A stretch of 64,000 nt of DNA from a virus, in the IMG/VR virus record IMGVR_UViG_3300017824_001452; one strand, 5' to 3'. Of this stretch, positions 1 through 64,000 are shown in pieces. The notes under the pieces were generated by a model. It was not told where the DNA came from and made no database searches. It worked only from the letters and a program-made list of their open reading frames with translations. Position 1 is the first letter of the stretch. Every line of letters starts with the position of its first letter. Position numbers and translations under genes: made by a program.

Positions 1-3000
1 GGGGAATCAATGAGTTTAATTCAACAACAGGAGCATTTACAGCAAAAGCACCAATCGTTATCTCTGACTCTACTTTAGTGTCAATAGGTACACCTCTACA
101 ATCAGTAGGAAATATCGGTGACTATGCAGTAGTTGCTATACCTAATTATAGAAACCCTAACAATGACAATGCACCTACATATTGGTACAAGAATCGTCAG
201 AATACATGGGTTGGTTTAGATTCAGTAGACTGGTTCAAGGCATGGCCTTCAATCACTTGTCCTACTTCTAATCCTACATTAACACAAGGCGATACAATCG
301 ACTTGATCGTTAACGGTACAAACTTAGCACAACTTACTGTATCAGCGGCTCCTAACAACACTATTTCTCAGTTAGCGGCAGACATTAACTCATTAGGTTG
401 GGAATATGTTTCAGCGGCAGTAGTTGATAACAAACTTGAAGTTTATTCTTCACAGACAGGTGGAGATCAAGGTAGTTCAAACGTACCATTCTACATTAGA
501 TTTGCTAACGCAACAGGTACTATCTTTACAGACTTAGGATTTACAGGTACTAACGTAACTGGCTTCCAACCAAGAGCATTATATGGTACATCTGCTCAAC
601 AGCCATTATGGCAATCAGGACAGGCTCAGCCTGCTCCGACTGGCTCTGTATGGATTAAGGTTGACGGAACAGGATTACAACCAGTAATTTCTGAATATGA
701 TTCTACATCATCTTCATATACTGCTAAAACACCTACTTTTGCAGACTCTGATTGGGCACAAATCTATTCAGCAGACTCAACAGGTGGACAAGCAATTCCA
801 GCAGGAAGTGTTTATGCACAATATGGATTTAACGGTGAGTACACAGCGGCTCCAGTATACTACTTCTATAGAGTAGCAACAGGTGCAACAGTAATTAATG
901 GTACAAACACTGCACCAGACTTTACTTCAGGACCATATGTAGCAAGAGTTCAGATTTCAACTCCAGGTTCACAAACATTAAGTACCCCTTATACATTTAA
1001 CTTGGGTGATGCAACTGATGCATCTGACTTTGTAACTGCATGGTCAGCGGCGAACATTCCTTACACTTCAGCAAGTGTAAACGATGATGGTTCAATTCAA
1101 ATTCAACACACTTCAGGTGGTGTTATTATCTTAGATGATTATGACAACGTAACAGGTGTATCTTCTGGTTTATTCTCAGAAGCCGGCTTTACAACTGCAA
1201 CAGCAGGTTGTAAGACAGGACCATTCAGAGATGATATCTCATTTACTCCTACTCAGAGTTCTACATCAGGGTCAGGTACTGCATTATCAATCGCAGTAAC
1301 TAATGACTATGGTTATTATGACTTTGATCCGGATGCAGTAGTAAACGGCGGTACAGGTCATGCTGTAGGTGACGTAGTTACTTTCTCAGGTGCAGACTTG
1401 GGCGGTGCTTCACCAGCAAATGACTTACAAGTAAAAGTTACAAGTGTTACAGCAGGCGTTGTTACATCTTATACTTTAAGTACAGGTACAGGCGCAGATG
1501 CGTTCACAACTCAGTTGTCTAACTGGAGAGAGTTCTCATTAACAACTTCAGGTGCTGATTCATTAACAGCAAACGAAGGTGCTCCGACTGCAATACCTAG
1601 CAACTTTACTAACTGGTACTATTCAACAACTGATCAAGTAGATATTATGATCAACTATGACGGTAATTGGAAGGGTTATAGCCAACAAGGTTATGATGGT
1701 AATGGTTTACCTAGCCCATCAGTCGTAAATGCAACTGATCCTAATGGACCTATCGTAACTGCTAGTGAGCCTACTACTCAAAGTGACGGCACACCATTAG
1801 TATACGGTGATCTTTGGTTAGATACTTCTGACTTAGAAAACTATCCGTTACTTTACAGATGGCAGTCAGTACAAGCAACAGGTGGCGGTAGTGCTACTGA
1901 TAAGTGGGTCTTAATTGACAACTCAGATCAAACTACACCACAAGGTATCTTGTTTAAAGATGCACGTTGGGCAACTAACGGAACAACTAACCCAGCAAAT
2001 GATCCGATGCCGACCATCAAATCATTGCTAGGAAGTGATTACTTAGATGTTGATGCTCCGTTATCATCAAATTACCCACAAGGTATGTTGCTTTGGAACA
2101 CAAGACGTTCTTCATACAACGTGAAGCAATATCGTGTAAACTACTTTAACAACGACAGATTCCCGAATGACACTTTACCAACACAGAAAGATGCATGGGT
2201 ATCTGCTTCAGGTGATGCATCTAACGGTGCAATGAATGCAGGTCGTAAGGCACAAAGAGCAATGGTAACACAAGCATTACGTTCAGCAATTGACTCTAAC
2301 GTTGCAATTAGAGACGAAGATAACTACTTCAACTTACAAGCAACACCGGGTTATCCTGAACTACAACCTAACATGATCGCATTGAACTCTGATAGAGGTG
2401 AGACTTCTTACATTGTTGGTGATACACCAATGAGACTGAAAGATGATGCAACTGAAATTCAGGCTTGGGCAACTAACGCCGCAGGTGCAACAACTACAGG
2501 TGAAGATGGACTTGTAAGTAGAAATACTTATATGGGTCTATTCTACCCATCAGGTATCACTAGTGATCTATCAGGTAACTTAGTTGCTGTTCCTTCATCA
2601 CACATGATGGTCAGAACTATGTTGCGTAATGACAATATTGCTTATCCTTGGTTAGCACCAGCAGGTACTAGACGTGGTATAATCGATAATGCTACAAGCA
2701 TCGGATACATCGATGACGAAGGCGAGTTTAACTCAATCAGAACACGTATTGGAATTAGAGATGTGTTATACACTAACTTTATTAACCCAATGGTATTCTT
2801 TACAGGTAATGGATTATTGAACTATGGTAACAAAACTTCATTTGATTCATCATCTGCATTAGACAGAGTAAACGTAGCAAGATTAGTTGCTTACATACGT
2901 AGACAATTAATATTAGCCGCGAGACCATTTGTCTTTGAACCTAATGACCCTCAAACAAGAAAATCTATTAAAGCAGTAGTAGAATCATTGTTCCAGGATC

Positions 3001-3179
3001 TAGTTTCAAAACGAGGATTATATGACTACTCAGTAGTTTGTGATGATTCTAACAACACTCCAGCAAGAATTGATCGAAATGAACTTTGGATTGACATAGC
3101 AGTAGAGCCCGTGAAAGCCGCTGAGTTTATCTACGTTCCGGTCAGAATATTCAACACTGGTGAGTTATCAGGATCTTAA
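1..3179 (+). CDS. Contractile tail sheath protein (T4 gp18-like), 5'-truncated by the window edge
   Basis: The frame is open from nt 3, so the true start is upstream. The C-terminus has sheath motifs (PWLAPAGTRRG, RVNVARL, FVFEPND, VCDDSNNTPARIDRNELWIDIAVEPVKAAEFIYVP) and a tube gene follows. Confidence 0.95.
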   Translation, partial: GINEFNSTTGAFTAKAPIVISDSTLVSIGTPLQSVGNIGDYAVVAIPNYRNPNNDNAPTYWYKNRQNTWVGLDSVDWFKAWPSITCPTSNPTLTQGDTIDLIVNGTNLAQLTVSAAPNNTISQLAADINSLGWEYVSAAVVDNKLEVYSSQTGGDQGSSNVPFYIRFANATGTIFTDLGFTGTNVTGFQPRALYGTSAQQPLWQSGQAQPAPTGSVWIKVDGTGLQPVISEYDSTSSSYTAKTPTFADSDWAQIYSADSTGGQAIPAGSVYAQYGFNGEYTAAPVYYFYRVATGATVINGTNTAPDFTSGPYVARVQISTPGSQTLSTPYTFNLGDATDASDFVTAWSAANIPYTSASVNDDGSIQIQHTSGGVIILDDYDNVTGVSSGLFSEAGFTTATAGCKTGPFRDDISFTPTQSSTSGSGTALSIAVTNDYGYYDFDPDAVVNGGTGHAVGDVVTFSGADLGGASPANDLQVKVTSVTAGVVTSYTLSTGTGADAFTTQLSNWREFSLTTSGADSLTANEGAPTAIPSNFTNWYYSTTDQVDIMINYDGNWKGYSQQGYDGNGLPSPSVVNATDPNGPIVTASEPTTQSDGTPLVYGDLWLDTSDLENYPLLYRWQSVQATGGGSATDKWVLIDNSDQTTPQGILFKDARWATNGTTNPANDPMPTIKSLLGSDYLDVDAPLSSNYPQGMLLWNTRRSSYNVKQYRVNYFNNDRFPNDTLPTQKDAWVSASGDASNGAMNAGRKAQRAMVTQALRSAIDSNVAIRDEDNYFNLQATPGYPELQPNMIALNSDRGETSYIVGDTPMRLKDDATEIQAWATNAAGATTTGEDGLVSRNTYMGLFYPSGITSDLSGNLVAVPSSHMMVRTMLRNDNIAYPWLAPAGTRRGIIDNATSIGYIDDEGEFNSIRTRIGIRDVLYTNFINPMVFFTGNGLLNYGNKTSFDSSSALDRVNVARLVAYIRRQLILAARPFVFEPNDPQTRKSIKAVVESLFQDLVSKRGLYDYSVVCDDSNNTPARIDRNELWIDIAVEPVKAAEFIYVPVRIFNTGELSGS

Positions 3180-3192
3180 TAAAAAAGATATA

Positions 3193-3214
3193 CAGAGAGG
3201 CTTCGGCCTCTCTG
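3193..3214 (+). terminator. C(UUCG)G tetraloop hairpin after the sheath gene (terminator or mRNA stabiliser)
   Basis: cagagaggc-ttcg-gcctctctg is a perfect 9-bp stem with a UUCG loop, typical of T4-like intercistronic hairpins. The U-tail is weak. Confidence 0.75.
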
Positions 3215-3223
3215 AATTAAAAA

Positions 3224-3231
3224 GATAAATA
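3224..3231 (+). promoter_or_regulatory. T4-like late promoter (GATAAATA)
   Basis: TAAATA core upstream of the tail tube RBS (aggag). The same motif recurs before many structural genes. Confidence 0.75.
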
Positions 3232-3264
3232 TATATTAAGATATATTAAAACAGGAGATTAACA

Positions 3265-3912
3265 ATGGCAACAGCCTCAGATACATTAGCAAAACTTTCG
3301 GTACAACCTGAGGGAGGCGCTAACCAAAACTTGTTGATGCCAAAACTTCAATATAGATTCCGTGTGAACTTTATTAATTTTGGTTTTGACGATGATTCTT
3401 CACTTATTCTTACTAGACAAGTAGTAGACTGTGCGAGACCACAAGTTCAGTTTGACGAAATCACTATGAACGTGTATAACTCACGTGTCTATCTTGCTGG
3501 TAAACACACATGGCAAACACTTGCTATCAACGTCAGAGACGATGCTTCTGGTAATGTATCAAAAGCAGTTGGTGCTCAGTTACAACGTCAATTAGATTTC
3601 TATGAGCAGTCTTCAGCGGCAGCAGGTGGAGATTATAAATTTGAAACTGAAATTCAAATCTTAGACGGTGGTAACGGTATCAATACACCAACAGTATTAG
3701 AAAACTGGTCATTAGCAGGTTGTTTCTTACAACAAGCAAACTATCAGACTCTAAACTATGGTACATCTGATGCAGTGACTATTGCTATGACTCTACGTTA
3801 CGATAACGCAGTCCAGACAAATGCTGGCGGCGATCTAAACGGCGTACCGGGTGCTGGTGTTGGACAGTCTGGTCTACAGACATTCCCAAGTCAGATTGGT
3901 ACTGCTACGTAA
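3265..3912 (+). CDS. Tail tube protein (T4 gp19-like)
   Basis: Directly after the sheath. Contains YRFRVNF, RPQVQFDEI, LAGKHTWQT, WSLAGCF and LRYDNA, which fit the tube-protein pattern. Confidence 0.9.
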   Translation: MATASDTLAKLSVQPEGGANQNLLMPKLQYRFRVNFINFGFDDDSSLILTRQVVDCARPQVQFDEITMNVYNSRVYLAGKHTWQTLAINVRDDASGNVSKAVGAQLQRQLDFYEQSSAAAGGDYKFETEIQILDGGNGINTPTVLENWSLAGCFLQQANYQTLNYGTSDAVTIAMTLRYDNAVQTNAGGDLNGVPGAGVGQSGLQTFPSQIGTAT

Positions 3913-3934
3913 GTATTAGAATTATTTTAAATAG

Positions 3935-3960
3935 AAAAACCGGTTTCGACCGGTTTTTTT
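3935..3960 (+). terminator. Rho-independent terminator
   Basis: aaaaaccggt-ttcg-accggttttttt: UUCG loop followed by a U-tract. Confidence 0.9.
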
Positions 3961-3976
3961 ATGGGTTTATTGTTTA

Positions 3977-3984
3977 GATAAATA
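3977..3984 (+). promoter_or_regulatory. Late promoter GATAAATA
   Basis: Motif upstream of an aggag RBS and the ATG at 4005. Confidence 0.7.
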
Positions 3985-4004
3985 CTCTTATAGGAGAATA
4001 ATAT

Positions 4005-5186
4005 ATGTCGCAATGGCCTTTTACAACGTTACCGGACGATATACTTAACGCATTTGCAGGTAGAGTATATGTACGTGACTGGACACATGCCGCTAAAAAC
4101 TTTTTGCCCGGAGGCATGGCCAATGCAGGTAAGGTTAAATTTACTTTCCATACTTGGTTTGAAATTAATCCTACAGCATATCAACCCCCAACAGGACAAA
4201 ACTACGGATTACTTGTTAAATCAATTAAACTCCCCACATTTAATATGGATGTAACAGAAATGAATCAATACAATAGAAAACGTTTGATTCAATCAAAAAT
4301 TAAATATCAACCGATAGAAGTAACATTCCATGATGATAATGCATCGCAAGTTACTGCAATGTGGGACGCATATTATAGATATAACTATGCAGATGCATGG
4401 AATCCTATTGTTACACCTTTCAGTACAGCGCCTGCTATAAAAGATTATAATAGACGTAACATATATGATCCATCAATATCAGGTGATACTGAATATGGTT
4501 ATAGAGGAGATGCCCGAGGCGAAGGTGGAAATAGAGCAGACGGCGGAGAAAAAGTTCCTTTCTTTAATAACATTACTGTATATGGTATGTGGGCAGGAAA
4601 CTTTATAGCCTATACTTTAATTAATCCTATAATTACACAATTTGACCACGACACTTATGATTATTCAGACGGTGGCGGAACAATGCAAAATAGAATGACT
4701 ATCGACTATGAAACAGTAATATATAATTCAGGTAAGATAGGAGAAGATATAGAAGACGGTACAGGACTACCCCGACGTGAACTTAATGGAGATTTAGTAG
4801 CAGGATTCGGTGGACCGGATAGTTATGATTCAACTGAAAGTCCACTGGAACAGGGCGGTAATAATTTAATAGGTGATTTTCCACCTGCATTCTTAGGAGA
4901 CGATGCTTCAGCAGAAGATTATATACGATTCTTAAAAGAAACATATATAACTCAAGGATCAGGTTTAATTGAAACTGCAAAAGATCAAATACAAAACGGA
5001 ATTAGAGATGCAGTTTTTAATGCTTTAGGTATAGGTGGAGATACCGATACTCCAACAAACGGAGCAACACCGAGTATTGTAAACATTGCTAACCAAGGCA
5101 CAGTTACAGGTGCTAATAATAATAATACACAAGAAAGTCCACCGGCGGCAGGCTCACAAAATAGCGGCGGCACGGGAGGGGCATAA
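4005..5186 (+). CDS. Tail-tube-like baseplate/tube initiator protein (gp48/gp54-like)
   Basis: Tube-fold-like motifs (VKSIKLPTF, QYNRKR, KYQPIEVTFHDD, MTIDYE) and position after the tube gene. Confidence 0.6.
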   Translation: MSQWPFTTLPDDILNAFAGRVYVRDWTHAAKNFLPGGMANAGKVKFTFHTWFEINPTAYQPPTGQNYGLLVKSIKLPTFNMDVTEMNQYNRKRLIQSKIKYQPIEVTFHDDNASQVTAMWDAYYRYNYADAWNPIVTPFSTAPAIKDYNRRNIYDPSISGDTEYGYRGDARGEGGNRADGGEKVPFFNNITVYGMWAGNFIAYTLINPIITQFDHDTYDYSDGGGTMQNRMTIDYETVIYNSGKIGEDIEDGTGLPRRELNGDLVAGFGGPDSYDSTESPLEQGGNNLIGDFPPAFLGDDASAEDYIRFLKETYITQGSGLIETAKDQIQNGIRDAVFNALGIGGDTDTPTNGATPSIVNIANQGTVTGANNNNTQESPPAAGSQNSGGTGGA

Positions 5187-5563
5187 TGCCAATAGAAATA
5201 ACATATAGAGAAAACACATTAGAAATTTTTGACACATATTACAGTGTGCCATTAAAAGTTAATGCCGCTGATTGGGATTCAGTATATTCATATTTCTTAG
5301 GTGTTTTAAAAGGTAATCCCGAATCTGAAAGAACTAAACAAACAGCATCACAATTTGCAACTACATTATTTAGAATAGCACAAGAAACAGGCACAAACAT
5401 TCAAATCTTTATGGATTACTTTAAGGCTAATGTACAAACAAAAGTTCAAGTAAACACAGAAATGGCTTTTTATCTCAATTTATTAAAGTCAAAAACAGCA
5501 TTGTATGGAGTATCAAAAGTGCCTACTCCTAATCAAGCAGTACAACGCAACGTATTGCCGTAG
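5186..5563 (+). CDS. Hypothetical virion-module protein
   Basis: 125-aa ORF translationally coupled (TAATG) to the upstream gene. Confidence 0.6.
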   Translation: MPIEITYRENTLEIFDTYYSVPLKVNAADWDSVYSYFLGVLKGNPESERTKQTASQFATTLFRIAQETGTNIQIFMDYFKANVQTKVQVNTEMAFYLNLLKSKTALYGVSKVPTPNQAVQRNVLP

Positions 5564-5572
5564 GGGTAACAA

Positions 5573-6019
5573 GTGCCTCGCAGAAAAAAATACGCACAAG
5601 GTATCTATACTGTAAAAAATCCACACAAATATGTAGGGAAAGGTAAACCTAAATACAGATCAGGTTGGGAACTTACATTTATGATTTTTTGTGATACTAA
5701 TGACAAAGTAATCAAGTGGGCGAGTGAGTCAATTGTTATTCCTTATTTACATCCTTTTAAAGGTAGAAGAACTAATTATGTTCCAGACTTTTTTATTGTT
5801 TACCAAGACAAATATGGAAGAACAAACGCAGAGTTAATAGAAATAAAACCCAAAGCAGAAAGTATTATAACAGAAAAAGTTAAAAATGCAAAGCAACGAG
5901 CAACAATTGCTATCAATCATGCCAAATGGAAATCAGCACAAGCATTCTGCAAAGCACAGGGTATTAAATTTAGAGTAGTTACAGAAGATGACCTTTTCTA
6001 CAATGGGCGTGGAAAGTAA
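5573..6019 (+). CDS. Head completion nuclease (T4 gp4-like, TnsA-type endonuclease fold)
   Basis: Motifs YRSGWE, KWASE, YVPDF, EIEIKP-like LIEIKP, NHAKW and FRVVTE. Confidence 0.88.
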   Translation: MPRRKKYAQGIYTVKNPHKYVGKGKPKYRSGWELTFMIFCDTNDKVIKWASESIVIPYLHPFKGRRTNYVPDFFIVYQDKYGRTNAELIEIKPKAESIITEKVKNAKQRATIAINHAKWKSAQAFCKAQGIKFRVVTEDDLFYNGRGK

Positions 6020-6031
6020 CTAAATAGATAT

Positions 6032-6517
6032 ATGACAAAGAAACTTGAAGAATTATTTGATATTGCATCCAGTGAAGAAAATGAACTGAATGAACCTATT
6101 CCAGGGGTAGCAGAAGAAGTTACTAAAGAAGCATTGACTAATTTAGAAAAGATTGAAACTGCTTTACCTACAGTAAGAGGACTAGAAGCATCAGACAGAG
6201 AAATGGATGAACTGAGTAAGAAAGCAGAAACTAGTTTCCAAGACTTAATGGACTTAGGAATGCAAGTTGATTCACGTTTTAGCGGAGACATTTTTAGTGT
6301 TGCTAGTAATATGTTAAATCATGCTATAACCGCTAAAACTGCTAAGTTAAACAAGAAGTTAAAGATGATTGATCTACAATTAAAGAAAGCAACATTAGAT
6401 CAACGTCAAGCAAAAATGGAAGAAAAAATAGATAATATACCTTTAGGGGACGGTGCTCAAAATTTAGACCGCAATGAATTACTACGAGTATTAACGTCAA
6501 AAAACACAGAGGAATGA
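6032..6517 (+). CDS. Probable terminase small subunit (gp16-like)
   Basis: Helical 161-aa protein with IFSVASNML and a C-terminal DRNELL, reminiscent of gp16. TAAATA lies at 6021-6026, just upstream. Assignment is an inference. Confidence 0.45.
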   Translation: MTKKLEELFDIASSEENELNEPIPGVAEEVTKEALTNLEKIETALPTVRGLEASDREMDELSKKAETSFQDLMDLGMQVDSRFSGDIFSVASNMLNHAITAKTAKLNKKLKMIDLQLKKATLDQRQAKMEEKIDNIPLGDGAQNLDRNELLRVLTSKNTEE

Positions 6518-6545
6518 TAAATATATTATACGGGAACTATACAAT

Positions 6546-7172
6546 ATGAAAAGTTTAAAACATTACATTGCAGAGTCAGTCCACACTTATGATTGCACAA
6601 TCAAACTTGCTGGTGACTGTAGTAAAAATTTCTTAGAGTTATTTAAACATAACTTAAATAAGTTTGAGCCTAAATCAATTAAAGGGCCAACTTCAACTCC
6701 TATTATGAAATCACCATATGGTTTTCCTAATTTATCAAACGAACCAGTACACATCTTTAAGTGTGAGTTTGCATATCCCGTAACAGAACCAATGGTACAA
6801 CAATTAGCACAATTGTTAGGTCACAATATTAATTACGTAAGAATGGTCAATACAGCATTTGATGATAGCATCGATAAAGAACTTGTCGGCTACGAAAATG
6901 AAATGAAAGACACACCTCTCTTACAAAATGAAGAAATGAATGACAATGGAAAAGAAGCCAGTGAAGAATATGGTGATAAGTACTTAGACAGCATTCATAA
7001 ACATGCAGAACATAAAAACGTAGGTAAAGTAGGTTTGCCTGCTGATCAAAAGAACACTAAAGATGCTTTTGATCCTTGGAAGCCATGGTCAGATGATTCA
7101 ATTAAAGGTCAAAAGAGTCCGATGACTGACGTTAAAAGAGGACCCAAGCCTGAAACATCAGCAGGGTACTAA
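6546..7172 (+). CDS. Putative internal head protein with capsid-targeting-like N-terminus
   Basis: MKSLKHYIAE resembles the T4 internal-protein CTS (MKTYQEFIAE). Late promoter GATAAATA at 6516-6523. Confidence 0.55.
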   Translation: MKSLKHYIAESVHTYDCTIKLAGDCSKNFLELFKHNLNKFEPKSIKGPTSTPIMKSPYGFPNLSNEPVHIFKCEFAYPVTEPMVQQLAQLLGHNINYVRMVNTAFDDSIDKELVGYENEMKDTPLLQNEEMNDNGKEASEEYGDKYLDSIHKHAEHKNVGKVGLPADQKNTKDAFDPWKPWSDDSIKGQKSPMTDVKRGPKPETSAGY

Positions 7173-7182
7173 GGAAGACATT

Positions 7183-10100
7183 ATGGATTTTAAAGACATC
7201 TTAAACAAATTCGACAAAGCATCAAAAGAAGAATCTATTGTCGAAACTACTCCTAAAAGACCAGCAAACATGTTGACTGAATCAACAGAGTCTGGTGAAG
7301 TTGTAGAAGTTGTTGAAGGAGTTCAAGTACCTTCATTAAAAAATATGTTTGAAGAACTTTCACTAGAACCAGCAAAGCCTGGTGCACAAACAATTCATAA
7401 AGACGGTGAAGTAATCGGAACTGTTTCTAATCCAGCAGTTGCTAATCAAATGTCACAAGCAATCGACAAAGGCGAATTACAAATCGGTCAAGAAATGCAA
7501 GAAGCAGAACAACTTGACGAACTTGCTCCTTTAGCGGCATTAGGGCCAGCACTTATGACTGGTGCTAGAGTGGCAGGTCCTTGGTTAGCAAAACGTGGCG
7601 CTCAAATGATTAGTGGAGTCGCCAGAGGCGCAGGTAACTATGCTAAAAAGAACCCAATCAAAACTGCTGTAGGTACAGGGGTAGCCGGCACAGAGCAAGG
7701 TAGAGAACTTGCAGGCAACGTCAAAGACGGCGCTGTCGGAATGTATAACTTAACCAACACAACATTTGAAAAAATGAATGATATGATCGATTCAGGTAAA
7801 CACACGTTTGACCAAGCCTCTCAAAAAATTGCAGACTTAGGTGACGGCGCAGGTGGTATGATTAGAGGCGCAATCGGTGATGCCGCATTTGATACAGTTA
7901 AAAGAACAGCATCAACATATGGTCTTCCTTTACTAGCCGCAGTAGCATTACTATACGGCGGAAAGAAAGTTTTAGATAAAGTAATGGACAAAGACGAAGA
8001 TACTGTTAGAGAAGCAAAAGATTGGATCTCGGGTGCTATCAAAGACCCAGGTGCATTCTCAGCAAAAGCAAAAAGACATGGAATGACAACTAAAGCATTT
8101 GCTAATCACGTATTAGCAAACAAAGATGATTTCCCTGCAAAAACAGAAAAACAAGCAAATCTTGCTAAAACATTAGGCAAGATGAAAGAGGGCGAAATGC
8201 CCCCACAAGGTCCAGGACAAGCATCTCCTTTAACATTTGAAGGTGCTCAAAATCCACCGGATGACGGTTCACATAATTCATCTAACGATGAAAAAGGCAA
8301 CGCCGCGGCAAACGCCGCATTGGCAGCCAACGATGCTGATACACCGCAACTTGTAAAAGAAAAAGCAAAAGGTAAAGTAAGCAAGTCGAGTAAATTACCT
8401 AGTATTTCAAAAGTGAAATCTATGTGTAACGAAGGGCTGTCTACTAAAGAAATACAACAACTGCACCCTAAGTGCAACCAACAAGAACTTAATATTATGA
8501 TTAAAAATACTAAAACAAACTTAAAAGAAGGCGCAGATCACATTCTGAAGGCCGCAAAGCACATGGGTCATGCTCATGGTTTATGTAAAGGATCTTATGC
8601 ATGTCCACATGATGCAGGTTCTGAAGGTGCAAGAGCATACCACGAAGGCTACAAAAAAGGTCTTGACGAAGCATGTGGCATGGGAATCAAAAACGAACCA
8701 ATCGCAGGTATGGAAGAAGGCGTACTCGGTGGAGTAGGCGGTGCTATTGCAGGATCTAAATTAGGTGGCATGGCAGGCACAGCAATCGGTGGTTCAATCG
8801 GTGGCGTTCCTGGAGCAACTATAGGTAAGGCAGCAGGCGCGGCACTAGGTGGAATCGCAGGTGATAAATTAACAGGCGACGGCATCTTTGAAGAACCAGC
8901 AGATGAAGTTGTAGATACTATGGCATCTTACGGTGCAATGGGCGAAGCAGAATCTTCACCAGACGGAGACGTTGGTGCTGATGATGACGGTGCATATGAC
9001 AAATATGACTGGGACGCACAAACTGTAGCACGTAAAGGCATTGACGAAGATGAAATGGAAGAAGGTAATGCATTTACAGGCGCAATGGCAGGAAAAGAAA
9101 AAGGTGAAAAGTTCACAGTAGGCGACAAAACATTTACAAAAACATCAGAAGCCGCTACATTAGAAGAAGATGAGTGGACTTTTGAGTCTTTAGAAAAAGA
9201 ATTAAACTCACACTTAGTCGAAAGCACAGAAGAATCAAAAGAACAACTTGACGAAGGCTATACAATGTCTATTACTCAAGGCGAAGAAAATCAGCCAGAC
9301 AGAGTAAGTGTTAATGCCACAGATGCAGAAGCAGACAAGTTAATCAAGTTTGTTAAAGACGTAGGCTTAGGTAACTATGGTGATGCAGAAGTATTAGATG
9401 CACCAGGTGAAGTTGCAGACGTATCATTTTATGGTAGCCCTGAAGTAGAAGTAGAGCCTCAAAGTTCACACGATGACATGCTCAAGTTAATGGGTATTGT
9501 AGACGTAGACGGTGACTATGAAGATGAAGTAGAAGCACCCGGCGTAACAGACGTTGACGTACAAGTAGATGAAAAGTCATGTGACGAATGTGGTGGCGGA
9601 CATAGCATGGAAGAAGGCTGTGGAGACAAAGCATACGAAGATCAAGGTTATGATGACAAAGAAGATGAGTCATTAGGTATGAGAACTGGTAAAGAATCAG
9701 GTAAAAAACAGTCTATGAAAGACCGTAGAGATGATTCTTATGGTAAGTTCGGTAAACGTGACTCTGAACATAGAGATGTTTCATTAGAAGAACAAGAAAA
9801 AGATGCAGGATTATACGACAAGTATGATTGGGACGCATCTACAGTTGCTAAAAAAGGCATTGACGAAGAATCTGATGCTGAAAGAGACGATCATGCAGAA
9901 CGTGCAGGTAAAGAAGTTGCACGACACGCAAAGTACGACGGTCGTAAGCACCCAGGAAGAGATGGTGAAGACATCGTTAAAGATTTAGAATACGATGACT
10001 GGAAAGATAAGCATCATATGGAAGAAGATCAAGGCTATGATGACAAAGAAGATGAGTCATTAGGTATGAGAACTGGTAAAGAGTCTGATAAGAAGCAAAG

Positions 10101-10926
10101 TATGAAAGATCGTAGAGATGATTCATATGGTAAGTTTGGTAAGAGAGATGAAGAACATAGAGAAAAATCTTTAGAAGAAACTCTTGCTCAGTTAGATGAA
10201 CTTGCTCAGTTAGATGAAAAGCAAGGTTATGATGACAGAGAAGACGAACAACTAGGTATGAAAGACGGCAAAGAATCTGATAAGAAACAATCAATGAAAG
10301 ATCGCCGTGATGATTCACGTGGTAAGTTTGGTAAAAGAGATAAAGAAGATGACAATAAACCTCGTTCTTTAGAAGAAAATCTTAGAACTTTAGACTTATT
10401 AGCAGAAGTAGGCGCAGAAACTTCAGAAGAACCTACTCAACCATTATCACAACATGATGATGAGAGACTTTTAACTAAAGAAGGCGCAGAGGATGCCCCT
10501 AAGGACTCTATAAACGATGGTGAGAACGAAGAAATCACTGAGATGGAAACTGATGCTCAAAGAGAATTCAAAGTAGCAGAAGGTGAAGATAAGCCAGACT
10601 TTGCTGACATCGATGATGATGGCGACAAAGATGAGTCTATGAAAAAAGCCGCTAAAGATAAGAAAGAAAAAGTTGATGAATGGGCAAATGATGCAGGTAA
10701 GAAAGGTACTGATACAGCATTTGAACAAGACATTGAGTTTATGACTAAAGTTATCTCTGGTGGTCTTAACAAGCAGAAGTCAACAGGTCAAACAACTATC
10801 CCAGTTATTGCTGGTCAAGAAGACAGAATGGGATATAATGGTGCTGACGTTGTTAAAGAGGGTTCTGTTGTTTCATCTAATGGATTCGCAACTATTTTAA
10901 ACAAGTTAGATAGTATCAAAGAATAA
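7183..10926 (+). CDS. Acidic modular polyprotein, putative protease-processed internal head protein (1247 aa)
   Basis: Short modules are separated by LDE/VKE/LKE/MEE/IDE/VDE sites. It has internal repeats, a glycine zipper and an EF-hand-like DIDDDGD. Confidence 0.6.
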   Translation: MDFKDILNKFDKASKEESIVETTPKRPANMLTESTESGEVVEVVEGVQVPSLKNMFEELSLEPAKPGAQTIHKDGEVIGTVSNPAVANQMSQAIDKGELQIGQEMQEAEQLDELAPLAALGPALMTGARVAGPWLAKRGAQMISGVARGAGNYAKKNPIKTAVGTGVAGTEQGRELAGNVKDGAVGMYNLTNTTFEKMNDMIDSGKHTFDQASQKIADLGDGAGGMIRGAIGDAAFDTVKRTASTYGLPLLAAVALLYGGKKVLDKVMDKDEDTVREAKDWISGAIKDPGAFSAKAKRHGMTTKAFANHVLANKDDFPAKTEKQANLAKTLGKMKEGEMPPQGPGQASPLTFEGAQNPPDDGSHNSSNDEKGNAAANAALAANDADTPQLVKEKAKGKVSKSSKLPSISKVKSMCNEGLSTKEIQQLHPKCNQQELNIMIKNTKTNLKEGADHILKAAKHMGHAHGLCKGSYACPHDAGSEGARAYHEGYKKGLDEACGMGIKNEPIAGMEEGVLGGVGGAIAGSKLGGMAGTAIGGSIGGVPGATIGKAAGAALGGIAGDKLTGDGIFEEPADEVVDTMASYGAMGEAESSPDGDVGADDDGAYDKYDWDAQTVARKGIDEDEMEEGNAFTGAMAGKEKGEKFTVGDKTFTKTSEAATLEEDEWTFESLEKELNSHLVESTEESKEQLDEGYTMSITQGEENQPDRVSVNATDAEADKLIKFVKDVGLGNYGDAEVLDAPGEVADVSFYGSPEVEVEPQSSHDDMLKLMGIVDVDGDYEDEVEAPGVTDVDVQVDEKSCDECGGGHSMEEGCGDKAYEDQGYDDKEDESLGMRTGKESGKKQSMKDRRDDSYGKFGKRDSEHRDVSLEEQEKDAGLYDKYDWDASTVAKKGIDEESDAERDDHAERAGKEVARHAKYDGRKHPGRDGEDIVKDLEYDDWKDKHHMEEDQGYDDKEDESLGMRTGKESDKKQSMKDRRDDSYGKFGKRDEEHREKSLEETLAQLDELAQLDEKQGYDDREDEQLGMKDGKESDKKQSMKDRRDDSRGKFGKRDKEDDNKPRSLEENLRTLDLLAEVGAETSEEPTQPLSQHDDERLLTKEGAEDAPKDSINDGENEEITEMETDAQREFKVAEGEDKPDFADIDDDGDKDESMKKAAKDKKEKVDEWANDAGKKGTDTAFEQDIEFMTKVISGGLNKQKSTGQTTIPVIAGQEDRMGYNGADVVKEGSVVSSNGFATILNKLDSIKE
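9637..10341 (+). repeat. Three ~42-aa intragenic repeats (9637-9762, 10024-10149, 10216-10341) plus an exact 18-nt tandem repeat at 10183-10218
   Basis: EDQGYDDKEDESLGMRTGKESxKKQSMKDRRDDSYGKFGKRD occurs three times (third copy diverged). cttgctcagttagatgaa occurs twice in tandem. Confidence 0.95.
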
Positions 10927-10949
10927 AAATAAAACGTTGTACCCCGTTT

Positions 10950-10978
10950 AAATACCCGGCTCTGTCGGGTATTTTTTT
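10950..10978 (+). terminator. Rho-independent terminator
   Basis: aaatacccggc-tct-gtcgggtattttttt. Confidence 0.85.
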
Positions 10979-11002
10979 ATCTAAGTAATAAGAACTAAGA
11001 TT

Positions 11003-11010
11003 GATAAATA
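11003..11010 (+). promoter_or_regulatory. Late promoter GATAAATA
   Basis: Motif 22 nt upstream of the fibre gene ATG, with an agga RBS between. Confidence 0.7.
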
Positions 11011-11032
11011 CTAATATTAGGATAGAATTACT

Positions 11033-14000
11033 ATGGCACAAAGAAATATTGACTTCGGAGCATTCCCTGACGATCCAGATGCAGATGCAATACGATCGGC
11101 GTTTGAAAAAGTTCAGTTAAATTTTACAGAAGTATTTGCAGGACTAGGTGATCAAGCAGTTGTCTCAGTCAATAAAACTGCAGGACCTGGCATATATTTA
11201 GTTAATGGTTCTCCAGTAGGTAATGTTGTATTAGGTGCAAACATTGCTTGTGTACAGTTTTCTTCAACAACATTATCAGTAGGTCGTTCACCGGGTACAG
11301 GTCCAGGTTCTGCGACTATTACTGATTCTACTCAAACATTATATATTGATTTACCTAACACAATAGCAAACGTTACTGACGTTGTAGTATCAAATAGTGT
11401 ACAAGGCAACGCAATTATAGGTAATCTATCAGGTGATTTTGGATACGTATTAGCAAATGCATCATCTGGAAATGGTAATATAGATGCTAACAATATAACA
11501 TTGACAGGTGCTGTTGTAGCATCTAATGTTAGTGGTAATGGTGCTGGGTTATCAGCACTCACAGGTTCAAATGTAACTGGACAAGTAGGGAACGCATTAG
11601 TTGCAGGTACAGTGTACACTGCGGCGCAACCTAACATTACTTCAGTAGGAACTTTAACAACACTAGATGTAATGTCAACAGTAACTGCAACAGCATTTAC
11701 TGCAAATACAGGTTTATTTACTGGCGACGGCGGTGGTTTATCAAACATCGTTGGTGCAAATGTAACAGGAGAAGTTACTAACTCTGCGACAGCAAACGCA
11801 GTAGCAGGCGCAAACGTAAGTGGAGAAGTAGCATTCTCCGCAGTAGCAAATTCAGTAGCAGGATCAAATGTATCTGGTGCAGTCTCATTCGCAACAACTG
11901 CTAATGCAGTCGCCGGAGCAAATGTCTCTGGTGAAGTCGCATTTGCCGCTACAGCAAATAGTGTTGCTGGCGCAAACATATCAGGCGAAGTTGCATTCGC
12001 CGCTACTGCTAATTCAGTTGCAGGTTCTAATGTCAGCGGCGAAGTATCATTTGCACAAGTAGCAAATTCAGTCGCAGGTGCAAACGTAACAGGTGAAGTA
12101 AGTTTTGCAAGTACTGCAAATAGTGTTGCAGGAGCAAATGTCTCAGGCGCAGTAGCCAATGCTACACATGCATTATCAGCAGACTCAGCAAATGCAGTAG
12201 CAGGTGCTAACGTAACTGGTGAAGTAGGTTTTGCGGCTGTTTCAAATTCAGTAGCAGGATCAAATGTTTCAGGTGAAGTCGGATTTGCCGCAGTTGCTAA
12301 TAGTGTTGCTGGTGCAAATGTAACTGGTGAAGTATCAAATGCCGCAACTGCAAATGCAGTCGATGGCGCCAACGTATCGGGTACGGTTGCAAATGCTACA
12401 CATGCAACCACAGCAAATACGGTAGTTGATGCGGTACAATCAAATATTACAACTGTAGGTACATTAAGTTCATTAGATGTATCAGGCAATCTTAGTGCTG
12501 GCAATGTAACAACAACTGGTACATTTACTGGTGATGGTGGTGGTTTATCAAACATCTCTGTATCAACAGGATCTTATATCGAAAACGGTACAAGTGAAGC
12601 AAGACTTGACACTGACGGTCCTTTCAGAGTTACAGTTGGTGGAACTGCAAACGTATTACAAGTTAACAATACAGGTACAGAAGTAGCAGTAACAGGCTCA
12701 ATGTCTGTATCAGGTGGATTTGATAACAACATAGACTTTAACAGCACATCTAATTTAGGGCCAGTAGGCAACGTAACAATTACAGGTGGTGCTACTGGAG
12801 CATTCTTAATGACAGATGGCTCTGGTACTTTAACATGGGACACAGCAACTTTAGTTCCAGCACAAGGCGCAGATACACAAATTATATTCAATGACGGTGG
12901 AAGTACATATGCCGGTAACACTGGACTAACGTTCAATAAAACATCAGGTAATGTGGCAATACCAGGCAACTTAGCAGTAACAAGTGCTGTATCTGGTACA
13001 ACACTTGAAGGAAGTTTATTAACAAATGCACAACCAAACATTACAAGCCTTGGTACATTAACAAGTTTAATTTTAAGTGGTAATCTCAATACTAACAGTG
13101 ATCTTATCACTAACGCAGGTAACATTACAATTGCTAGTGGTACAGGATCATTTATAGGAAATGGTGCAGGATTAACAAATATTACAGGAGCAAACGTAAG
13201 TGAAGTTCCTTTAGCAACATTAGCAACTACTGCTACAACAGCAAACGCAGTTGCAGGTGCTAATGTATCAGGAGAAGTTCCCTTTGCACAAGTAGCCAAT
13301 TCAGTTGCTGGTGCAAATGTTTCAGGCGAAGTTGCATTCGCCGCTACTGCTAACTCAGTAGCAGGTGCTAACGTTTCTGGAGCAGTTGCAAGTGCTACTA
13401 CAGCAACAACTGCCACAACAGCAGATACCGTAACAACAGCATCACAACCCAACATCACTAGTGTTGGAACGTTATCGTCATTATCTGTTACAGGTAATGT
13501 GTCTGCAGGAAATGTATCGGGCACTGGTGGTGTCTTTACATACGTATCAGGAGATGGCGCTAACTTAACAGCAATAGACGGACAACAAGTTACAGGTGAA
13601 GTAGACTTTGCACAAGTAGCAAATAGTGTCGCAGGTGCTAATGTATCAGGGACTGTCGCATTAGCAACAACCGCAGGAACTGTGTCTACATCAGCACAGC
13701 CAAACATCACATCTGTTGGAACTTTAACAGTATTAGGTGTAAATGGTATTGTAACAGCACAATCGTTTACAGCAAATACAGGGTTATTTAACGGTGATGG
13801 TGGTGGACTATCTAATGTGGCGGCAGCCAATATTAGTGGTATAGTAGCAAACGCAACATATGCAACATCAGCAGGTAGTGCGGCATTAGCATTAGATATT
13901 ACAGGAGCAACACAACCTAATATTACTAGTGTAGGCACACTAACAAGTTTAACAGTGTCTGGTAACATAACTAACCAGACTCACATTATTAAAGATGTAA

Positions 14001-14302
14001 CAACCGCAACAGCAGGTGGCACCGATCAATCAGGAGCAACAGCATTAAGTGGAGCAGATATATTCTCAGTTACTACACCTAGCAATAACAACGGTGTTAG
14101 ATTGATGGCTGCTACTCCTGGCTTATGTATATACATCAAAAATTTAGATCCAACAGATACATTAAAAGTATATCCAGCATCTAATGATGCGATTGACGGT
14201 AACGGAACTAATGGAGCAATGTCAATAGGTCCTTTAGGACAAATTCAATTTGTAGCCCACAGTTCATCACAATGGTATACTGTCGGCGCAACATATGCAT
14301 AA
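11033..14302 (+). CDS. Tail fibre / virion filament protein with 18-aa tandem repeats
   Basis: N-terminal anchor-like motif (DAIRSAFEKVQLNFTEVF), a G/A/N/S/T/V-rich body, ANVSGEVAFAATANSVAG repeats and AQPNITSVGTL repeats. Confidence 0.8.
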   Translation: MAQRNIDFGAFPDDPDADAIRSAFEKVQLNFTEVFAGLGDQAVVSVNKTAGPGIYLVNGSPVGNVVLGANIACVQFSSTTLSVGRSPGTGPGSATITDSTQTLYIDLPNTIANVTDVVVSNSVQGNAIIGNLSGDFGYVLANASSGNGNIDANNITLTGAVVASNVSGNGAGLSALTGSNVTGQVGNALVAGTVYTAAQPNITSVGTLTTLDVMSTVTATAFTANTGLFTGDGGGLSNIVGANVTGEVTNSATANAVAGANVSGEVAFSAVANSVAGSNVSGAVSFATTANAVAGANVSGEVAFAATANSVAGANISGEVAFAATANSVAGSNVSGEVSFAQVANSVAGANVTGEVSFASTANSVAGANVSGAVANATHALSADSANAVAGANVTGEVGFAAVSNSVAGSNVSGEVGFAAVANSVAGANVTGEVSNAATANAVDGANVSGTVANATHATTANTVVDAVQSNITTVGTLSSLDVSGNLSAGNVTTTGTFTGDGGGLSNISVSTGSYIENGTSEARLDTDGPFRVTVGGTANVLQVNNTGTEVAVTGSMSVSGGFDNNIDFNSTSNLGPVGNVTITGGATGAFLMTDGSGTLTWDTATLVPAQGADTQIIFNDGGSTYAGNTGLTFNKTSGNVAIPGNLAVTSAVSGTTLEGSLLTNAQPNITSLGTLTSLILSGNLNTNSDLITNAGNITIASGTGSFIGNGAGLTNITGANVSEVPLATLATTATTANAVAGANVSGEVPFAQVANSVAGANVSGEVAFAATANSVAGANVSGAVASATTATTATTADTVTTASQPNITSVGTLSSLSVTGNVSAGNVSGTGGVFTYVSGDGANLTAIDGQQVTGEVDFAQVANSVAGANVSGTVALATTAGTVSTSAQPNITSVGTLTVLGVNGIVTAQSFTANTGLFNGDGGGLSNVAAANISGIVANATYATSAGSAALALDITGATQPNITSVGTLTSLTVSGNITNQTHIIKDVTTATAGGTDQSGATALSGADIFSVTTPSNNNGVRLMAATPGLCIYIKNLDPTDTLKVYPASNDAIDGNGTNGAMSIGPLGQIQFVAHSSSQWYTVGATYA
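11756..12400 (+). repeat. 54-nt (18-aa) degenerate coding tandem repeat, about 11-12 units; more copies near 13190-13390 and 13590-13660
   Basis: Protein periodicity [AS]NV[ST]GEVxFAxxANSVAG, with synonymous divergence at the DNA level. Confidence 0.9.
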
Positions 14303-14334
14303 TGTTTTGCATCTTTAGAAAGGATAAAAAACAA

Positions 14335-14796
14335 ATGAAATTATCAAAGAATTTTACACTCACAGAGTTTGAAAAAAGTCAAACTGCTATACGTCAGGGT
14401 TTAGATAACACTATGCCTGAAGAACATTTAGAAAATGCAAAAGCATTATGTGAAAACGTATTACAAAAAGTAAGAGATCATTTTGGACCTGTAATTATTA
14501 ATAGTGGATATCGTGGATCTGCTCTTAATAAAGCAGTAGGTGGAAGTGCAAAATCACAACACTGTAAGGGTCAAGCCGCAGACATAGAAATACATGGAGT
14601 ATCTAATTACGATCTTGCTAAATGGATTGAAAAAAATACAGATTTTGATCAAGTAATTTTAGAATTCTACACTCCGGGTATACCTGATTCAGGTTGGGTG
14701 CATGTTACTTACAATACTGCAGGTAATAGAGGCAAGTCTTTAACTGCATCTAAAGTCGATGGCAGAACACATTATTCTTTAGGTCTCACTAAATGA
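14335..14796 (+). CDS. Peptidase M15A (D-Ala-D-Ala carboxypeptidase-like, endolysin candidate)
   Basis: Motifs LSKNFTLTEF, INSGYR, SQHCKGQAAD and WVHV. The start is moved to ATG 14335 (aagga RBS upstream). Confidence 0.9.
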   Translation: MKLSKNFTLTEFEKSQTAIRQGLDNTMPEEHLENAKALCENVLQKVRDHFGPVIINSGYRGSALNKAVGGSAKSQHCKGQAADIEIHGVSNYDLAKWIEKNTDFDQVILEFYTPGIPDSGWVHVTYNTAGNRGKSLTASKVDGRTHYSLGLTK

Positions 14797-17417
14797 GTAA
14801 TCATCCTGAGTGGGTAACACCAGCCGGAAGTATAGGCGCATTCCCGTCTCAAGTTCCTATGACATTTACGTTTGTAGCAACCCCAGAACTTCCTGCAACA
14901 GCAATTACTTACGCAGTATTGAGCGGAAGCATACCTTCAGGATTATCATTAGATAGTGAAACTGGAATATTATCAGGTACACCTGCAACTGTGGGTGCAG
15001 ACACTACTTACAATTTTTCTATTAGAGCAACAGACGATTATCTAGGTGATACACAACGTATTATGGATAGAACATTTAGTATGATTATTAGTGGTGTTGC
15101 AACACCTGAATTTACTACTCCTGCAGGTACTATTTTAAATTCAAACGACAGTGTATGGAGAGAATTGCAGATAGAATATACAAATCCAGTAACGACTAAT
15201 CCAATATCTATTAGGAAAATTCAAGGAACATTGCCTCCTGGATTAGAAATTAATGAATCAGGATTAATTAGAGGTTATCCTGAACCACCCGTCATTAGTG
15301 TTAATTATAGTACTGTTAATACATCAGTATTAGCCATATCATCAAACGTTTTGACAGTATTGAGTACAACAGGATTTATTAAAGAAAGGCCTATTATATT
15401 TAATGGTGCAGTTTATGGGGACATTGTAGCAAATAGAGTATATTATGTCAAAGATATTTTAAGTGCAACTACATTTACAATATCATCAGCACGTGGCGGA
15501 GCAGAAGAAATTTTATCAGATGGCGTAGGAACATTTGGAGCATTATTACCACAAATACAAACAGGTGAGCCTACTGTACAAACATATTCATTTACATTAG
15601 AATTAGTATCACCATTAGGAAATGCATTAGAATCATATAATATTATTATTGCAAATCAAAATGCGCCGATAAGTGCAGGAGGTCCTGGCCTTCCACCAAA
15701 CAGCAGAATACCTAGTGTCTTAAATACAAGACCACAAACATTTGATGTTGCAACCAATGATCCAACTAACTATGGTTATTATGTATTTCCTAATGATGAT
15801 CCAAATACTACGTATTCACCAAGTGAAGAAGCAAATATAGGAACCTTTCAAAGTGGAGAATATTTTGCATGGAGAATGTTAGGAAAAGATTTTGATGGCA
15901 ATGCTTTAGAATATCGATACACTGATCTACCTTTAGGATTAGTAGGAGATTCAGTGACTGGATGGATAACAGGAACGCCTGTAATTGCTGATAATAGTAT
16001 TTCAAATTATACATTTAGTGTTAATGTAAGAAAAGCAAGTTTTACATCTATACAAAGTTCCACATTTAAATTTAAAATGACTGTTACAAATGATATATTA
16101 GGAGTAATCAATTGGACAACACCTAATGATCTTGGTAAAATGAATAACAGTGAAACATCTATTTTAGCGGTTAATGCAACAAGTGATGTAGAACTTGAAT
16201 ATAGAGTTACGAGCGGCACATTACCTCCCAACTTACAATTGTTAAGCAATGGTGAAATATCAGGTAAAGTAGCATATCAACCCAATGATACATTTACAGA
16301 ACCAAACGCAGAAACACCGTTTACATTTACAATCGAAGCATATTCGCCTTTTTATCCTGTGATTAATTCTACAAGAACGTTTACATTAACTATCGTACAA
16401 GAATTTATTCAACCCACAGATACTTTATATATTAAATGTGTACCAAATGTTGCAGATAGGAATATTATTAATTCATTACTTAACAATACAATGATTTTCC
16501 CTGAACAAGATTTGTATAGGCCAGAAGACGTAAACTTTGGTAAAGCAACTAATATTACATATGAACATGCGTATGGTATATATGCAAGTGATTTTGAAGA
16601 ATATGTAGCCGCTATTGACAAGAATCATTATTGGAGATATATTACATTAGGTGAATTAAAAACAGCAGTTGCAAAAAATTCTGCTGGAGAAATAGTTTAT
16701 GAAGTAGTTTATTCTCAAATACAAGATGATCTAATAAACCCAAAAGGCAAAAGCATCAGTGAAGAAATTTTATGGCCTAGAAGTATACCACTTAGTAAAG
16801 GACCATGGTACACAAGTGTAACAGATATCTACACAAGTTATATAGATACAACCCCCGACGGACAACAAATACAAACAGAAGAAACGTTTGAAGAACAATT
16901 AATCGTTTCAGAAACTGAATTACCTTTGTTAACAGAAACAAGTCAACCAGCATATTATACAAGTTTAACTCCTGAATTTGCAAGAGCATTGTATCCTAAT
17001 TCATTGCCAAACATGAGAGACAGAGCAGGACAGAACTTAGGACAAGAATTTGACTTTAGACTTCTTCCTGAATGGATGACTAGTCAACAAGCAAACGGTT
17101 CGACTTTAGGATATACTCCCGCTTGGGTTCTTGCTTATTGTAAGCCGGGTACCGCTGATACAATTAAAAACAATATTGAAACTTTATGGGTAGATCCTTT
17201 AGGTAAACCATACACATTGAACACAATTAACTTCCAGTTAGACAGAATTACAGTTAATAAATCTACTACGTTTGACTATGATAATAACACTAGTCCGCCC
17301 GCATGGACAGGATTACCTAGTGCATCTCCAGAACCTAATCCTATTGATTCTGAAGACTTTCATGTTTTATTTCCTAGAAGAACTGTTTTACCAGACGAAG
17401 GAAATGTATCTGGATAA
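14793..17417 (+). CDS. Baseplate/virion structural protein with repeated Ig-like domains
   Basis: Repeated GxLPxGLxL...GxIxGTP and YxFTI motifs typical of putative Ig (He_PIG-like) domains, in a structural context. Confidence 0.7.
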   Translation: MSNHPEWVTPAGSIGAFPSQVPMTFTFVATPELPATAITYAVLSGSIPSGLSLDSETGILSGTPATVGADTTYNFSIRATDDYLGDTQRIMDRTFSMIISGVATPEFTTPAGTILNSNDSVWRELQIEYTNPVTTNPISIRKIQGTLPPGLEINESGLIRGYPEPPVISVNYSTVNTSVLAISSNVLTVLSTTGFIKERPIIFNGAVYGDIVANRVYYVKDILSATTFTISSARGGAEEILSDGVGTFGALLPQIQTGEPTVQTYSFTLELVSPLGNALESYNIIIANQNAPISAGGPGLPPNSRIPSVLNTRPQTFDVATNDPTNYGYYVFPNDDPNTTYSPSEEANIGTFQSGEYFAWRMLGKDFDGNALEYRYTDLPLGLVGDSVTGWITGTPVIADNSISNYTFSVNVRKASFTSIQSSTFKFKMTVTNDILGVINWTTPNDLGKMNNSETSILAVNATSDVELEYRVTSGTLPPNLQLLSNGEISGKVAYQPNDTFTEPNAETPFTFTIEAYSPFYPVINSTRTFTLTIVQEFIQPTDTLYIKCVPNVADRNIINSLLNNTMIFPEQDLYRPEDVNFGKATNITYEHAYGIYASDFEEYVAAIDKNHYWRYITLGELKTAVAKNSAGEIVYEVVYSQIQDDLINPKGKSISEEILWPRSIPLSKGPWYTSVTDIYTSYIDTTPDGQQIQTEETFEEQLIVSETELPLLTETSQPAYYTSLTPEFARALYPNSLPNMRDRAGQNLGQEFDFRLLPEWMTSQQANGSTLGYTPAWVLAYCKPGTADTIKNNIETLWVDPLGKPYTLNTINFQLDRITVNKSTTFDYDNNTSPPAWTGLPSASPEPNPIDSEDFHVLFPRRTVLPDEGNVSG

Positions 17418-17457
17418 TTTGTGTTGATAAATAGTATATTGAGAGATTATATAAATT

Positions 17458-18930
17458 ATGACTAGTACAATTAATACAAACGGAATAGACGGAAACTATC
17501 CTGTCCCGGGACAGAATAACAATTCTCAGGGTTTCAGAGATAATTTTACGGCTATCAAAAATAATTTAAATACAGCCGAAACAGAAATTTCAGACTTACA
17601 AAGTAATGCTGTACTTAAAGCGCCTTTAACTGGTATTCCGTTAGACAATAACATGGCCAATACTTTGATTAGTAATGCCGCTGTTAGAACGTTTCGTAAT
17701 ACTACATATAATTTAGGTAATAACGTATCAGGAACAGTCGTAGTCGATTGTACATTAGGTGATGTACAATTTGCAACTATTACAGGAAACACTACGTTTC
17801 AATTTGCAGGTTGGGCACCTACTTCAACAAAACACACAATCACGTTAGACTTAACTGTTGCAAACACTGATGCATTTTTAATGTTCCCTGCTGAAGTTGT
17901 TGGTAGTGGTGACATTTTAGAAAACAACATAACGGTTAGTGGCAACTTAGCAATTGCTAAAGCACCTTATGATGTAACTAATCTCGTATATGATTTTTCT
18001 ACTATTGATTGTGGTAATACAATTTTAGTAGAACCAGTCAACAGAAGTTATCAAATCTCACAAATCGAACAAAGAGAAGCAATTATTCCTACAGGATATG
18101 TAGGTGACAGAAACGGTGATGTTGCATTCTCTACAGTTATCGAACCACAAACAATAACTGATACAGGTAACGTTTTTACTGCCGGAACATTTGTAGTTGG
18201 TAGAGAATATATTATTGTTTCTACAGGAGACACTGATTTTACTTTAATTGGAGCCGCAGATAGCAACCCGGGAACTGCATTCGTAGCAACTGGTGTTGGT
18301 ACAGGAACTGGAACAGCCAGTGACAATACTTTAATTACAGACAACACTACTGGTTTTTATGTAGGCATGCCAGTAGAGTTTACAGGACAAAATGGCAACA
18401 CAGTATTTGGAGGAGTCTCTGCGGGTACAGATTATTATGTAACATTTGTCGAAGATGATACTAGTTTTGCAGTAAGTACTACGTTGGGCGGTAGCAATAT
18501 AGCACTGACTACTGGCAACAGTACAATGCAAGTATCACCTATTAAACATGTTTATTATGCTACAGGAACATTTGACAGCACAGTGAATTCTGTTAATTTG
18601 CATGAAACTACTGCATCAACAGACTTAATAGAATTGGCAGCCACTGTTCCAAATGTTGCATCATATGGATTAAATCAACCTATCGTATTTTCAGGCAGTG
18701 AGATAGAATTAGACGATGCAGGTCTTTTAGCAAATACTACATATTATATTGCTTCTATCGATACAGGTGGTGCAAACACAGCAATATCAATAAGCCGATC
18801 ACGTACAAATGGCGTAGCAGACGGCAACGTATCATTATCTGATCATACATTTACTTCAAACATAGCATTAGGTAATGTGTATACACAGGGCCACGACATT
18901 TGGAAAAGAATTAGGCTAGACTCGTTTTAA
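17458..18930 (+). CDS. Virion structural (tail/baseplate) protein
   Basis: N-terminal YPVPGQNNNSQGFRDNF and C-terminal IWKRI; T/G-rich; late promoter at 17426-17433. Confidence 0.65.
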   Translation: MTSTINTNGIDGNYPVPGQNNNSQGFRDNFTAIKNNLNTAETEISDLQSNAVLKAPLTGIPLDNNMANTLISNAAVRTFRNTTYNLGNNVSGTVVVDCTLGDVQFATITGNTTFQFAGWAPTSTKHTITLDLTVANTDAFLMFPAEVVGSGDILENNITVSGNLAIAKAPYDVTNLVYDFSTIDCGNTILVEPVNRSYQISQIEQREAIIPTGYVGDRNGDVAFSTVIEPQTITDTGNVFTAGTFVVGREYIIVSTGDTDFTLIGAADSNPGTAFVATGVGTGTGTASDNTLITDNTTGFYVGMPVEFTGQNGNTVFGGVSAGTDYYVTFVEDDTSFAVSTTLGGSNIALTTGNSTMQVSPIKHVYYATGTFDSTVNSVNLHETTASTDLIELAATVPNVASYGLNQPIVFSGSEIELDDAGLLANTTYYIASIDTGGANTAISISRSRTNGVADGNVSLSDHTFTSNIALGNVYTQGHDIWKRIRLDSF

Positions 18931-18940
18931 AGGATAGGCT

Positions 18941-19180
18941 ATGTCAGGCATGCATCATCCATTTATCAACGATCTTTCTGATAAAAGTATAGAAGAATTA
19001 CAAGAAGCAATTTCTGATCTTACTACTAAAATTACATTTGCACATCGCATACAAAATCAACCTATGATTAATCAATTAGATATGATTCTTAATAGTTACA
19101 AATCTGAACAAAAGAAAAAATTAGATAAATTGTTTGCTGAAAAAGAGATAGGTGATAACATTAAAGTAGATAGAAAATGA
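18941..19180 (+). CDS. Hypothetical coiled-coil protein
   Basis: 79-aa ORF with RBS (agga), overlapping the next gene (ATGA). Confidence 0.6.
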   Translation: MSGMHHPFINDLSDKSIEELQEAISDLTTKITFAHRIQNQPMINQLDMILNSYKSEQKKKLDKLFAEKEIGDNIKVDRK

Positions 19181-19746
19181 GTACCAGAATAGAAAAAGAT
19201 TTAGGTTTTTCTACAGCAATACATTTTGCTGATACATTCATGTTAAATGAATATTTAATGACTTTATCTATGTTAGTAGAAACAGAGGACATTGCAGAAC
19301 AAAATATTGCTTTAGAACGTTTACTGCATTTTGTTATAAACGTATTAAACAATTGTATTTTTATCAACGAAAACAACACCAAAGAAATTAAAAAATATAA
19401 AGAAGCAGGTATTAGAGTTTGTGAACTGCCCGATGATCCTTTTGATCAAATTATTTCTATGGCACTTTTGCAAAAGTTTAATTCTATTACTGAAGGACGA
19501 ATTAAAGTTACAGACTGCTCACTAAGTTCTCATTTAAGTGACGGTGTTCGTTTCTGTACAGTTTCAGAAATAGTAGAGAGTAACATAGATCAAGGAAACC
19601 ATAAATGGTGGAATTGCAGTACACTCTGCATTGAACATTCTAAACCAGATGATAACAATGATAATATTGTTAAACTTTTTTCTAATGATGAATGGGAAAA
19701 ACTATCACTCAACTTTAAAAAGGGTAAAAAATCTTCCAAAAGTTAG
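19177..19746 (+). CDS. Hypothetical protein
   Basis: 189-aa coupled ORF with no recognisable motif. Confidence 0.6.
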   Translation: MSTRIEKDLGFSTAIHFADTFMLNEYLMTLSMLVETEDIAEQNIALERLLHFVINVLNNCIFINENNTKEIKKYKEAGIRVCELPDDPFDQIISMALLQKFNSITEGRIKVTDCSLSSHLSDGVRFCTVSEIVESNIDQGNHKWWNCSTLCIEHSKPDDNNDNIVKLFSNDEWEKLSLNFKKGKKSSKS

Positions 19747-19756
19747 ACCTTTTTGC

Positions 19757-19784
19757 TTGTAAATCAACAATAATAGTGTATAAT
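19757..19784 (+). promoter_or_regulatory. sigma70-like promoter (TTGTAA-16-TATAAT), apparently leaderless
   Basis: The -10 box ends 7 nt before ATG 19792 and there is no SD. Confidence 0.55.
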
Positions 19785-19791
19785 ATATCAT

Positions 19792-20298
19792 ATGATTAAC
19801 GATTATTACGGACGCCCTATATATACTGAACGAGATTTAGTAGATATCTACATGACAAATCCAAATCAGAAATTAAAAGGTGTTCTTACTAATAACAAAA
19901 TAGAAATTGATCCAAGCCTAGAAATAGAAAATGTTCCTGAGTTAATAGAACACACATTAGCACAAGTTTCTGTTGCAGATTTTGATGAAGAAATGCGAAG
20001 CAAATGGCATATGCCTACAAAATACAGAGAACTAGACATTGCTAAATGGTTACTAGAACAATGTAAACACGAAGAAGAAATACAACGTGTAGGAAAAGAA
20101 TTGTTATTGTATCAAAAACGCGGACAATTTCAACTATTGCAGTATATGAAATATCTTGTTGATTTAATGAGAGAACATAATATCGTATGGGGAGTAGGTA
20201 GAGGGTCTAGTGTATCAAGTTTTGTTTTATTTTTGATAGGAATTCACCGTATAAATAGTATATACTACGGTTTAGACGTTGAAGAATTTTTAAAATAG
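19792..20298 (+). CDS. Stand-alone fragment of DNA polymerase III alpha (DnaE-like)
   Basis: RVGKEL...YLVDLMREHNIVWGVGRGSSVSSFVLFLIGIHRINSIYYGL matches the DnaE GxGRGS region. It ends before the catalytic PDID aspartates. Confidence 0.8.
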   Translation: MINDYYGRPIYTERDLVDIYMTNPNQKLKGVLTNNKIEIDPSLEIENVPELIEHTLAQVSVADFDEEMRSKWHMPTKYRELDIAKWLLEQCKHEEEIQRVGKELLLYQKRGQFQLLQYMKYLVDLMREHNIVWGVGRGSSVSSFVLFLIGIHRINSIYYGLDVEEFLK

Positions 20299-20306
20299 GA
20301 AGCAAT

Positions 20307-20996
20307 ATGGGAAGAATATATAAAACGGCAAGGGGAAGATCACTAGACATGGCGTCTTTGATTGCGAAACAAGAAAAAACACGTGCTGTTAGTAATATTA
20401 ATGCAATTAATTCACGTGGTGATGAAATCGATCAAGCAGGAAATGTAGTAAGACCTAATACTCAACGAGTTGCAGATTCATACGCATCACAGGTAGGAAC
20501 TCAAGGTGCAGTAAGTTTACAAGAACGCCCTGAAAATCCTAATATTAGTAAAAGTGCTAATCCAAACGCTCCATTATCTCCCAAACAAAAAAGAGAACTT
20601 GAAGCATTAGAAAAAGTAGAGTCAGGTGCAGTGGAAGAAAAGGCGCCTACTGAGACTCCTATGCTAGATAAGTTAGTAGAAGAATCAAAACCTAACGTGC
20701 AAGAAAGTGTGCAACCTGTAGCAGAAGTGGCGCAAGAAAGTGTAGAAGAATACGTAGCACCCATTGAAGCAGAGATTGCTCCTATTCCCCCTGCAGAACC
20801 TGAAGAATTTGTAATGAAATCAGCAGACGAAGCACCAGATAGTTTCCCTGCAGAAGGAGAAATAGAATTACATCCTGAAGAGGCTGAATTAGCAGAACTT
20901 GAAGAAGACTTTGATATCGAAGCAATTAAGAAAGCGGCTTTAGAAAACATTGTAACAGAACAACCAAAAGCAAAATCTAAAAAGAAGGGTAAGTAA
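20307..20996 (+). CDS. Hypothetical protein with acidic low-complexity C-terminal half
   Basis: YKTARGRSLDM N-terminus; a perfect TATAAATA lies at 20250-20257 inside the upstream gene. Confidence 0.65.
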   Translation: MGRIYKTARGRSLDMASLIAKQEKTRAVSNINAINSRGDEIDQAGNVVRPNTQRVADSYASQVGTQGAVSLQERPENPNISKSANPNAPLSPKQKRELEALEKVESGAVEEKAPTETPMLDKLVEESKPNVQESVQPVAEVAQESVEEYVAPIEAEIAPIPPAEPEEFVMKSADEAPDSFPAEGEIELHPEEAELAELEEDFDIEAIKKAALENIVTEQPKAKSKKKGK

Positions 20997-20999
20997 TAA

Positions 21000-21377
21000 A
21001 TGGCAATAGGACTTAAATCTAATATCAATCGTATACATTGTAAATCATTGAGAGCAATCAGTGATAAAATTATTGTACATGGCATGGAGTTCGGTGAACA
21101 GAAACTTGCATCTGGTATCGTGCTAGTAGACGATGATAAAAAGTCTACAGGAATCAAGCCTAGATGGGCACAAGTATACTCTATCGGTCCACAGGCAAAT
21201 ACTGAACTTAAAGAAGGACAATATGTAATGGTAGCACATGGTCGTTGGACACGTGGTATTAACATTACAGACGAAGAAGGGGACAAGACAATTCGTTGTG
21301 TTGACCCAAAAGATTGCTTGTTAGTAAGTGATGAACCACAGACTAACATGGCATATGGAGATAAAGAAGGAGCATAG
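21000..21377 (+). CDS. groES: Co-chaperonin GroES-like
   Basis: LRAISDKIIV, KLASGIVL and AQVYSIGP...LKEGQYV match the Cpn10 pattern. Confidence 0.85.
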   Translation: MAIGLKSNINRIHCKSLRAISDKIIVHGMEFGEQKLASGIVLVDDDKKSTGIKPRWAQVYSIGPQANTELKEGQYVMVAHGRWTRGINITDEEGDKTIRCVDPKDCLLVSDEPQTNMAYGDKEGA

Positions 21378-21441
21378 TGTTCGGATTTTTTACTTATGTG
21401 TTCATGTGAATACATATAATGAAAAATTTAAAGGAGACTAT

Positions 21442-21822
21442 ATGAAATTTTTTATTTTCATTCTGGCACTAGTTTCATTCGGTGCTACAGCCCAAACGGT
21501 TATCAACTATGACGATGGTTCTACATTGACCCTTGAAGAAGGTGAAATGATTCACGTTACTAAAGGTAAATTGTATCAACAACGCACTTATAATAGCGGT
21601 AGAACTATTCAGTTCAAAGAGTTTCCGGAAACTGCTCGGCGTGATTATGTTGAAGTAGATAACGGAACTGATGACGACATGGCAATGGGATCACACGCCT
21701 GGTGTGATGCATATGTTCCATGGTCAGAAGGTTTGACCTTCACTATGGTTGCATGGCAACGTTATTGTGATACAAATAATGACGGTGTGTATGACGAAAA
21801 CGATGACGGTTGGGAAGGCTAA
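21442..21822 (+). CDS. Secreted protein with signal peptide and C-terminal EF-hand-like loop
   Basis: aaggag RBS, then MKFFIFILALVSFGATA|Q (Sec signal); DTNNDGVYDE loop near the C-terminus. Start corrected from 21328. Confidence 0.7.
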   Translation: MKFFIFILALVSFGATAQTVINYDDGSTLTLEEGEMIHVTKGKLYQQRTYNSGRTIQFKEFPETARRDYVEVDNGTDDDMAMGSHAWCDAYVPWSEGLTFTMVAWQRYCDTNNDGVYDENDDGWEG

Positions 21823-21825
21823 AAT

Positions 21826-21849
21826 AAAGGGCACATTGTTGCCCTTTTT
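21826..21849 (+). terminator. Rho-independent terminator
   Basis: aaagggca-cattgt-tgcccttttt. Confidence 0.8.
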
Positions 21850-21862
21850 CTTTAATTAATGA

Positions 21863-21891
21863 TTGACATCTATTCATTAATCCTATATAAT
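21863..21891 (+). promoter_or_regulatory. Consensus sigma70 promoter (TTGACA-17-TATAAT)
   Basis: Perfect -35 and -10 boxes with a 17-nt spacer, upstream of the clamp loader. Confidence 0.9.
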
Positions 21892-21923
21892 AACAGTATT
21901 AAATTAAACTCAATGAGGTATCA

Positions 21924-22847
21924 ATGAAGAATCAGTTGTGGGTAGAAAAGTATCGTCCGTTATCTGTAGATGATTATGTGTTTACAGATCCAATTCAAAA
22001 AGAACAAGTTCAAAACTGGATAGCAGAAGATAGTTTCCCTCATTTATTGATGTCTGGTGACCCCGGTACAGGTAAAACTACACTGGCAAAAGTGTTGATT
22101 AACGAATTAGGTATCGAAGAATATGACGTATTGACTATTAATGCATCACGTGAAAATGGTATTGACATGTTGCGTGAAAAGATTAATGGCTTTGTGCAGA
22201 CTATGCCGTTCGGCAAGTTCAAGGTGGTGCTGTTAGACGAGGCAGATTATTTAACTCAGCCCTCGCAGGCAGCCTTAAGAAATGATATGGAAGCATACCA
22301 TGAGACTGTAAGATACATTCTCACTTGTAACTATGCCCATAAGATCATTCCTGCACTAAAGTCTCGTTGTCATCAATATCATATTGCTAAGCCTGATATG
22401 ACAGAGTTTACAGCAAGAGCGGCAACTGTGCTAGTTACAGAAAAAGTTGAGTTTGAATTAGATGTATTAGATACATATGTTCGTGCAACTTATCCTGACT
22501 TACGTAAGTGTCTCAATCAATTGCAAGTAAACAGCGGCTCTGGCGCTCTCAGGCCCCCTCAGAGTGAAGGCCAGAGTGAAGATGAACTCTTAGTCGAAGC
22601 AACAAACTTGTTTAAAAGCGGTAATTTAATCGAAGCAAGACAACAATTGATGCAATATATCGCATTGTATCCTACTAGAATCGAAGATACATATCGTTGG
22701 ATGTATGATAACTTAGACTTGTTTGGGGCAAGTAATGAAGAACGTGATGCAAATATCATTGTTATCAGAAATGGTCTAGCAAATCTGCCGTTAGTAGGTA
22801 TCCCTGAGATATCACTCGCCGCAACTTTAGTTGAGTTGACTTCTTAA
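21924..22847 (+). CDS. Clamp loader AAA+ subunit (T4 gp44 / RFC small subunit-like)
   Basis: WVEKYRP, Walker A GDPGTGKT, LDEAD and the ALKSRC motif. Confidence 0.95.
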   Translation: MKNQLWVEKYRPLSVDDYVFTDPIQKEQVQNWIAEDSFPHLLMSGDPGTGKTTLAKVLINELGIEEYDVLTINASRENGIDMLREKINGFVQTMPFGKFKVVLLDEADYLTQPSQAALRNDMEAYHETVRYILTCNYAHKIIPALKSRCHQYHIAKPDMTEFTARAATVLVTEKVEFELDVLDTYVRATYPDLRKCLNQLQVNSGSGALRPPQSEGQSEDELLVEATNLFKSGNLIEARQQLMQYIALYPTRIEDTYRWMYDNLDLFGASNEERDANIIVIRNGLANLPLVGIPEISLAATLVELTS

Positions 22848-22864
22848 CCATATAAATAAATGAT

Positions 22865-23143
22865 ATGAGATATTTACTAATACAATACATTCGCAAACCA
22901 AATGGTCAAATAGATGAATTGGTTCAAGTTTCACGCAAATTAAAAAAATCAGACATGAACACAAAAAATGTGATTATGGACTACTCTGATAATTCAGTTC
23001 AAAAATGTGTTATTGAAGGTAATAACCACGATACAACATTTGAAAAAATGAGTTCTTATTACAAGAGAATTTACCCTAAACTGATTGAGCAACTTGAAAA
23101 AGAAGGACCAATCGAAAAGAAAGATAAAAGGAATAAAAAATGA
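22865..23143 (+). CDS. Hypothetical protein
   Basis: 92-aa ORF directly after TATAAATA (22851-22858). Confidence 0.65.
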   Translation: MRYLLIQYIRKPNGQIDELVQVSRKLKKSDMNTKNVIMDYSDNSVQKCVIEGNNHDTTFEKMSSYYKRIYPKLIEQLEKEGPIEKKDKRNKK

Positions 23144-23358
23144 GAAATAAATTTAAAGAAGTTTTGTTAGATTTTGGACAAGGAGCATACATATTTGCAT
23201 GGATTTTTGTTATTATGTTTACTTATATTTGGACATTGTCTCTTTTTAACTTCTCAGAAACAATTGAAGAATTATTAATATTTGCACCTTTATTCATTTA
23301 TGCCGCTTATATGATGGGCGGATTAAGAAGGCTGAATAGAAAATCAAAGACCTTGTAG
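23140..23358 (+). CDS. Small two-TM membrane protein
   Basis: Two hydrophobic stretches and a basic C-terminus; ATGA overlap with the upstream gene. Confidence 0.6.
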   Translation: MRNKFKEVLLDFGQGAYIFAWIFVIMFTYIWTLSLFNFSETIEELLIFAPLFIYAAYMMGGLRRLNRKSKTL

Positions 23359-23375
23359 GGGCAAAATCTTCAGTC

Positions 23376-23404
23376 GAAAGGGCCTAGAACGGCCCTTTCT
23401 TTTT
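23376..23404. terminator. Terminator between convergent genes
   Basis: gaaagggcc-tagaac-ggccctttcttttt. Confidence 0.8.
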
Positions 23405-23425
23405 GGTTTATATGGACCTATGAAA

Positions 23426-24211
23426 TTATTGATACATCTTTAGTACGTGTTCAATAATCTTGTGTCTCCGTATGTCTTTGTGATCAAAAGTACAAGCAGT
23501 CATGCCTGGCACTTTATGTAGATCAATTCTTTCTTTTAAATCAAGGAGCCCGTTATTGTGTGTTAGTCGGTCAGTCTGTTCAACGTCACCATTGATTACG
23601 ATTTTGCTACCCTCAGCAATCCTTGTCATTAACATTTTTATTTGTGACGGTGTTGCGTTTTGAGCCTCATCTAATATAATCCATGAATGCTTGAAGTTTC
23701 TGCCTCGGCAAAATGCTAAAGGTGTGATTTCTATGATTTGTTCCTTTAACATATATTCGATTTCATTCTGTGAGTAATATTCTCTCACCACATCGAATAA
23801 GGGTCTTACCCATGGTTCCATTTTTGAGTTTAAGTCGCCTGGGAGAAAGCCATGTTTTTCATCATCCACTGCTACAGCAGGGCGTGTGAGTAATATTTTA
23901 TCGCATTGACCTGATCTTAATGCTCTCATTGCCGCTAACATTGCTAAGTAGGTTTTACCTGTTCCAGCGGGGCCACTAGCCATAACGATATCTGTTTCAG
24001 GGTCATTTAATGCTATAATATATTTTTCCTGATTTATACTCTGAGGTACTAATTCGATTGGTCTACGTGACTTCTGCTTTTTGCTATACTTGCTAAAGTC
24101 AATGGTCTTTGAGGTGTTCATATAGAATGTGTCCTCTGCGTTGTATTGTGTTTCCCTGTGTCTGTATGGTTCATGTTTTTTCCTTAGTGCGCCTGTTTTT
24201 CGTTTACTCAT
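23426..24211 (-). CDS. phoH: PhoH-like ATPase
   Basis: GPAGTGKT, LTRPAV, GFLPG, RGRNF, ILDEAQN and GDVEQTD. Confidence 0.95.
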   Translation of the reverse strand: MSKRKTGALRKKHEPYRHRETQYNAEDTFYMNTSKTIDFSKYSKKQKSRRPIELVPQSINQEKYIIALNDPETDIVMASGPAGTGKTYLAMLAAMRALRSGQCDKILLTRPAVAVDDEKHGFLPGDLNSKMEPWVRPLFDVVREYYSQNEIEYMLKEQIIEITPLAFCRGRNFKHSWIILDEAQNATPSQIKMLMTRIAEGSKIVINGDVEQTDRLTHNNGLLDLKERIDLHKVPGMTACTFDHKDIRRHKIIEHVLKMYQ

Positions 24212-24369
24212 ATATAATTCCTATATTTTAAAATGAAATGAGAAATTGTTTTCTCATTAAATACTTACCTGGTTTAGGTATGTAAAGAATCAGTGGATGA
24301 GGAAATGTCGTTTTGTGATAAATACTAGCACCAGAAGAACATGTTGTAAAATTCTTTTGCAGTCCCAAT

Positions 24370-24385
24370 GAGATAAATACTAGTA
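24370..24385 (+). promoter_or_regulatory. Late promoter (GATAAATA 24372-24379, second copy 24317-24324), leaderless to ATG 24385
   Basis: gagataaatactagta is identical to 51671-51686. Confidence 0.7.
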
Positions 24386-25017
24386 TGACTAAAGCAATTA
24401 CAGGCGATAATCTTGCTAGGAAACAAGCAGATTCATTTTTCAAAGACATTGACTTTGTTAGTATTGTAGATACAATAAAAAATATCTATATGTCTGACGG
24501 TGCAATGAATACTTTGCTGGACTTTGAAAGAGTCTTAGACGAAGCAGACATATATGCATATAGAAATTGGATCAACGGAGAATTAGTACAAGGTCCTGAT
24601 GTAGGAAGATATTCATGTACATGTACATTTATGTGGCCTTATAAATTAATGCCTGATCCTAGAGCAACATTAAGACTTGCAACAATTGGTTGCAATATTA
24701 AAATGATGAAGTCTAAGATTGAAGTTCCTGTAGCAGTCACATCATACGAAGACTTTCAATCAGGAAGTCGTTACCCTAAAATGAAAGAAAATAAAGTTTG
24801 GTTTATGCAAATTGAAATACCTTTTGAATTAATGGATGATATTAAAGAAGGTAGTGTTGACATTGCAGAAGACACAATTGACTTATCAGAAATCGAAGAT
24901 GCATATGACAATGATTTAGAACAAACAAAATCAGAAGAAGATACAGGCAACGATATGGAAGCAGTTGATGACGTTACTCAAGGCGCACCAAATGATGGCG
25001 GAGCATTTCAAATCTAA
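24385..25017 (+). CDS. Hypothetical phage protein
   Basis: 210-aa ORF (LLDFERVLDE, MPDP) with an acidic tail. Confidence 0.7.
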   Translation: MTKAITGDNLARKQADSFFKDIDFVSIVDTIKNIYMSDGAMNTLLDFERVLDEADIYAYRNWINGELVQGPDVGRYSCTCTFMWPYKLMPDPRATLRLATIGCNIKMMKSKIEVPVAVTSYEDFQSGSRYPKMKENKVWFMQIEIPFELMDDIKEGSVDIAEDTIDLSEIEDAYDNDLEQTKSEEDTGNDMEAVDDVTQGAPNDGGAFQI

Positions 25018-25565
25018 TGACTATTCTATCTGAAAGTTTAAACTACATGGACATGGAAAATCAAGTTGTTCCTCTTGTATCTATAGATGAATATGCCGCT
25101 AAGATGGGAGAAGACAAAGATATTGTCACAGTAACTTTTATGGTTAAATCAAAATTAGTTGCTGAAGATTTAGTAACATGGTTTGAAAGAGGCTATGATT
25201 TTATTTTAGATGCTAGTATATCAGACGGTGAACTCTCACCTAACAAATGGTTAGTCTTTGTAGAAATGGAAAGACGTTCATGGGTAGCACGTAGAGTATT
25301 AGGTTTATTAAAAGATTTAGAAACACTAACAGGCATGCCTGTCGAAGAATATACTCTTAACATTGACGGTGATGAATATCCAATGGAACTAGAGATTATG
25401 AAACAAAAAATTATTTTAAACCCAACCAAATACGAGATTGAAAAAGAAGAACCCATCAATGATGAACTCAATGAAATGAGACTCAAAGCAGGTTTAGAAT
25501 ACAAAGAATCTGACACTCCCAAAGACGAATACATCAAATCACTTCAAGCAACTGCCGGGATTTAA
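25017..25565 (+). CDS. Hypothetical protein, possible head protein
   Basis: MTILSE N-terminus; C-terminal EMRLKAGL and LQATAGI motifs. Confidence 0.65.
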   Translation: MTILSESLNYMDMENQVVPLVSIDEYAAKMGEDKDIVTVTFMVKSKLVAEDLVTWFERGYDFILDASISDGELSPNKWLVFVEMERRSWVARRVLGLLKDLETLTGMPVEEYTLNIDGDEYPMELEIMKQKIILNPTKYEIEKEEPINDELNEMRLKAGLEYKESDTPKDEYIKSLQATAGI

Positions 25566-25579
25566 CGGGCAAATTACTG

Positions 25580-25608
25580 TTGACTTCTATATACATGGCT
25601 GTTATAAT
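25580..25608 (+). promoter_or_regulatory. sigma70 promoter TTGACT-17-TATAAT with extended -10 (TGn), leaderless
   Basis: The -10 box ends 5 nt before the dnaJ ATG and there is no SD. Confidence 0.85.
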
Positions 25609-25613
25609 ATAGC

Positions 25614-26450
25614 ATGGACCATTATCAAACATTAGGTGTATCACCTCAAGCCGATCAAAAGGAAATTAAAAGAGCCTATCGAAAACTTGCAGGTAAACAT
25701 CACCCTGATAAAGGCGGAGATGCTGAAAAATTTAAAGAATTACAAAAAGCATATGATACTCTAAGTGACCCACAGAAACGAGCAGAGTATGATAATCCTA
25801 ATCCATTCACACAATTTCAGCAAGGAGGCAATCCGTTTGGTGCAGATAGTCCGTTTGGTGATATCTTTGGTGATATTTTTGGTCAACGTCCTAGAGGAAC
25901 TAGGCGTCCGCAACCTCAACCAATGTATAGAACACAGTTAAATGTTACTTTACGTCAATCATACACAGGTGATATACAAACACTAGAATTAAATACTCCA
26001 CAAGGTAAAAAAGTCGTGCAAGTTACTGTGCCACAAGGTGTACAGACCGGGCAACAGACACGTTATGATAATGTAGTTCAAAACGGAACATCTTTAATTA
26101 TTGATTTTCATGTAATGCAAGATTCATGGTTTGAAAGACACGGAAACAATTTGTTATGTACACATAACATTTCAGTATTAGATTTAATTGTGGGAACACA
26201 TTTTAATTTTACTACGATATCTGGAAAGGTCTTAAAAGTTACAGTAAAACCCAACACACAACCAGGTACACAAATTAAATTAGCAGGACATGGAATGCCA
26301 ATTGCTGATCGAAGAGGTCCTAATTACACTTCTGGAAACAACGGTGACCAAATTATATTGCTTAATGGTATTATACCAGATACAATAGAGCAAGGTGTCA
26401 TAGACTCAATTAAAAAATATAAAGATATCCAAGACTTAAAGCAAAACTAA
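25614..26450 (+). CDS. dnaJ: DnaJ/CbpA-like co-chaperone (class II, no Zn finger)
   Basis: J-domain with HHPDK, a G/F-rich linker and the C-terminal domain (LAGHGMP, GDQII). Confidence 0.92.
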
Positions 26451-26475
26451 ATAATATTATACAGAGGAAAAACAT

Positions 26476-28758
26476 TTGAACACATCACCAGAAATTGAAA
26501 ATATTATCTCTAGGGCAATCGAAACTGCAAAGTCCTATAATCATCAGTATGTTACTATTGAGCATTTGCTTCACGCATTAGTAACACATCAACCGTTTAA
26601 AAAAGTATTAAATCAATTTAATGTTGATACTGATTTAATGATTGGTGAAATAGAAGCATACTTGAATGGATTACATGCTATCGAATCTAAAGACCCTGAG
26701 TGTGTTCCTAAGAAAACTAATTCACTAGAACGTGTAATGAATAGAGGTGTTACACAAGTTCTATTTACAGGTCGTAGACAAGTCACTACTATGGATCTGT
26801 ATCTATCGATTGCAACTGAAGGAAACACCCATGCACATTATTTCTTATTAAAGTATGGTGTAAACAAAACTCAGTTTATTGAATTTTGGCAAAAGAATTA
26901 TAGACATCAGGATAGTCAAAACATCAGTCAAGACCAAGCAGATGATATTTTAGAAGAATACACAACTAATTTAACTAAATTGGCTAGAGACGATAAACTA
27001 GAACCTGTCATAGGACGTGTGTCTGAAATTGATGACATTATTAATGTTCTAGCAAAACGTTTTAAAGCAAACGTATTAATGGTAGGTGATCCGGGTGTAG
27101 GTAAAACAGCAATTGCAGAAGGTATTGCACAAGCAGTTGTTAACAAAGAAGTACCCGAGTTCTTAGACGGACATGAAGTCTATTCATTAGAGATTGGTAA
27201 CTTACTTGCTGGATCAAAATATCGCGGTGAGTTTGAAGAAAAAGTTAAAGAAGTCATTATGGCTTTAGAAGTTAAAAAGAATTGTATCTTATTCATTGAC
27301 GAAGCCCACACTATGGGAGGCGCTGGATCAACATCGAATGGCTCAGTTGATTTTGCAAACATGATTAAGCCTGCTATTACTAAAGGAACTCTCAAAGTAA
27401 TCGCATCTACTACATGGGAAGAATACTATGAATCGTTTGAAAAAGACAGAGCCCTCATGCGTAGATTCTATCGTGTTTCAATTGATGAACCTTCACATGA
27501 TACTACAATTAGAATTTTACGTGGTTTATCCGATAGATTAAATGACTTCCACGATGTCAACATTACAGAAGATGCAATCGAAGCCGCAGTTGAAATGGCT
27601 GACAGATACATACACGAAAGAAAGAATCCAGATAAGTCTATTGACTTACTTGATGCCGCTTGTGCAAAGCAACGTGTAGCAGAAAACAAAGGTGTTGATA
27701 TCACTAAGACATTGATTTTTGATCAAGTAGAGAAGTTCACAGGCGTTCCTGCTGACAAACTTAAAGGTGATAATGTAGATCGTATTACTAACTTAGACGT
27801 TAATGTTAAAAGTAAGTTGTATGGTCAAGATGATGTAGTTGATAATGTAATCGAAAGAGTTTATGTATCGTTTGCAGGAATCGGCAACGAAACTAAACCT
27901 ATCGCAAGTTTCTTATTTTTAGGACCAACAGGCACGGGAAAAACAGAATTGGCTAAACTGCTGTCTAGTAACTTAGATATGCCACTGCTCAAATACGATA
28001 TGTCCGAGTATTCTGAGAAACACAGTGTAAGCAGTTTGATAGGACCTCCCCCGGGTTATGTAGGTTTTAGTGATTCACAAGTACAAGGCGGACGTTTGAT
28101 ATCAGACTTAAGTAAACAACCTCATTCAATCATGTTGTTTGATGAAGTTGAGAAAGCACACCCTGATATCTTTAATATTTTCTTACAGATGTTAGACGAA
28201 GGTACGATCACTGGGTCTAATGGTAAGCAAGTATCATGTAAGAACTGTTTAATCATTCTCACATCTAACTTAGGTAGTGCAGACGGAGAACGTTCAAACA
28301 TCGGATTCGGTGATACGGACAAAGTAGGCGAAGATGAAAAAGCAATGAAAAACTTCTTTAAGCCAGAGTTTAGAAATAGACTTGACATGGTTTGTAAGTT
28401 TGGTAAACTTGATAAACTATCTATTAAAAAGATTGTTGTTAAATTTGTTGCTGACCTACAAAAAGCACTGCTTGATAAACATAATATCACTCTTAACTTT
28501 AGTGAAGATGCAGTTGATTACTTAGCAGACGTAGGTTATGATAGCAAGTTGGGAGCAAGACCATTAGCAAGAAAAATTGATGAACTTGTAAGAGTCCCAT
28601 TGAGTAAAAAGATTTTATTTGAGAAAATCAAAGATGCTAATGTCATGTGTGTTATTGATCCAGACACTGGAGAGATTGATTTTGCTTCAACGAAAAAACA
28701 GGTTGCTCAAGTAGGTGACGATGGTATCATTGAAGTAGAAGATTCAGACAACATATAA
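26476..28758 (+). CDS. clpA: ClpA-like Hsp100 AAA+ ATPase
   Basis: Clp N-domain (IEHLL) and two AAA modules (GDPGVGKT/FIDEAH; GPTGTGKT/FDEVEKAH), with PPGYVG and GARPL. No long ClpB middle domain. TTG start after gagga. Confidence 0.92.
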   Translation: MNTSPEIENIISRAIETAKSYNHQYVTIEHLLHALVTHQPFKKVLNQFNVDTDLMIGEIEAYLNGLHAIESKDPECVPKKTNSLERVMNRGVTQVLFTGRRQVTTMDLYLSIATEGNTHAHYFLLKYGVNKTQFIEFWQKNYRHQDSQNISQDQADDILEEYTTNLTKLARDDKLEPVIGRVSEIDDIINVLAKRFKANVLMVGDPGVGKTAIAEGIAQAVVNKEVPEFLDGHEVYSLEIGNLLAGSKYRGEFEEKVKEVIMALEVKKNCILFIDEAHTMGGAGSTSNGSVDFANMIKPAITKGTLKVIASTTWEEYYESFEKDRALMRRFYRVSIDEPSHDTTIRILRGLSDRLNDFHDVNITEDAIEAAVEMADRYIHERKNPDKSIDLLDAACAKQRVAENKGVDITKTLIFDQVEKFTGVPADKLKGDNVDRITNLDVNVKSKLYGQDDVVDNVIERVYVSFAGIGNETKPIASFLFLGPTGTGKTELAKLLSSNLDMPLLKYDMSEYSEKHSVSSLIGPPPGYVGFSDSQVQGGRLISDLSKQPHSIMLFDEVEKAHPDIFNIFLQMLDEGTITGSNGKQVSCKNCLIILTSNLGSADGERSNIGFGDTDKVGEDEKAMKNFFKPEFRNRLDMVCKFGKLDKLSIKKIVVKFVADLQKALLDKHNITLNFSEDAVDYLADVGYDSKLGARPLARKIDELVRVPLSKKILFEKIKDANVMCVIDPDTGEIDFASTKKQVAQVGDDGIIEVEDSDNI

Positions 28759-28810
28759 TCTCACCTACAGACTATATAAGCATAAATACTCTTATAACAC
28801 GGAGATAATT

Positions 28811-28978
28811 ATGGCTAAAATAGTCGAAGATATGGTAGCAATCAAATTAAGCAAAATTGCAAAAGATGATGCTCCAGACGGTCAATCAATCATAACTGAC
28901 GAAATTGCCTCTCAAATAGAAGCAGTGGCGCAAGAGTTAGTTGGTGAATCAGTTATAGTAGAAATAGTGAGGGGATAG
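28811..28978 (+). CDS. Small hypothetical protein (55 aa), missing from the ORF track
   Basis: CATAAATA promoter (28781-28788), ggag RBS, MAKIVEDMVAIKLSKIAK...VIVEIVRG*. Confidence 0.8.
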   Translation: MAKIVEDMVAIKLSKIAKDDAPDGQSIITDEIASQIEAVAQELVGESVIVEIVRG

Positions 28979-28979
28979 A

Positions 28980-29348
28980 ATGTCTCAATCAACAATCCTT
29001 ACATTATTACCACAAACTACATATGACAATGATGGCACGGCTCAGCCTTACGATGTAACAGGTAATGCTGTACAGGGCGCCGCATATTATTTAGGAAATC
29101 AAGACCTACAAACATTATCATATAATTTTTCAGAAGTCACAGGGAATTTAGTAATTGAAGCCGCACTTTCTAATCCTCCCGGAGACAATGACTGGTTCAA
29201 AATTTTTGAAACAGAAGCAAACAATGCCGCTAATCTTAATGCAAACACTAGTTCTTATACAAACTTATCAGGTAACTTTGTTTATTTGAGAGCAAAAATA
29301 GAAGATTTTGCAAATGGTGTTGTTCAATACGTAAAAGTAAGTTACTAA
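28980..29348 (+). CDS. Hypothetical beta-rich protein, probably virion-associated
   Basis: 122 aa (DWF, NLSGNFVYLRAKI), in a late operon. Confidence 0.6.
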   Translation: MSQSTILTLLPQTTYDNDGTAQPYDVTGNAVQGAAYYLGNQDLQTLSYNFSEVTGNLVIEAALSNPPGDNDWFKIFETEANNAANLNANTSSYTNLSGNFVYLRAKIEDFANGVVQYVKVSY

Positions 29349-29349
29349 C

Positions 29350-31506
29350 ATGGCAAATATTGTTATTATGCCAGGTGGATTTCACCCATTTCATGCAGGG
29401 CATGCCGCACTTTACAACTCTATAAAAGAGAAGTATGGTAAAGGCTCTGACATCTATGTGGCCGCTAGTAACAATCAAAAAGAACGACCCTTCCCATTTG
29501 AAATTAAAGAAAAATTAGCACAACTTTCAGGTGTACAACCAGGTGAGTTTGTGCAAGTTAAATCTCCGTTTGTACCAACAGAAATCACAAACAAGTATGA
29601 TCCAGACAAAGACACGATTGTTTTTGTACGAAGTGAAAAAGATAAAAATGAATACCCAAAGCCCGGGGCAGTTAAGAAAGACGGATCACCGGGATACTTT
29701 CAACATATAGATACAGCAAAAAGAGGTGCACAACCTTTTAGTAAAGTAGGCTATATGGATTACTTACCAGTTAAAGAATTTGCAGGTATTACTAGTGCTA
29801 CACAAATCAGAGATACGTGGCCTAGTCTTAATGATGATCAACGTGAAGAATTTGTAACACACATTTATCCTAATATAAAAGGCAACGACAAACTAATTAA
29901 GAATGTAGTTAAGTTATTAAGTAAAGGAATGTCCTTAAATGAAGGACTAGCATATATTGATAAAGATGGTAACAGAGTTGATTATACAAGACCTGACTTA
30001 CCCACAGACATTGAAAATTTAGTCATTGATTGGTTTAATGACAGAGACAAATACACTAAGGCAACTTTACAATCTAAAGGATATAAAGTAGACGTTGATG
30101 ATAAGTTCAACAACATTGATATTACAGACAAAAGAGGTAGAAAATATACTGTGTCTACAGACGATGCAATGTCTAAACTTATACAACAAGCATATGCAGA
30201 ACCAATGACTGAAGACAAGAACGATACATTACTTGATACAAAACGTGCAAGAGCAATACTTCAACTTTATACAAGAACAAACGGGTTTGATTTAAGAAAA
30301 ATCATATCAAGCCGTAAACGTGGCGGCGGCACTAACGAAAGAATAATGACAGTAATGCTTAGACCGGACTCTAAGACTTTCAGTAGAGACGATATAGATA
30401 ATCTTTCCGATGAACTTCAAAGAAGATTTAGTGTTACAGTTCCTAGAATGACTATTACAGGTAACGGTAGTTATCTTAATCTAAATCCTGTTGTAGTTAC
30501 AAAAGTAAATGAAGCATTTGTTGACCCAGATCAATCAAAGCAATATTGGAACCACGATGCACAAAAAGTAGGCGTCGGTGGACAAATAGAGTTTCCACTT
30601 ACTGACACACCAAACTTAAATGGCAGAAGACAAGGCTTCAATGAAGGTGAAGAAAGAAGTGATATCGAAACTGCCGCTTATGAATGGTTGCTAGATTATA
30701 AAAGTAAAAATCCTGAAGCAGACTATGAAAAACTGTATTCAGTATTAAAAAATGTTAGCCACGATGATCTTGGTACACAAGAATTAGATTATTTTATAGG
30801 AGAACCATTAGGCTTGAACATGGACAACAAGAATTTAATTGTTGATGCTGTTCTTGCTCAAATGACAGAAGGCGTGCGTAGATACAGATACGAAGAAAGC
30901 ATAGAAAAGATTCGTAACATGATTAAAGAGTCAAGTGACGAACAGAAATCTAAGTCCACAGATTTACATCGCAAACTGTTTGAACTTATGGAAGAAGAAA
31001 AAAACAACGTTGTTAAACTCCGAGGTTTTGGTAGAGAACAAGATAAAAAAGTACCTGATTTAAACATAGTTAGAAAAGAAAAAGAAAAAGAACAACAAAG
31101 AAATCAAGGCGAGTACGATAAGAAAAGACAACAGCAACTTGCATACTTAAGAAAGATACAAGAAGTCTTATTTGAATTGCATGAAGAATTTGCACAGATG
31201 GAACAGTTAGGTCTTTTACCTATCGAAATGAAACAAAACTTTGAAAACGTAAAAGAACTAATTAACTTTGTAGAGAACTATAGTGCTGATGATTTCCCCT
31301 TCACTGATGATGACGGGAACTTACTTGAATCATTGCATGTGAAGACTCTGCAACTTAAAGAATATTTTGGTGGTTGGAGAGACAGACAAGCACCTAGAAC
31401 ATTAAGAAACGATAAGCCAAAACTATCCCCATTAACAAACGTAAATAATGCATTTTGGAACACGATTGATTTGTCCGAAACCGCTGATTATATCGAAGAA
31501 AAATAA
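29350..31506 (+). CDS. HxGH nucleotidyltransferase (cytidylyltransferase-like) fused to a modular C-terminal polyprotein
   Basis: PGGFHPFHAGH and ITSATQIR, followed by modules separated by LNE/MTE/VNE/FNE/IKE/LLE sites. Confidence 0.75.
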   Translation: MANIVIMPGGFHPFHAGHAALYNSIKEKYGKGSDIYVAASNNQKERPFPFEIKEKLAQLSGVQPGEFVQVKSPFVPTEITNKYDPDKDTIVFVRSEKDKNEYPKPGAVKKDGSPGYFQHIDTAKRGAQPFSKVGYMDYLPVKEFAGITSATQIRDTWPSLNDDQREEFVTHIYPNIKGNDKLIKNVVKLLSKGMSLNEGLAYIDKDGNRVDYTRPDLPTDIENLVIDWFNDRDKYTKATLQSKGYKVDVDDKFNNIDITDKRGRKYTVSTDDAMSKLIQQAYAEPMTEDKNDTLLDTKRARAILQLYTRTNGFDLRKIISSRKRGGGTNERIMTVMLRPDSKTFSRDDIDNLSDELQRRFSVTVPRMTITGNGSYLNLNPVVVTKVNEAFVDPDQSKQYWNHDAQKVGVGGQIEFPLTDTPNLNGRRQGFNEGEERSDIETAAYEWLLDYKSKNPEADYEKLYSVLKNVSHDDLGTQELDYFIGEPLGLNMDNKNLIVDAVLAQMTEGVRRYRYEESIEKIRNMIKESSDEQKSKSTDLHRKLFELMEEEKNNVVKLRGFGREQDKKVPDLNIVRKEKEKEQQRNQGEYDKKRQQQLAYLRKIQEVLFELHEEFAQMEQLGLLPIEMKQNFENVKELINFVENYSADDFPFTDDDGNLLESLHVKTLQLKEYFGGWRDRQAPRTLRNDKPKLSPLTNVNNAFWNTIDLSETADYIEEK

Positions 31507-31582
31507 TTCGAGCAGGCATTCCTACAGTAAATAATAGTAGTTATATACAAGCAACTACATTTATTATTAGGAGTTATTAACA

Positions 31583-32536
31583 ATGGCAAGTCGCAAAAAA
31601 CCCGCCCCTAAGAAGGCAACAAAAGCAACAACAAAGAAAAAAGAAGAGGCTAATATTCCATTAGAAAAACTGGAAGAAGCCGTTGAAGAAATTAATGATA
31701 GTCCGCCTCCGGCGCCACAAGACGGACAAGTTCAAGTAAACGTAGACTTTTTGCGTACAACAAAAGTTCATATTGCAATGCCATGTTATGGTGGTATGTT
31801 GACTGAATCTACATTTATGTCATTTATCAAGTGGGCAAACACTGCTCGTCAGTTAAACATTGACTGGACACTTGAAACAATGGTTAATGAGTCGTTGATT
31901 AGTAGAGCAAGAAACACACTAACAGCAAAATTTTTACATATGCCTGATGCTACTCACTTGATGTTTGTTGACGCAGACATTGGTTGGGAGCCATGGCACT
32001 TACTAGTATTACTCAATAGAGACGTTGATGTCATCGGTGGATTATATCCAATGAAAACTATGCCGATCAAGTGGGTAGTAAACGGATTCGAAGGTGCTGA
32101 AGAAGGACCAGACGGATTCCAAGAAGTATCTAAAGCAGGTACAGGTTTCTTATTGATTAAGAAAGGTGTGTTTGAGCAAATGAACAGTCATCCTGCTGTG
32201 AAGCAATACAAAAATGATATTGGCTTAGACCCTGTTTACGATCAATATCTAAAAACTTATTTTGACACTGCTGTCAGACAAAATCGTTACTATTCAGAAG
32301 ATTGGACTTTCTGTGAAAATTGGCGTGACATCGGTGGAAAAATATATGTCGATAAAAGAGTCTTGTTAAGACATTCAGGATCATATGTATTCTGCATGGA
32401 AAATCAACAATTCTTACTTGACAACATCGGACCTATGTATGTTCAACAAGAAGAACAAAAGAAAGCCGCAGGTCTGAATTCAGATTTAACTCCTAATGAA
32501 GACGGTAACGTCACATTAGATGTTAATGCTCCGTAA
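31583..32536 (+). CDS. GT-A fold glycosyltransferase-like protein
   Basis: IAMPCYGG, SLISRARN, MFVDADI (DxD), GTGFLLI and SEDWTFC. Confidence 0.75.
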   Translation: MASRKKPAPKKATKATTKKKEEANIPLEKLEEAVEEINDSPPPAPQDGQVQVNVDFLRTTKVHIAMPCYGGMLTESTFMSFIKWANTARQLNIDWTLETMVNESLISRARNTLTAKFLHMPDATHLMFVDADIGWEPWHLLVLLNRDVDVIGGLYPMKTMPIKWVVNGFEGAEEGPDGFQEVSKAGTGFLLIKKGVFEQMNSHPAVKQYKNDIGLDPVYDQYLKTYFDTAVRQNRYYSEDWTFCENWRDIGGKIYVDKRVLLRHSGSYVFCMENQQFLLDNIGPMYVQQEEQKKAAGLNSDLTPNEDGNVTLDVNAP

Positions 32537-32563
32537 ATATAGATCCTAACTATATAACTAAGT

Positions 32564-32591
32564 AAATGCCCCTCTCCCAAGGGGCATTTTT
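32564..32591 (+). terminator. Rho-independent terminator
   Basis: aaatgcccct-ctccca-aggggcattttt. Confidence 0.8.
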
Positions 32592-32646
32592 CCTTGTGTA
32601 TTCCTCTTTATTGATAAATACTTATATTAACAAAGGATTGATATCA

Positions 32647-33303
32647 ATGAAGTTTAACGAAATAACCGAAAATGCATCCGCAGGCGCAACAGGCGCTGGA
32701 TCAGTTTCATCCGTATCATCGCCGATGGGCACACAATCACGCAATCCTAGCATTTACGGCGGTAAAAAAGCAGGAAACTTATTGACAGGTAAACGTTCAA
32801 AGGGCAAATATGCTAATTCTGTTGATGCACGTAAACAAACCAATAAAGTTAATGAAGCAAAAGTTGATGAAGCGGAAGTTTCAGAAGCAGAAGTTCTTGT
32901 AGTTAAAGGCGCAAAGCCACGTGATCGCAAATCGGGATTTGTTAAACATGGTGAAAGCAGAGTAGACCACGAAGTCAAAATGGCTAAGGCTGATTTATTT
33001 GCAACTGCTAAAAACGCACAAGAAATTATGATGTATCTTAAAGATAGATCAGAAGAAGAAGGTATTAAGGGTTGGATGCAGTCTTACATTACACTAGCAA
33101 ACGACTATCTCAATTCAGTCAAAGAATCAATTCAATATGAAATGCAAATGCATGAAGATCAAGTTGCCGCATATGGCAACGGAGAAGATGATCGTTATCA
33201 TGTAAATAAATTAGACATGGAGCCATATGGTGAACCTAGTTCAAGTTACCCAGGTGGAACATTGACAGGTACGAACTTGGCAGAAGACGGGGACAAACAA
33301 TGA
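32647..33303 (+). CDS. Putative internal head protein (modular)
   Basis: Start corrected to ATG 32647 (promoter 32613-32620, aagga RBS). MKFNEITE N-terminus; VNE/VDE/VSE sites; DHEVKMAK module. Confidence 0.65.
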   Translation: MKFNEITENASAGATGAGSVSSVSSPMGTQSRNPSIYGGKKAGNLLTGKRSKGKYANSVDARKQTNKVNEAKVDEAEVSEAEVLVVKGAKPRDRKSGFVKHGESRVDHEVKMAKADLFATAKNAQEIMMYLKDRSEEEGIKGWMQSYITLANDYLNSVKESIQYEMQMHEDQVAAYGNGEDDRYHVNKLDMEPYGEPSSSYPGGTLTGTNLAEDGDKQ

Positions 33304-35420
33304 GTTCGATATTACGTGGACTAAATGAAAACAATGAACTGTTAAGTGAAGATAAAGTAGCATTAGCCGAATTAGACAAGGCGGCATTTGAAGCAGAACA
33401 AGCACTTAAGAGTGTAGATCAAGTAACTAAAAACATCAAGTATGGCACTGACACTACAGAAATTATTGTAGGTGTACAGAGTATTGCAGATACTTTAAAA
33501 GGCTTTGATCATAAAGAACTTAACTATTACGAAGATAAAGTTAGAGAAGCAAACAACAATTTAGAATCTGCTGTATACGGTTTAAGAGAACCTTTCAATG
33601 ACCTTGCACGTGATTTACGTTTAAAACATGATGAACTTGAAATGGATTTAGAAGACATAGACGAAGGTCAACGTTGCTGGAAAGGCTACAAAAAGCAAGG
33701 CACTAAAAAGATGTTTGGCAAGACTGTTAACAATTGTGTCAAAGCAGATGAATCTACAGACAAAGATTTAGCAGATAGAGTAAGGGACAGGCAACAACAA
33801 TTTAAAAGGGATTCCACAGGCGACTTCTGGGACCACGTGGTAGTGAGGAAAGGTTTTTCTGGATTAGATAAAGAAAAAGAAGAACGACCTCTTACTTGGC
33901 AGCAAAGGCAGGAGCTGAAACAACTGTTCCCAACAGAATCCGAAGATGCGACTCGACAGGGTAAACTATTCGCCCGAGGATCCGCAGGCGAGGGAAACAT
34001 CAGTAACAGACCAACCCCACCAGAATATACAACAATGGTACCTAAAAAGATAAGAACTCCCGGCATTTATGGCAAATCTTATGATGGACAGATGAAAGGA
34101 CATGCTCTGCTAAAATCTTTTATCGAAGACGGTTTAACTGATGAGGAAATTATAAGTCTTATAAGTGATATCGAACCTGGCGAAAATAAATCGAAACTTG
34201 CCTACAGGCGGGCGGGGTCGTACATGTGGCCGTCACGGCGACCAGAGGGGTATGACTCGGAGGAAGAAACAACAACAACTAACACCCTTCACGGTGCTCG
34301 ACTAGCAGATCAAGTAAGAGAAATACTACCATTAATGAGGAAAAAACTAGATCCACTTCAAGCCTGGCCAATGGGACCCATTACCCAAGAATCAGAAGAA
34401 GTAGACGAAGGAATGTATGACCAAGATGCATTTGATGCAATCTTTAAAGACAGAAAACAACCAAAAAAATCAAAAACTACTCCTCAAGATATAGGAATGT
34501 ATAATCAACCTAGGCAGGATGACAAAAAATCAAACAAAGATAAAAAATTAGATGAGTTTCAAAGAGGTTCATTTGATGATGACAAACCTAAAAGACCTAG
34601 CAAAGGTAAACTTGTAACTAAAGATGGTATGCCAGTTACTCTGCCTTTAAGAACACAAGATTTCAGAGGTGACCCAATTGTAATTGTAGATTACATTCCA
34701 CCTCATAAGCCAAGTTCAACAGGTAGAATTGTTACTGATGATGGCATGACCTATTTTCCCGGTGTTGCAGATTTAAAAATTATCGGACATCAATTTGATG
34801 TTGATGAAGGACTTGCAGGTGCAGCCTCAGGTGCATACTTAGGTAGCAAAATAGCCGGGATTCCCGGAGCAGTAGCAGGCGGCGTCTTAGGACATCAAGC
34901 AACTAAAGAAGGCAAAAAGTCACGTATTGGTTCAGTAATGGAAATGTATGATGACTATCTCTTTTTAATTTACATTAATGGTAAATTAGCGGCAGAGACG
35001 CCAATCGAAAAGAAGCAAAAGAATCAATATGAAAGAGTTATTAAACAAGCATTACCAGATGCAGAAGTTACATTCAAACCAACTCCAAGACATTACTATA
35101 GTGCAGAACAACTTTCGGAAGGATCAGGAAAGATTCGTGCAGGTATAGCAGGCATATTATTATTAGCCGGTTTGTTAGGTATAAACAATCATCAAGCACA
35201 AAAAGTATATGAAAAGTCACATCAGTTACAGCAATTAACACAAGTTTATATGGTTGCAAAAGAAAGAGGTGACGAAGCAAAAATGAAAGAGGTCAAGAGA
35301 CGAATAGGTAATCACAAAATGAGACTTGACTTAGGTAAAGGCGATGTTGATTTTGACGGCCTGCCAGGAAAAGATGATATTAAAGACATCGATTATATTA
35401 ATACCCCCGGAGAAAAATAA
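33300..35420 (+). CDS. Putative internal head polyprotein (modular, 706 aa)
   Basis: LNE/LSE/IDE/VDE/LDE sites separate the modules. It has a CWKGY...NCVK module, a glycine zipper and a TM-like segment. Confidence 0.6.
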   Translation: MSSILRGLNENNELLSEDKVALAELDKAAFEAEQALKSVDQVTKNIKYGTDTTEIIVGVQSIADTLKGFDHKELNYYEDKVREANNNLESAVYGLREPFNDLARDLRLKHDELEMDLEDIDEGQRCWKGYKKQGTKKMFGKTVNNCVKADESTDKDLADRVRDRQQQFKRDSTGDFWDHVVVRKGFSGLDKEKEERPLTWQQRQELKQLFPTESEDATRQGKLFARGSAGEGNISNRPTPPEYTTMVPKKIRTPGIYGKSYDGQMKGHALLKSFIEDGLTDEEIISLISDIEPGENKSKLAYRRAGSYMWPSRRPEGYDSEEETTTTNTLHGARLADQVREILPLMRKKLDPLQAWPMGPITQESEEVDEGMYDQDAFDAIFKDRKQPKKSKTTPQDIGMYNQPRQDDKKSNKDKKLDEFQRGSFDDDKPKRPSKGKLVTKDGMPVTLPLRTQDFRGDPIVIVDYIPPHKPSSTGRIVTDDGMTYFPGVADLKIIGHQFDVDEGLAGAASGAYLGSKIAGIPGAVAGGVLGHQATKEGKKSRIGSVMEMYDDYLFLIYINGKLAAETPIEKKQKNQYERVIKQALPDAEVTFKPTPRHYYSAEQLSEGSGKIRAGIAGILLLAGLLGINNHQAQKVYEKSHQLQQLTQVYMVAKERGDEAKMKEVKRRIGNHKMRLDLGKGDVDFDGLPGKDDIKDIDYINTPGEK

Positions 35421-35830
35421 TGGAAGTAAATATTGAAACACTTGACGATCTTTTAAAAAATGCTATCGAATCTGACGATGCATCCGAACACGTAGTTCCG
35501 CTCAATGAAGAATGTGTGTTTTCTAATGGTGTGTACTTTGAAGACTTTATTACAAAAGCATCAGTTAACGTAACTGTATTAGAACATTATCCTTTAGATG
35601 AAGAAGTTGCAATCGATAAATGGTTTATTGAATTACATTGTGATGATGCAGTATTTTCTAAAGAAGTATCTACTGGAGAAGAAGTATCTTTGGTATATGA
35701 CGCAACACCTCCCGCAGTTGAAGAAGGTGTCGAACCTATTATTTCAACAGGCGCCGGCATGTTTACTCTTAACATTGTTGGTTACGGTGAACAACACAAA
35801 AATACTAGTTTAAAAATTAGGCTATCATAA
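35420..35830 (+). CDS. Hypothetical acidic protein
   Basis: 136-aa coupled ORF with a ggag RBS. Confidence 0.55.
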   Translation: MEVNIETLDDLLKNAIESDDASEHVVPLNEECVFSNGVYFEDFITKASVNVTVLEHYPLDEEVAIDKWFIELHCDDAVFSKEVSTGEEVSLVYDATPPAVEEGVEPIISTGAGMFTLNIVGYGEQHKNTSLKIRLS

Positions 35831-35842
35831 CCCTGTTATCTT

Positions 35843-36847
35843 ATGCGATTACGTGAATTGCAAGAAGGTATGGGAGCATCAGCAGGCGGAGGAACACCCG
35901 GATCTGCTGGAGCAGGTGGTTCATCATTAGGTCTCCCCTATCCATCAACATACGAAGAAGAAAACGATAAGTTCAAATATCGTGGTCCCCAAAAAACTGT
36001 GGCTATGACAACCGAAGAACAAGGGGAAATGTTTACGGATCATCAAAAGATGCAAGAGATGATGAACGACAAAGATTGGCCAGCAGACTTGCAAGAAGAA
36101 GTTCTAAAAAAATATGTCAATAACCCTGAAGAGGGAGAAAACTTCATTGCAGATATGGAGTATAAAGGTATAAGACGATTAAGTAATTACGGTCTTTTAC
36201 AAAATACAGAAAACTTAGAGTTATTAACAAGACTACCGCAAAACGTTATAGATAAAATTAACGAGACATGGCAAATGTCTATTCCTAAAACAAAAGCAAC
36301 TTCAGTATCTGATTTAGGATACGAAAAATATATTATGCAATATGGTTTTCTTACAAAACCAGCAGTAGCAATGGATGCAGATATAATAATGGGTTCAGAA
36401 AAATGGGTTGCCAGTGTCATTAACGGTGAGAAAGCAAAAGCCTGTCATATTATAACACCTATAGGACCAGGTGTCAAGTCTAATACACCTGATAATAGTT
36501 TAGCACCCGCGAGACAAAAAGAACTAGCATTCGTTGAAGGCAAGCATTGGGCTAGAAATGATCTGCCACAACTCAATATTGATGATCTTAAAGACGAAGA
36601 TATTGAAGAAAAACATGTACGATTTGAAAGGCTAAAACCTGTACAGACAGAACGTGTAAAAGGTCTTGTAAAAAAGACTCTTAAGATGTTAAAGAAAGGT
36701 AAACATAAACCTATAGTCATTGATAAACTTGGTTATATTGTAAATGGTCATCATAGATATGATGCGTATCAAAAATTAGGGGCATCATACGTTCCTGTTA
36801 TTAAGGTAAATGCAACCATCGAAGAACTAATCGATAAATACATGTAA
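35843..36847 (+). CDS. ParB/sulfiredoxin-domain protein with CTS-like N-terminus
   Basis: C-terminal LKPVQ...KPIVID...IVNGHHRYDA; MRLRELQE N-terminus. Confidence 0.75.
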   Translation: MRLRELQEGMGASAGGGTPGSAGAGGSSLGLPYPSTYEEENDKFKYRGPQKTVAMTTEEQGEMFTDHQKMQEMMNDKDWPADLQEEVLKKYVNNPEEGENFIADMEYKGIRRLSNYGLLQNTENLELLTRLPQNVIDKINETWQMSIPKTKATSVSDLGYEKYIMQYGFLTKPAVAMDADIIMGSEKWVASVINGEKAKACHIITPIGPGVKSNTPDNSLAPARQKELAFVEGKHWARNDLPQLNIDDLKDEDIEEKHVRFERLKPVQTERVKGLVKKTLKMLKKGKHKPIVIDKLGYIVNGHHRYDAYQKLGASYVPVIKVNATIEELIDKYM

Positions 36848-36861
36848 CAGGAACAATTATA

Positions 36862-37305
36862 ATGCTCTCAGAGAACCTTAAAATACTATTAGCAACTTCT
36901 TATGCTTTTGTCATTAAAGCACAAAACTTTCATTGGAATATCGAAGGTTCTAACTTTCCACAATATCACAAATTTTTTGATGATTTAAATAACGAAGTCT
37001 ATGAAAACGCAATCGATAGAACTGCGGAATACATTCGTACATTAGAAGCATATACTCCTGGTTCTATTGGACGTTATGCAGAACTGTCATTAATACCTGA
37101 TCAAGTAAAAATACCTAGAGCAGAATTAATGTTTGCAGAACTGTATAGAGACAATGAAATCATCCTCGAACACTTAAACACTTGCTACGATTCAGCAGAA
37201 GCAGAAAAACAATATGGTATTTCTAACTTTGTTGCTGAACGTTTAGATGCTCACAATAAACATCAATGGATGATAAGAAGTACACTTAAGACTAACAGGG
37301 AGTAA
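36862..37305 (+). CDS. dps: Dps family DNA-protecting ferritin
   Basis: KAQNFHWNIEG, QYHKFF, DRTAEYIR and HNKHQWMIRS. Confidence 0.92.
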   Translation: MLSENLKILLATSYAFVIKAQNFHWNIEGSNFPQYHKFFDDLNNEVYENAIDRTAEYIRTLEAYTPGSIGRYAELSLIPDQVKIPRAELMFAELYRDNEIILEHLNTCYDSAEAEKQYGISNFVAERLDAHNKHQWMIRSTLKTNRE

Positions 37306-37307
37306 TC

Positions 37308-40300
37308 ATGCTCTCTAGTCATTTTGAAAGCATACTACTAGAATACAAACAAAGCATCACTGCTAAAAAGATGGGTGAAGGCCTTGTCGGCCGTTTTAAT
37401 TTAGATATAATAGATTTTCCTAGTCTGTTGACTCCTAAACTTACAAAAGCATTTGAAACAATGGAGCAACTTGACGTTCAAATAACTGATTTTGAGAATA
37501 AAAAAGAACAGAACGAAATCAAACCCGAAGAACTAGCCAAGTTACAACCTAAAATACAAAAAGCACAAGAACAATATAACATTTTAGAAAATCAAATAGC
37601 CGTTCATATCTTAGAAAAGTTAGAAGCCGCAGACCCTACAAACAATAAAGGTTATGTACAGTGGTTAGCACGATTGTATATCAATGGTGAAACAAGTTTA
37701 GAAGATGTAGAATCTACTATTGCTGATTACTTAGATAAGTTTCATAAATTAAAAATTAAACGTCATTTGTCTAATGCAGACATAGGACAATATAAAGATT
37801 TTGATGCGTTTATGAATGATATGGATCAATATCCTAATGACGTTTTAGATGATGATGAAGCAAAAAACAAAACATATAAAGCAGACAAAATATATGATGA
37901 AAATGGCGTCTTAATTATTCATCCAAAAGACAAAGAAGCGGCATGTCGATATGGTCGCGGAACTCGTTGGTGTACAGCCTCAACACGAGGACACAATTAT
38001 TTTGCTTCATACAATCGTAGAGGACCTCTCTATATATTTGTCCCACGCAAACCAGATCATCCAGGAGAAAAATATCAGTTTCATTTTGAAGACAACGTAG
38101 TTGCAGACGAAACAGATGCTTATTTGGATCAGGATCAATTAATTCGTTTAGTAAATAGATACCCAGCACTTAAAGATGCCTTTCAACCACAAGCAGAAAA
38201 GTACGGTCTTATATATCTACAAAAACCGAAAAGAGTTATGAAAGGTTCTAACTTTACAGTAGAAGAATACAGAAAAAATGATAAGCCTTTATATTTGATG
38301 TTAGGAGAAATGGATGTAGATGGTGAATATGGCAAACAAGACATATACATGCTATGGAAAAAAGATCCCAATGATGATAACTACCAAATTAAAAAAATCG
38401 GTAATAGTAGATATAGAGATGATACAACATTAAACGTATTAGAACAGCACAAATTAGTTAATAAATATCCTGAACTAATTAGTAAATTTGGATTAAAAAC
38501 AAAACACCTTAAAAAAGATCCTACTCGGAGCCAAACAAAATCGGGTGCTGATATAGAGATGCATGGGACGACCGCTGTTCTTAAAGACAAGCAAGGTCAT
38601 AGCACATCAATAGAACTAAGAGATCCAGACAAGAGCCGGATTGGAGATGATAAACTATTAGTACATACACAGAAAACAAATCCTTTTACATCAAAGGATA
38701 AAAAAGAGATTAGAGATCAGATTAATCCTTTTGAAGTAACGTTAGAACATCCTGAACTTATTGATTTGTATTCTCCTCTATTAGATAAAAAAATTAAACA
38801 TGAGGTCCGGCAACATCATGGTGATGCCAAAGATAAAAGAAAATTTAAAGAAGACTTATATCAAAAATATGCACCTTTAATGCCTTACAAACTATATGAC
38901 AAAGGTGATGTAATAATTAAAAGTCACGTAACTCCAGACGGAAAACCTATCTTAGACTATATAATTACAAAAGATAATGATAAAGAAACAAATGCAATAA
39001 CAGTAGTTTATCGTAATCAACGAGATGGCAATGTTGATAAAATTATACAAGCAGAGCCTAGACCATTATATGATTTAGCAGATGAAGAAGACTATAATCT
39101 GAGAACTCCAGCCGGAGATATCTATGGTAATGCAGAAGAAGAATCTAAATATCAACGTTATTATCAAAGGATGAATGATTCCTTTCGATCATCAAACGCA
39201 TTACCCTTTTTACCTTCAATTTCTATTATAGAAAAATATCCTGGTTTAAAAGAATTATACAAGGACACTTCTTTAGCATCACCTAAAACAAAAGAAGTAT
39301 CAAATGCCAACGTAAAAGATTTTGGAAAAACAAAACGTGAATCAAACAAACGATCATATTATAGAAATGACTGGCATGATACCACAGCAGAAACAATGCG
39401 TAACTTTATTGTTCAACCCAAAGATGCAGAAGAAGGTGAATCATATGCCATTAGTTGGAGTCCAGAAATTCCTCAATTAAGTGAAATTTATCATTCTGCT
39501 TCAGACGGTACTCAGACAAAGATAGGGGACAAGCAAACTAAAAGACATGTTTTAAAAAGTTTTCCTGAAATCAGAGCATTACAAATAAAAGACTGGGATA
39601 AATTTATTAAAAATAATCCTGAGTATGATGTTAAAGAACATGGCGCAGGTGACAGCAGTTATAATGATGATATATTACAAGATTGGAGTTTTTCGCCCAC
39701 AGAGGTTGTTGATAATGATCGTGTAATAGTATCACAGTTCGGACCCAAACAAGGAGACCCCTTCCAACTACCTAGTTTTGAAGTTTTTCCTAAACAAAAA
39801 AATCCATTTGGTAAAGTAGGAGATACATTTTTTATTTACTTAAGTTTAAAAGATTATCGCGGCAAGTCAGGAAAAATTAGTGACATTAGAATAGAACGTA
39901 TCGGGAAAAACACTCATCATTTTGTACCTGTTAATAAATATGGTAGGACTGAAAAACAGGGCAATGAAGATTTTGTACAAGCCGGAGTTCAATTAAGAGA
40001 AAATCAATATAGTTTAGACTCTAAAGAAATTATCGATTTCTTTAAATACTATCCTGAATTAAGAGGAATGATTAAAGATGAAAATGTACATCCTAAAGTT
40101 CCGCATCCAGCACTTGCAAAACAACCAGAAGATTCTTCAGAAAATGTTCAGCAAATGGACGGATTTAAATTAGAAAAACAAACAACAAATGATCCTAACT
40201 TAGACAAATACTTTATTGTACCAGATGAAGAAAAATACCCCGGTGAGTATTATACTATGTTTGAGTATCATCCTTTAAAAACAAATCCATTAGGAAAATC

Positions 40301-43300
40301 AACTAACGTATTTACAGATTACGGAAGACCTGTAGCATTTAATGAAAGGGGAATGATTCAATTAGGTGTTGGGGAACAAAAAAATAATAGTTATCATAGT
40401 AAAAACGATTCAATGTCAGACTTTGTAGATTCTGCTAGGGGAGGTGCAGGAAGTATTACACCTAACACACCTCTTTATAATGAACTAATGGAACGTTTTC
40501 CCGAGTTGGCAAATTATATTGCTGAAAAGAGTAAAGAGATTGGAGATGTTAGAACTCAAAATCTAACAGAAGAAGATATAATTGAAGTAGGACAAAACAG
40601 AGTTTATATATTTAAAAACCATGATGGCTCTGATTGTTATTATATTACCCCAATAGCAAATGAAATTAGACGAACCAATGGTGAAATTAGTGATAGACAT
40701 ATATCATCTGAAACTGAAAGAAGTATGTCGCAATATCAACGAACTGCCCACACATTAAACCCAAGAAAAATAGCAGGGCATGAAGAAGATTGGGAAGATG
40801 ACGATCATTGGAACTCTGGTGAATCGTATGTGATTAACTTTGAAAGTACAGAAAGCAATCCTTTCTTACAAGTTCCTTTGTACATAGATCCTTTTAGAGG
40901 TGTTGCAGAATTACAAGTCAATGCAATCGAATTCGATAATGATAATAAAAGATATACTGCTACTGAGGCTCCACAAAATAAACAATTTATTATTGATCAA
41001 TTAAGTGCTGTACCACAGCCCAATGAAGAAAATATGAACACGGCAAGTTTCACTGCTAGAAACTATCTTACAAGAGCAAAACAAAATCCAGAGTTAATGC
41101 GATGGTTAGAACAAAAGGCAGAAGAAGCAAATGCAAAGACAAATGGCGTGGGGGCATTTATTAATTTTTTACCTATAACAACAGAACAAATGACAATAGA
41201 CGTACCAAAAGTTCATGGTGTAGATGTAGTAGGTATTGCAAAAATAGGCATTTCAAATCCTTTATATATTTGGCAAGGAAGAAAGGCTATTTTTCAAAAT
41301 ATAGAAGACAGATTATTAGCAGGTTCAGAAAATTATTATCAGCGGCAGGAGAGTGACAACCCCGACCCTTACACTCAATGGGCCAATGAATATGCTAATT
41401 CAAAAGATTTAGCACCAAAACAAGAAGGCGGCAGTATTAGAGGAATGTCAAGGTTTATATCTGAGACAGTATCAGAAGGTGTTGTCGGCATAAAGCCTGA
41501 ATCCGGTGGCAAATTTTTAGATTATGACTATCATCGTACTACTGGCAGAGGCATTACTTTAACTCAAGTACCAGATGCTAAATGGGTAACAACAGGCAAT
41601 CAATTATTAAATTTAAATAAGATAGCCAAACCCAAAGAACTAAAACAAATGGGTTTATCACCTACACAGGCATGGGGTCCTCGACAGGTTGCTCAATTAC
41701 CTAATCCTCAAATAACAAATAAAGGTAAACCTTGGATTAATAACATTAAAGAATTTAAGTTTCCTGATGGCTTGGGTATTAATGCAAGTGGGTATGGTAA
41801 CAGATTGCCGCAAAAAGTTTTAGGTCCGGGAACAGGATATTTAATTACTTTAAATCCTATTAGTGATGAGCCTTATCGAAAACGTAAAGATGGTAAAATA
41901 GTAAACATGCAAAGTCCATGGCATACAGCAACTAGGGCTGTTAGAGATTTAGATTTACCTTGGGATTTTACTCATGGTGTTTTAGATTATTCAAGAGGAG
42001 ATTTTGAAAAGAAAAATACTATGATGATTTATTTTTCTAATAATCGTGTTGCTTATTTCTTAGAGCCAACTTATCACGGTGATTATAGACAGTTTAATCT
42101 ATCACAAGAACAAAAGAAAAAATTATTCTTTGATCCAGAAACAGGTCTTTTCCCTGAACTAAAACCTATATTTGATCAGTATGCAAAATCAAACAAATGG
42201 TTACGTGAAAATAAATGGCATTATATGCTGTCAAAAGTATTGTTTGAAAGTTTAGGAGATAAAGCATACTGGGAATTAAAAAAGAAAAAGCCAAAGCAAA
42301 ATTATGGTCAACTAGTATTCTTAAATAACATACGATTGACAGGAAGTTATAGTAACGAACAATTAAAAGCAATGGGCTTCTTTATGAAGAACGGCTCTTG
42401 GGCAATACAAAAGCCTAAGTATGACAGACTTGTCAGTGACGGTAAGTTAAAAGAAATGATTAACAGACCATTAAAGACTGGTACAAATAGAATACCTAAA
42501 GTAGGTAAAAAGAAAGTACAAGAAAACGTTTGGGCATTTGATGCAGAAAAAGCATTAGAGTTATTGAAAGAACCTTTACTAAGAGGTGGAGATAATGATG
42601 ATGTTGATTTAAGTTGTGAAGTGTGTCAAGGACATGGCTGTGGGCCAGGCTATGACATCAAAGATGACTTGAGACGTTGGAAAGAAATGCTTATTCCAGA
42701 TGCTGATTCAAAACCTGAACATCTTACAAACGAATACATTGAAGCAAGAGTAAAGAAACTAGAAGCACTTGTCAATAAGTATCCAAACGGAATACCTGAC
42801 AACATAGATTGCACTGCTGGCATGTCTAATATGAAACACAGAGAATATCAAAAGATTAAAAGACATGATGCAGAAGATGTATTAGATGATGTTATCGGTG
42901 ACGATGGGTTATTTGATGCTATGTCTGAATTAGATGAAGAAGATGATGTTAGACCACTAATAATGAATTGGCTTAATCCAGACTGGAGAGCAAAACAAAG
43001 ACCAGGGTTACCTGAATATCCACTAGTAGCAGATGTTGACTTTGCAGACCTATACAAAAGAGCAAGAAAAATTTATAACCCTTTACGTGTAGTTAAAGAA
43101 GGTAAGAAGTTACCTAGAACTAGTGAGTTCTTACATGTAAAAGAATTAGAAGACATTAAACGATTGTCTGGCGTGTATGAACGTTATCAGATACCAGTAC
43201 AAGTTGAAGGTGCAACATCAGCATATTCAGGTTCAAACATATCAAAGACTGCGGCAGAGATTGCAAAGATAATGAAAGAGAAAAACATTCAGCCCGGAAC

Positions 43301-43373
43301 TCCTGAATGGTTTCAACTGTGGTTTTCACTACCAAAAATGACTGGCGAAAAGCCAACCGGAGATATAAAATGA
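37308..43373 (+). CDS. Giant (2021 aa) repeat-containing protein with an N-terminal WC-motif (PcfJ-like) domain and C-terminal cargo modules
   Basis: AACRYGRGTRWCTAS motif, about 9 recurrent YPEL-ending segments, and C-terminal modules EDIKRLSGV and IQPGTPEWFQLWF. Confidence 0.65.
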   Translation: MLSSHFESILLEYKQSITAKKMGEGLVGRFNLDIIDFPSLLTPKLTKAFETMEQLDVQITDFENKKEQNEIKPEELAKLQPKIQKAQEQYNILENQIAVHILEKLEAADPTNNKGYVQWLARLYINGETSLEDVESTIADYLDKFHKLKIKRHLSNADIGQYKDFDAFMNDMDQYPNDVLDDDEAKNKTYKADKIYDENGVLIIHPKDKEAACRYGRGTRWCTASTRGHNYFASYNRRGPLYIFVPRKPDHPGEKYQFHFEDNVVADETDAYLDQDQLIRLVNRYPALKDAFQPQAEKYGLIYLQKPKRVMKGSNFTVEEYRKNDKPLYLMLGEMDVDGEYGKQDIYMLWKKDPNDDNYQIKKIGNSRYRDDTTLNVLEQHKLVNKYPELISKFGLKTKHLKKDPTRSQTKSGADIEMHGTTAVLKDKQGHSTSIELRDPDKSRIGDDKLLVHTQKTNPFTSKDKKEIRDQINPFEVTLEHPELIDLYSPLLDKKIKHEVRQHHGDAKDKRKFKEDLYQKYAPLMPYKLYDKGDVIIKSHVTPDGKPILDYIITKDNDKETNAITVVYRNQRDGNVDKIIQAEPRPLYDLADEEDYNLRTPAGDIYGNAEEESKYQRYYQRMNDSFRSSNALPFLPSISIIEKYPGLKELYKDTSLASPKTKEVSNANVKDFGKTKRESNKRSYYRNDWHDTTAETMRNFIVQPKDAEEGESYAISWSPEIPQLSEIYHSASDGTQTKIGDKQTKRHVLKSFPEIRALQIKDWDKFIKNNPEYDVKEHGAGDSSYNDDILQDWSFSPTEVVDNDRVIVSQFGPKQGDPFQLPSFEVFPKQKNPFGKVGDTFFIYLSLKDYRGKSGKISDIRIERIGKNTHHFVPVNKYGRTEKQGNEDFVQAGVQLRENQYSLDSKEIIDFFKYYPELRGMIKDENVHPKVPHPALAKQPEDSSENVQQMDGFKLEKQTTNDPNLDKYFIVPDEEKYPGEYYTMFEYHPLKTNPLGKSTNVFTDYGRPVAFNERGMIQLGVGEQKNNSYHSKNDSMSDFVDSARGGAGSITPNTPLYNELMERFPELANYIAEKSKEIGDVRTQNLTEEDIIEVGQNRVYIFKNHDGSDCYYITPIANEIRRTNGEISDRHISSETERSMSQYQRTAHTLNPRKIAGHEEDWEDDDHWNSGESYVINFESTESNPFLQVPLYIDPFRGVAELQVNAIEFDNDNKRYTATEAPQNKQFIIDQLSAVPQPNEENMNTASFTARNYLTRAKQNPELMRWLEQKAEEANAKTNGVGAFINFLPITTEQMTIDVPKVHGVDVVGIAKIGISNPLYIWQGRKAIFQNIEDRLLAGSENYYQRQESDNPDPYTQWANEYANSKDLAPKQEGGSIRGMSRFISETVSEGVVGIKPESGGKFLDYDYHRTTGRGITLTQVPDAKWVTTGNQLLNLNKIAKPKELKQMGLSPTQAWGPRQVAQLPNPQITNKGKPWINNIKEFKFPDGLGINASGYGNRLPQKVLGPGTGYLITLNPISDEPYRKRKDGKIVNMQSPWHTATRAVRDLDLPWDFTHGVLDYSRGDFEKKNTMMIYFSNNRVAYFLEPTYHGDYRQFNLSQEQKKKLFFDPETGLFPELKPIFDQYAKSNKWLRENKWHYMLSKVLFESLGDKAYWELKKKKPKQNYGQLVFLNNIRLTGSYSNEQLKAMGFFMKNGSWAIQKPKYDRLVSDGKLKEMINRPLKTGTNRIPKVGKKKVQENVWAFDAEKALELLKEPLLRGGDNDDVDLSCEVCQGHGCGPGYDIKDDLRRWKEMLIPDADSKPEHLTNEYIEARVKKLEALVNKYPNGIPDNIDCTAGMSNMKHREYQKIKRHDAEDVLDDVIGDDGLFDAMSELDEEDDVRPLIMNWLNPDWRAKQRPGLPEYPLVADVDFADLYKRARKIYNPLRVVKEGKKLPRTSEFLHVKELEDIKRLSGVYERYQIPVQVEGATSAYSGSNISKTAAEIAKIMKEKNIQPGTPEWFQLWFSLPKMTGEKPTGDIK

Positions 43374-43672
43374 AAGAAGTAAATTATGACGAATTAAATC
43401 GTATCAGAGAATTATCAGGTACGTTGCGTGAATCATGGCAAGAGAAAATGAAAGATAGACCTATGCCATTTGATGCACAAATATTAGATGATGAACCTGC
43501 AACTGTAATGAATCCTATCAGTGGTGCTACTATTAAACTTGACCCACAAGAAATTGCAGTATATGATGTTATCATGGGTGCGAACTTAACACAGCAATGG
43601 GACTTAGTAAGAAAAGGTTCTGACTGGTTTAGAAAACATAATCCAGAAGCATATATGGTTTTAATAGACTAA
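43370..43672 (+). CDS. Putative internal head protein
   Basis: Start corrected to 43370 (ggag RBS, ATGA overlap). ELNRIRELSGTLRE leader; NPEAYMVLID end. Confidence 0.65.
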   Translation: MKEVNYDELNRIRELSGTLRESWQEKMKDRPMPFDAQILDDEPATVMNPISGATIKLDPQEIAVYDVIMGANLTQQWDLVRKGSDWFRKHNPEAYMVLID

Positions 43673-43839
43673 TGAAGATAAGAGAAGTTATTACAGAGGC
43701 TGACGTAGAATACAGTTCTACAAAGCCCGGGAAACGTATGCACAAGATTGGTGATATATATGGTAAAAAGAATACCGATCTGCCCACCGCTAAATATAAA
43801 GATAATAGAAACGATAAACAAAAAGGAATATTTAAATGA
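43672..43839 (+). CDS. Small basic protein with CTS-like N-terminus (55 aa), missing from the ORF track
   Basis: MKIREVITEADVEYSSTKPGKRMHKIGDIYGKK...GIFK*; overlaps both neighbours (TAATG, ATGA). Confidence 0.8.
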   Translation: MKIREVITEADVEYSSTKPGKRMHKIGDIYGKKNTDLPTAKYKDNRNDKQKGIFK

Positions 43840-44321
43840 AAAAAATAGTATTTGGAGTAGTCGCAGTTGTAGTAATTTTACTTGCATTTGCAGGCTGCCA
43901 AGAAAAAAGACTCGGTAGTGATCCAGTCACATTAGCATTACAAGTTACTAATAAAGGAGATCAATCATTCCAATGTAAGCAAACTTGGGGTGTCGATAAA
44001 AAAGATGTTACTACTGATGTTGCTGTAGGACAAACTGTAAACTTACAGTCTAATACACATTCACCATCAGGATCAGTACTTACATGTTACATTACTCCGC
44101 CGACATCAGTAAAAGACCCTAATCCAGGTAATGGTAACTTTCAAATGAGTTATGGCTACTGGAGTGGCTCAGCACACGTAACATGTGATAACGATTGTAA
44201 CAAAGGTTATCCTACTGCATCAGTTCATTACACAGGTAATAATTGGAAATATACAGCAACTTTTGCAAAACCACAATCAGAACCTTACAACTCTGTTGTA
44301 ATCACTACCGGCGATCTCTAA
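43836..44321 (+). CDS. Predicted lipoprotein
   Basis: MKKIVFGVVAVVVILLAFAG|C lipobox; beta-rich mature domain with several Cys. Confidence 0.7.
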   Translation: MKKIVFGVVAVVVILLAFAGCQEKRLGSDPVTLALQVTNKGDQSFQCKQTWGVDKKDVTTDVAVGQTVNLQSNTHSPSGSVLTCYITPPTSVKDPNPGNGNFQMSYGYWSGSAHVTCDNDCNKGYPTASVHYTGNNWKYTATFAKPQSEPYNSVVITTGDL

Positions 44322-44322
44322 T

Positions 44323-44892
44323 ATGAAATCAAGGGACTTCAGAAAACTGAACGAGAGCATTGATTTTTCAGTGACGAAGTCCTATGTGGATGACAGAGGC
44401 AAAACCGTACATGATATGAGTCACTTTGGTGAACGCAAAGATGTAGATTGTTGGGTTTGTGATGGTACAGGTAAAGACAAATATTACGATGAAGCGGACT
44501 GTGATTATTGCGAGGGTAAAGGACAAAGACTTGAGTTTGTAAGTGATGCTCCTGAAATGAATGTCAGTAATTCTAATGCATTTAAAATCATTGATATGTT
44601 AGGATTAGAAAAAGTTGCAGGACATGTAGATAATAAAGATTTGCCTGCTGTCATGCGTAGACTTATACAATTAAAAAATGCAGACACATCACAATATACT
44701 GAGCCAGGTTCAATGACAGGCGGTAAGATAGGTGCGTATAAAGACAAAGACGGTATGGATAGAATAGGAAAAACAGGTATAACTATGTACCACGGTGGCA
44801 CTAGTGACAGACAAATAAATCAGTACATCGATCAATTAATAAAAATAGTTAAATTTGCCCAAGACAATGACGCCGACTTCGGTTGGGGATAG
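44323..44892 (+). CDS. Protein with DnaJ-type Zn finger, putative head protein
   Basis: CWVCDGTG...CDYCEGKG; MKSRDFRKLNE N-terminus. Confidence 0.65.
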   Translation: MKSRDFRKLNESIDFSVTKSYVDDRGKTVHDMSHFGERKDVDCWVCDGTGKDKYYDEADCDYCEGKGQRLEFVSDAPEMNVSNSNAFKIIDMLGLEKVAGHVDNKDLPAVMRRLIQLKNADTSQYTEPGSMTGGKIGAYKDKDGMDRIGKTGITMYHGGTSDRQINQYIDQLIKIVKFAQDNDADFGWG

Positions 44893-44895
44893 TCA

Positions 44896-45366
44896 ATGAA
44901 AATAAAAATCGTACCAACTGAACCTCGTTGCGGTGATTGTACAATGTGTTGTCAAACTGTAGGGTTTACAGGAGATTGGAAGATTACTGATCTTTACAAC
45001 GAAGCAGAAAAATTTGATATTGATTTCGGACCCTGGGAAACTTGCAATAAACTATGCGACACCGGGTGTTCTATACAAGAAAATAAACCTAGAGTCTGTA
45101 AAGAATTCTTTTGTCAATTTATAGAACGCAACCTTTCAGAAAAACACCATCCTAAAAATACAGGGTTTGTAACGTTTAGAGACGGTTTACCCTTAAACAG
45201 TCGAATTGTCATACACTCTAATGATAAAGAATTACCGCCCGATATTCAATACAAAAACAATAAAGAATTACTCAACGACATGTTAGATGAAATGCAAGAT
45301 AAATTAGGACAAGATTGGCTGTTTGCTCAATTAAGTACTAAAAAAGGTAAGATAAGAATACGATGA
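44896..45366 (+). CDS. YkgJ-like CxxCxxCC metal-binding (Fe-S/Zn) protein
   Basis: CGDCTMCC...CNKL...GCSI...KPRVCKEFFC. Confidence 0.75.
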   Translation: MKIKIVPTEPRCGDCTMCCQTVGFTGDWKITDLYNEAEKFDIDFGPWETCNKLCDTGCSIQENKPRVCKEFFCQFIERNLSEKHHPKNTGFVTFRDGLPLNSRIVIHSNDKELPPDIQYKNNKELLNDMLDEMQDKLGQDWLFAQLSTKKGKIRIR

Positions 45367-46805
45367 GATTTTTTATCTGCAAGGAAAAATCTAAATTTAC
45401 AAAAGACTGGAACATAGAAAATTTTGGTGATTGGTATTTTATACGTGAAAATGATGTTGAATTATTTGAAGGAGAAAATTTTATTGTATTACATTCCGGT
45501 TATTTAATTGACGATGACATAGATGAAGTTTGTAAAAACTTTAGTTTTAAAAAAACCAATGGAAATTTCTTTGCAATAAAACTCACCAAAGACAATTATG
45601 AATTAGCATTAGATTATTTTCAAAACCATAAATTGTTTATCGGTAACAAACACGGTATAGAAATTACTAACTATTTGCCCTACATGACAATTAAGCAAGA
45701 AGACATTGTTAGAACAAGTGTTAAACCAGATCAATATGAACGTGAACTATCAGAAACAGAACGCACTACTTATTATGATAAGATATTTATTTTTGATCCA
45801 GGCTATGATTACATACAAGATGCAAAAGATGCATTTGCACAAGAAATTTGGCATGATCAAGCAGAATTAACCGACTATATACATGGGTGTATGCAACAAC
45901 ACGCAGATATTATTAAAGAAAAATATCCAGTTAGGATGTGTTCTTTGAGTGAAGGATTTGATTCAGCAGTACAAGGTCAATTTTTTAAAGATGACCGACA
46001 ATTATTATATATTGTAGAGCCGTGCATTTCAGCAGAAAACCATAAAAAATTTATAAAATTAGCACAAGAACAGTTTCCTAATACGCATGTTATGGAATAT
46101 GAAACACAATATAACAGACAGCATTGCCTAGATCACTTGACGGATTCTTCATGTCGTTGGCAATCTGTACTGCCAACACTGATGCAAGTAAAAATGCAAG
46201 ACATTAAACCTGATATTATCATGTACGGCAGTAATGGTAACGAGATGTTTTGTAGAGATTTAATACCTCATATGTTATTTTTGTGTTTACAGTATTATAA
46301 CACTGATAAAATTAAAATGAAAGAAGATTTTTTAGCAGATATACGAAACAAAAATAATCTATATGGCTCTACATATTCAATATTAAATTCTGAAGAAGAA
46401 CAGAACTCACACCACGGTTTTACTGCTATTGTTAATAAATTTGTTGACAAATGGTTTGACTCACCGAATACACACTATCTATCACATAAAAAATATGAAG
46501 AATTTGAAAATGAATTAATAAATCTTACAACTCCTAAATTATATACACGTGTAATTACAGGTAATATAAACATTATGGCTTCATCATTATACAGTGATAG
46601 AAAGATATTTTATGAATTTTTAAAATCTGATAACAATGTATTAAGTGGTACTGCAATGAACGCACCAACACAACGAGCATTGCTAGATAAATATAACTAT
46701 AAGTTTGTAACACCACGCAATGATGTAGTTTTTGCAGACTACAATGAATTATATACTACATCTTATGAAGCCACTATTGACCACGATTTAGAGCAAAACA
46801 TATGA
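45363..46805 (+). CDS. Asparagine synthetase-like ATP-pyrophosphatase (AsnB fold, no N-terminal Cys)
   Basis: SLSEGFDSA (PP-loop SGGxDS variant), MYGSNGNEMF (GxGxDE-like) and an N-terminal NGNFFAI...LDYF remnant of the Ntn domain. Confidence 0.6.
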   Translation: MRFFICKEKSKFTKDWNIENFGDWYFIRENDVELFEGENFIVLHSGYLIDDDIDEVCKNFSFKKTNGNFFAIKLTKDNYELALDYFQNHKLFIGNKHGIEITNYLPYMTIKQEDIVRTSVKPDQYERELSETERTTYYDKIFIFDPGYDYIQDAKDAFAQEIWHDQAELTDYIHGCMQQHADIIKEKYPVRMCSLSEGFDSAVQGQFFKDDRQLLYIVEPCISAENHKKFIKLAQEQFPNTHVMEYETQYNRQHCLDHLTDSSCRWQSVLPTLMQVKMQDIKPDIIMYGSNGNEMFCRDLIPHMLFLCLQYYNTDKIKMKEDFLADIRNKNNLYGSTYSILNSEEEQNSHHGFTAIVNKFVDKWFDSPNTHYLSHKKYEEFENELINLTTPKLYTRVITGNINIMASSLYSDRKIFYEFLKSDNNVLSGTAMNAPTQRALLDKYNYKFVTPRNDVVFADYNELYTTSYEATIDHDLEQNI

Positions 46806-47425
46806 GAGCAACAGAATTTATAAGTGAAGGATTTGCAGGAATACCTGATTATAAAACAATGCCTGCTTACAAACTTAAAAAAGCATCTAAAGGTAAACAC
46901 AAATTCTTTTTGCCTACAGACACTCCTGTCCCTGCAGGTGTATCTGCATTAGACGAATACAATTTAGATAATGAAAAAGGTTTGGGTGTCGTTCCTAATA
47001 ATACAGGCGGTCAACCAGACTATTTCGGTATTCGTGTTATGATGAAACCTTCTACATTTCATAAGTTAGCATTAAGTTTACCAAGAGATATGCGTAGTTC
47101 ACAATATGAAGATTTAGTTGATAAAGTTCGTAAGGGCGTCCCTATTGCAAGTCCTTTCTTATCTATTGTAATACCCGATGAGTGGGAAGAAGGCGATCTA
47201 TCACAGCCTGCGAAGGTCACAGGGCACGAAGGAAGACACAGAATGTATGCAGTCGATGAAGTAGACGGAGACGTTCCAGTTGAAGTACATATATGGGGAA
47301 GATTTAAATCTAGTGAAATGCGTAGGCGACATCTCACCGATGAGATGATACAAGAACTAATAAATGGACTCGTTGACGAGACCGGAAATAATTACATTCC
47401 TAATATCGGCACACTAAAGAACTAA
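46802..47425 (+). CDS. ParB/Srx-like domain protein with CTS-like N-terminus
   Basis: PIASPFL...VTGHEGRHRMYA...VPVEV; MRATEFISE N-terminus. Confidence 0.65.
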   Translation: MRATEFISEGFAGIPDYKTMPAYKLKKASKGKHKFFLPTDTPVPAGVSALDEYNLDNEKGLGVVPNNTGGQPDYFGIRVMMKPSTFHKLALSLPRDMRSSQYEDLVDKVRKGVPIASPFLSIVIPDEWEEGDLSQPAKVTGHEGRHRMYAVDEVDGDVPVEVHIWGRFKSSEMRRRHLTDEMIQELINGLVDETGNNYIPNIGTLKN

Positions 47426-47426
47426 T

Positions 47427-49070
47427 ATGTCTAAAGGTCACATGATAATCATGGGTGGGTTTATCGAACTGCATGACAATATGTTTGAACAAGCCGATGA
47501 TCTTACAGAATATTGGTGGCCCAGTCTTAAACGAAGTGCAGGTAGTCATCGCATTGCAACTGTACTTAGAGAAGAAGGTTATGATGTAGAAGTACTTGAT
47601 TTTTGGCCTGCTTGGTCTCGTTTACAATTAATACAATTTTTTCAAACACATGTAAGAGAAGATACATTGGCAATTGGACTTTCAGTAATGTTTCCGTTCG
47701 GAAACATAGCCCGCAAGGGTGTCGGCGCTAAAAAGAAAATCCTAGAAATGCTTCAAACGATAAAATTTTTAAAAGAACTATATCCACATGTTAAATTTGT
47801 AGGAGGATCGCAAAATTTAGTATCGTTGACAGATTGGGATTTAGATTATTATGTAACTGGGTATGCAGAACTTGCAATTAGTGAACTGCTTAAATATTTT
47901 AAACGTGAATTTAATACTTTAAAAATAACAGAACGTAAACTAGATCATAAAAAAATAAATGTTATAGATTCTTTGCATGATTATCCAGCATATCCTATGC
48001 CTACTGCTCATATAAAGTATGAAGAACGAGATTATATAAAACCCACCGAAGTATTGTCTTTAGAACTTTCTCGAGGTTGTAAATTTGCTTGTAAGTTTTG
48101 TGCGTTTAGTTTATTGGGAGTAAGGGGAGATTATTCTCGGTGTAAGGATAGCCTTAGAGAAGAATTGTTAGATAATTATAACAAATGGGGAGTTACAAAT
48201 TATAATTGCACTGATGAAACAATCAATGATAAACCTGAAAAATTAGCCAAATATGCTGAAGTAATTAGAAGTTTACCGTTCCAACCCCATATGGGAGGAT
48301 TTATGAGAGCGGACTTGTTAGTAGCCAAACCTAGTACATGGCAAGATTTATATGATATGGGTTTACGATCACACTATTATGGTTTAGAATCTTTCAATCA
48401 TGAGGCGGCTAAGTATGTAGGTAAAGGCATGAACCCAGATAAACTAAAAAGTGGGTTACTTGAAGTACAAAAATGGTTTAAAGACAAAGAAGCAGGGAGA
48501 GGAGATTATAATGTCCATACATCAATAATTTTAGGATTACCGGGCGAGACAAAAGAGTCATTCCTTGAAGGTGCAGACTGGTTAAAGAATAACTTTGGTG
48601 GTCATTCATATGGGATATCTGTTTTGTATATGGGAGATTCTACTATGGCTAACTTTCTTTCGCATCCTTCAGAGTTTGAGGTTACATGGAGAGAAGGAGA
48701 TGTATTTAGACAATTATCATTAGAAGACCTAAAAGAATTAGATAAAGCAGATCCGATAAAAGATCCTGAAATTAGAACAGAAATATTTGAAAGAAATCAA
48801 GTTAAGTGGGAACATGATACTATGAACATTTGGGACGCATATAAAACATTTGACGAAATGATGGCTGATCCTAATTCATTAAAAAATCATGTCAGTGGAC
48901 CCGGTCCTTTTTCTTATCACAGATTTCTTACAACAGGTAAATATACAATGCAAGATATTTACGATAATACTTACGGAGAAAACGGTTTTGAACAAATAAC
49001 TGATAGTGATATAAATAGTCATAGAGAATTTCTTAATGATTATATTAATAAAAAATTAGGCAAAGAGTGA
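47427..49070 (+). CDS. B12-binding radical SAM enzyme
   Basis: ELSRGCKFACKFC (CxxxCxxC); N-terminal cobalamin-binding-like region (RIATVLREEGYDVEVLD, FVGG); GLES and IILGLPGET. Confidence 0.88.
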   Translation: MSKGHMIIMGGFIELHDNMFEQADDLTEYWWPSLKRSAGSHRIATVLREEGYDVEVLDFWPAWSRLQLIQFFQTHVREDTLAIGLSVMFPFGNIARKGVGAKKKILEMLQTIKFLKELYPHVKFVGGSQNLVSLTDWDLDYYVTGYAELAISELLKYFKREFNTLKITERKLDHKKINVIDSLHDYPAYPMPTAHIKYEERDYIKPTEVLSLELSRGCKFACKFCAFSLLGVRGDYSRCKDSLREELLDNYNKWGVTNYNCTDETINDKPEKLAKYAEVIRSLPFQPHMGGFMRADLLVAKPSTWQDLYDMGLRSHYYGLESFNHEAAKYVGKGMNPDKLKSGLLEVQKWFKDKEAGRGDYNVHTSIILGLPGETKESFLEGADWLKNNFGGHSYGISVLYMGDSTMANFLSHPSEFEVTWREGDVFRQLSLEDLKELDKADPIKDPEIRTEIFERNQVKWEHDTMNIWDAYKTFDEMMADPNSLKNHVSGPGPFSYHRFLTTGKYTMQDIYDNTYGENGFEQITDSDINSHREFLNDYINKKLGKE

Positions 49071-49081
49071 TAAATATTAAT

Positions 49082-50341
49082 ATGGACAAGTATAAAAAGA
49101 CAGCAGGATTAAACTATTTGAGTGAAAACTCATATAAGGGAGACGGTTCTCCTGGCATGGTAATGGGTATTGCTAGTGATGCTCGTAGTGATACTAACAC
49201 ATATGAAGGTAAAAAGCCTACGACTAACAGTAAACACAGTACTGAAAGAGAACTAAAGAAATATGATCCAGCACATGGTCATACAAAACCAGAAGGGGGA
49301 AATCCCCAAGTATGTCCTAGTTGTAAGGGAGAAGGTTGTACATCATGCGGAAACACAGGAGAAGTCATCAGCAAAAAACGCAATGACCCTAAAGTCGATG
49401 AATCATTAGAAGATATTAAAAGATTATCTGGACTAACAGAGTCTGGTTTTACAGGGGTTGAGGAAATTGATTTATTAAATGACCCAAATGGTGATCGCAC
49501 ACAGAAAGCAATATTAAGGCATCAATTAATGACAGATTATAATATTACTTTTTTACCTATACCTGGTGATATTGTTGATCATCCTGAGTTAGGCAAAGTA
49601 AAAGTTTTAAAAATTATAGGTCTTGATACTTATGGTGGTCCAGCAGAATATGAAATAGAGAATAGAAACGGTAAATCTTTTCCTATAACTTTTGATGAGT
49701 TGACAGATATGATTGGCTTCGGAGAAATAAGTGATGTGCCACAATCAGAAATATCAGAAGATATTAAAAGATTATCTGGCTTATCAGAAGCATTTGCTTG
49801 GGACGAGATTGACGAAGCAAAACGAAAGGCAAGACATGATGATGACGATGATGAAGAAGAAGATGAAAAGCCAGAAGATCCTGAAAAAGATAAAGTCCCG
49901 CATATTTTAATGCAACTAAGAAAAGCCCAAGACGTAGACGGCGATCACCCAATTAAGTTTTTAGACGGTTCAGAAGTTATTTTACCATTAAAAGATATCA
50001 ATTTGTTTACAGAAATGTACATGAATGTCAAGCCACAAGACAGAGAAAGATTACAACAAGTGGCTATTATGAGTAAAGATAAGTTTGATAAACTATTGAC
50101 GTTCTTCACACCGAAACACGGAAAATTAGAAAAGAGTATCTATGAAGATGAAGAAGCAGGAGATATGATTACAGAAGAACAGTTTGACGAAGCCGCAGGC
50201 AAAAAAGATGCTTGTTATCACAAAGTCAAAAGCAGATATAAAGTATGGCCTAGTGCATACGCATCTGGTGCTTTAGTTAAGTGTCGTAAAGTAGGTGCAT
50301 CCAATTGGGGCACTGGCGGAAAGAAAAAGAAGAAAAAATAA
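49082..50341 (+). CDS. Putative internal head polyprotein (modular)
   Basis: The start is probably ATG 49082, 5 nt after GATAAATA. It has a CPSCKGEGCTSC Zn finger, two EDIKRLSGL motifs and a C-terminal KKDACYHKVKSRYKVWPSAYASGALVKCRK module. Confidence 0.65.
   Translation: MDKYKKTAGLNYLSENSYKGDGSPGMVMGIASDARSDTNTYEGKKPTTNSKHSTERELKKYDPAHGHTKPEGGNPQVCPSCKGEGCTSCGNTGEVISKKRNDPKVDESLEDIKRLSGLTESGFTGVEEIDLLNDPNGDRTQKAILRHQLMTDYNITFLPIPGDIVDHPELGKVKVLKIIGLDTYGGPAEYEIENRNGKSFPITFDELTDMIGFGEISDVPQSEISEDIKRLSGLSEAFAWDEIDEAKRKARHDDDDDEEEDEKPEDPEKDKVPHILMQLRKAQDVDGDHPIKFLDGSEVILPLKDINLFTEMYMNVKPQDRERLQQVAIMSKDKFDKLLTFFTPKHGKLEKSIYEDEEAGDMITEEQFDEAAGKKDACYHKVKSRYKVWPSAYASGALVKCRKVGASNWGTGGKKKKKK
49408..49779 (+). 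repeat. Exact 24-nt direct repeat (49408-49431 and 49756-49779) bracketing a protein module
   Basis: agaagatattaaaagattatctgg occurs twice; a degenerate third copy lies at about 43148-43171. Confidence 0.9.
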
Positions 50342-50655
50342 TGCGTATTAATGAAATCTTAACTGAGTCAATTATCCAAGAAGATTTACGAGCCTGGTTC
50401 GGCAAAGGCAAAGACGGTGGTGCCGGAGGCGGTGGTTGGGATAGATACAATACCAAAGGCGAACGTGTAGGTAAATGCGGTGATGGTAAAGGCAAAGGCA
50501 AACCTAAGTGTTTATCTAAAAGTAAAGCCGCAAGTCTACGTAACTCTGGTGGCAAGAAAGCAATTGGAAACGCAGTCAAAAGAAAGAAAAAGAATGACCC
50601 TAATAAGAATCGCAGGGGTAAAGCAAAGAACGTAAGCAACAAGCCGAAGAAGTAA
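50341..50655 (+). CDS. Small, highly basic protein with CTS-like N-terminus
   Basis: Start corrected to 50341 (TAATG). MRINEILTESIIQE|DLRAWF...KCG...PKCL; K/G-rich. Confidence 0.7.
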   Translation: MRINEILTESIIQEDLRAWFGKGKDGGAGGGGWDRYNTKGERVGKCGDGKGKGKPKCLSKSKAASLRNSGGKKAIGNAVKRKKKNDPNKNRRGKAKNVSNKPKK

Positions 50656-50656
50656 G

Positions 50657-50851
50657 ATGAGAGCATCTGAAGTTGTCAAGCCATATCATCTTTATGCCGC
50701 AACTGTGTTTGTACAGCAACCGGGATACACAGGCAACATGGACTTCACTGTCTCTGCTCAAACACATTTTGAAGCAAGACAATTAATGAAAAAGATGTAT
50801 AATATTCCTGACTATAGAATAGGAAGTTTACGTTTAGTTAAACGAGGTTAA
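50657..50851 (+). CDS. Small hypothetical protein
   Basis: 64 aa, MRASE N-terminus, last gene of the operon. Confidence 0.6.
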   Translation: MRASEVVKPYHLYAATVFVQQPGYTGNMDFTVSAQTHFEARQLMKKMYNIPDYRIGSLRLVKRG

Positions 50852-51591
50852 GCAGGTTTACTGTAAACAAAATACTTTCTGTCATTAGCATCTTGTTTGA
50901 ACGTCTCTAGTTCTAATCCAAACTCTTTAGCAAAGTTGTGAGCAACTTCAAAACTCCACTCAAATACTTCTACCCAAGGCCCGTTCTTATGTTGAATACC
51001 TGGATTGACTCTAAAGAACATCTTACCACCTTTAGCAAGTAACTTATTACAGTTTGCTAATCTCACTCTAATATCTTCAATACTATTAAAGTTAATAGAT
51101 CCTAATGCTATAATTGCATCAAAGTGTTCATCAACATTTGCATATTCTAAAACATCAACTTGATAGTCTGACATATTGTTATAAGGATCAATGCCGATCA
51201 AGTTTGGTATACGTTCTTTAAATTGATTGTATCCGCAACCTACATCTAATACTGCTTTAGGATTAAGTTTTTTAACTTCATCAACTAACTGCCAGCCTGT
51301 ATAACTATATATTTCTGTCTGTGGCTTCCAAATTTCACCGAAAAACATACTAGAGTATTTGATGTCTAGTTGATCAACAACAGATTCGATAGTGCCTTCC
51401 CATCTAATTTTTGCATCTAAGTCCATTGTTGCTAAAATATCTTCTTTGAACTTATCAAACTTGACTGGAGTAATAGCCATTTCTTCAAACGTAGTTTTCT
51501 CATTGAGATTAGTTCTGATGTGATCGTATTTAGGTAAGTTCAGTGCCTCATCTAAATTTTCCATAACCAAGTTAAAAATTTTGCTATTCAT
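50848..51591 (-). CDS. Class I SAM-dependent methyltransferase
   Basis: VLDVGCG, IGIDP, FDAIIALGSINF and LAKGGKMF. Confidence 0.85.
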   Translation of the reverse strand: MNSKIFNLVMENLDEALNLPKYDHIRTNLNEKTTFEEMAITPVKFDKFKEDILATMDLDAKIRWEGTIESVVDQLDIKYSSMFFGEIWKPQTEIYSYTGWQLVDEVKKLNPKAVLDVGCGYNQFKERIPNLIGIDPYNNMSDYQVDVLEYANVDEHFDAIIALGSINFNSIEDIRVRLANCNKLLAKGGKMFFRVNPGIQHKNGPWVEVFEWSFEVAHNFAKEFGLELETFKQDANDRKYFVYSKPA

Positions 51592-51619
51592 CGAATTTTT
51601 TTGTCCTTACTGTAAATTG

Positions 51620-51635
51620 TATAAATATATTTATA
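51620..51635. promoter_or_regulatory. Palindromic pair of T4-type late promoters (TATAAATATATTTATA)
   Basis: A perfect 16-bp palindrome giving TATAAATA on both strands, in the divergent intergenic region. A further GATAAATA lies at 51673-51680. Confidence 0.7.
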
Positions 51636-51725
51636 ATTTTTATGAAGTGCGTATATTTTTCTCAATCCCAGAGATAAATACTAGTAGTGATTATTTTAAT
51701 TACTACAACCCTTAAGGAGAATAAT

Positions 51726-52424
51726 ATGAAATCAAACAAAGAATTTGTTGCTAGTATTGTCGAAGGCAATCAAGCATTATTCAAAGCAAGTCAACTTAAC
51801 GTTGCAGAGTATTTCGACAACATGCCTGACGAGGATGCGTTGGTAGAACACTTTGTTGGACGTATGGTTAACGAAAGAATGAACATGGTAGAGATTAGTA
51901 ATAATATTGCATCTATGCCTGCTGATGCAGATCCTGTTGAACTTCAAAACTTAACTAAACAAGCAAACGATGAAGCAATTCATTTTCGTTTAGTAAAAGA
52001 AGTTATTGAACATATCAAAGGTGAAGAGATTGATGTTGCAGAAGCAATCGCCGCTGAAGAAGCAAAGCCTACTGCTAAAGGTGCAAGCCTTTTAGAAAAG
52101 TATGGTGCTGATTCTGATCCAGCCGCTCTTGCCGCATATCAATTAGTTGCAGAAGGTCGTGCAGAAGCCGTTTGGAACACAATGGCAGAAGTAATCGATG
52201 ATGAGTTTATCTCAACTCGTTATGCTAAAATTGCTAAAGACGAAGGTTTCCACAGCACAATCGGCGCAATGAAGTTAGAAACTTTAGTCGGTGATGCTGA
52301 AACTCAAGCACGTATCGAAGAACTTGTTTCAAACATGCGTAAAGACTTGTATGAAATTTCATGCAAAAACACTAGCCATAATGCAGAAGGACAAAAATTA
52401 GTATCAGAAGCATACGGTTGGTAA
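51726..52424 (+). CDS. Ferritin-like di-iron carboxylate enzyme
   Basis: E...DEAIH...E...DEGFH ligand pattern. Start corrected to ATG 51726 after aaggag. Confidence 0.8.
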   Translation: MKSNKEFVASIVEGNQALFKASQLNVAEYFDNMPDEDALVEHFVGRMVNERMNMVEISNNIASMPADADPVELQNLTKQANDEAIHFRLVKEVIEHIKGEEIDVAEAIAAEEAKPTAKGASLLEKYGADSDPAALAAYQLVAEGRAEAVWNTMAEVIDDEFISTRYAKIAKDEGFHSTIGAMKLETLVGDAETQARIEELVSNMRKDLYEISCKNTSHNAEGQKLVSEAYGW

Positions 52425-52437
52425 GCAGAAGTATGTA

Positions 52438-52989
52438 GTGAATATCGGTCTATCACAGAGGATATTACATTATAACAACGTGGCGTATGATTGCTTAGAA
52501 CACGGTTGGTACAGCCTGTTAAGTGATCATACGTTTTTTTATATCCCTAACATAATAGAACAAGACTATAAAAAATTAGTTAGAGATTTAGACTTAGTAA
52601 TCTTAACAGGTGGAGACGCAAGTCCTCAAAGAATACTAGTCGAAACAAAAGTATTAACGCAATGTTATATACAAGACAAACCTGTATTAGGAGTTTGTCA
52701 CGGTGCATTTCTTATTAACGAATTAGAGCAAGGAGTTAATAGCACAATAGAAAATCATTACGATACTACTCACGGGATTATTTTAGAAGGTGAGAAGTAC
52801 GAAGTAAATAGTTTTCACATGAATCAGTTAAAGGAAGTTGGCGCAGATTTAAATGCTATTGCACACGCCGATGATGGAAGTATTGAAGCATTTAGACACA
52901 AAAACAGAAAACTTTGGGGACTAGTTTGGCATCCTGAAAGAATGCAAGATCCTGTTTTACCTGACGACCTTAGGAGTTTTATACTATGA
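52438..52989 (+). CDS. Class I glutamine amidotransferase / peptidase C26-like
   Basis: ILTGG, LGVCHG nucleophile, VNSFH and WHPE catalytic motifs. Confidence 0.9.
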   Translation: MNIGLSQRILHYNNVAYDCLEHGWYSLLSDHTFFYIPNIIEQDYKKLVRDLDLVILTGGDASPQRILVETKVLTQCYIQDKPVLGVCHGAFLINELEQGVNSTIENHYDTTHGIILEGEKYEVNSFHMNQLKEVGADLNAIAHADDGSIEAFRHKNRKLWGLVWHPERMQDPVLPDDLRSFIL

Positions 52990-53762
52990 GAGTATTAATA
53001 TTTGGTCTACCCGGAAGTGGTAAGACATATCTAGCAAAACGACTAGTTGAATACTTAGGTGACAATGTTGCCTGGTTTAATGCTGATCAGGTTCGCAGTG
53101 ATGTAAATGACTGGGACTTTTCAGAAGAAGGTAGATTAAGACAAAAACAAAGAATAGATAATCTTTGTAAAGAAGCCGAAGACAATGGTAAAATTGCAAT
53201 CGCAGATTTTATTTGTCCTTTTAAAAAAGCAAGAAAAGAATTTAGTGCTGATTATGAAATCTTTGTCGATACAATTGAAGAAGGTATATTTGAAGACACA
53301 AATCAAATATTTGAAAGACCAATTGCTACAGACTATAATATACATGAAAAACGAGGTGATATAGATGCAAAAATTATTGCATATGAAATAGGACAAAGAT
53401 TTATATGGGATAATACAGCACCTACAACTCAAATGTTAGGTAGATGGCAACCATGGCATGGAGGACATCAAGCATTATTTGATAGAGCAATAGCAAAACA
53501 CGGACAAGTTTTTTTAATGGTCAGAGATATGCCCATAGATATTAATAATCCTTTTCCGGCGTATGAAGTAGTAGAAAATTTACAACAAGTTTTATACAAA
53601 CATGCAGGAAAAGTAAAAATACAAGTTGTGCCTAACTTATTAAACATCACATATGGTAGAGATGTAGGATACAAAATCGAACAAGAAACGTTTGAACGTG
53701 AAGTACATGATATAAGTGCAACTAGAATACGTGAACAAATGAGACAAGACGGAGTATTATAA
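52986..53762 (+). CDS. Adenylylsulfate kinase-like domain fused to an HxGH nucleotidyltransferase
   Basis: N-terminal GLPGSGKT, NADQVR, DFSEEGR, ADFICP and FERP; C-terminal GRWQPWHGGH and ISATRIR. Confidence 0.8.
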   Translation: MRVLIFGLPGSGKTYLAKRLVEYLGDNVAWFNADQVRSDVNDWDFSEEGRLRQKQRIDNLCKEAEDNGKIAIADFICPFKKARKEFSADYEIFVDTIEEGIFEDTNQIFERPIATDYNIHEKRGDIDAKIIAYEIGQRFIWDNTAPTTQMLGRWQPWHGGHQALFDRAIAKHGQVFLMVRDMPIDINNPFPAYEVVENLQQVLYKHAGKVKIQVVPNLLNITYGRDVGYKIEQETFEREVHDISATRIREQMRQDGVL

Positions 53763-54433
53763 TGAAAGGAATGGTAAACGTTTTTGGAACGTTAGACATA
53801 AAAGATCGTTACAACATGACGATTATCAAATTAGAAGCCAATGAACTTAAGACTTATAAACCAATTGGTATGGCGTATGTTATGTTAAGAAATGCTAGTT
53901 TTGAAAGCAATAACATTACATTAACAAATAAAAATGCATGTGTCAATACAGGAGATAATTTTACAATATCTTGCGGAGAACAAGGCTCTGCATGTATCGT
54001 TGAGTTTCCAGGACTTAGTTTATTAGAAAGTCGCATTTTTATACAAGAATGTTTAGACATAGGTAACTTAAGTTATATGGACGGCGGCACAAATACTACA
54101 GCAATCAATCCAGGTAGATTAGGTGACCCTGTTATTAACTATGTGCATTTTCCTGCAGGTATGTATCAGACATTACACACGCACCCTTCTCACAGAGTTG
54201 GACTAGTCATCAAAGGCAATGGCAAGATAGAATTAGACAACAAAGAATTTTATGATGTCAACGAAGGCGAAGTATTTTTCATGCGTAGAAATTGTTTACA
54301 TAACTTTATCTGTGACAAAGACGAAGATGTAATCGTGTTTGTATGGGCGCCAGACAGTGGTACAGGCCCTACAGATGAAATTAACCCATTAAAAATTAGA
54401 ACATATGTTGGACAGCAAAGATATCACAAGTAA
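53762..54433 (+). CDS. Cupin-domain protein
   Basis: QTLHTHPSHRVGLVIKGNG and GEVFF...LHNF cupin motifs. Confidence 0.8.
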   Translation: MKGMVNVFGTLDIKDRYNMTIIKLEANELKTYKPIGMAYVMLRNASFESNNITLTNKNACVNTGDNFTISCGEQGSACIVEFPGLSLLESRIFIQECLDIGNLSYMDGGTNTTAINPGRLGDPVINYVHFPAGMYQTLHTHPSHRVGLVIKGNGKIELDNKEFYDVNEGEVFFMRRNCLHNFICDKDEDVIVFVWAPDSGTGPTDEINPLKIRTYVGQQRYHK

Positions 54434-55070
54434 AAAAATCTTAATCATTACAGGTCCACAAGGGTCTGGTAATCATTTATTCAGTAGACTGTTTAGTTTA
54501 CATGATGACGTAGGCGGCTGGGAAGAATTAAATGAAAAGTATTGGGTACCCAGTGATGAAGAAACATTTGCTGAGTATTGGGTTTATCCTGAACGTCTAA
54601 AAGATTTTGATTTTAGTAAACATAATTACTGGGTAGCAAACGTCAGTTGTCCATTCATGTACGATGGCACACGTTATACACCTAAAATAAAAGAGTTTGC
54701 AGACGAATGTATTAAACTAGGCATTGATGTTACAATAGGTATAATCGTAAGAGATAAAAACATAAACGTAGAACAACAGAAAAGAGTTAGAAAAGAAGTA
54801 ACTCTGCCGATAGCACTTAACTATTACTATACAAATCTATTAGATTATAATGTGCATTTCTTAGACCATGAAGCATTCTTTTTACATAAGGCTTATTATC
54901 TAAGATATGTAAGTAAAATTTTAGACTTTCCAGTTGCATATGATAATCCAGATATAATGAAATTTATTTGGGAAGATGCAAATCATAAGTATGTCAAATA
55001 TGTAGACGAACATTGGCTTGACAAAGAGGTGTGGGACGGTATTAGAACTAAGGAAGAAAGAAACGTATGA
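54405..55070 (+). CDS. Sulfotransferase-fold / P-loop protein
   Basis: IITGPQGSGNHLFSRLF (5'PSB-like) and GIIVRD (3'PB-like). Confidence 0.6.
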   Translation: MLDSKDITSKKILIITGPQGSGNHLFSRLFSLHDDVGGWEELNEKYWVPSDEETFAEYWVYPERLKDFDFSKHNYWVANVSCPFMYDGTRYTPKIKEFADECIKLGIDVTIGIIVRDKNINVEQQKRVRKEVTLPIALNYYYTNLLDYNVHFLDHEAFFLHKAYYLRYVSKILDFPVAYDNPDIMKFIWEDANHKYVKYVDEHWLDKEVWDGIRTKEERNV

Positions 55071-55687
55071 AATATATTTTTGTAGCAGGGGCACCCGGAT
55101 CTAAATGGAGTAGTGTATGTAAAAACATCTACTACAGTGATTCTATAGATCAAAGTGATGCTAGTGAAGACAGAGAGTATTGGCATGATGCTAGTGGGCA
55201 ACTAGACTTAATGCATATTGGTGCATACTTTGATCCAGGCATGGAGTTCGGAGATTTCTTTTTGTTTCTTAACAAGTATACAAAAGAAGAATGTGAAGCA
55301 GAGTTTGATAGACCTTTTTCAGGCGAAGGTGTGCGTATTATTAAGAGTCATGTGTTCGCACATCACATAGACTTTCTAAAAGATAACTGGCCAGACTGCC
55401 CTATTGTTTTAGTTCACAGAGATAATGATGCATGTTTGGGTTGGTGGGTAAGATGTGGACACTTTGATATTACATACCCTCTCTATCATAAATATTATGT
55501 GAATTTAAGAGAAATGAGTAAGATTGTAGACGATCAAAACAGAGATATCGTCAATGCATGGAAAAGATATGGTGGCATTAGCCCGAAAGATAATTTAGAT
55601 TTAGCAGATATATTAAAAATCAATAGGCCACCAGAAGAATATCAGCAAGACTACAATCTAAAAGATATTGGAATAAAAGTAATATGA
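55067..55687 (+). CDS. Sulfotransferase-fold / P-loop protein
   Basis: IFVAGAPGSKWSSV, IIKSH and PIVLVHRD. Confidence 0.6.
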   Translation: MKYIFVAGAPGSKWSSVCKNIYYSDSIDQSDASEDREYWHDASGQLDLMHIGAYFDPGMEFGDFFLFLNKYTKEECEAEFDRPFSGEGVRIIKSHVFAHHIDFLKDNWPDCPIVLVHRDNDACLGWWVRCGHFDITYPLYHKYYVNLREMSKIVDDQNRDIVNAWKRYGGISPKDNLDLADILKINRPPEEYQQDYNLKDIGIKVI

Positions 55688-56355
55688 CACAAAGCAGTTG
55701 GGAACAATTAAAACAAAGAAGCAATTATCACTTTGACCCTGATTTGATGCATCCTCTCTATGATACAGTCGATAGAGTAGGCGTAATTGATTTGAGTAGC
55801 ATCACACAAGAAGAATTAGACAAAGTTGTAGCAGAGTCTAAAGAAGCAACATGGCGTACGAGAGGCAACCCTAAAAAAGAATCTAAAGTCAGAGGAGAAG
55901 ATGAATTTAAGACTGAAGACTATGACTTAGAAAAGACAGGTTATGGTATTGACTATGTTGTCAGTAATCTTAACTGGGAAGTGCCACCAAACATACAAGC
56001 AATTGCAGATCAGTTTGGTTTAGATGATATGATGACTAGAATTCATGTACAGAATCCAGGTCAAGTATGGAACTTGCACATGGACAAATTAGAAAAATGG
56101 AACTTTGAAGACCCAAGTACTGTAGAAAGATACATGATTCAATTATCTGATTGGAGACCCGGTCAATGGTTTAGTTATGGTAACTATACTTTTGAGCATT
56201 GGAAAGCAGGAGATGTGACTACATTTAGATGGCAAGATGTTCCTCACTCAACTGCAAACGCAGGTCATCACCCTCGTATTACTTTACAAGTTACTGGAGT
56301 TCGTACTGATAAATCTAAAGAGTTTATACGATTGTTACGAAAAGGAGAGTTATAA
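55684..56355 (+). CDS. 2-oxoglutarate/Fe(II)-dependent oxygenase
   Basis: LHMD (HxD), distal PHST His and RITLQ (2OG-binding Arg). Confidence 0.8.
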   Translation: MTQSSWEQLKQRSNYHFDPDLMHPLYDTVDRVGVIDLSSITQEELDKVVAESKEATWRTRGNPKKESKVRGEDEFKTEDYDLEKTGYGIDYVVSNLNWEVPPNIQAIADQFGLDDMMTRIHVQNPGQVWNLHMDKLEKWNFEDPSTVERYMIQLSDWRPGQWFSYGNYTFEHWKAGDVTTFRWQDVPHSTANAGHHPRITLQVTGVRTDKSKEFIRLLRKGEL

Positions 56356-56616
56356 CTCTCTTTTGTTGACATCCTTGCAGATTTCTTTTGCAAGATCACT
56401 ACCAGTTGTCACAAACAAAAACGGAAAGAACGCATGTATGATAACAGCAAGGCCTGTTAATAGCATACTTACACCATAGTACAATGCACAACTTAAATGT
56501 TCCGTGTATGTTTCACCCAAAGAGTGTGGATGTTCTGTAAATTTGTTTCGGAGTTTATTGAAAAACGTGATTGTTTTGCTCTCCGTATATTTTAATATAC
56601 TTGCCGGCAATTTCAT
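56350..56616 (-). CDS. Small membrane protein (DUF6356-like)
   Basis: FTEHPHSLGETYTEHL...IIHAFFPFLF pattern. Confidence 0.65.
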   Translation of the reverse strand: MKLPASILKYTESKTITFFNKLRNKFTEHPHSLGETYTEHLSCALYYGVSMLLTGLAVIIHAFFPFLFVTTGSDLAKEICKDVNKREL

Positions 56617-57094
56617 CTGCTTCTGATTCTATAGGAGACCCTGGATAACTTGAATTGGGTGTGATTAAACCTTTTTCTCCTTGTCTGATATGAACAAGTT
56701 CATGGAATACTGTTCTAAGAATATCAATTAGATTTCTGTTGCCATAGACCCAAATCTCGTCAGAACCAAGTTCGTGTCTACCCGTATGATGACCGTCTTG
56801 TGCCTCTTGTGTATCATAACTTAACTTGACTTTAGGCATATTTTCAATTTTTAAAACATTACCCATCCAATGTGCGGCTTTTGTTACTTCATCCTCAATG
56901 TTTAAACCATCATCAAACATTTGATCAGAAGCAGTTAATTCTTGTCTTGCTTTGTGTGCTTGTTTGGCAGCCTGCTTGGCATTACGATAAATTTTACCTT
57001 TTTCGTCTACGTTATATTGATCACTCTTAATCTTGGGAAGTCTGTTTTCCAAGTCTTTAAGCGGATCTTCATTGATAAATTGATAGGCTCTCAT
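56555..57094 (-). CDS. Zincin-like metallopeptidase (HExxH) with CTS-like N-terminus
   Basis: TVFHELVHIRQ...PIESEA. Start corrected to MRAYQFINE at 57094, 5 nt after a minus-strand GATAAATA (57107-57100). Confidence 0.75.
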   Translation of the reverse strand: MRAYQFINEDPLKDLENRLPKIKSDQYNVDEKGKIYRNAKQAAKQAHKARQELTASDQMFDDGLNIEDEVTKAAHWMGNVLKIENMPKVKLSYDTQEAQDGHHTGRHELGSDEIWVYGNRNLIDILRTVFHELVHIRQGEKGLITPNSSYPGSPIESEADEIAGKYIKIYGEQNNHVFQ

Positions 57095-57134
57095 ACTATT
57101 ATTTATCAATAATTGCTTTTGGGAAATGTTTTGC

Positions 57135-57163
57135 TTGACTCTAACCGTATTAAATATTACAAT
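57135..57163 (+). promoter_or_regulatory. sigma70 promoter TTGACT-17-TACAAT, leaderless
   Basis: The -10 box ends 7 nt before ATG 57171. Confidence 0.75.
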
Positions 57164-57170
57164 AGAACAC

Positions 57171-57392
57171 ATGATATTACCTGAAGTTGAAAAAGCACTA
57201 CATATCATTTGGGAACTAGAGTATGAAATGTTGAATGAAAGAAACTGTGGTTACACGGGTTCAGACATGAAAAAGAAACTCTGGCAGATCAAAATGAGAG
57301 TAGACAAAGCAATTGCAAAGGCCCCGGTCTATCATGGTGACCCAAACTACGAACAAGAATATCTTGTAGCAAAAATTAAAGGCGAAGTATGA
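57171..57392 (+). CDS. Small hypothetical protein
   Basis: Start corrected to 57171 using the promoter position; ATGA overlap with the next gene. Confidence 0.65.
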   Translation: MILPEVEKALHIIWELEYEMLNERNCGYTGSDMKKKLWQIKMRVDKAIAKAPVYHGDPNYEQEYLVAKIKGEV

Positions 57393-58189
57393 AGTTAGGT
57401 ATAATCGGTAAAGGGTTTGTTGGCTCCGCAGTCAGCAATGGTTTTACTAATGATACAGAACAATTTATCGTTGACCCAGCAATTAATTCTCACACAATCA
57501 AAGATTTAGTAGAATGGAATCCAGACATGATATTTGTCTGTGTGCCTACTCCACAACAAGAATCACATTTAGACGTAGATACTCACATAGTACGTGAAGT
57601 ATTACTTAACATTGGACTTACAGACTATGCAAACGTTGTAGTAGTTAAATCTACTATTACTCCTAATCATCTAACGCAGTTTAAGAAACTTTTTAGTGGA
57701 TTACGACTTGTATATAATCCTGAGTTCTTAACTGAAGCAAACAGTTTAGAAGACTTTATCAATCCAAATATGCAAATACTAGGTGGAGAGTTACAAGACT
57801 GCATCGAAGTAGAACAAGCATACATTCATCATAGTCAAGTCAAAATCGTACCCACATTCAAAACAGACTTCACAACAGCAAGTCTAATCAAATACACAAT
57901 TAACAGTTGGTTAGCAACGAAAGTATCATTCTTTAATGAATTATTTCATTTGCACCAATCAAGCAATGCAGAGACTACATGGGAGCAGTTTACTGACATG
58001 GTAAAACGTGACCCAAGAATAGGAGACAGTCATATGCAAGTCCCTGGACCAGATGGTAAGTTTGGTTTTGGTGGACACTGTTTTCCGAAAGATACAAAAG
58101 CATTGTTATATTATTCTAAACTAGAGGGGGCGCCGCTCACTCTATTAGAAAATGTCATCCAACAAAACGATGACGACAGAAACGGGTAA
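57389..58189 (+). CDS. UDP-glucose/GDP-mannose dehydrogenase family protein (short form)
   Basis: GKGFVG, FVCVPTP, VVKST, YNPEFL and catalytic GFGGHCFPKD. It lacks the C-terminal domain. Confidence 0.9.
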   Translation: MKLGIIGKGFVGSAVSNGFTNDTEQFIVDPAINSHTIKDLVEWNPDMIFVCVPTPQQESHLDVDTHIVREVLLNIGLTDYANVVVVKSTITPNHLTQFKKLFSGLRLVYNPEFLTEANSLEDFINPNMQILGGELQDCIEVEQAYIHHSQVKIVPTFKTDFTTASLIKYTINSWLATKVSFFNELFHLHQSSNAETTWEQFTDMVKRDPRIGDSHMQVPGPDGKFGFGGHCFPKDTKALLYYSKLEGAPLTLLENVIQQNDDDRNG

Positions 58190-58197
58190 ATATACCC

Positions 58198-58226
58198 TTG
58201 ACAACATACAGACTATTCTGTATACT
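58198..58226 (+). promoter_or_regulatory. sigma70 promoter TTGACA-17-TATACT
   Basis: Upstream of an aggag RBS and ATG 58262. Confidence 0.8.
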
Positions 58227-58261
58227 ATATGCATAGATTTACATAATCATAGGAGATAATA

Positions 58262-58522
58262 ATGGCAGGTAAATACTTTAATCCAGAGCAAGTTAATAAA
58301 ATGAAGCAACTTGTTAATGAAGGCATGGCAGTAATGCAAGAAGTTGAGACACTTAACGGCGGACTCAATGATACTGTAAAAGCAATCGCAGAAGAACTTG
58401 AAATCAAGCCTTCTATTCTTAAGAAAGCAATTAGAATTGCATACAAAAGCAATCTAATGGACACAAATGCTGACCACGAACAACTGAACGATATCTTGGA
58501 GACTGTTGGTCGAACTCTTTAA
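58262..58522 (+). CDS. Small dsDNA-binding protein (T4 DsbA / GapR-like)
   Basis: 86-aa helical protein with IAEELEIKPSILKKAIRIAYK, next to the DNA polymerase. Confidence 0.6.
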   Translation: MAGKYFNPEQVNKMKQLVNEGMAVMQEVETLNGGLNDTVKAIAEELEIKPSILKKAIRIAYKSNLMDTNADHEQLNDILETVGRTL

Positions 58523-59148
58523 TGCCAAGACTTGTCACGTTTGGATGTTCATTTACATACGGCCACAGTTTACCTGACTGTTATATAGGAAATGGACGTC
58601 CAGGTGATTCTCCTAGTAAGTTTGCTTGGCCAAATCTACTAGCAGAAAAGTTAGATTACGAGTGTTTAAATTTATCTGCTTGTGGTTCGGGTAATTATCA
58701 AATTTTACTAGATATTTTACGGACAGATTTTAAACAGGATGATTTAGTTGTAATAGGATATTCGTATTTTGATAGATATGAAAATTACCTAATGACTGAT
58801 AAAATTGACGCAGGCTTTCAAATAACTTCAGAGTCTAAAGAACTTCAACATAGAATAGAAATCAATAAAGTTATGTTAGGTGAGACAAGTGAAGAACAAA
58901 AGTTTTGGAATAATTGGTTATCCATACAACATGCAGAAATGATATTAAACTCTAAAAATATAAAAAATTATTCGTTTCTCAATGTGCCAGAAATAGCACA
59001 AGAAACAAAACCTGACTTGATCGAAATGCAAAACTTTATCGATCATATCAAATTAACATTTAAGGATTATGCTTTGGACAAAGAACATCCAGGAATTGAG
59101 ACTCATCAGTTGCAATCAGAACAACTTTATAGTACAATAGCACTATGA
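58522..59148 (+). CDS. SGNH/GDSL hydrolase-like protein
   Basis: LVTFGCSFTYG, NLSACGSGN and C-terminal DKEHPG (DxxH). Confidence 0.7.
   Translation: MPRLVTFGCSFTYGHSLPDCYIGNGRPGDSPSKFAWPNLLAEKLDYECLNLSACGSGNYQILLDILRTDFKQDDLVVIGYSYFDRYENYLMTDKIDAGFQITSESKELQHRIEINKVMLGETSEEQKFWNNWLSIQHAEMILNSKNIKNYSFLNVPEIAQETKPDLIEMQNFIDHIKLTFKDYALDKEHPGIETHQLQSEQLYSTIAL
59110..59138 (+). promoter_or_regulatory. sigma70 promoter TTGCAA-17-TACAAT inside the upstream gene, leaderless to the DNA polymerase
   Basis: The -10 box ends 6 nt before ATG 59145 and there is no SD. Confidence 0.7.
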
Positions 59149-61859
59149 GTTATATCGACGCCATACATGATAAATCTGCGGAACGAATACATGTCGTAGA
59201 ACGTACCCCTGAGGGTAACAGAGACTTTAAAGAGTATCCTACGAATTATGTTCTGTATTATGAAGATCCTAAGGGCAAACATCGATCACTTTATGGCACT
59301 CCTGTCAAAAAGTTTTCGTCACGTAAACAAGCAGAGTGGGAGAAAGAGAAACGCATCCACGGTAAGAAACGTCTGTTTGAAGCAGACATTCCGATCGTCT
59401 TCAGATGCCTTAGTGAAAACTATCTGAAGGTTGATGCCCCTAAACTGCATACGTGTTTCTTTGATATCGAGGTAGACTTTGATCCTAGTAGAGGATTCTC
59501 TCCTCCAAGTGATCCATTCAATCCTGTGACTGCTGTTAGTCTATACTTAGACTGGCTTGATCAGTTAGTATGTCTTGCAGTTCCCCCTAAGCATATGACG
59601 TATGAGACTGCACAAGAAGCAATCGCAGAGTTCCCTGATACTATGTTGTTCAGAACAGAGAAAGAATTGTTTGATGCATTCTTTTCTTTAATCGAAGATG
59701 CAGATGTGTTGTCAGGTTGGAACTCAGAAGGATATGATATTCCGTATATGGTCAATCGTGTTACACGTGTGATGTCTAAAGATGATACACGTAGATTTTG
59801 TCTGTTAGGGCAGTATCCTAAGAAACGTAAATATGAACGATTTGGTAAAGAAGAAGAAACGTTTGACTTAGTTGGTCGTATTCACTTAGACTATCTACAA
59901 CTCTATAAAAAGTACAACTATGAATCTCGCCATAGTTATAAACTAGATGCGATTGGTGAAATGGAAGTTGGTGAAAAGAAGACTGAGTATGAAGGGTCAC
60001 TAGATCAACTGTACAACAAAGACTTTAAAAAGTTCATCGAATATAACAGACAGGATACATTACTGCTTAAGAAACTAGATGATAAGTTGCAGTTCTTAGA
60101 ACTTGCTAATCAACTGGCGCATGAAAATACTGTGTTGCTTCCAACTGTTATGGGCTCAGTTGCTATGATTGAAATGGCAGTGATGAATGAAGCACATGAA
60201 CGTGGCATGGTTGTACCCAATAAGATAAGACAGAATATCAATACAATCAGTGAAGGACAAGCGGCAGGTGCTTATGTGATGAATCCTAAGAAAGGACTAC
60301 ATGAGTGGATAGGCTCTATTGATATTAACTCACTTTATCCTTCAACTATTCGTGCATTGAACATGGCTCCAGAGACAATCGTCGGGCAAGTCAGACAGAC
60401 TCTTACTGAACAATATATGCAAGAGAAAGGACTGGAACTGGCTAAGAAGAAACCTAGATACAAAGAAGGTGATGCTCCAGTAGAAGGACCCGTACTATGG
60501 GAAGGTCTTTTCGGCTCACTAGAGTACACTGCCATTCAAAATCAGGAACGTGGCACTATGCTGACGATTGATTATGAAGATGGCAGAGAAGAACAGATGA
60601 GTGCCGCAGAAGCATGGAAGATGATTTACGATTCTAATAATCCTTATATCCTTAGTGCAAATGGTACAATCTTTAGATCAGATACTGAAGGTGTGATTCC
60701 TGGACTGTTATCTAAATGGTATTCTGATCGTAAGATTATGCAAGGTAAACTCAGAGAAGCAACTACAAAAGAAGACATTGAGTATTGGGACAAACGTCAG
60801 TTAGTTCGTAAAATTTTGCTTAACTCTGCATATGGTGCACTTTTGAATGAGCATTGTCGATTCTATGATAAACGCATAGGACAAAGTACAACACTCACAG
60901 GTCGTTCTATCACTAAGCATATGTCAGCATTTGTTAATGAAATAATGACTGGTAAATATGATCACACAGGTGACTCAATGATTTATGGTGATACTGACTC
61001 ATGTTACTTTAGTGCATGGCCCATGCTTAAAGATGATCTTCCAGCAGATATGTCATTAGAAGACAAAAAGCAGACATTTATTGACTTGTATGAAAGTATG
61101 TCTGACCAATGTAATGTATCGTTTCCTGGCTTTATGGAAAAAGCATTTCATTGTCCACGTGACAAAGGTATGATTATCAAAGGTGGCAGAGAAGTCTGTG
61201 GTGACAGAGGATTGTTTATTACTAAGAAAAGATATGCAATCAATATCTATGATGCAGAAAATAAACGTACTGACAAAGATGGTGCGATGAAAGTTAAGGC
61301 AATGGGCTTAGACTTAAAGAGAGCAGATACTCCTGCATATGTACAAGACTTCTTAATGGAAGTTTTAGAAATGACACTATCAGGTAAACAACGTGATGAT
61401 ATTATCGAAAAGATTAAAGAGTTTAAAATATCATTAGGTCAACAGGATTCTTGGACAAAAGGTTCTCCTAAGTCTGTTAACAAATTGACATATTATACTG
61501 AACTAGAAAAGAAATCTAAGACTGGTCGAGCAAACATGCCGGGTCACGTAAGAGCGGCAATGAATTGGAACACACTTAAAAGAATACATGATGACAATTA
61601 TTCAATGGAGATCATGGATGGATTCAAAGTAGTAGTATGTAAACTCAAAACTAATGCGTTAGGTTATACGAGTATTGCATACCCTACAGATCAACTTAGA
61701 CTTCCTGAATGGTTCAAAGACATGCCATTTGATGACAACTTAATGGAGTCTACTTTAGTAGATGAAAAAATCAGCAACTTGCTAGGAGTTCTTAAATGGG
61801 ACTTACGAGCAAACACAGACACTAATTCAACGTTTGATGAGTTGTTTAGTTTCGGGTAA
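59145..61859 (+). CDS. Family B DNA polymerase (T4 gp43-like)
   Basis: Exonuclease motifs FFDIEVD, GWNSEGYDIPY and YNRQD; polymerase motifs DINSLYPS, KILLNSAYG, YGDTDS and KKRYA. Confidence 0.97.
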   Translation: MSYIDAIHDKSAERIHVVERTPEGNRDFKEYPTNYVLYYEDPKGKHRSLYGTPVKKFSSRKQAEWEKEKRIHGKKRLFEADIPIVFRCLSENYLKVDAPKLHTCFFDIEVDFDPSRGFSPPSDPFNPVTAVSLYLDWLDQLVCLAVPPKHMTYETAQEAIAEFPDTMLFRTEKELFDAFFSLIEDADVLSGWNSEGYDIPYMVNRVTRVMSKDDTRRFCLLGQYPKKRKYERFGKEEETFDLVGRIHLDYLQLYKKYNYESRHSYKLDAIGEMEVGEKKTEYEGSLDQLYNKDFKKFIEYNRQDTLLLKKLDDKLQFLELANQLAHENTVLLPTVMGSVAMIEMAVMNEAHERGMVVPNKIRQNINTISEGQAAGAYVMNPKKGLHEWIGSIDINSLYPSTIRALNMAPETIVGQVRQTLTEQYMQEKGLELAKKKPRYKEGDAPVEGPVLWEGLFGSLEYTAIQNQERGTMLTIDYEDGREEQMSAAEAWKMIYDSNNPYILSANGTIFRSDTEGVIPGLLSKWYSDRKIMQGKLREATTKEDIEYWDKRQLVRKILLNSAYGALLNEHCRFYDKRIGQSTTLTGRSITKHMSAFVNEIMTGKYDHTGDSMIYGDTDSCYFSAWPMLKDDLPADMSLEDKKQTFIDLYESMSDQCNVSFPGFMEKAFHCPRDKGMIIKGGREVCGDRGLFITKKRYAINIYDAENKRTDKDGAMKVKAMGLDLKRADTPAYVQDFLMEVLEMTLSGKQRDDIIEKIKEFKISLGQQDSWTKGSPKSVNKLTYYTELEKKSKTGRANMPGHVRAAMNWNTLKRIHDDNYSMEIMDGFKVVVCKLKTNALGYTSIAYPTDQLRLPEWFKDMPFDDNLMESTLVDEKISNLLGVLKWDLRANTDTNSTFDELFSFG

Positions 61860-61877
61860 ATCACATGTCCAAAACAT

Positions 61878-61906
61878 TTGCTTTACACAATAAATCCAGA
61901 TATAAT
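61878..61906 (+). promoter_or_regulatory. sigma70 promoter TTGCTT-17-TATAAT, followed by late-type TAAATA (61923-61928)
   Basis: Upstream of the gaggag RBS of the clamp gene. Confidence 0.7.
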
Positions 61907-61945
61907 ACACAGTATATCTACCTAAATACATTACGAGGAGTATAA

Positions 61946-62680
61946 ATGAAAGATAACTTATTAGACATCATCGGTTACACGCATAGTCTAGGCATCATTG
62001 ATCTAGTAAAGATCGTGGGAACTGATACAGAAACTGAAATTCATGCAATTGCAGAAGATAAATCTGTTATTGTGACAGGCAAAACTAAAACGCCTGTTGC
62101 AGATTTTATCGGAACATTTGGTATGCCGAATCTAACTAAACTAAAAACTATTTTAGGCTTTGATGTCTACAATGATGATAGTTCTACAATCGACATGACT
62201 AAAGCAAACAAAGATGGCAACGAAGTTCCTAGTGCAATTCACTTTGCAACTAAGCAAGGAGATTTTGTTAACGACTATCGTTTGATGTCACAAGCAATCA
62301 TCGAAGAAAAAGTAAGAAATGTTACTTTCAAAGGTGCTAATTGGGACGTAGAATTTGAACCAACAGTTGCAGGTATCATGCGTTTAAAAATGCAGGCACA
62401 AGCAAACTCTGAAGAATTGAACTTTACTACTAAAACAGAAGATGGCGATCTTAAAATCTTTTTTGGTGATCCTTCAACTCACTCAGGTAATTTTGTATTT
62501 CAACCTACAGTAACAGGTGAACTTACAAGAGCATGGATGTGGCCTGTTAAGGTATTCTTGTCTATTATGGATTTGCCAGGTGACAAGACTGTACGTATTT
62601 CTGATCAAGGTGCGGCTCAAATTACAGTAGACAGTGGTTACACAATTTACGAATATCTCTTGCCGGCACAAGCCAAGTAA
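61946..62680 (+). CDS. Probable DNA sliding clamp (gp45/PCNA-like)
   Basis: 244 aa, directly after the polymerase; clamp-like C-terminus (VRISDQGAAQITVDSG...YEYLLPA). Confidence 0.65.
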   Translation: MKDNLLDIIGYTHSLGIIDLVKIVGTDTETEIHAIAEDKSVIVTGKTKTPVADFIGTFGMPNLTKLKTILGFDVYNDDSSTIDMTKANKDGNEVPSAIHFATKQGDFVNDYRLMSQAIIEEKVRNVTFKGANWDVEFEPTVAGIMRLKMQAQANSEELNFTTKTEDGDLKIFFGDPSTHSGNFVFQPTVTGELTRAWMWPVKVFLSIMDLPGDKTVRISDQGAAQITVDSGYTIYEYLLPAQAK

Positions 62681-63382
62681 TTGATTATTCAACGTAGCAA
62701 CACTCATTGGGAACAGCCCGAGTTTTGGACTAGGGGAAACCATACACAACAAGTGGTTAGAAGTCAAGGCTTGTGCAATGATATTGTGGGGACTCATTAT
62801 TCATATATCCCTATCGGCAAAGTAGCATCAACGTTTATGTCAGAATTTTTGGCACAGTTAAAGTGGATCAATACTGCATATAATTACAATGATGTTGATA
62901 AACATCGTACTCCTAAAAAGTATATGGTTATTTTGCGAGATCCAGTAGAACGTTGGTGTTCTGGTATTGTAGAGTACTTGGTTAATCATCGTAGTTTTAT
63001 AGAAGGCAGGGATAATCACGGATGGACTCTACAAGATAGAGAAATGCTAGATTTTATCTTTGGTGTTGCAAAGTTTGACAGACACACGTGTTCTCAGGTA
63101 GATTATCTGCACGGCTTAGATACAAACGATTGTGTATTCTTTAAACTAGATAATAATTTTGAAGATACAATGAAACGGTTTGCAGAAAAAGAATTACATT
63201 CACCCATAAATGATGTAATTATTAGAGATTTTGCATATAATACATCAGAAAGAGAAACACACAAAAAACTTAGGAATACAATTGATTTTCAAATTAAAAA
63301 TAATCCTAGGTATATGAAGAGGATAAAAGATCATTTTGCAGATGATCTTGTGTTGTTTAATCAAGTAACATTTTATGAATAA
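62681..63382 (+). CDS. Sulfotransferase family 2-like protein
   Basis: YIPIGKVAST (5'PSB), ILRDPVERWCSG (3'PB), HTCSQ and FADDLVLF. Confidence 0.75.
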   Translation: MIIQRSNTHWEQPEFWTRGNHTQQVVRSQGLCNDIVGTHYSYIPIGKVASTFMSEFLAQLKWINTAYNYNDVDKHRTPKKYMVILRDPVERWCSGIVEYLVNHRSFIEGRDNHGWTLQDREMLDFIFGVAKFDRHTCSQVDYLHGLDTNDCVFFKLDNNFEDTMKRFAEKELHSPINDVIIRDFAYNTSERETHKKLRNTIDFQIKNNPRYMKRIKDHFADDLVLFNQVTFYE

Positions 63383-63389
63383 CGAGAAT

Positions 63390-64000
63390 ATGGCAGAACA
63401 AATCAATCTTTCAAAAGAGCATAAGGCAGATTGGGCACTATTTTTGCCTGCAGTCAGTAGTTTTTTTATTACTGGCTTAGGTAAGCAAAGGTGTGGGGAA
63501 GACTATTTCCCACAAGAACGTATACCTGCAGGGTTCAATGGAGACGTAGAACGTCTTAATTTCTTAAACTCTAAAGAAGGTTTGTTCACTTATAAGTGGG
63601 GATTGTATTCTGCTGGCCATGCAGACTTAGATGTAACTAAGGACATTCCTGCTGAATCTATCATACGTGATAGAGAAGAGGGTACGTTTATGTTAGGCGA
63701 CTCTGGTGGTTTTCAGATTATGAAAGGTCAATGGCCTGCTGACTGGAAGAATCCTGATTGTCCTAAAGCACTTGAGCAACGTAAAAAAGTTCTTACGTGG
63801 ATGGACACGTATATGGACTATGGCATGTGTTTAGACATACCCTCACAGACTGTGCGAAATCAACATCTGTATGATAAGCACGGTATTAAAACCATAGAGG
63901 AAGCCGCACTGGCAACGCATATCAACAACGATTACTTTATACATAATCGTAATGGTAACTGCAAGTTTTTAAATGTCTTGCAGGGGTTAAATCATACGCA
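63390..64000 (+). CDS. tRNA-guanine transglycosylase-like protein (DpdA-like), 3'-truncated, missing from the ORF track
   Basis: Manual translation from ATG 63390 (alternative 63375) is open to the window end and contains MLGDSGGFQI, MCLDIP and NVLQG, the TGT active-site motifs. Confidence 0.85.
   Translation, partial: MAEQINLSKEHKADWALFLPAVSSFFITGLGKQRCGEDYFPQERIPAGFNGDVERLNFLNSKEGLFTYKWGLYSAGHADLDVTKDIPAESIIRDREEGTFMLGDSGGFQIMKGQWPADWKNPDCPKALEQRKKVLTWMDTYMDYGMCLDIPSQTVRNQHLYDKHGIKTIEEAALATHINNDYFIHNRNGNCKFLNVLQGLNHT

Follow-up and report, generated by a model that had tools for sequence, protein, structure and literature searches.

A modular, hypervariable jumbo-phage protein family with candidate prohead-protease sites and a scaffold-like C-terminal tail

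Comparison with processed head proteins of other phages

T4 provides the precedent: gp21 cleaves at L/I-X-E, cargo bears capsid-targeting sequences, and core proteins are cut at several points, after which most of their fragments leave the head. The internal proteins and Alt of T4 are ejected, and they then act on the host (PMC9026906). The inner-body and ejection proteins of phiKZ, 201phi2-1 and SPN3US are cut after Glu, at short motifs and redundant sites (PMC9026906). Here we analyse a protein family represented by one open reading frame in a 64,000-nt stretch (the window) of the virus record IMGVR_UViG_3300017824_001452. Our ORF call returned the same boundaries as the first-pass annotation of this DNA.

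7183..10926, + strand: ORF of 1247 aa; modular, acidic and mostly disordered; the hypervariable gene within a conserved block of structural genes

Like T4 gp22, gp67 and gp68, the family is acidic, has many L/I-x-E-type sites (below, hxE denotes [ILVM]xE and hxD denotes [ILVM]xD) and, as seen in related genomes, belongs to phages with a gp21-type protease. The same hxE excess is seen in the scaffold of the lineage, whose tail the family shares. Family members differ from the T4 proteins in having no sequence homology beyond that tail, in being 3–5 times longer, in consisting of mostly disordered mini-modules of hypervariable content rather than a coiled coil, and in being encoded in a tail-gene block that does not adjoin the protease. 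Identification by homology as a scaffold or prohead core protein (gp22-like) was rejected because only the KLAG(I/L)K tail is shared and the gene lies far from that of the protease.

With T4 IPI–III and Alt the family has in common a short conserved N-terminal leader, LxE-terminated in distant members, neighbouring ORFs with short hxE-terminated leaders, and a fast-evolving locus. T4 internal proteins, however, are single, small, folded and cut once or twice, whereas the family chain, a candidate for packaging and ejection, comprises ~20 modules with many candidate sites. The head proteins of phiKZ, 201phi2-1 and SPN3US resemble the model proposed below in their Glu-terminal short motifs and redundant sites, but that clade uses the motif S/A/G-x-E and a different, diverged protease, and we detected no homology to the family. 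In PA5oct, the position of the family gene, after homologues of a 161-aa and a 208-aa gene, is taken by gp203 (EST35_0203), a virion protein by ESI-MS/MS. An acidic protein of 498 aa compared with 1247 aa, it carries three motifs of the LAG(V/I/L) type, after which come acidic stretches of the hxE type. Homology to gp203 was rejected, as BLASTP gave no significant similarity (best E 2.3).

The gene, its family and its modules

ORF 7183–10926 is a real, conserved gene, with >1000 metagenomic homologues, every one named 'hypothetical'. Synteny around it is retained in 18 loci, and its flanking genes are 75–100% identical (most at least 95%) compared with 81% identity plus indels for the ORF itself. 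It sits within a fixed sheath–tube–gp4-like block, with sheath, tube and tube-like genes upstream and a fibre-like gene downstream. The sheath, ClpA-like ATPase and neighbouring genes of this jumbo phage are similar to those of PA5oct and Atu_ph07, and its relatives reach ~333 kb. Only 10 nt separate the start codon of the ORF from the stop codon of the upstream neighbour (arrows here and below follow the Glu of an hxE site):

6546..7172, + strand: upstream neighbour, 208 aa, with leader MKSLKHYIAE↓S, ending in I-x-E

The first 86 aa of this neighbour align with PA5oct gp202 (29% identity, E 2e-8), which is annotated as 'structural protein, ESI-MS/MS'. Short hxE-terminated leaders are carried by window ORFs 6546, 33300, 35843, 44323 and 46802. 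Against isolate phages, tblastn with the whole protein matched solely the phrog_20603 module in Thermus phages, and with the C-terminal 98 aa gave no match at E ≤ 1. An ESM Atlas search returned unnamed viral clusters only (scores < 0.8), and a PDB sequence search only a glycine-zipper likeness to SlyB (E 0.31). The T4 late-promoter motif TATAAATA was not enriched, and none occurred near ORF 7183–10926. AF2 models of the protein in two halves, both of low confidence (mean pLDDT 41 and 45), consist mostly of disorder or coil, with a few mini-folds. The following elements lie along the chain:

7183..7281, + strand: N-terminal leader MDFKDILNKFD... (aa 1–33), up to the conserved MLTE↓S site
7504..8013, + strand: optional hydrophobic Gly/Ala-rich helical module (aa 108–277)
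8014..8190, + strand: 59-aa phrog_20603 module, with VRE↓A and MKE↓G at its edges
8362..8670, + strand: two helical Cys/His modules (aa 394–449 and 450–496), with LKE↓G between them and LDE↓A at the end
8719..8946, + strand: optional glycine-zipper hydrophobic module (aa 513–588)
9064..9168, + strand: mobile 35-aa mini-fold GNAFTG...FTVGDKTF, a helix plus beta-hairpin running from MEE↓G to LEE↓D
9469..9501, + strand: conserved internal motif HDDMLKLMGIV (MMGLMRKLSGI in distant members), resembling the scaffold C terminus
9640..9792, 10027..10179 and 10219..10377, + strand: three copies of a 51–53-aa charged unit, QGYDD.EDE.LGM..GKES.KKQSMKDRRDDS.GKFGKRD...SLEE↓
10183..10218, + strand: LAQLDE twice, an exact 18-nt tandem duplication (TRF period 18, 2.0 copies, 100% match)
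10681..10923, + strand: C-terminal domain WANDAGKKGT...ISGGLNKQKSTGQTTIPVIAGQ..., after VDE↓W, with tail ...ILNKLDSIKE

The leader is conserved family-wide and is a candidate capsid-targeting propeptide. Its form in distant members is MDF(K/R)xhLxxhxxLxE↓, ending in LxE at about residue 15, and the first hxE sites of the 1247-aa protein, IVE21 and LTE33, are retained in 37% and 53% of aligned homologues, respectively. Module presence was compared among ORF 7183–10926 (Q) and homologous loci numbered L001 upward. The aa 108–277 module is present in Q, L001–L004 and L010 and absent as a block from L005, L007, L009, L011 and L012; it weakly matches the tape-measure segment phrog_1535 (E 0.013). 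Identification of the whole chain as a tape measure protein was rejected on the length variation among close relatives and the predicted disorder, the PHROG matches being weak and limited to hydrophobic segments. A profile match (E 4e-18, positions 2–57 of 59) assigns the next module, on its sequence, to the small phage protein phrog_20603. It shares 47–51% identity (tblastn) with Thermus phages P23-45, P74-26 and G20c, the matches falling mostly in genes annotated as 'hypothetical protein', and the VRE↓A and MKE↓G around it are retained at 96–97%.

The two Cys/His modules are modelled as helical (pLDDT 57–72, AF2). LKE449, which lies inside a modelled helix, is retained at 100% and LDE496 at 93%. 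An RMF-like identity suggested earlier for aa 450–496 was abandoned: the resemblance is a short pattern only, and a Pfam scan, in which HMMER filters drop most matches above ~0.1, listed no family, RMF included, at E ≤ 5. The aa 513–588 module, which matches PF05433 below the family cut-off (E 0.0014), differs in presence and length between near homologues. The GNAFTG mini-fold (pLDDT 83–91, AF2) recurs in L053, L054 and L056, where its position and number of copies differ, and within a 346-aa open frame on L058, always after DEMEE↓G. Conservation in the HDDMLKLMGIV columns is 0.89 for H, 0.90 for D, 0.94 for M, 0.94 for L and 0.76 for G. As the exact 18-nt duplication encodes LAQLDE twice, it represents a duplicated candidate cleavage linker. 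Towards the C terminus, aa 1166–1217 are among the most strongly conserved between distant family members, and of 19 distant homologues compared, 13 are 67–85% identical over aa ~1156–1226.

Family members differ by whole modules, repeat number and module order, with lengths of 1122–1432 aa among those whose C-terminal regions are 88–95% identical. The 51–53-aa unit is found in 0–5 copies across the family, and other modules are interspersed among its three copies here. Copies 1 and 2 are separated by 14 synonymous and 4 non-synonymous codon differences; the unit is under purifying selection. The first-pass annotation held that duplicated modules start and end exactly at sites. This is so for copies 2 and 3 (MEE↓ or LDE↓ to SLEE↓) and for the IDE↓ at the end of both YDKYDWD units, but copy 1 carries an 8-aa prefix after MEE↓. 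Matches to modules among shorter proteins, sought as possible stand-alone versions, were many on short contigs, and several were paired pieces of a single contig; they are therefore not evidence that modules stand alone.

Candidate cleavage sites and the scaffold-like tail

The 1247-aa protein contains 35 hxE sites compared with 23 expected from shuffles (z 2.9), a comparison that the first-pass annotation had proposed. hxD is not enriched (24 compared with 23), with D as common as E, and neither Exh nor hxxE is enriched in the same shuffle comparison. In 40 diverse homologues the ratio of observed to expected was 1.54 for hxE and 0.73 for hxD, compared with 1.16 and 1.19 in the window's background ORFs, which makes the enrichment modest in size but specific to the family. 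The DNA polymerase has an hxE z of 2.6. The same grammar had been proposed for ORFs 29350, 32566/32647, 33300, 37308 and 49067, but their pooled ratios (hxE 1.29, hxD 1.25) cannot be told from background. The 'dozens' of sites also proved too many, as ~10–15 of the 35 are well conserved, among them those with Glu at 277, 336, 449, 496, 691, 1120, 1133, 1166 and 1226.

In the family, the Glu of hxE is retained at 0.69 compared with 0.53 for other Glu, and its conservation relative to flanks is +0.23 compared with 0.00. Swaps from E to D affect 3.8% of hxE Glu and 10.9% of other Glu (p 8e-5), and P1′ is G, S or A after 46% of hxE but 17% of hxD. hxE and hxK are jointly retained to the same degree (0.58 and 0.57), so the hxE signal is not unique, and the hydrophobic P3 is kept no better than other hydrophobic residues. 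Upstream of the 51–53-aa unit, hxE ends 0–2 aa before QGY in 28 of 44 distinct contexts, compared with 3 of 44 for hxD; the separators bracketing the repeats vary (MEE, MHE, LEE, LDE, VDE) while h and E are kept. Breakpoints of module gain and loss are also enriched at the sites, as predicted: 96 of 580 indel edges lie ≤1 aa from hxE compared with 52.7 expected (1.8x), whereas 27 lie within 1 aa of hxD compared with 32.6 expected. hxE could be an intrinsic part of modules, as the mini-fold's DEMEE-G cap might be, in which case breakpoints at hxE could merely mirror module edges or aligner behaviour.

No protease gene is present in this 64-kb window. PF03420 (the T4 gp21-type prohead protease) was found in PA5oct and in G002, G003 and G004, which are related virus records carrying family members. 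In the related genomes the PF03420 protease is followed by a scaffold and a gp23-type capsid protein; in the coordinates of G002–G004 the family gene is distant from both the protease and the scaffold, amid the tail-gene block. A 217-aa gp21-type protease of a related genome is encoded at L062:1441–2094, and a capsid protein at L067:1342–2538. The lineage scaffold has 26 hxE sites compared with 11.6 expected (z 5.2) and 7 hxD compared with 4.8, and four hxE sites are conserved in the N-terminal propeptide of the capsid protein, of which the final one is LAE↓S or LVE↓N. The description of the family's sites as prohead-protease-like is thus partly supported, by the gp21-type protease, hxE-rich scaffold and hxE-bearing capsid propeptide of related genomes and by the selectively conserved Glu, few E-to-D swaps and G/S/A-biased P1′ of the family itself.

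A newly found feature is the resemblance in sequence between KLAG(I/L)K, with which most family members end, and the C terminus of the scaffold. Most of the distant family members end in DW(K/A)KLAG(I/L)K, and scaffolds in ..DIKRLAGL or ..ELRRLAGIK, with a similar tail on the scaffold of the cultivable phage PA5oct; among the ORFs of the loci examined, this ending is common only to the family and scaffolds. In the subgroup of ORF 7183–10926 the tail, NKLDSIKE, has diverged from KLAGIK. A literature search for the RLAGL/KLAGI motif returned only noise.

Proposed role and competing explanations

The scaffold-like ending and the head-protease-like sites make it probable that the protein enters the young capsid and is cut up there. 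More specifically, and with confidence at about even, we favour a prohead-loaded, protease-processed cargo or scaffold-accessory protein. The N-terminal MDFKxhL leader would help to dock it in the prohead core, as may the scaffold-like KLAG(I/L)K tail and the internal LKLMGI copy. A gp21-type protease would then cut a subset (~10–15) of hxE↓(G/S/A) sites, which would free modules, and the fragments might be expelled, like most T4 gp22, gp67 and gp68 pieces, or kept and ejected. Besides the site statistics, the ending shared with scaffolds, the hxE-terminated leaders of other window ORFs and the presence of PA5oct gp203 in virions speak for this role. Weighing against it are the location of the gene in a tail-gene block, the absence of homologues from isolate phages in the tblastn searches, the equal retention of hxK and the ordinary retention of P3, the hxE z of the DNA polymerase, the chance that hxE is intrinsic to modules, the diverged tail of this subgroup and the placing of LKE449 inside a modelled helix.

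It is unlikely that the product instead stays uncleaved in the virion, as a tape-measure-like or membrane-inserting protein of the tail lumen or of an ejection apparatus, with hxE serving as a linker or helix cap. The gene does follow the sheath, tube and tube-like genes and precede the fibre-like gene, and Gly-rich hydrophobic modules are weakly tape-measure- or tail-lysin-like (phrog_1535, 1047 and 794; E 0.002–0.06). Those modules are optional, however, the chain is acidic and disordered with no long helix, and the 1122–1432-aa range among members with near-identical C-terminal regions (88–95%) is incompatible with a length-ruler role; the scaffold-like tail and the E-specific conservation would also be left unexplained.

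Less probable still is that the hxE pattern has no specific function and merely results from composition and duplication in a disordered protein under little constraint. The modest whole-protein excess (z 2.9) is matched by the DNA polymerase, repeats duplicate their own ends and hxK is retained as well as hxE, all of which would suit such an origin. It accords poorly with hxD being unenriched despite D being as common as E, with the avoidance of E-to-D change, the P1′ bias and separators that vary yet keep h and E, or with a signature that is stronger still in the scaffold.

Least probable is the full model of the first-pass annotation, a packaged polyprotein whose peptides would be kept and co-injected with the DNA as an evolvable host-directed effector library: all points for cleavage count towards it, as do the hypervariable gene inside a conserved block, the module shuffling and varying copy number, the purifying selection on the repeat peptide, modules that look functional (Cys/His motifs, a glycine zipper, phrog_20603 shared with Thermus phage DNA) and the example of the T4 internal proteins and Alt, whose ejection lets them act in the host (PMC9026906), but no module has an identified activity, the Pfam scan listing no RMF match, the chain is mostly predicted to be disordered, fragments of multiply cut T4 core proteins mostly exit the head (PMC9026906) and conserved sites number only ~10–15. 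Similarly doubtful is a 'cassette carrier', a prohead-docked chain that would enter the capsid by a scaffold-mimicking tail and from which the head protease would release, through a fixed hxE↓G grammar, interchangeable small peptides and mini-domains that reach the host along with the DNA; the insertion of a module between two sites would then suffice to add cargo.

If a prohead-loaded, protease-processed role is true, an abundant uncultivated clade of jumbo phages would have made the T4 capsid-loading and cleavage rule into a modular carrier, built from a leader for targeting, a scaffold-like tail for docking and protease sites that recur along the chain. Such a role would also provide two simple, testable rules for recognizing packaged proteins in metagenomes, namely hxE↓G/S/A sites and a scaffold-shared KLAG(I/L)K tail, and would account for how giant phages diversify the contents of their heads. 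Were the fragments only expelled, the protein would still be an unusually large, fast-evolving scaffold accessory.

Genomic setting of a hypervariable gene

The window is a jumbo-myovirus fragment with T4-type core genes. Two of its proteins, the sheath and a ClpA-like ATPase, share 38-45% identity with their counterparts in Sinorhizobium phage Phosso, Agrobacterium phage Atu_ph07 and Pseudomonas phage PA5oct. The gene analysed here encodes a modular protein within the following setting.

Genes of the window discussed here
78-3179: tail sheath, 1033 aa, then tail tube and tube-like protein
between the tube-like and 161-aa genes: gp4-like head-completion protein with a TnsA-like domain
6032-6517: 161-aa protein, 38% identical to PA5oct gp201; weak DUF7929 match, below cut-off
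from 6546: 208-aa protein, between the 161-aa and modular-protein genes
7183-10926 (+): modular protein, 1247 aa, 3' of the 161-aa and 208-aa genes and 5' of the fibre-like gene
11033-14302: fibre-like protein, 1089 aa, largely 18-aa (54-nt) repeats of the type GANVSGEVxFAxxANSVA
14272-14796: peptidase/lysin, 174 aa, phrog_894; start overlaps the fibre-like gene end by 31 nt
26476-28758: ClpA/ClpB-like AAA+ ATPase, phrog_4871 (E 3e-234), common to Atu_ph07, Phosso and PA5oct

The window ORFs scanned included no ClpP-like gene. Antisense to the fibre-like repeats run long spurious ORFs of 407 and 464 aa. The 208-aa protein is similar at its N-terminus to PA5oct gp202, which mass spectrometry places in the virion. 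At the position equivalent to the modular protein, PA5oct encodes another virion protein, gp203, which lacks BLASTP similarity to it but is likewise acidic and bears three LAG(V/I/L)-type motifs.

Relatives of the modular protein were found at 58 IMG/VR loci (667-1325 aa, contigs up to 359 kb), and more than 1000 were present in the protein database (686-1432 aa, several on contigs of about 333 kb), every one unnamed or 'hypothetical'. None of the isolate phages searched carries a homologue, save for a 59-aa module (phrog_20603) that matches Thermus phage DNA, mostly under an annotated hypothetical protein. Gene order from the sheath to beyond the fibre was preserved in 18 of 18 loci checked. 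Between close relatives, identity is 95-100% for most flanking genes but 81% for the modular protein, which is riddled with indels, indicating a hypervariable gene inside a conserved structural block.

Modular architecture and candidate cleavage sites

The first-pass annotation described beads on a string, a fair picture of this protein. Near homologues vary by whole blocks: a 170-aa hydrophobic module and a glycine-zipper module are each present or absent, some members contain extra modules, and a charged 51-aa unit occurs in 0-5 copies per family protein. In distant homologues the modules recur in changed order. AlphaFold2 with family alignments put the mean pLDDT of the halves at 41 and 45, and only three parts look ordered: aa 629-654 (helix and hairpin, pLDDT 83-91), aa 400-500 (helical, 57-72) and aa 694-728 (56-62). 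Between repeat-unit copies 1 and 2, 14 codon differences are synonymous and 4 non-synonymous, so the peptide is under selection.

The proposed separators, [ILVM]xE (hxE), are candidate prohead-protease sites, as T4 gp21 cleaves after Glu at L/I-X-E (PMC9026906). Their proposed enrichment held against shuffled controls (35 versus 23, z 2.9), with the Asp control hxD flat (24 versus 23). Observed/expected ratios for hxE and hxD were 1.54 and 0.73 in 40 diverse relatives, and 1.16 and 1.19 in background window ORFs. The same grammar had been proposed for ORFs 29350, 32566/32647, 33300, 37308 and 49067; these gave 1.29 and 1.25, so a specific signal is absent there.

Across 116 relatives, each below 75% identity, Glu of hxE was retained more often than other Glu (0.69 versus 0.53), exceeded its ±10-residue flanks in conservation (+0.23 versus 0.00) and was less often replaced by Asp (3.8% versus 10.9%, p 8e-5, a value that overstates independence because homologues share phylogeny). 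No such effect was found for Asp of hxD in the relatives. Retention of both motif residues together is no different for hxE (0.58) than for hxK (0.57), and no special conservation is seen at the hydrophobic position. G, S or A follows 46% of hxE, 17% of hxD and 24% of non-hydrophobic-xE. The best-kept sites (93-100% retained; arrow, candidate cut) are VRE↓A277, MKE↓G336, LKE↓G449, LDE↓A496, LDE↓G691, ITE↓M1120, VAE↓G1133, VDE↓W1166 and VKE↓G1226. Separators 5' of the repeat unit differ (MEE, MHE, LEE, LDE, VHE, FDE, VDE), with a hydrophobic residue and Glu both constant.

Module breakpoints are enriched at these sites: across 290 distinct indels (580 edges), 96 edges lay within 1 aa of hxE against 52.7 expected (hxD, 27 against 32.6), an excess that could be inflated because aligners favour gaps beside conserved anchors.

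Protease, scaffold and candidate targeting signals

A Peptidase_S77 (T4 gp21) protease is encoded in PA5oct and in three related virus records with family members; behind it come a scaffold of 365-368 aa and a capsid protein of the gp23 type. None of these genes was found within the 64-kb window. In the scaffold, hxE occurs 26 times where 11.6 are expected (z 5.2), and hxD is not in excess. Within the first 45 residues of the capsid protein lie four conserved hxE sites, of which the last (LAE↓S or LVE↓N) comes just before the region preceding a conserved VGVQPM block. Directly upstream of the protease gene, at the T4 gp67/gp68 position, two related loci encode a very acidic 251-270-aa protein (L062:604-1359, L061:592-1404), enriched for hxD (13 versus 7.8) but not hxE.

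Scaffolds end in ..DIKRLAGL or ..DIRRLAGL (..ELRRLAGIK in PA5oct), and the majority of distant family members in ..DW(K/A)KLAG(I/L)K or ..(K/R)LSG(I/L)K. Of the ORFs of 80 aa or longer in the loci retrieved, none outside the scaffolds and this family has such an ending. The protein's own subgroup carries a diverged tail, ..ILNKLDSIKE, and the family keeps an internal HDDMLKLMGI or MMGLMRKLSGI. EDIKRLSG(V/L)xE, the same motif as the C-terminal scaffold ..DIKRLAGL of related genomes, lies inside window ORFs 37308-43373 (aa ~1952) and 49067-50341 (aa ~119 and ~235), with an hxE site after each occurrence. This likeness between family and scaffold tails is a new clue, from which we infer that the two may share a docking partner in the prohead.

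The capsid-targeting sequence of T4 internal proteins spans 10 residues (PMC9026906). Short leaders ending in hxE on unrelated window ORFs suggest, from sequence, a possible set of capsid-targeted proteins.

Leaders ending in hxE, by ORF start
6546: MKSLKHYIAE
33300: MSSILRGLNE
35843: MRLRELQE
44323: MKSRDFRKLNE
46802: MRATEFISE
about 50341 (internal ATG): MRINEILTE

We consider it most likely, at about an even chance, that the protein is loaded into the prohead and processed by a protease, as cargo or as a scaffold accessory. T4 gp22, gp67 and gp68 each yield several gp21-cut fragments, most of which exit the head (PMC9026906). The first-pass annotation goes further, to effector peptides injected as a library; this is possible but improbable, finding no support in the present analysis. 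A tape measure was rejected, given lengths of 1122-1432 aa among members with 88-95% identical C-terminal regions and the predicted disorder. A processed cargo or scaffold-accessory protein would vary the T4 paradigm without introducing a new principle.
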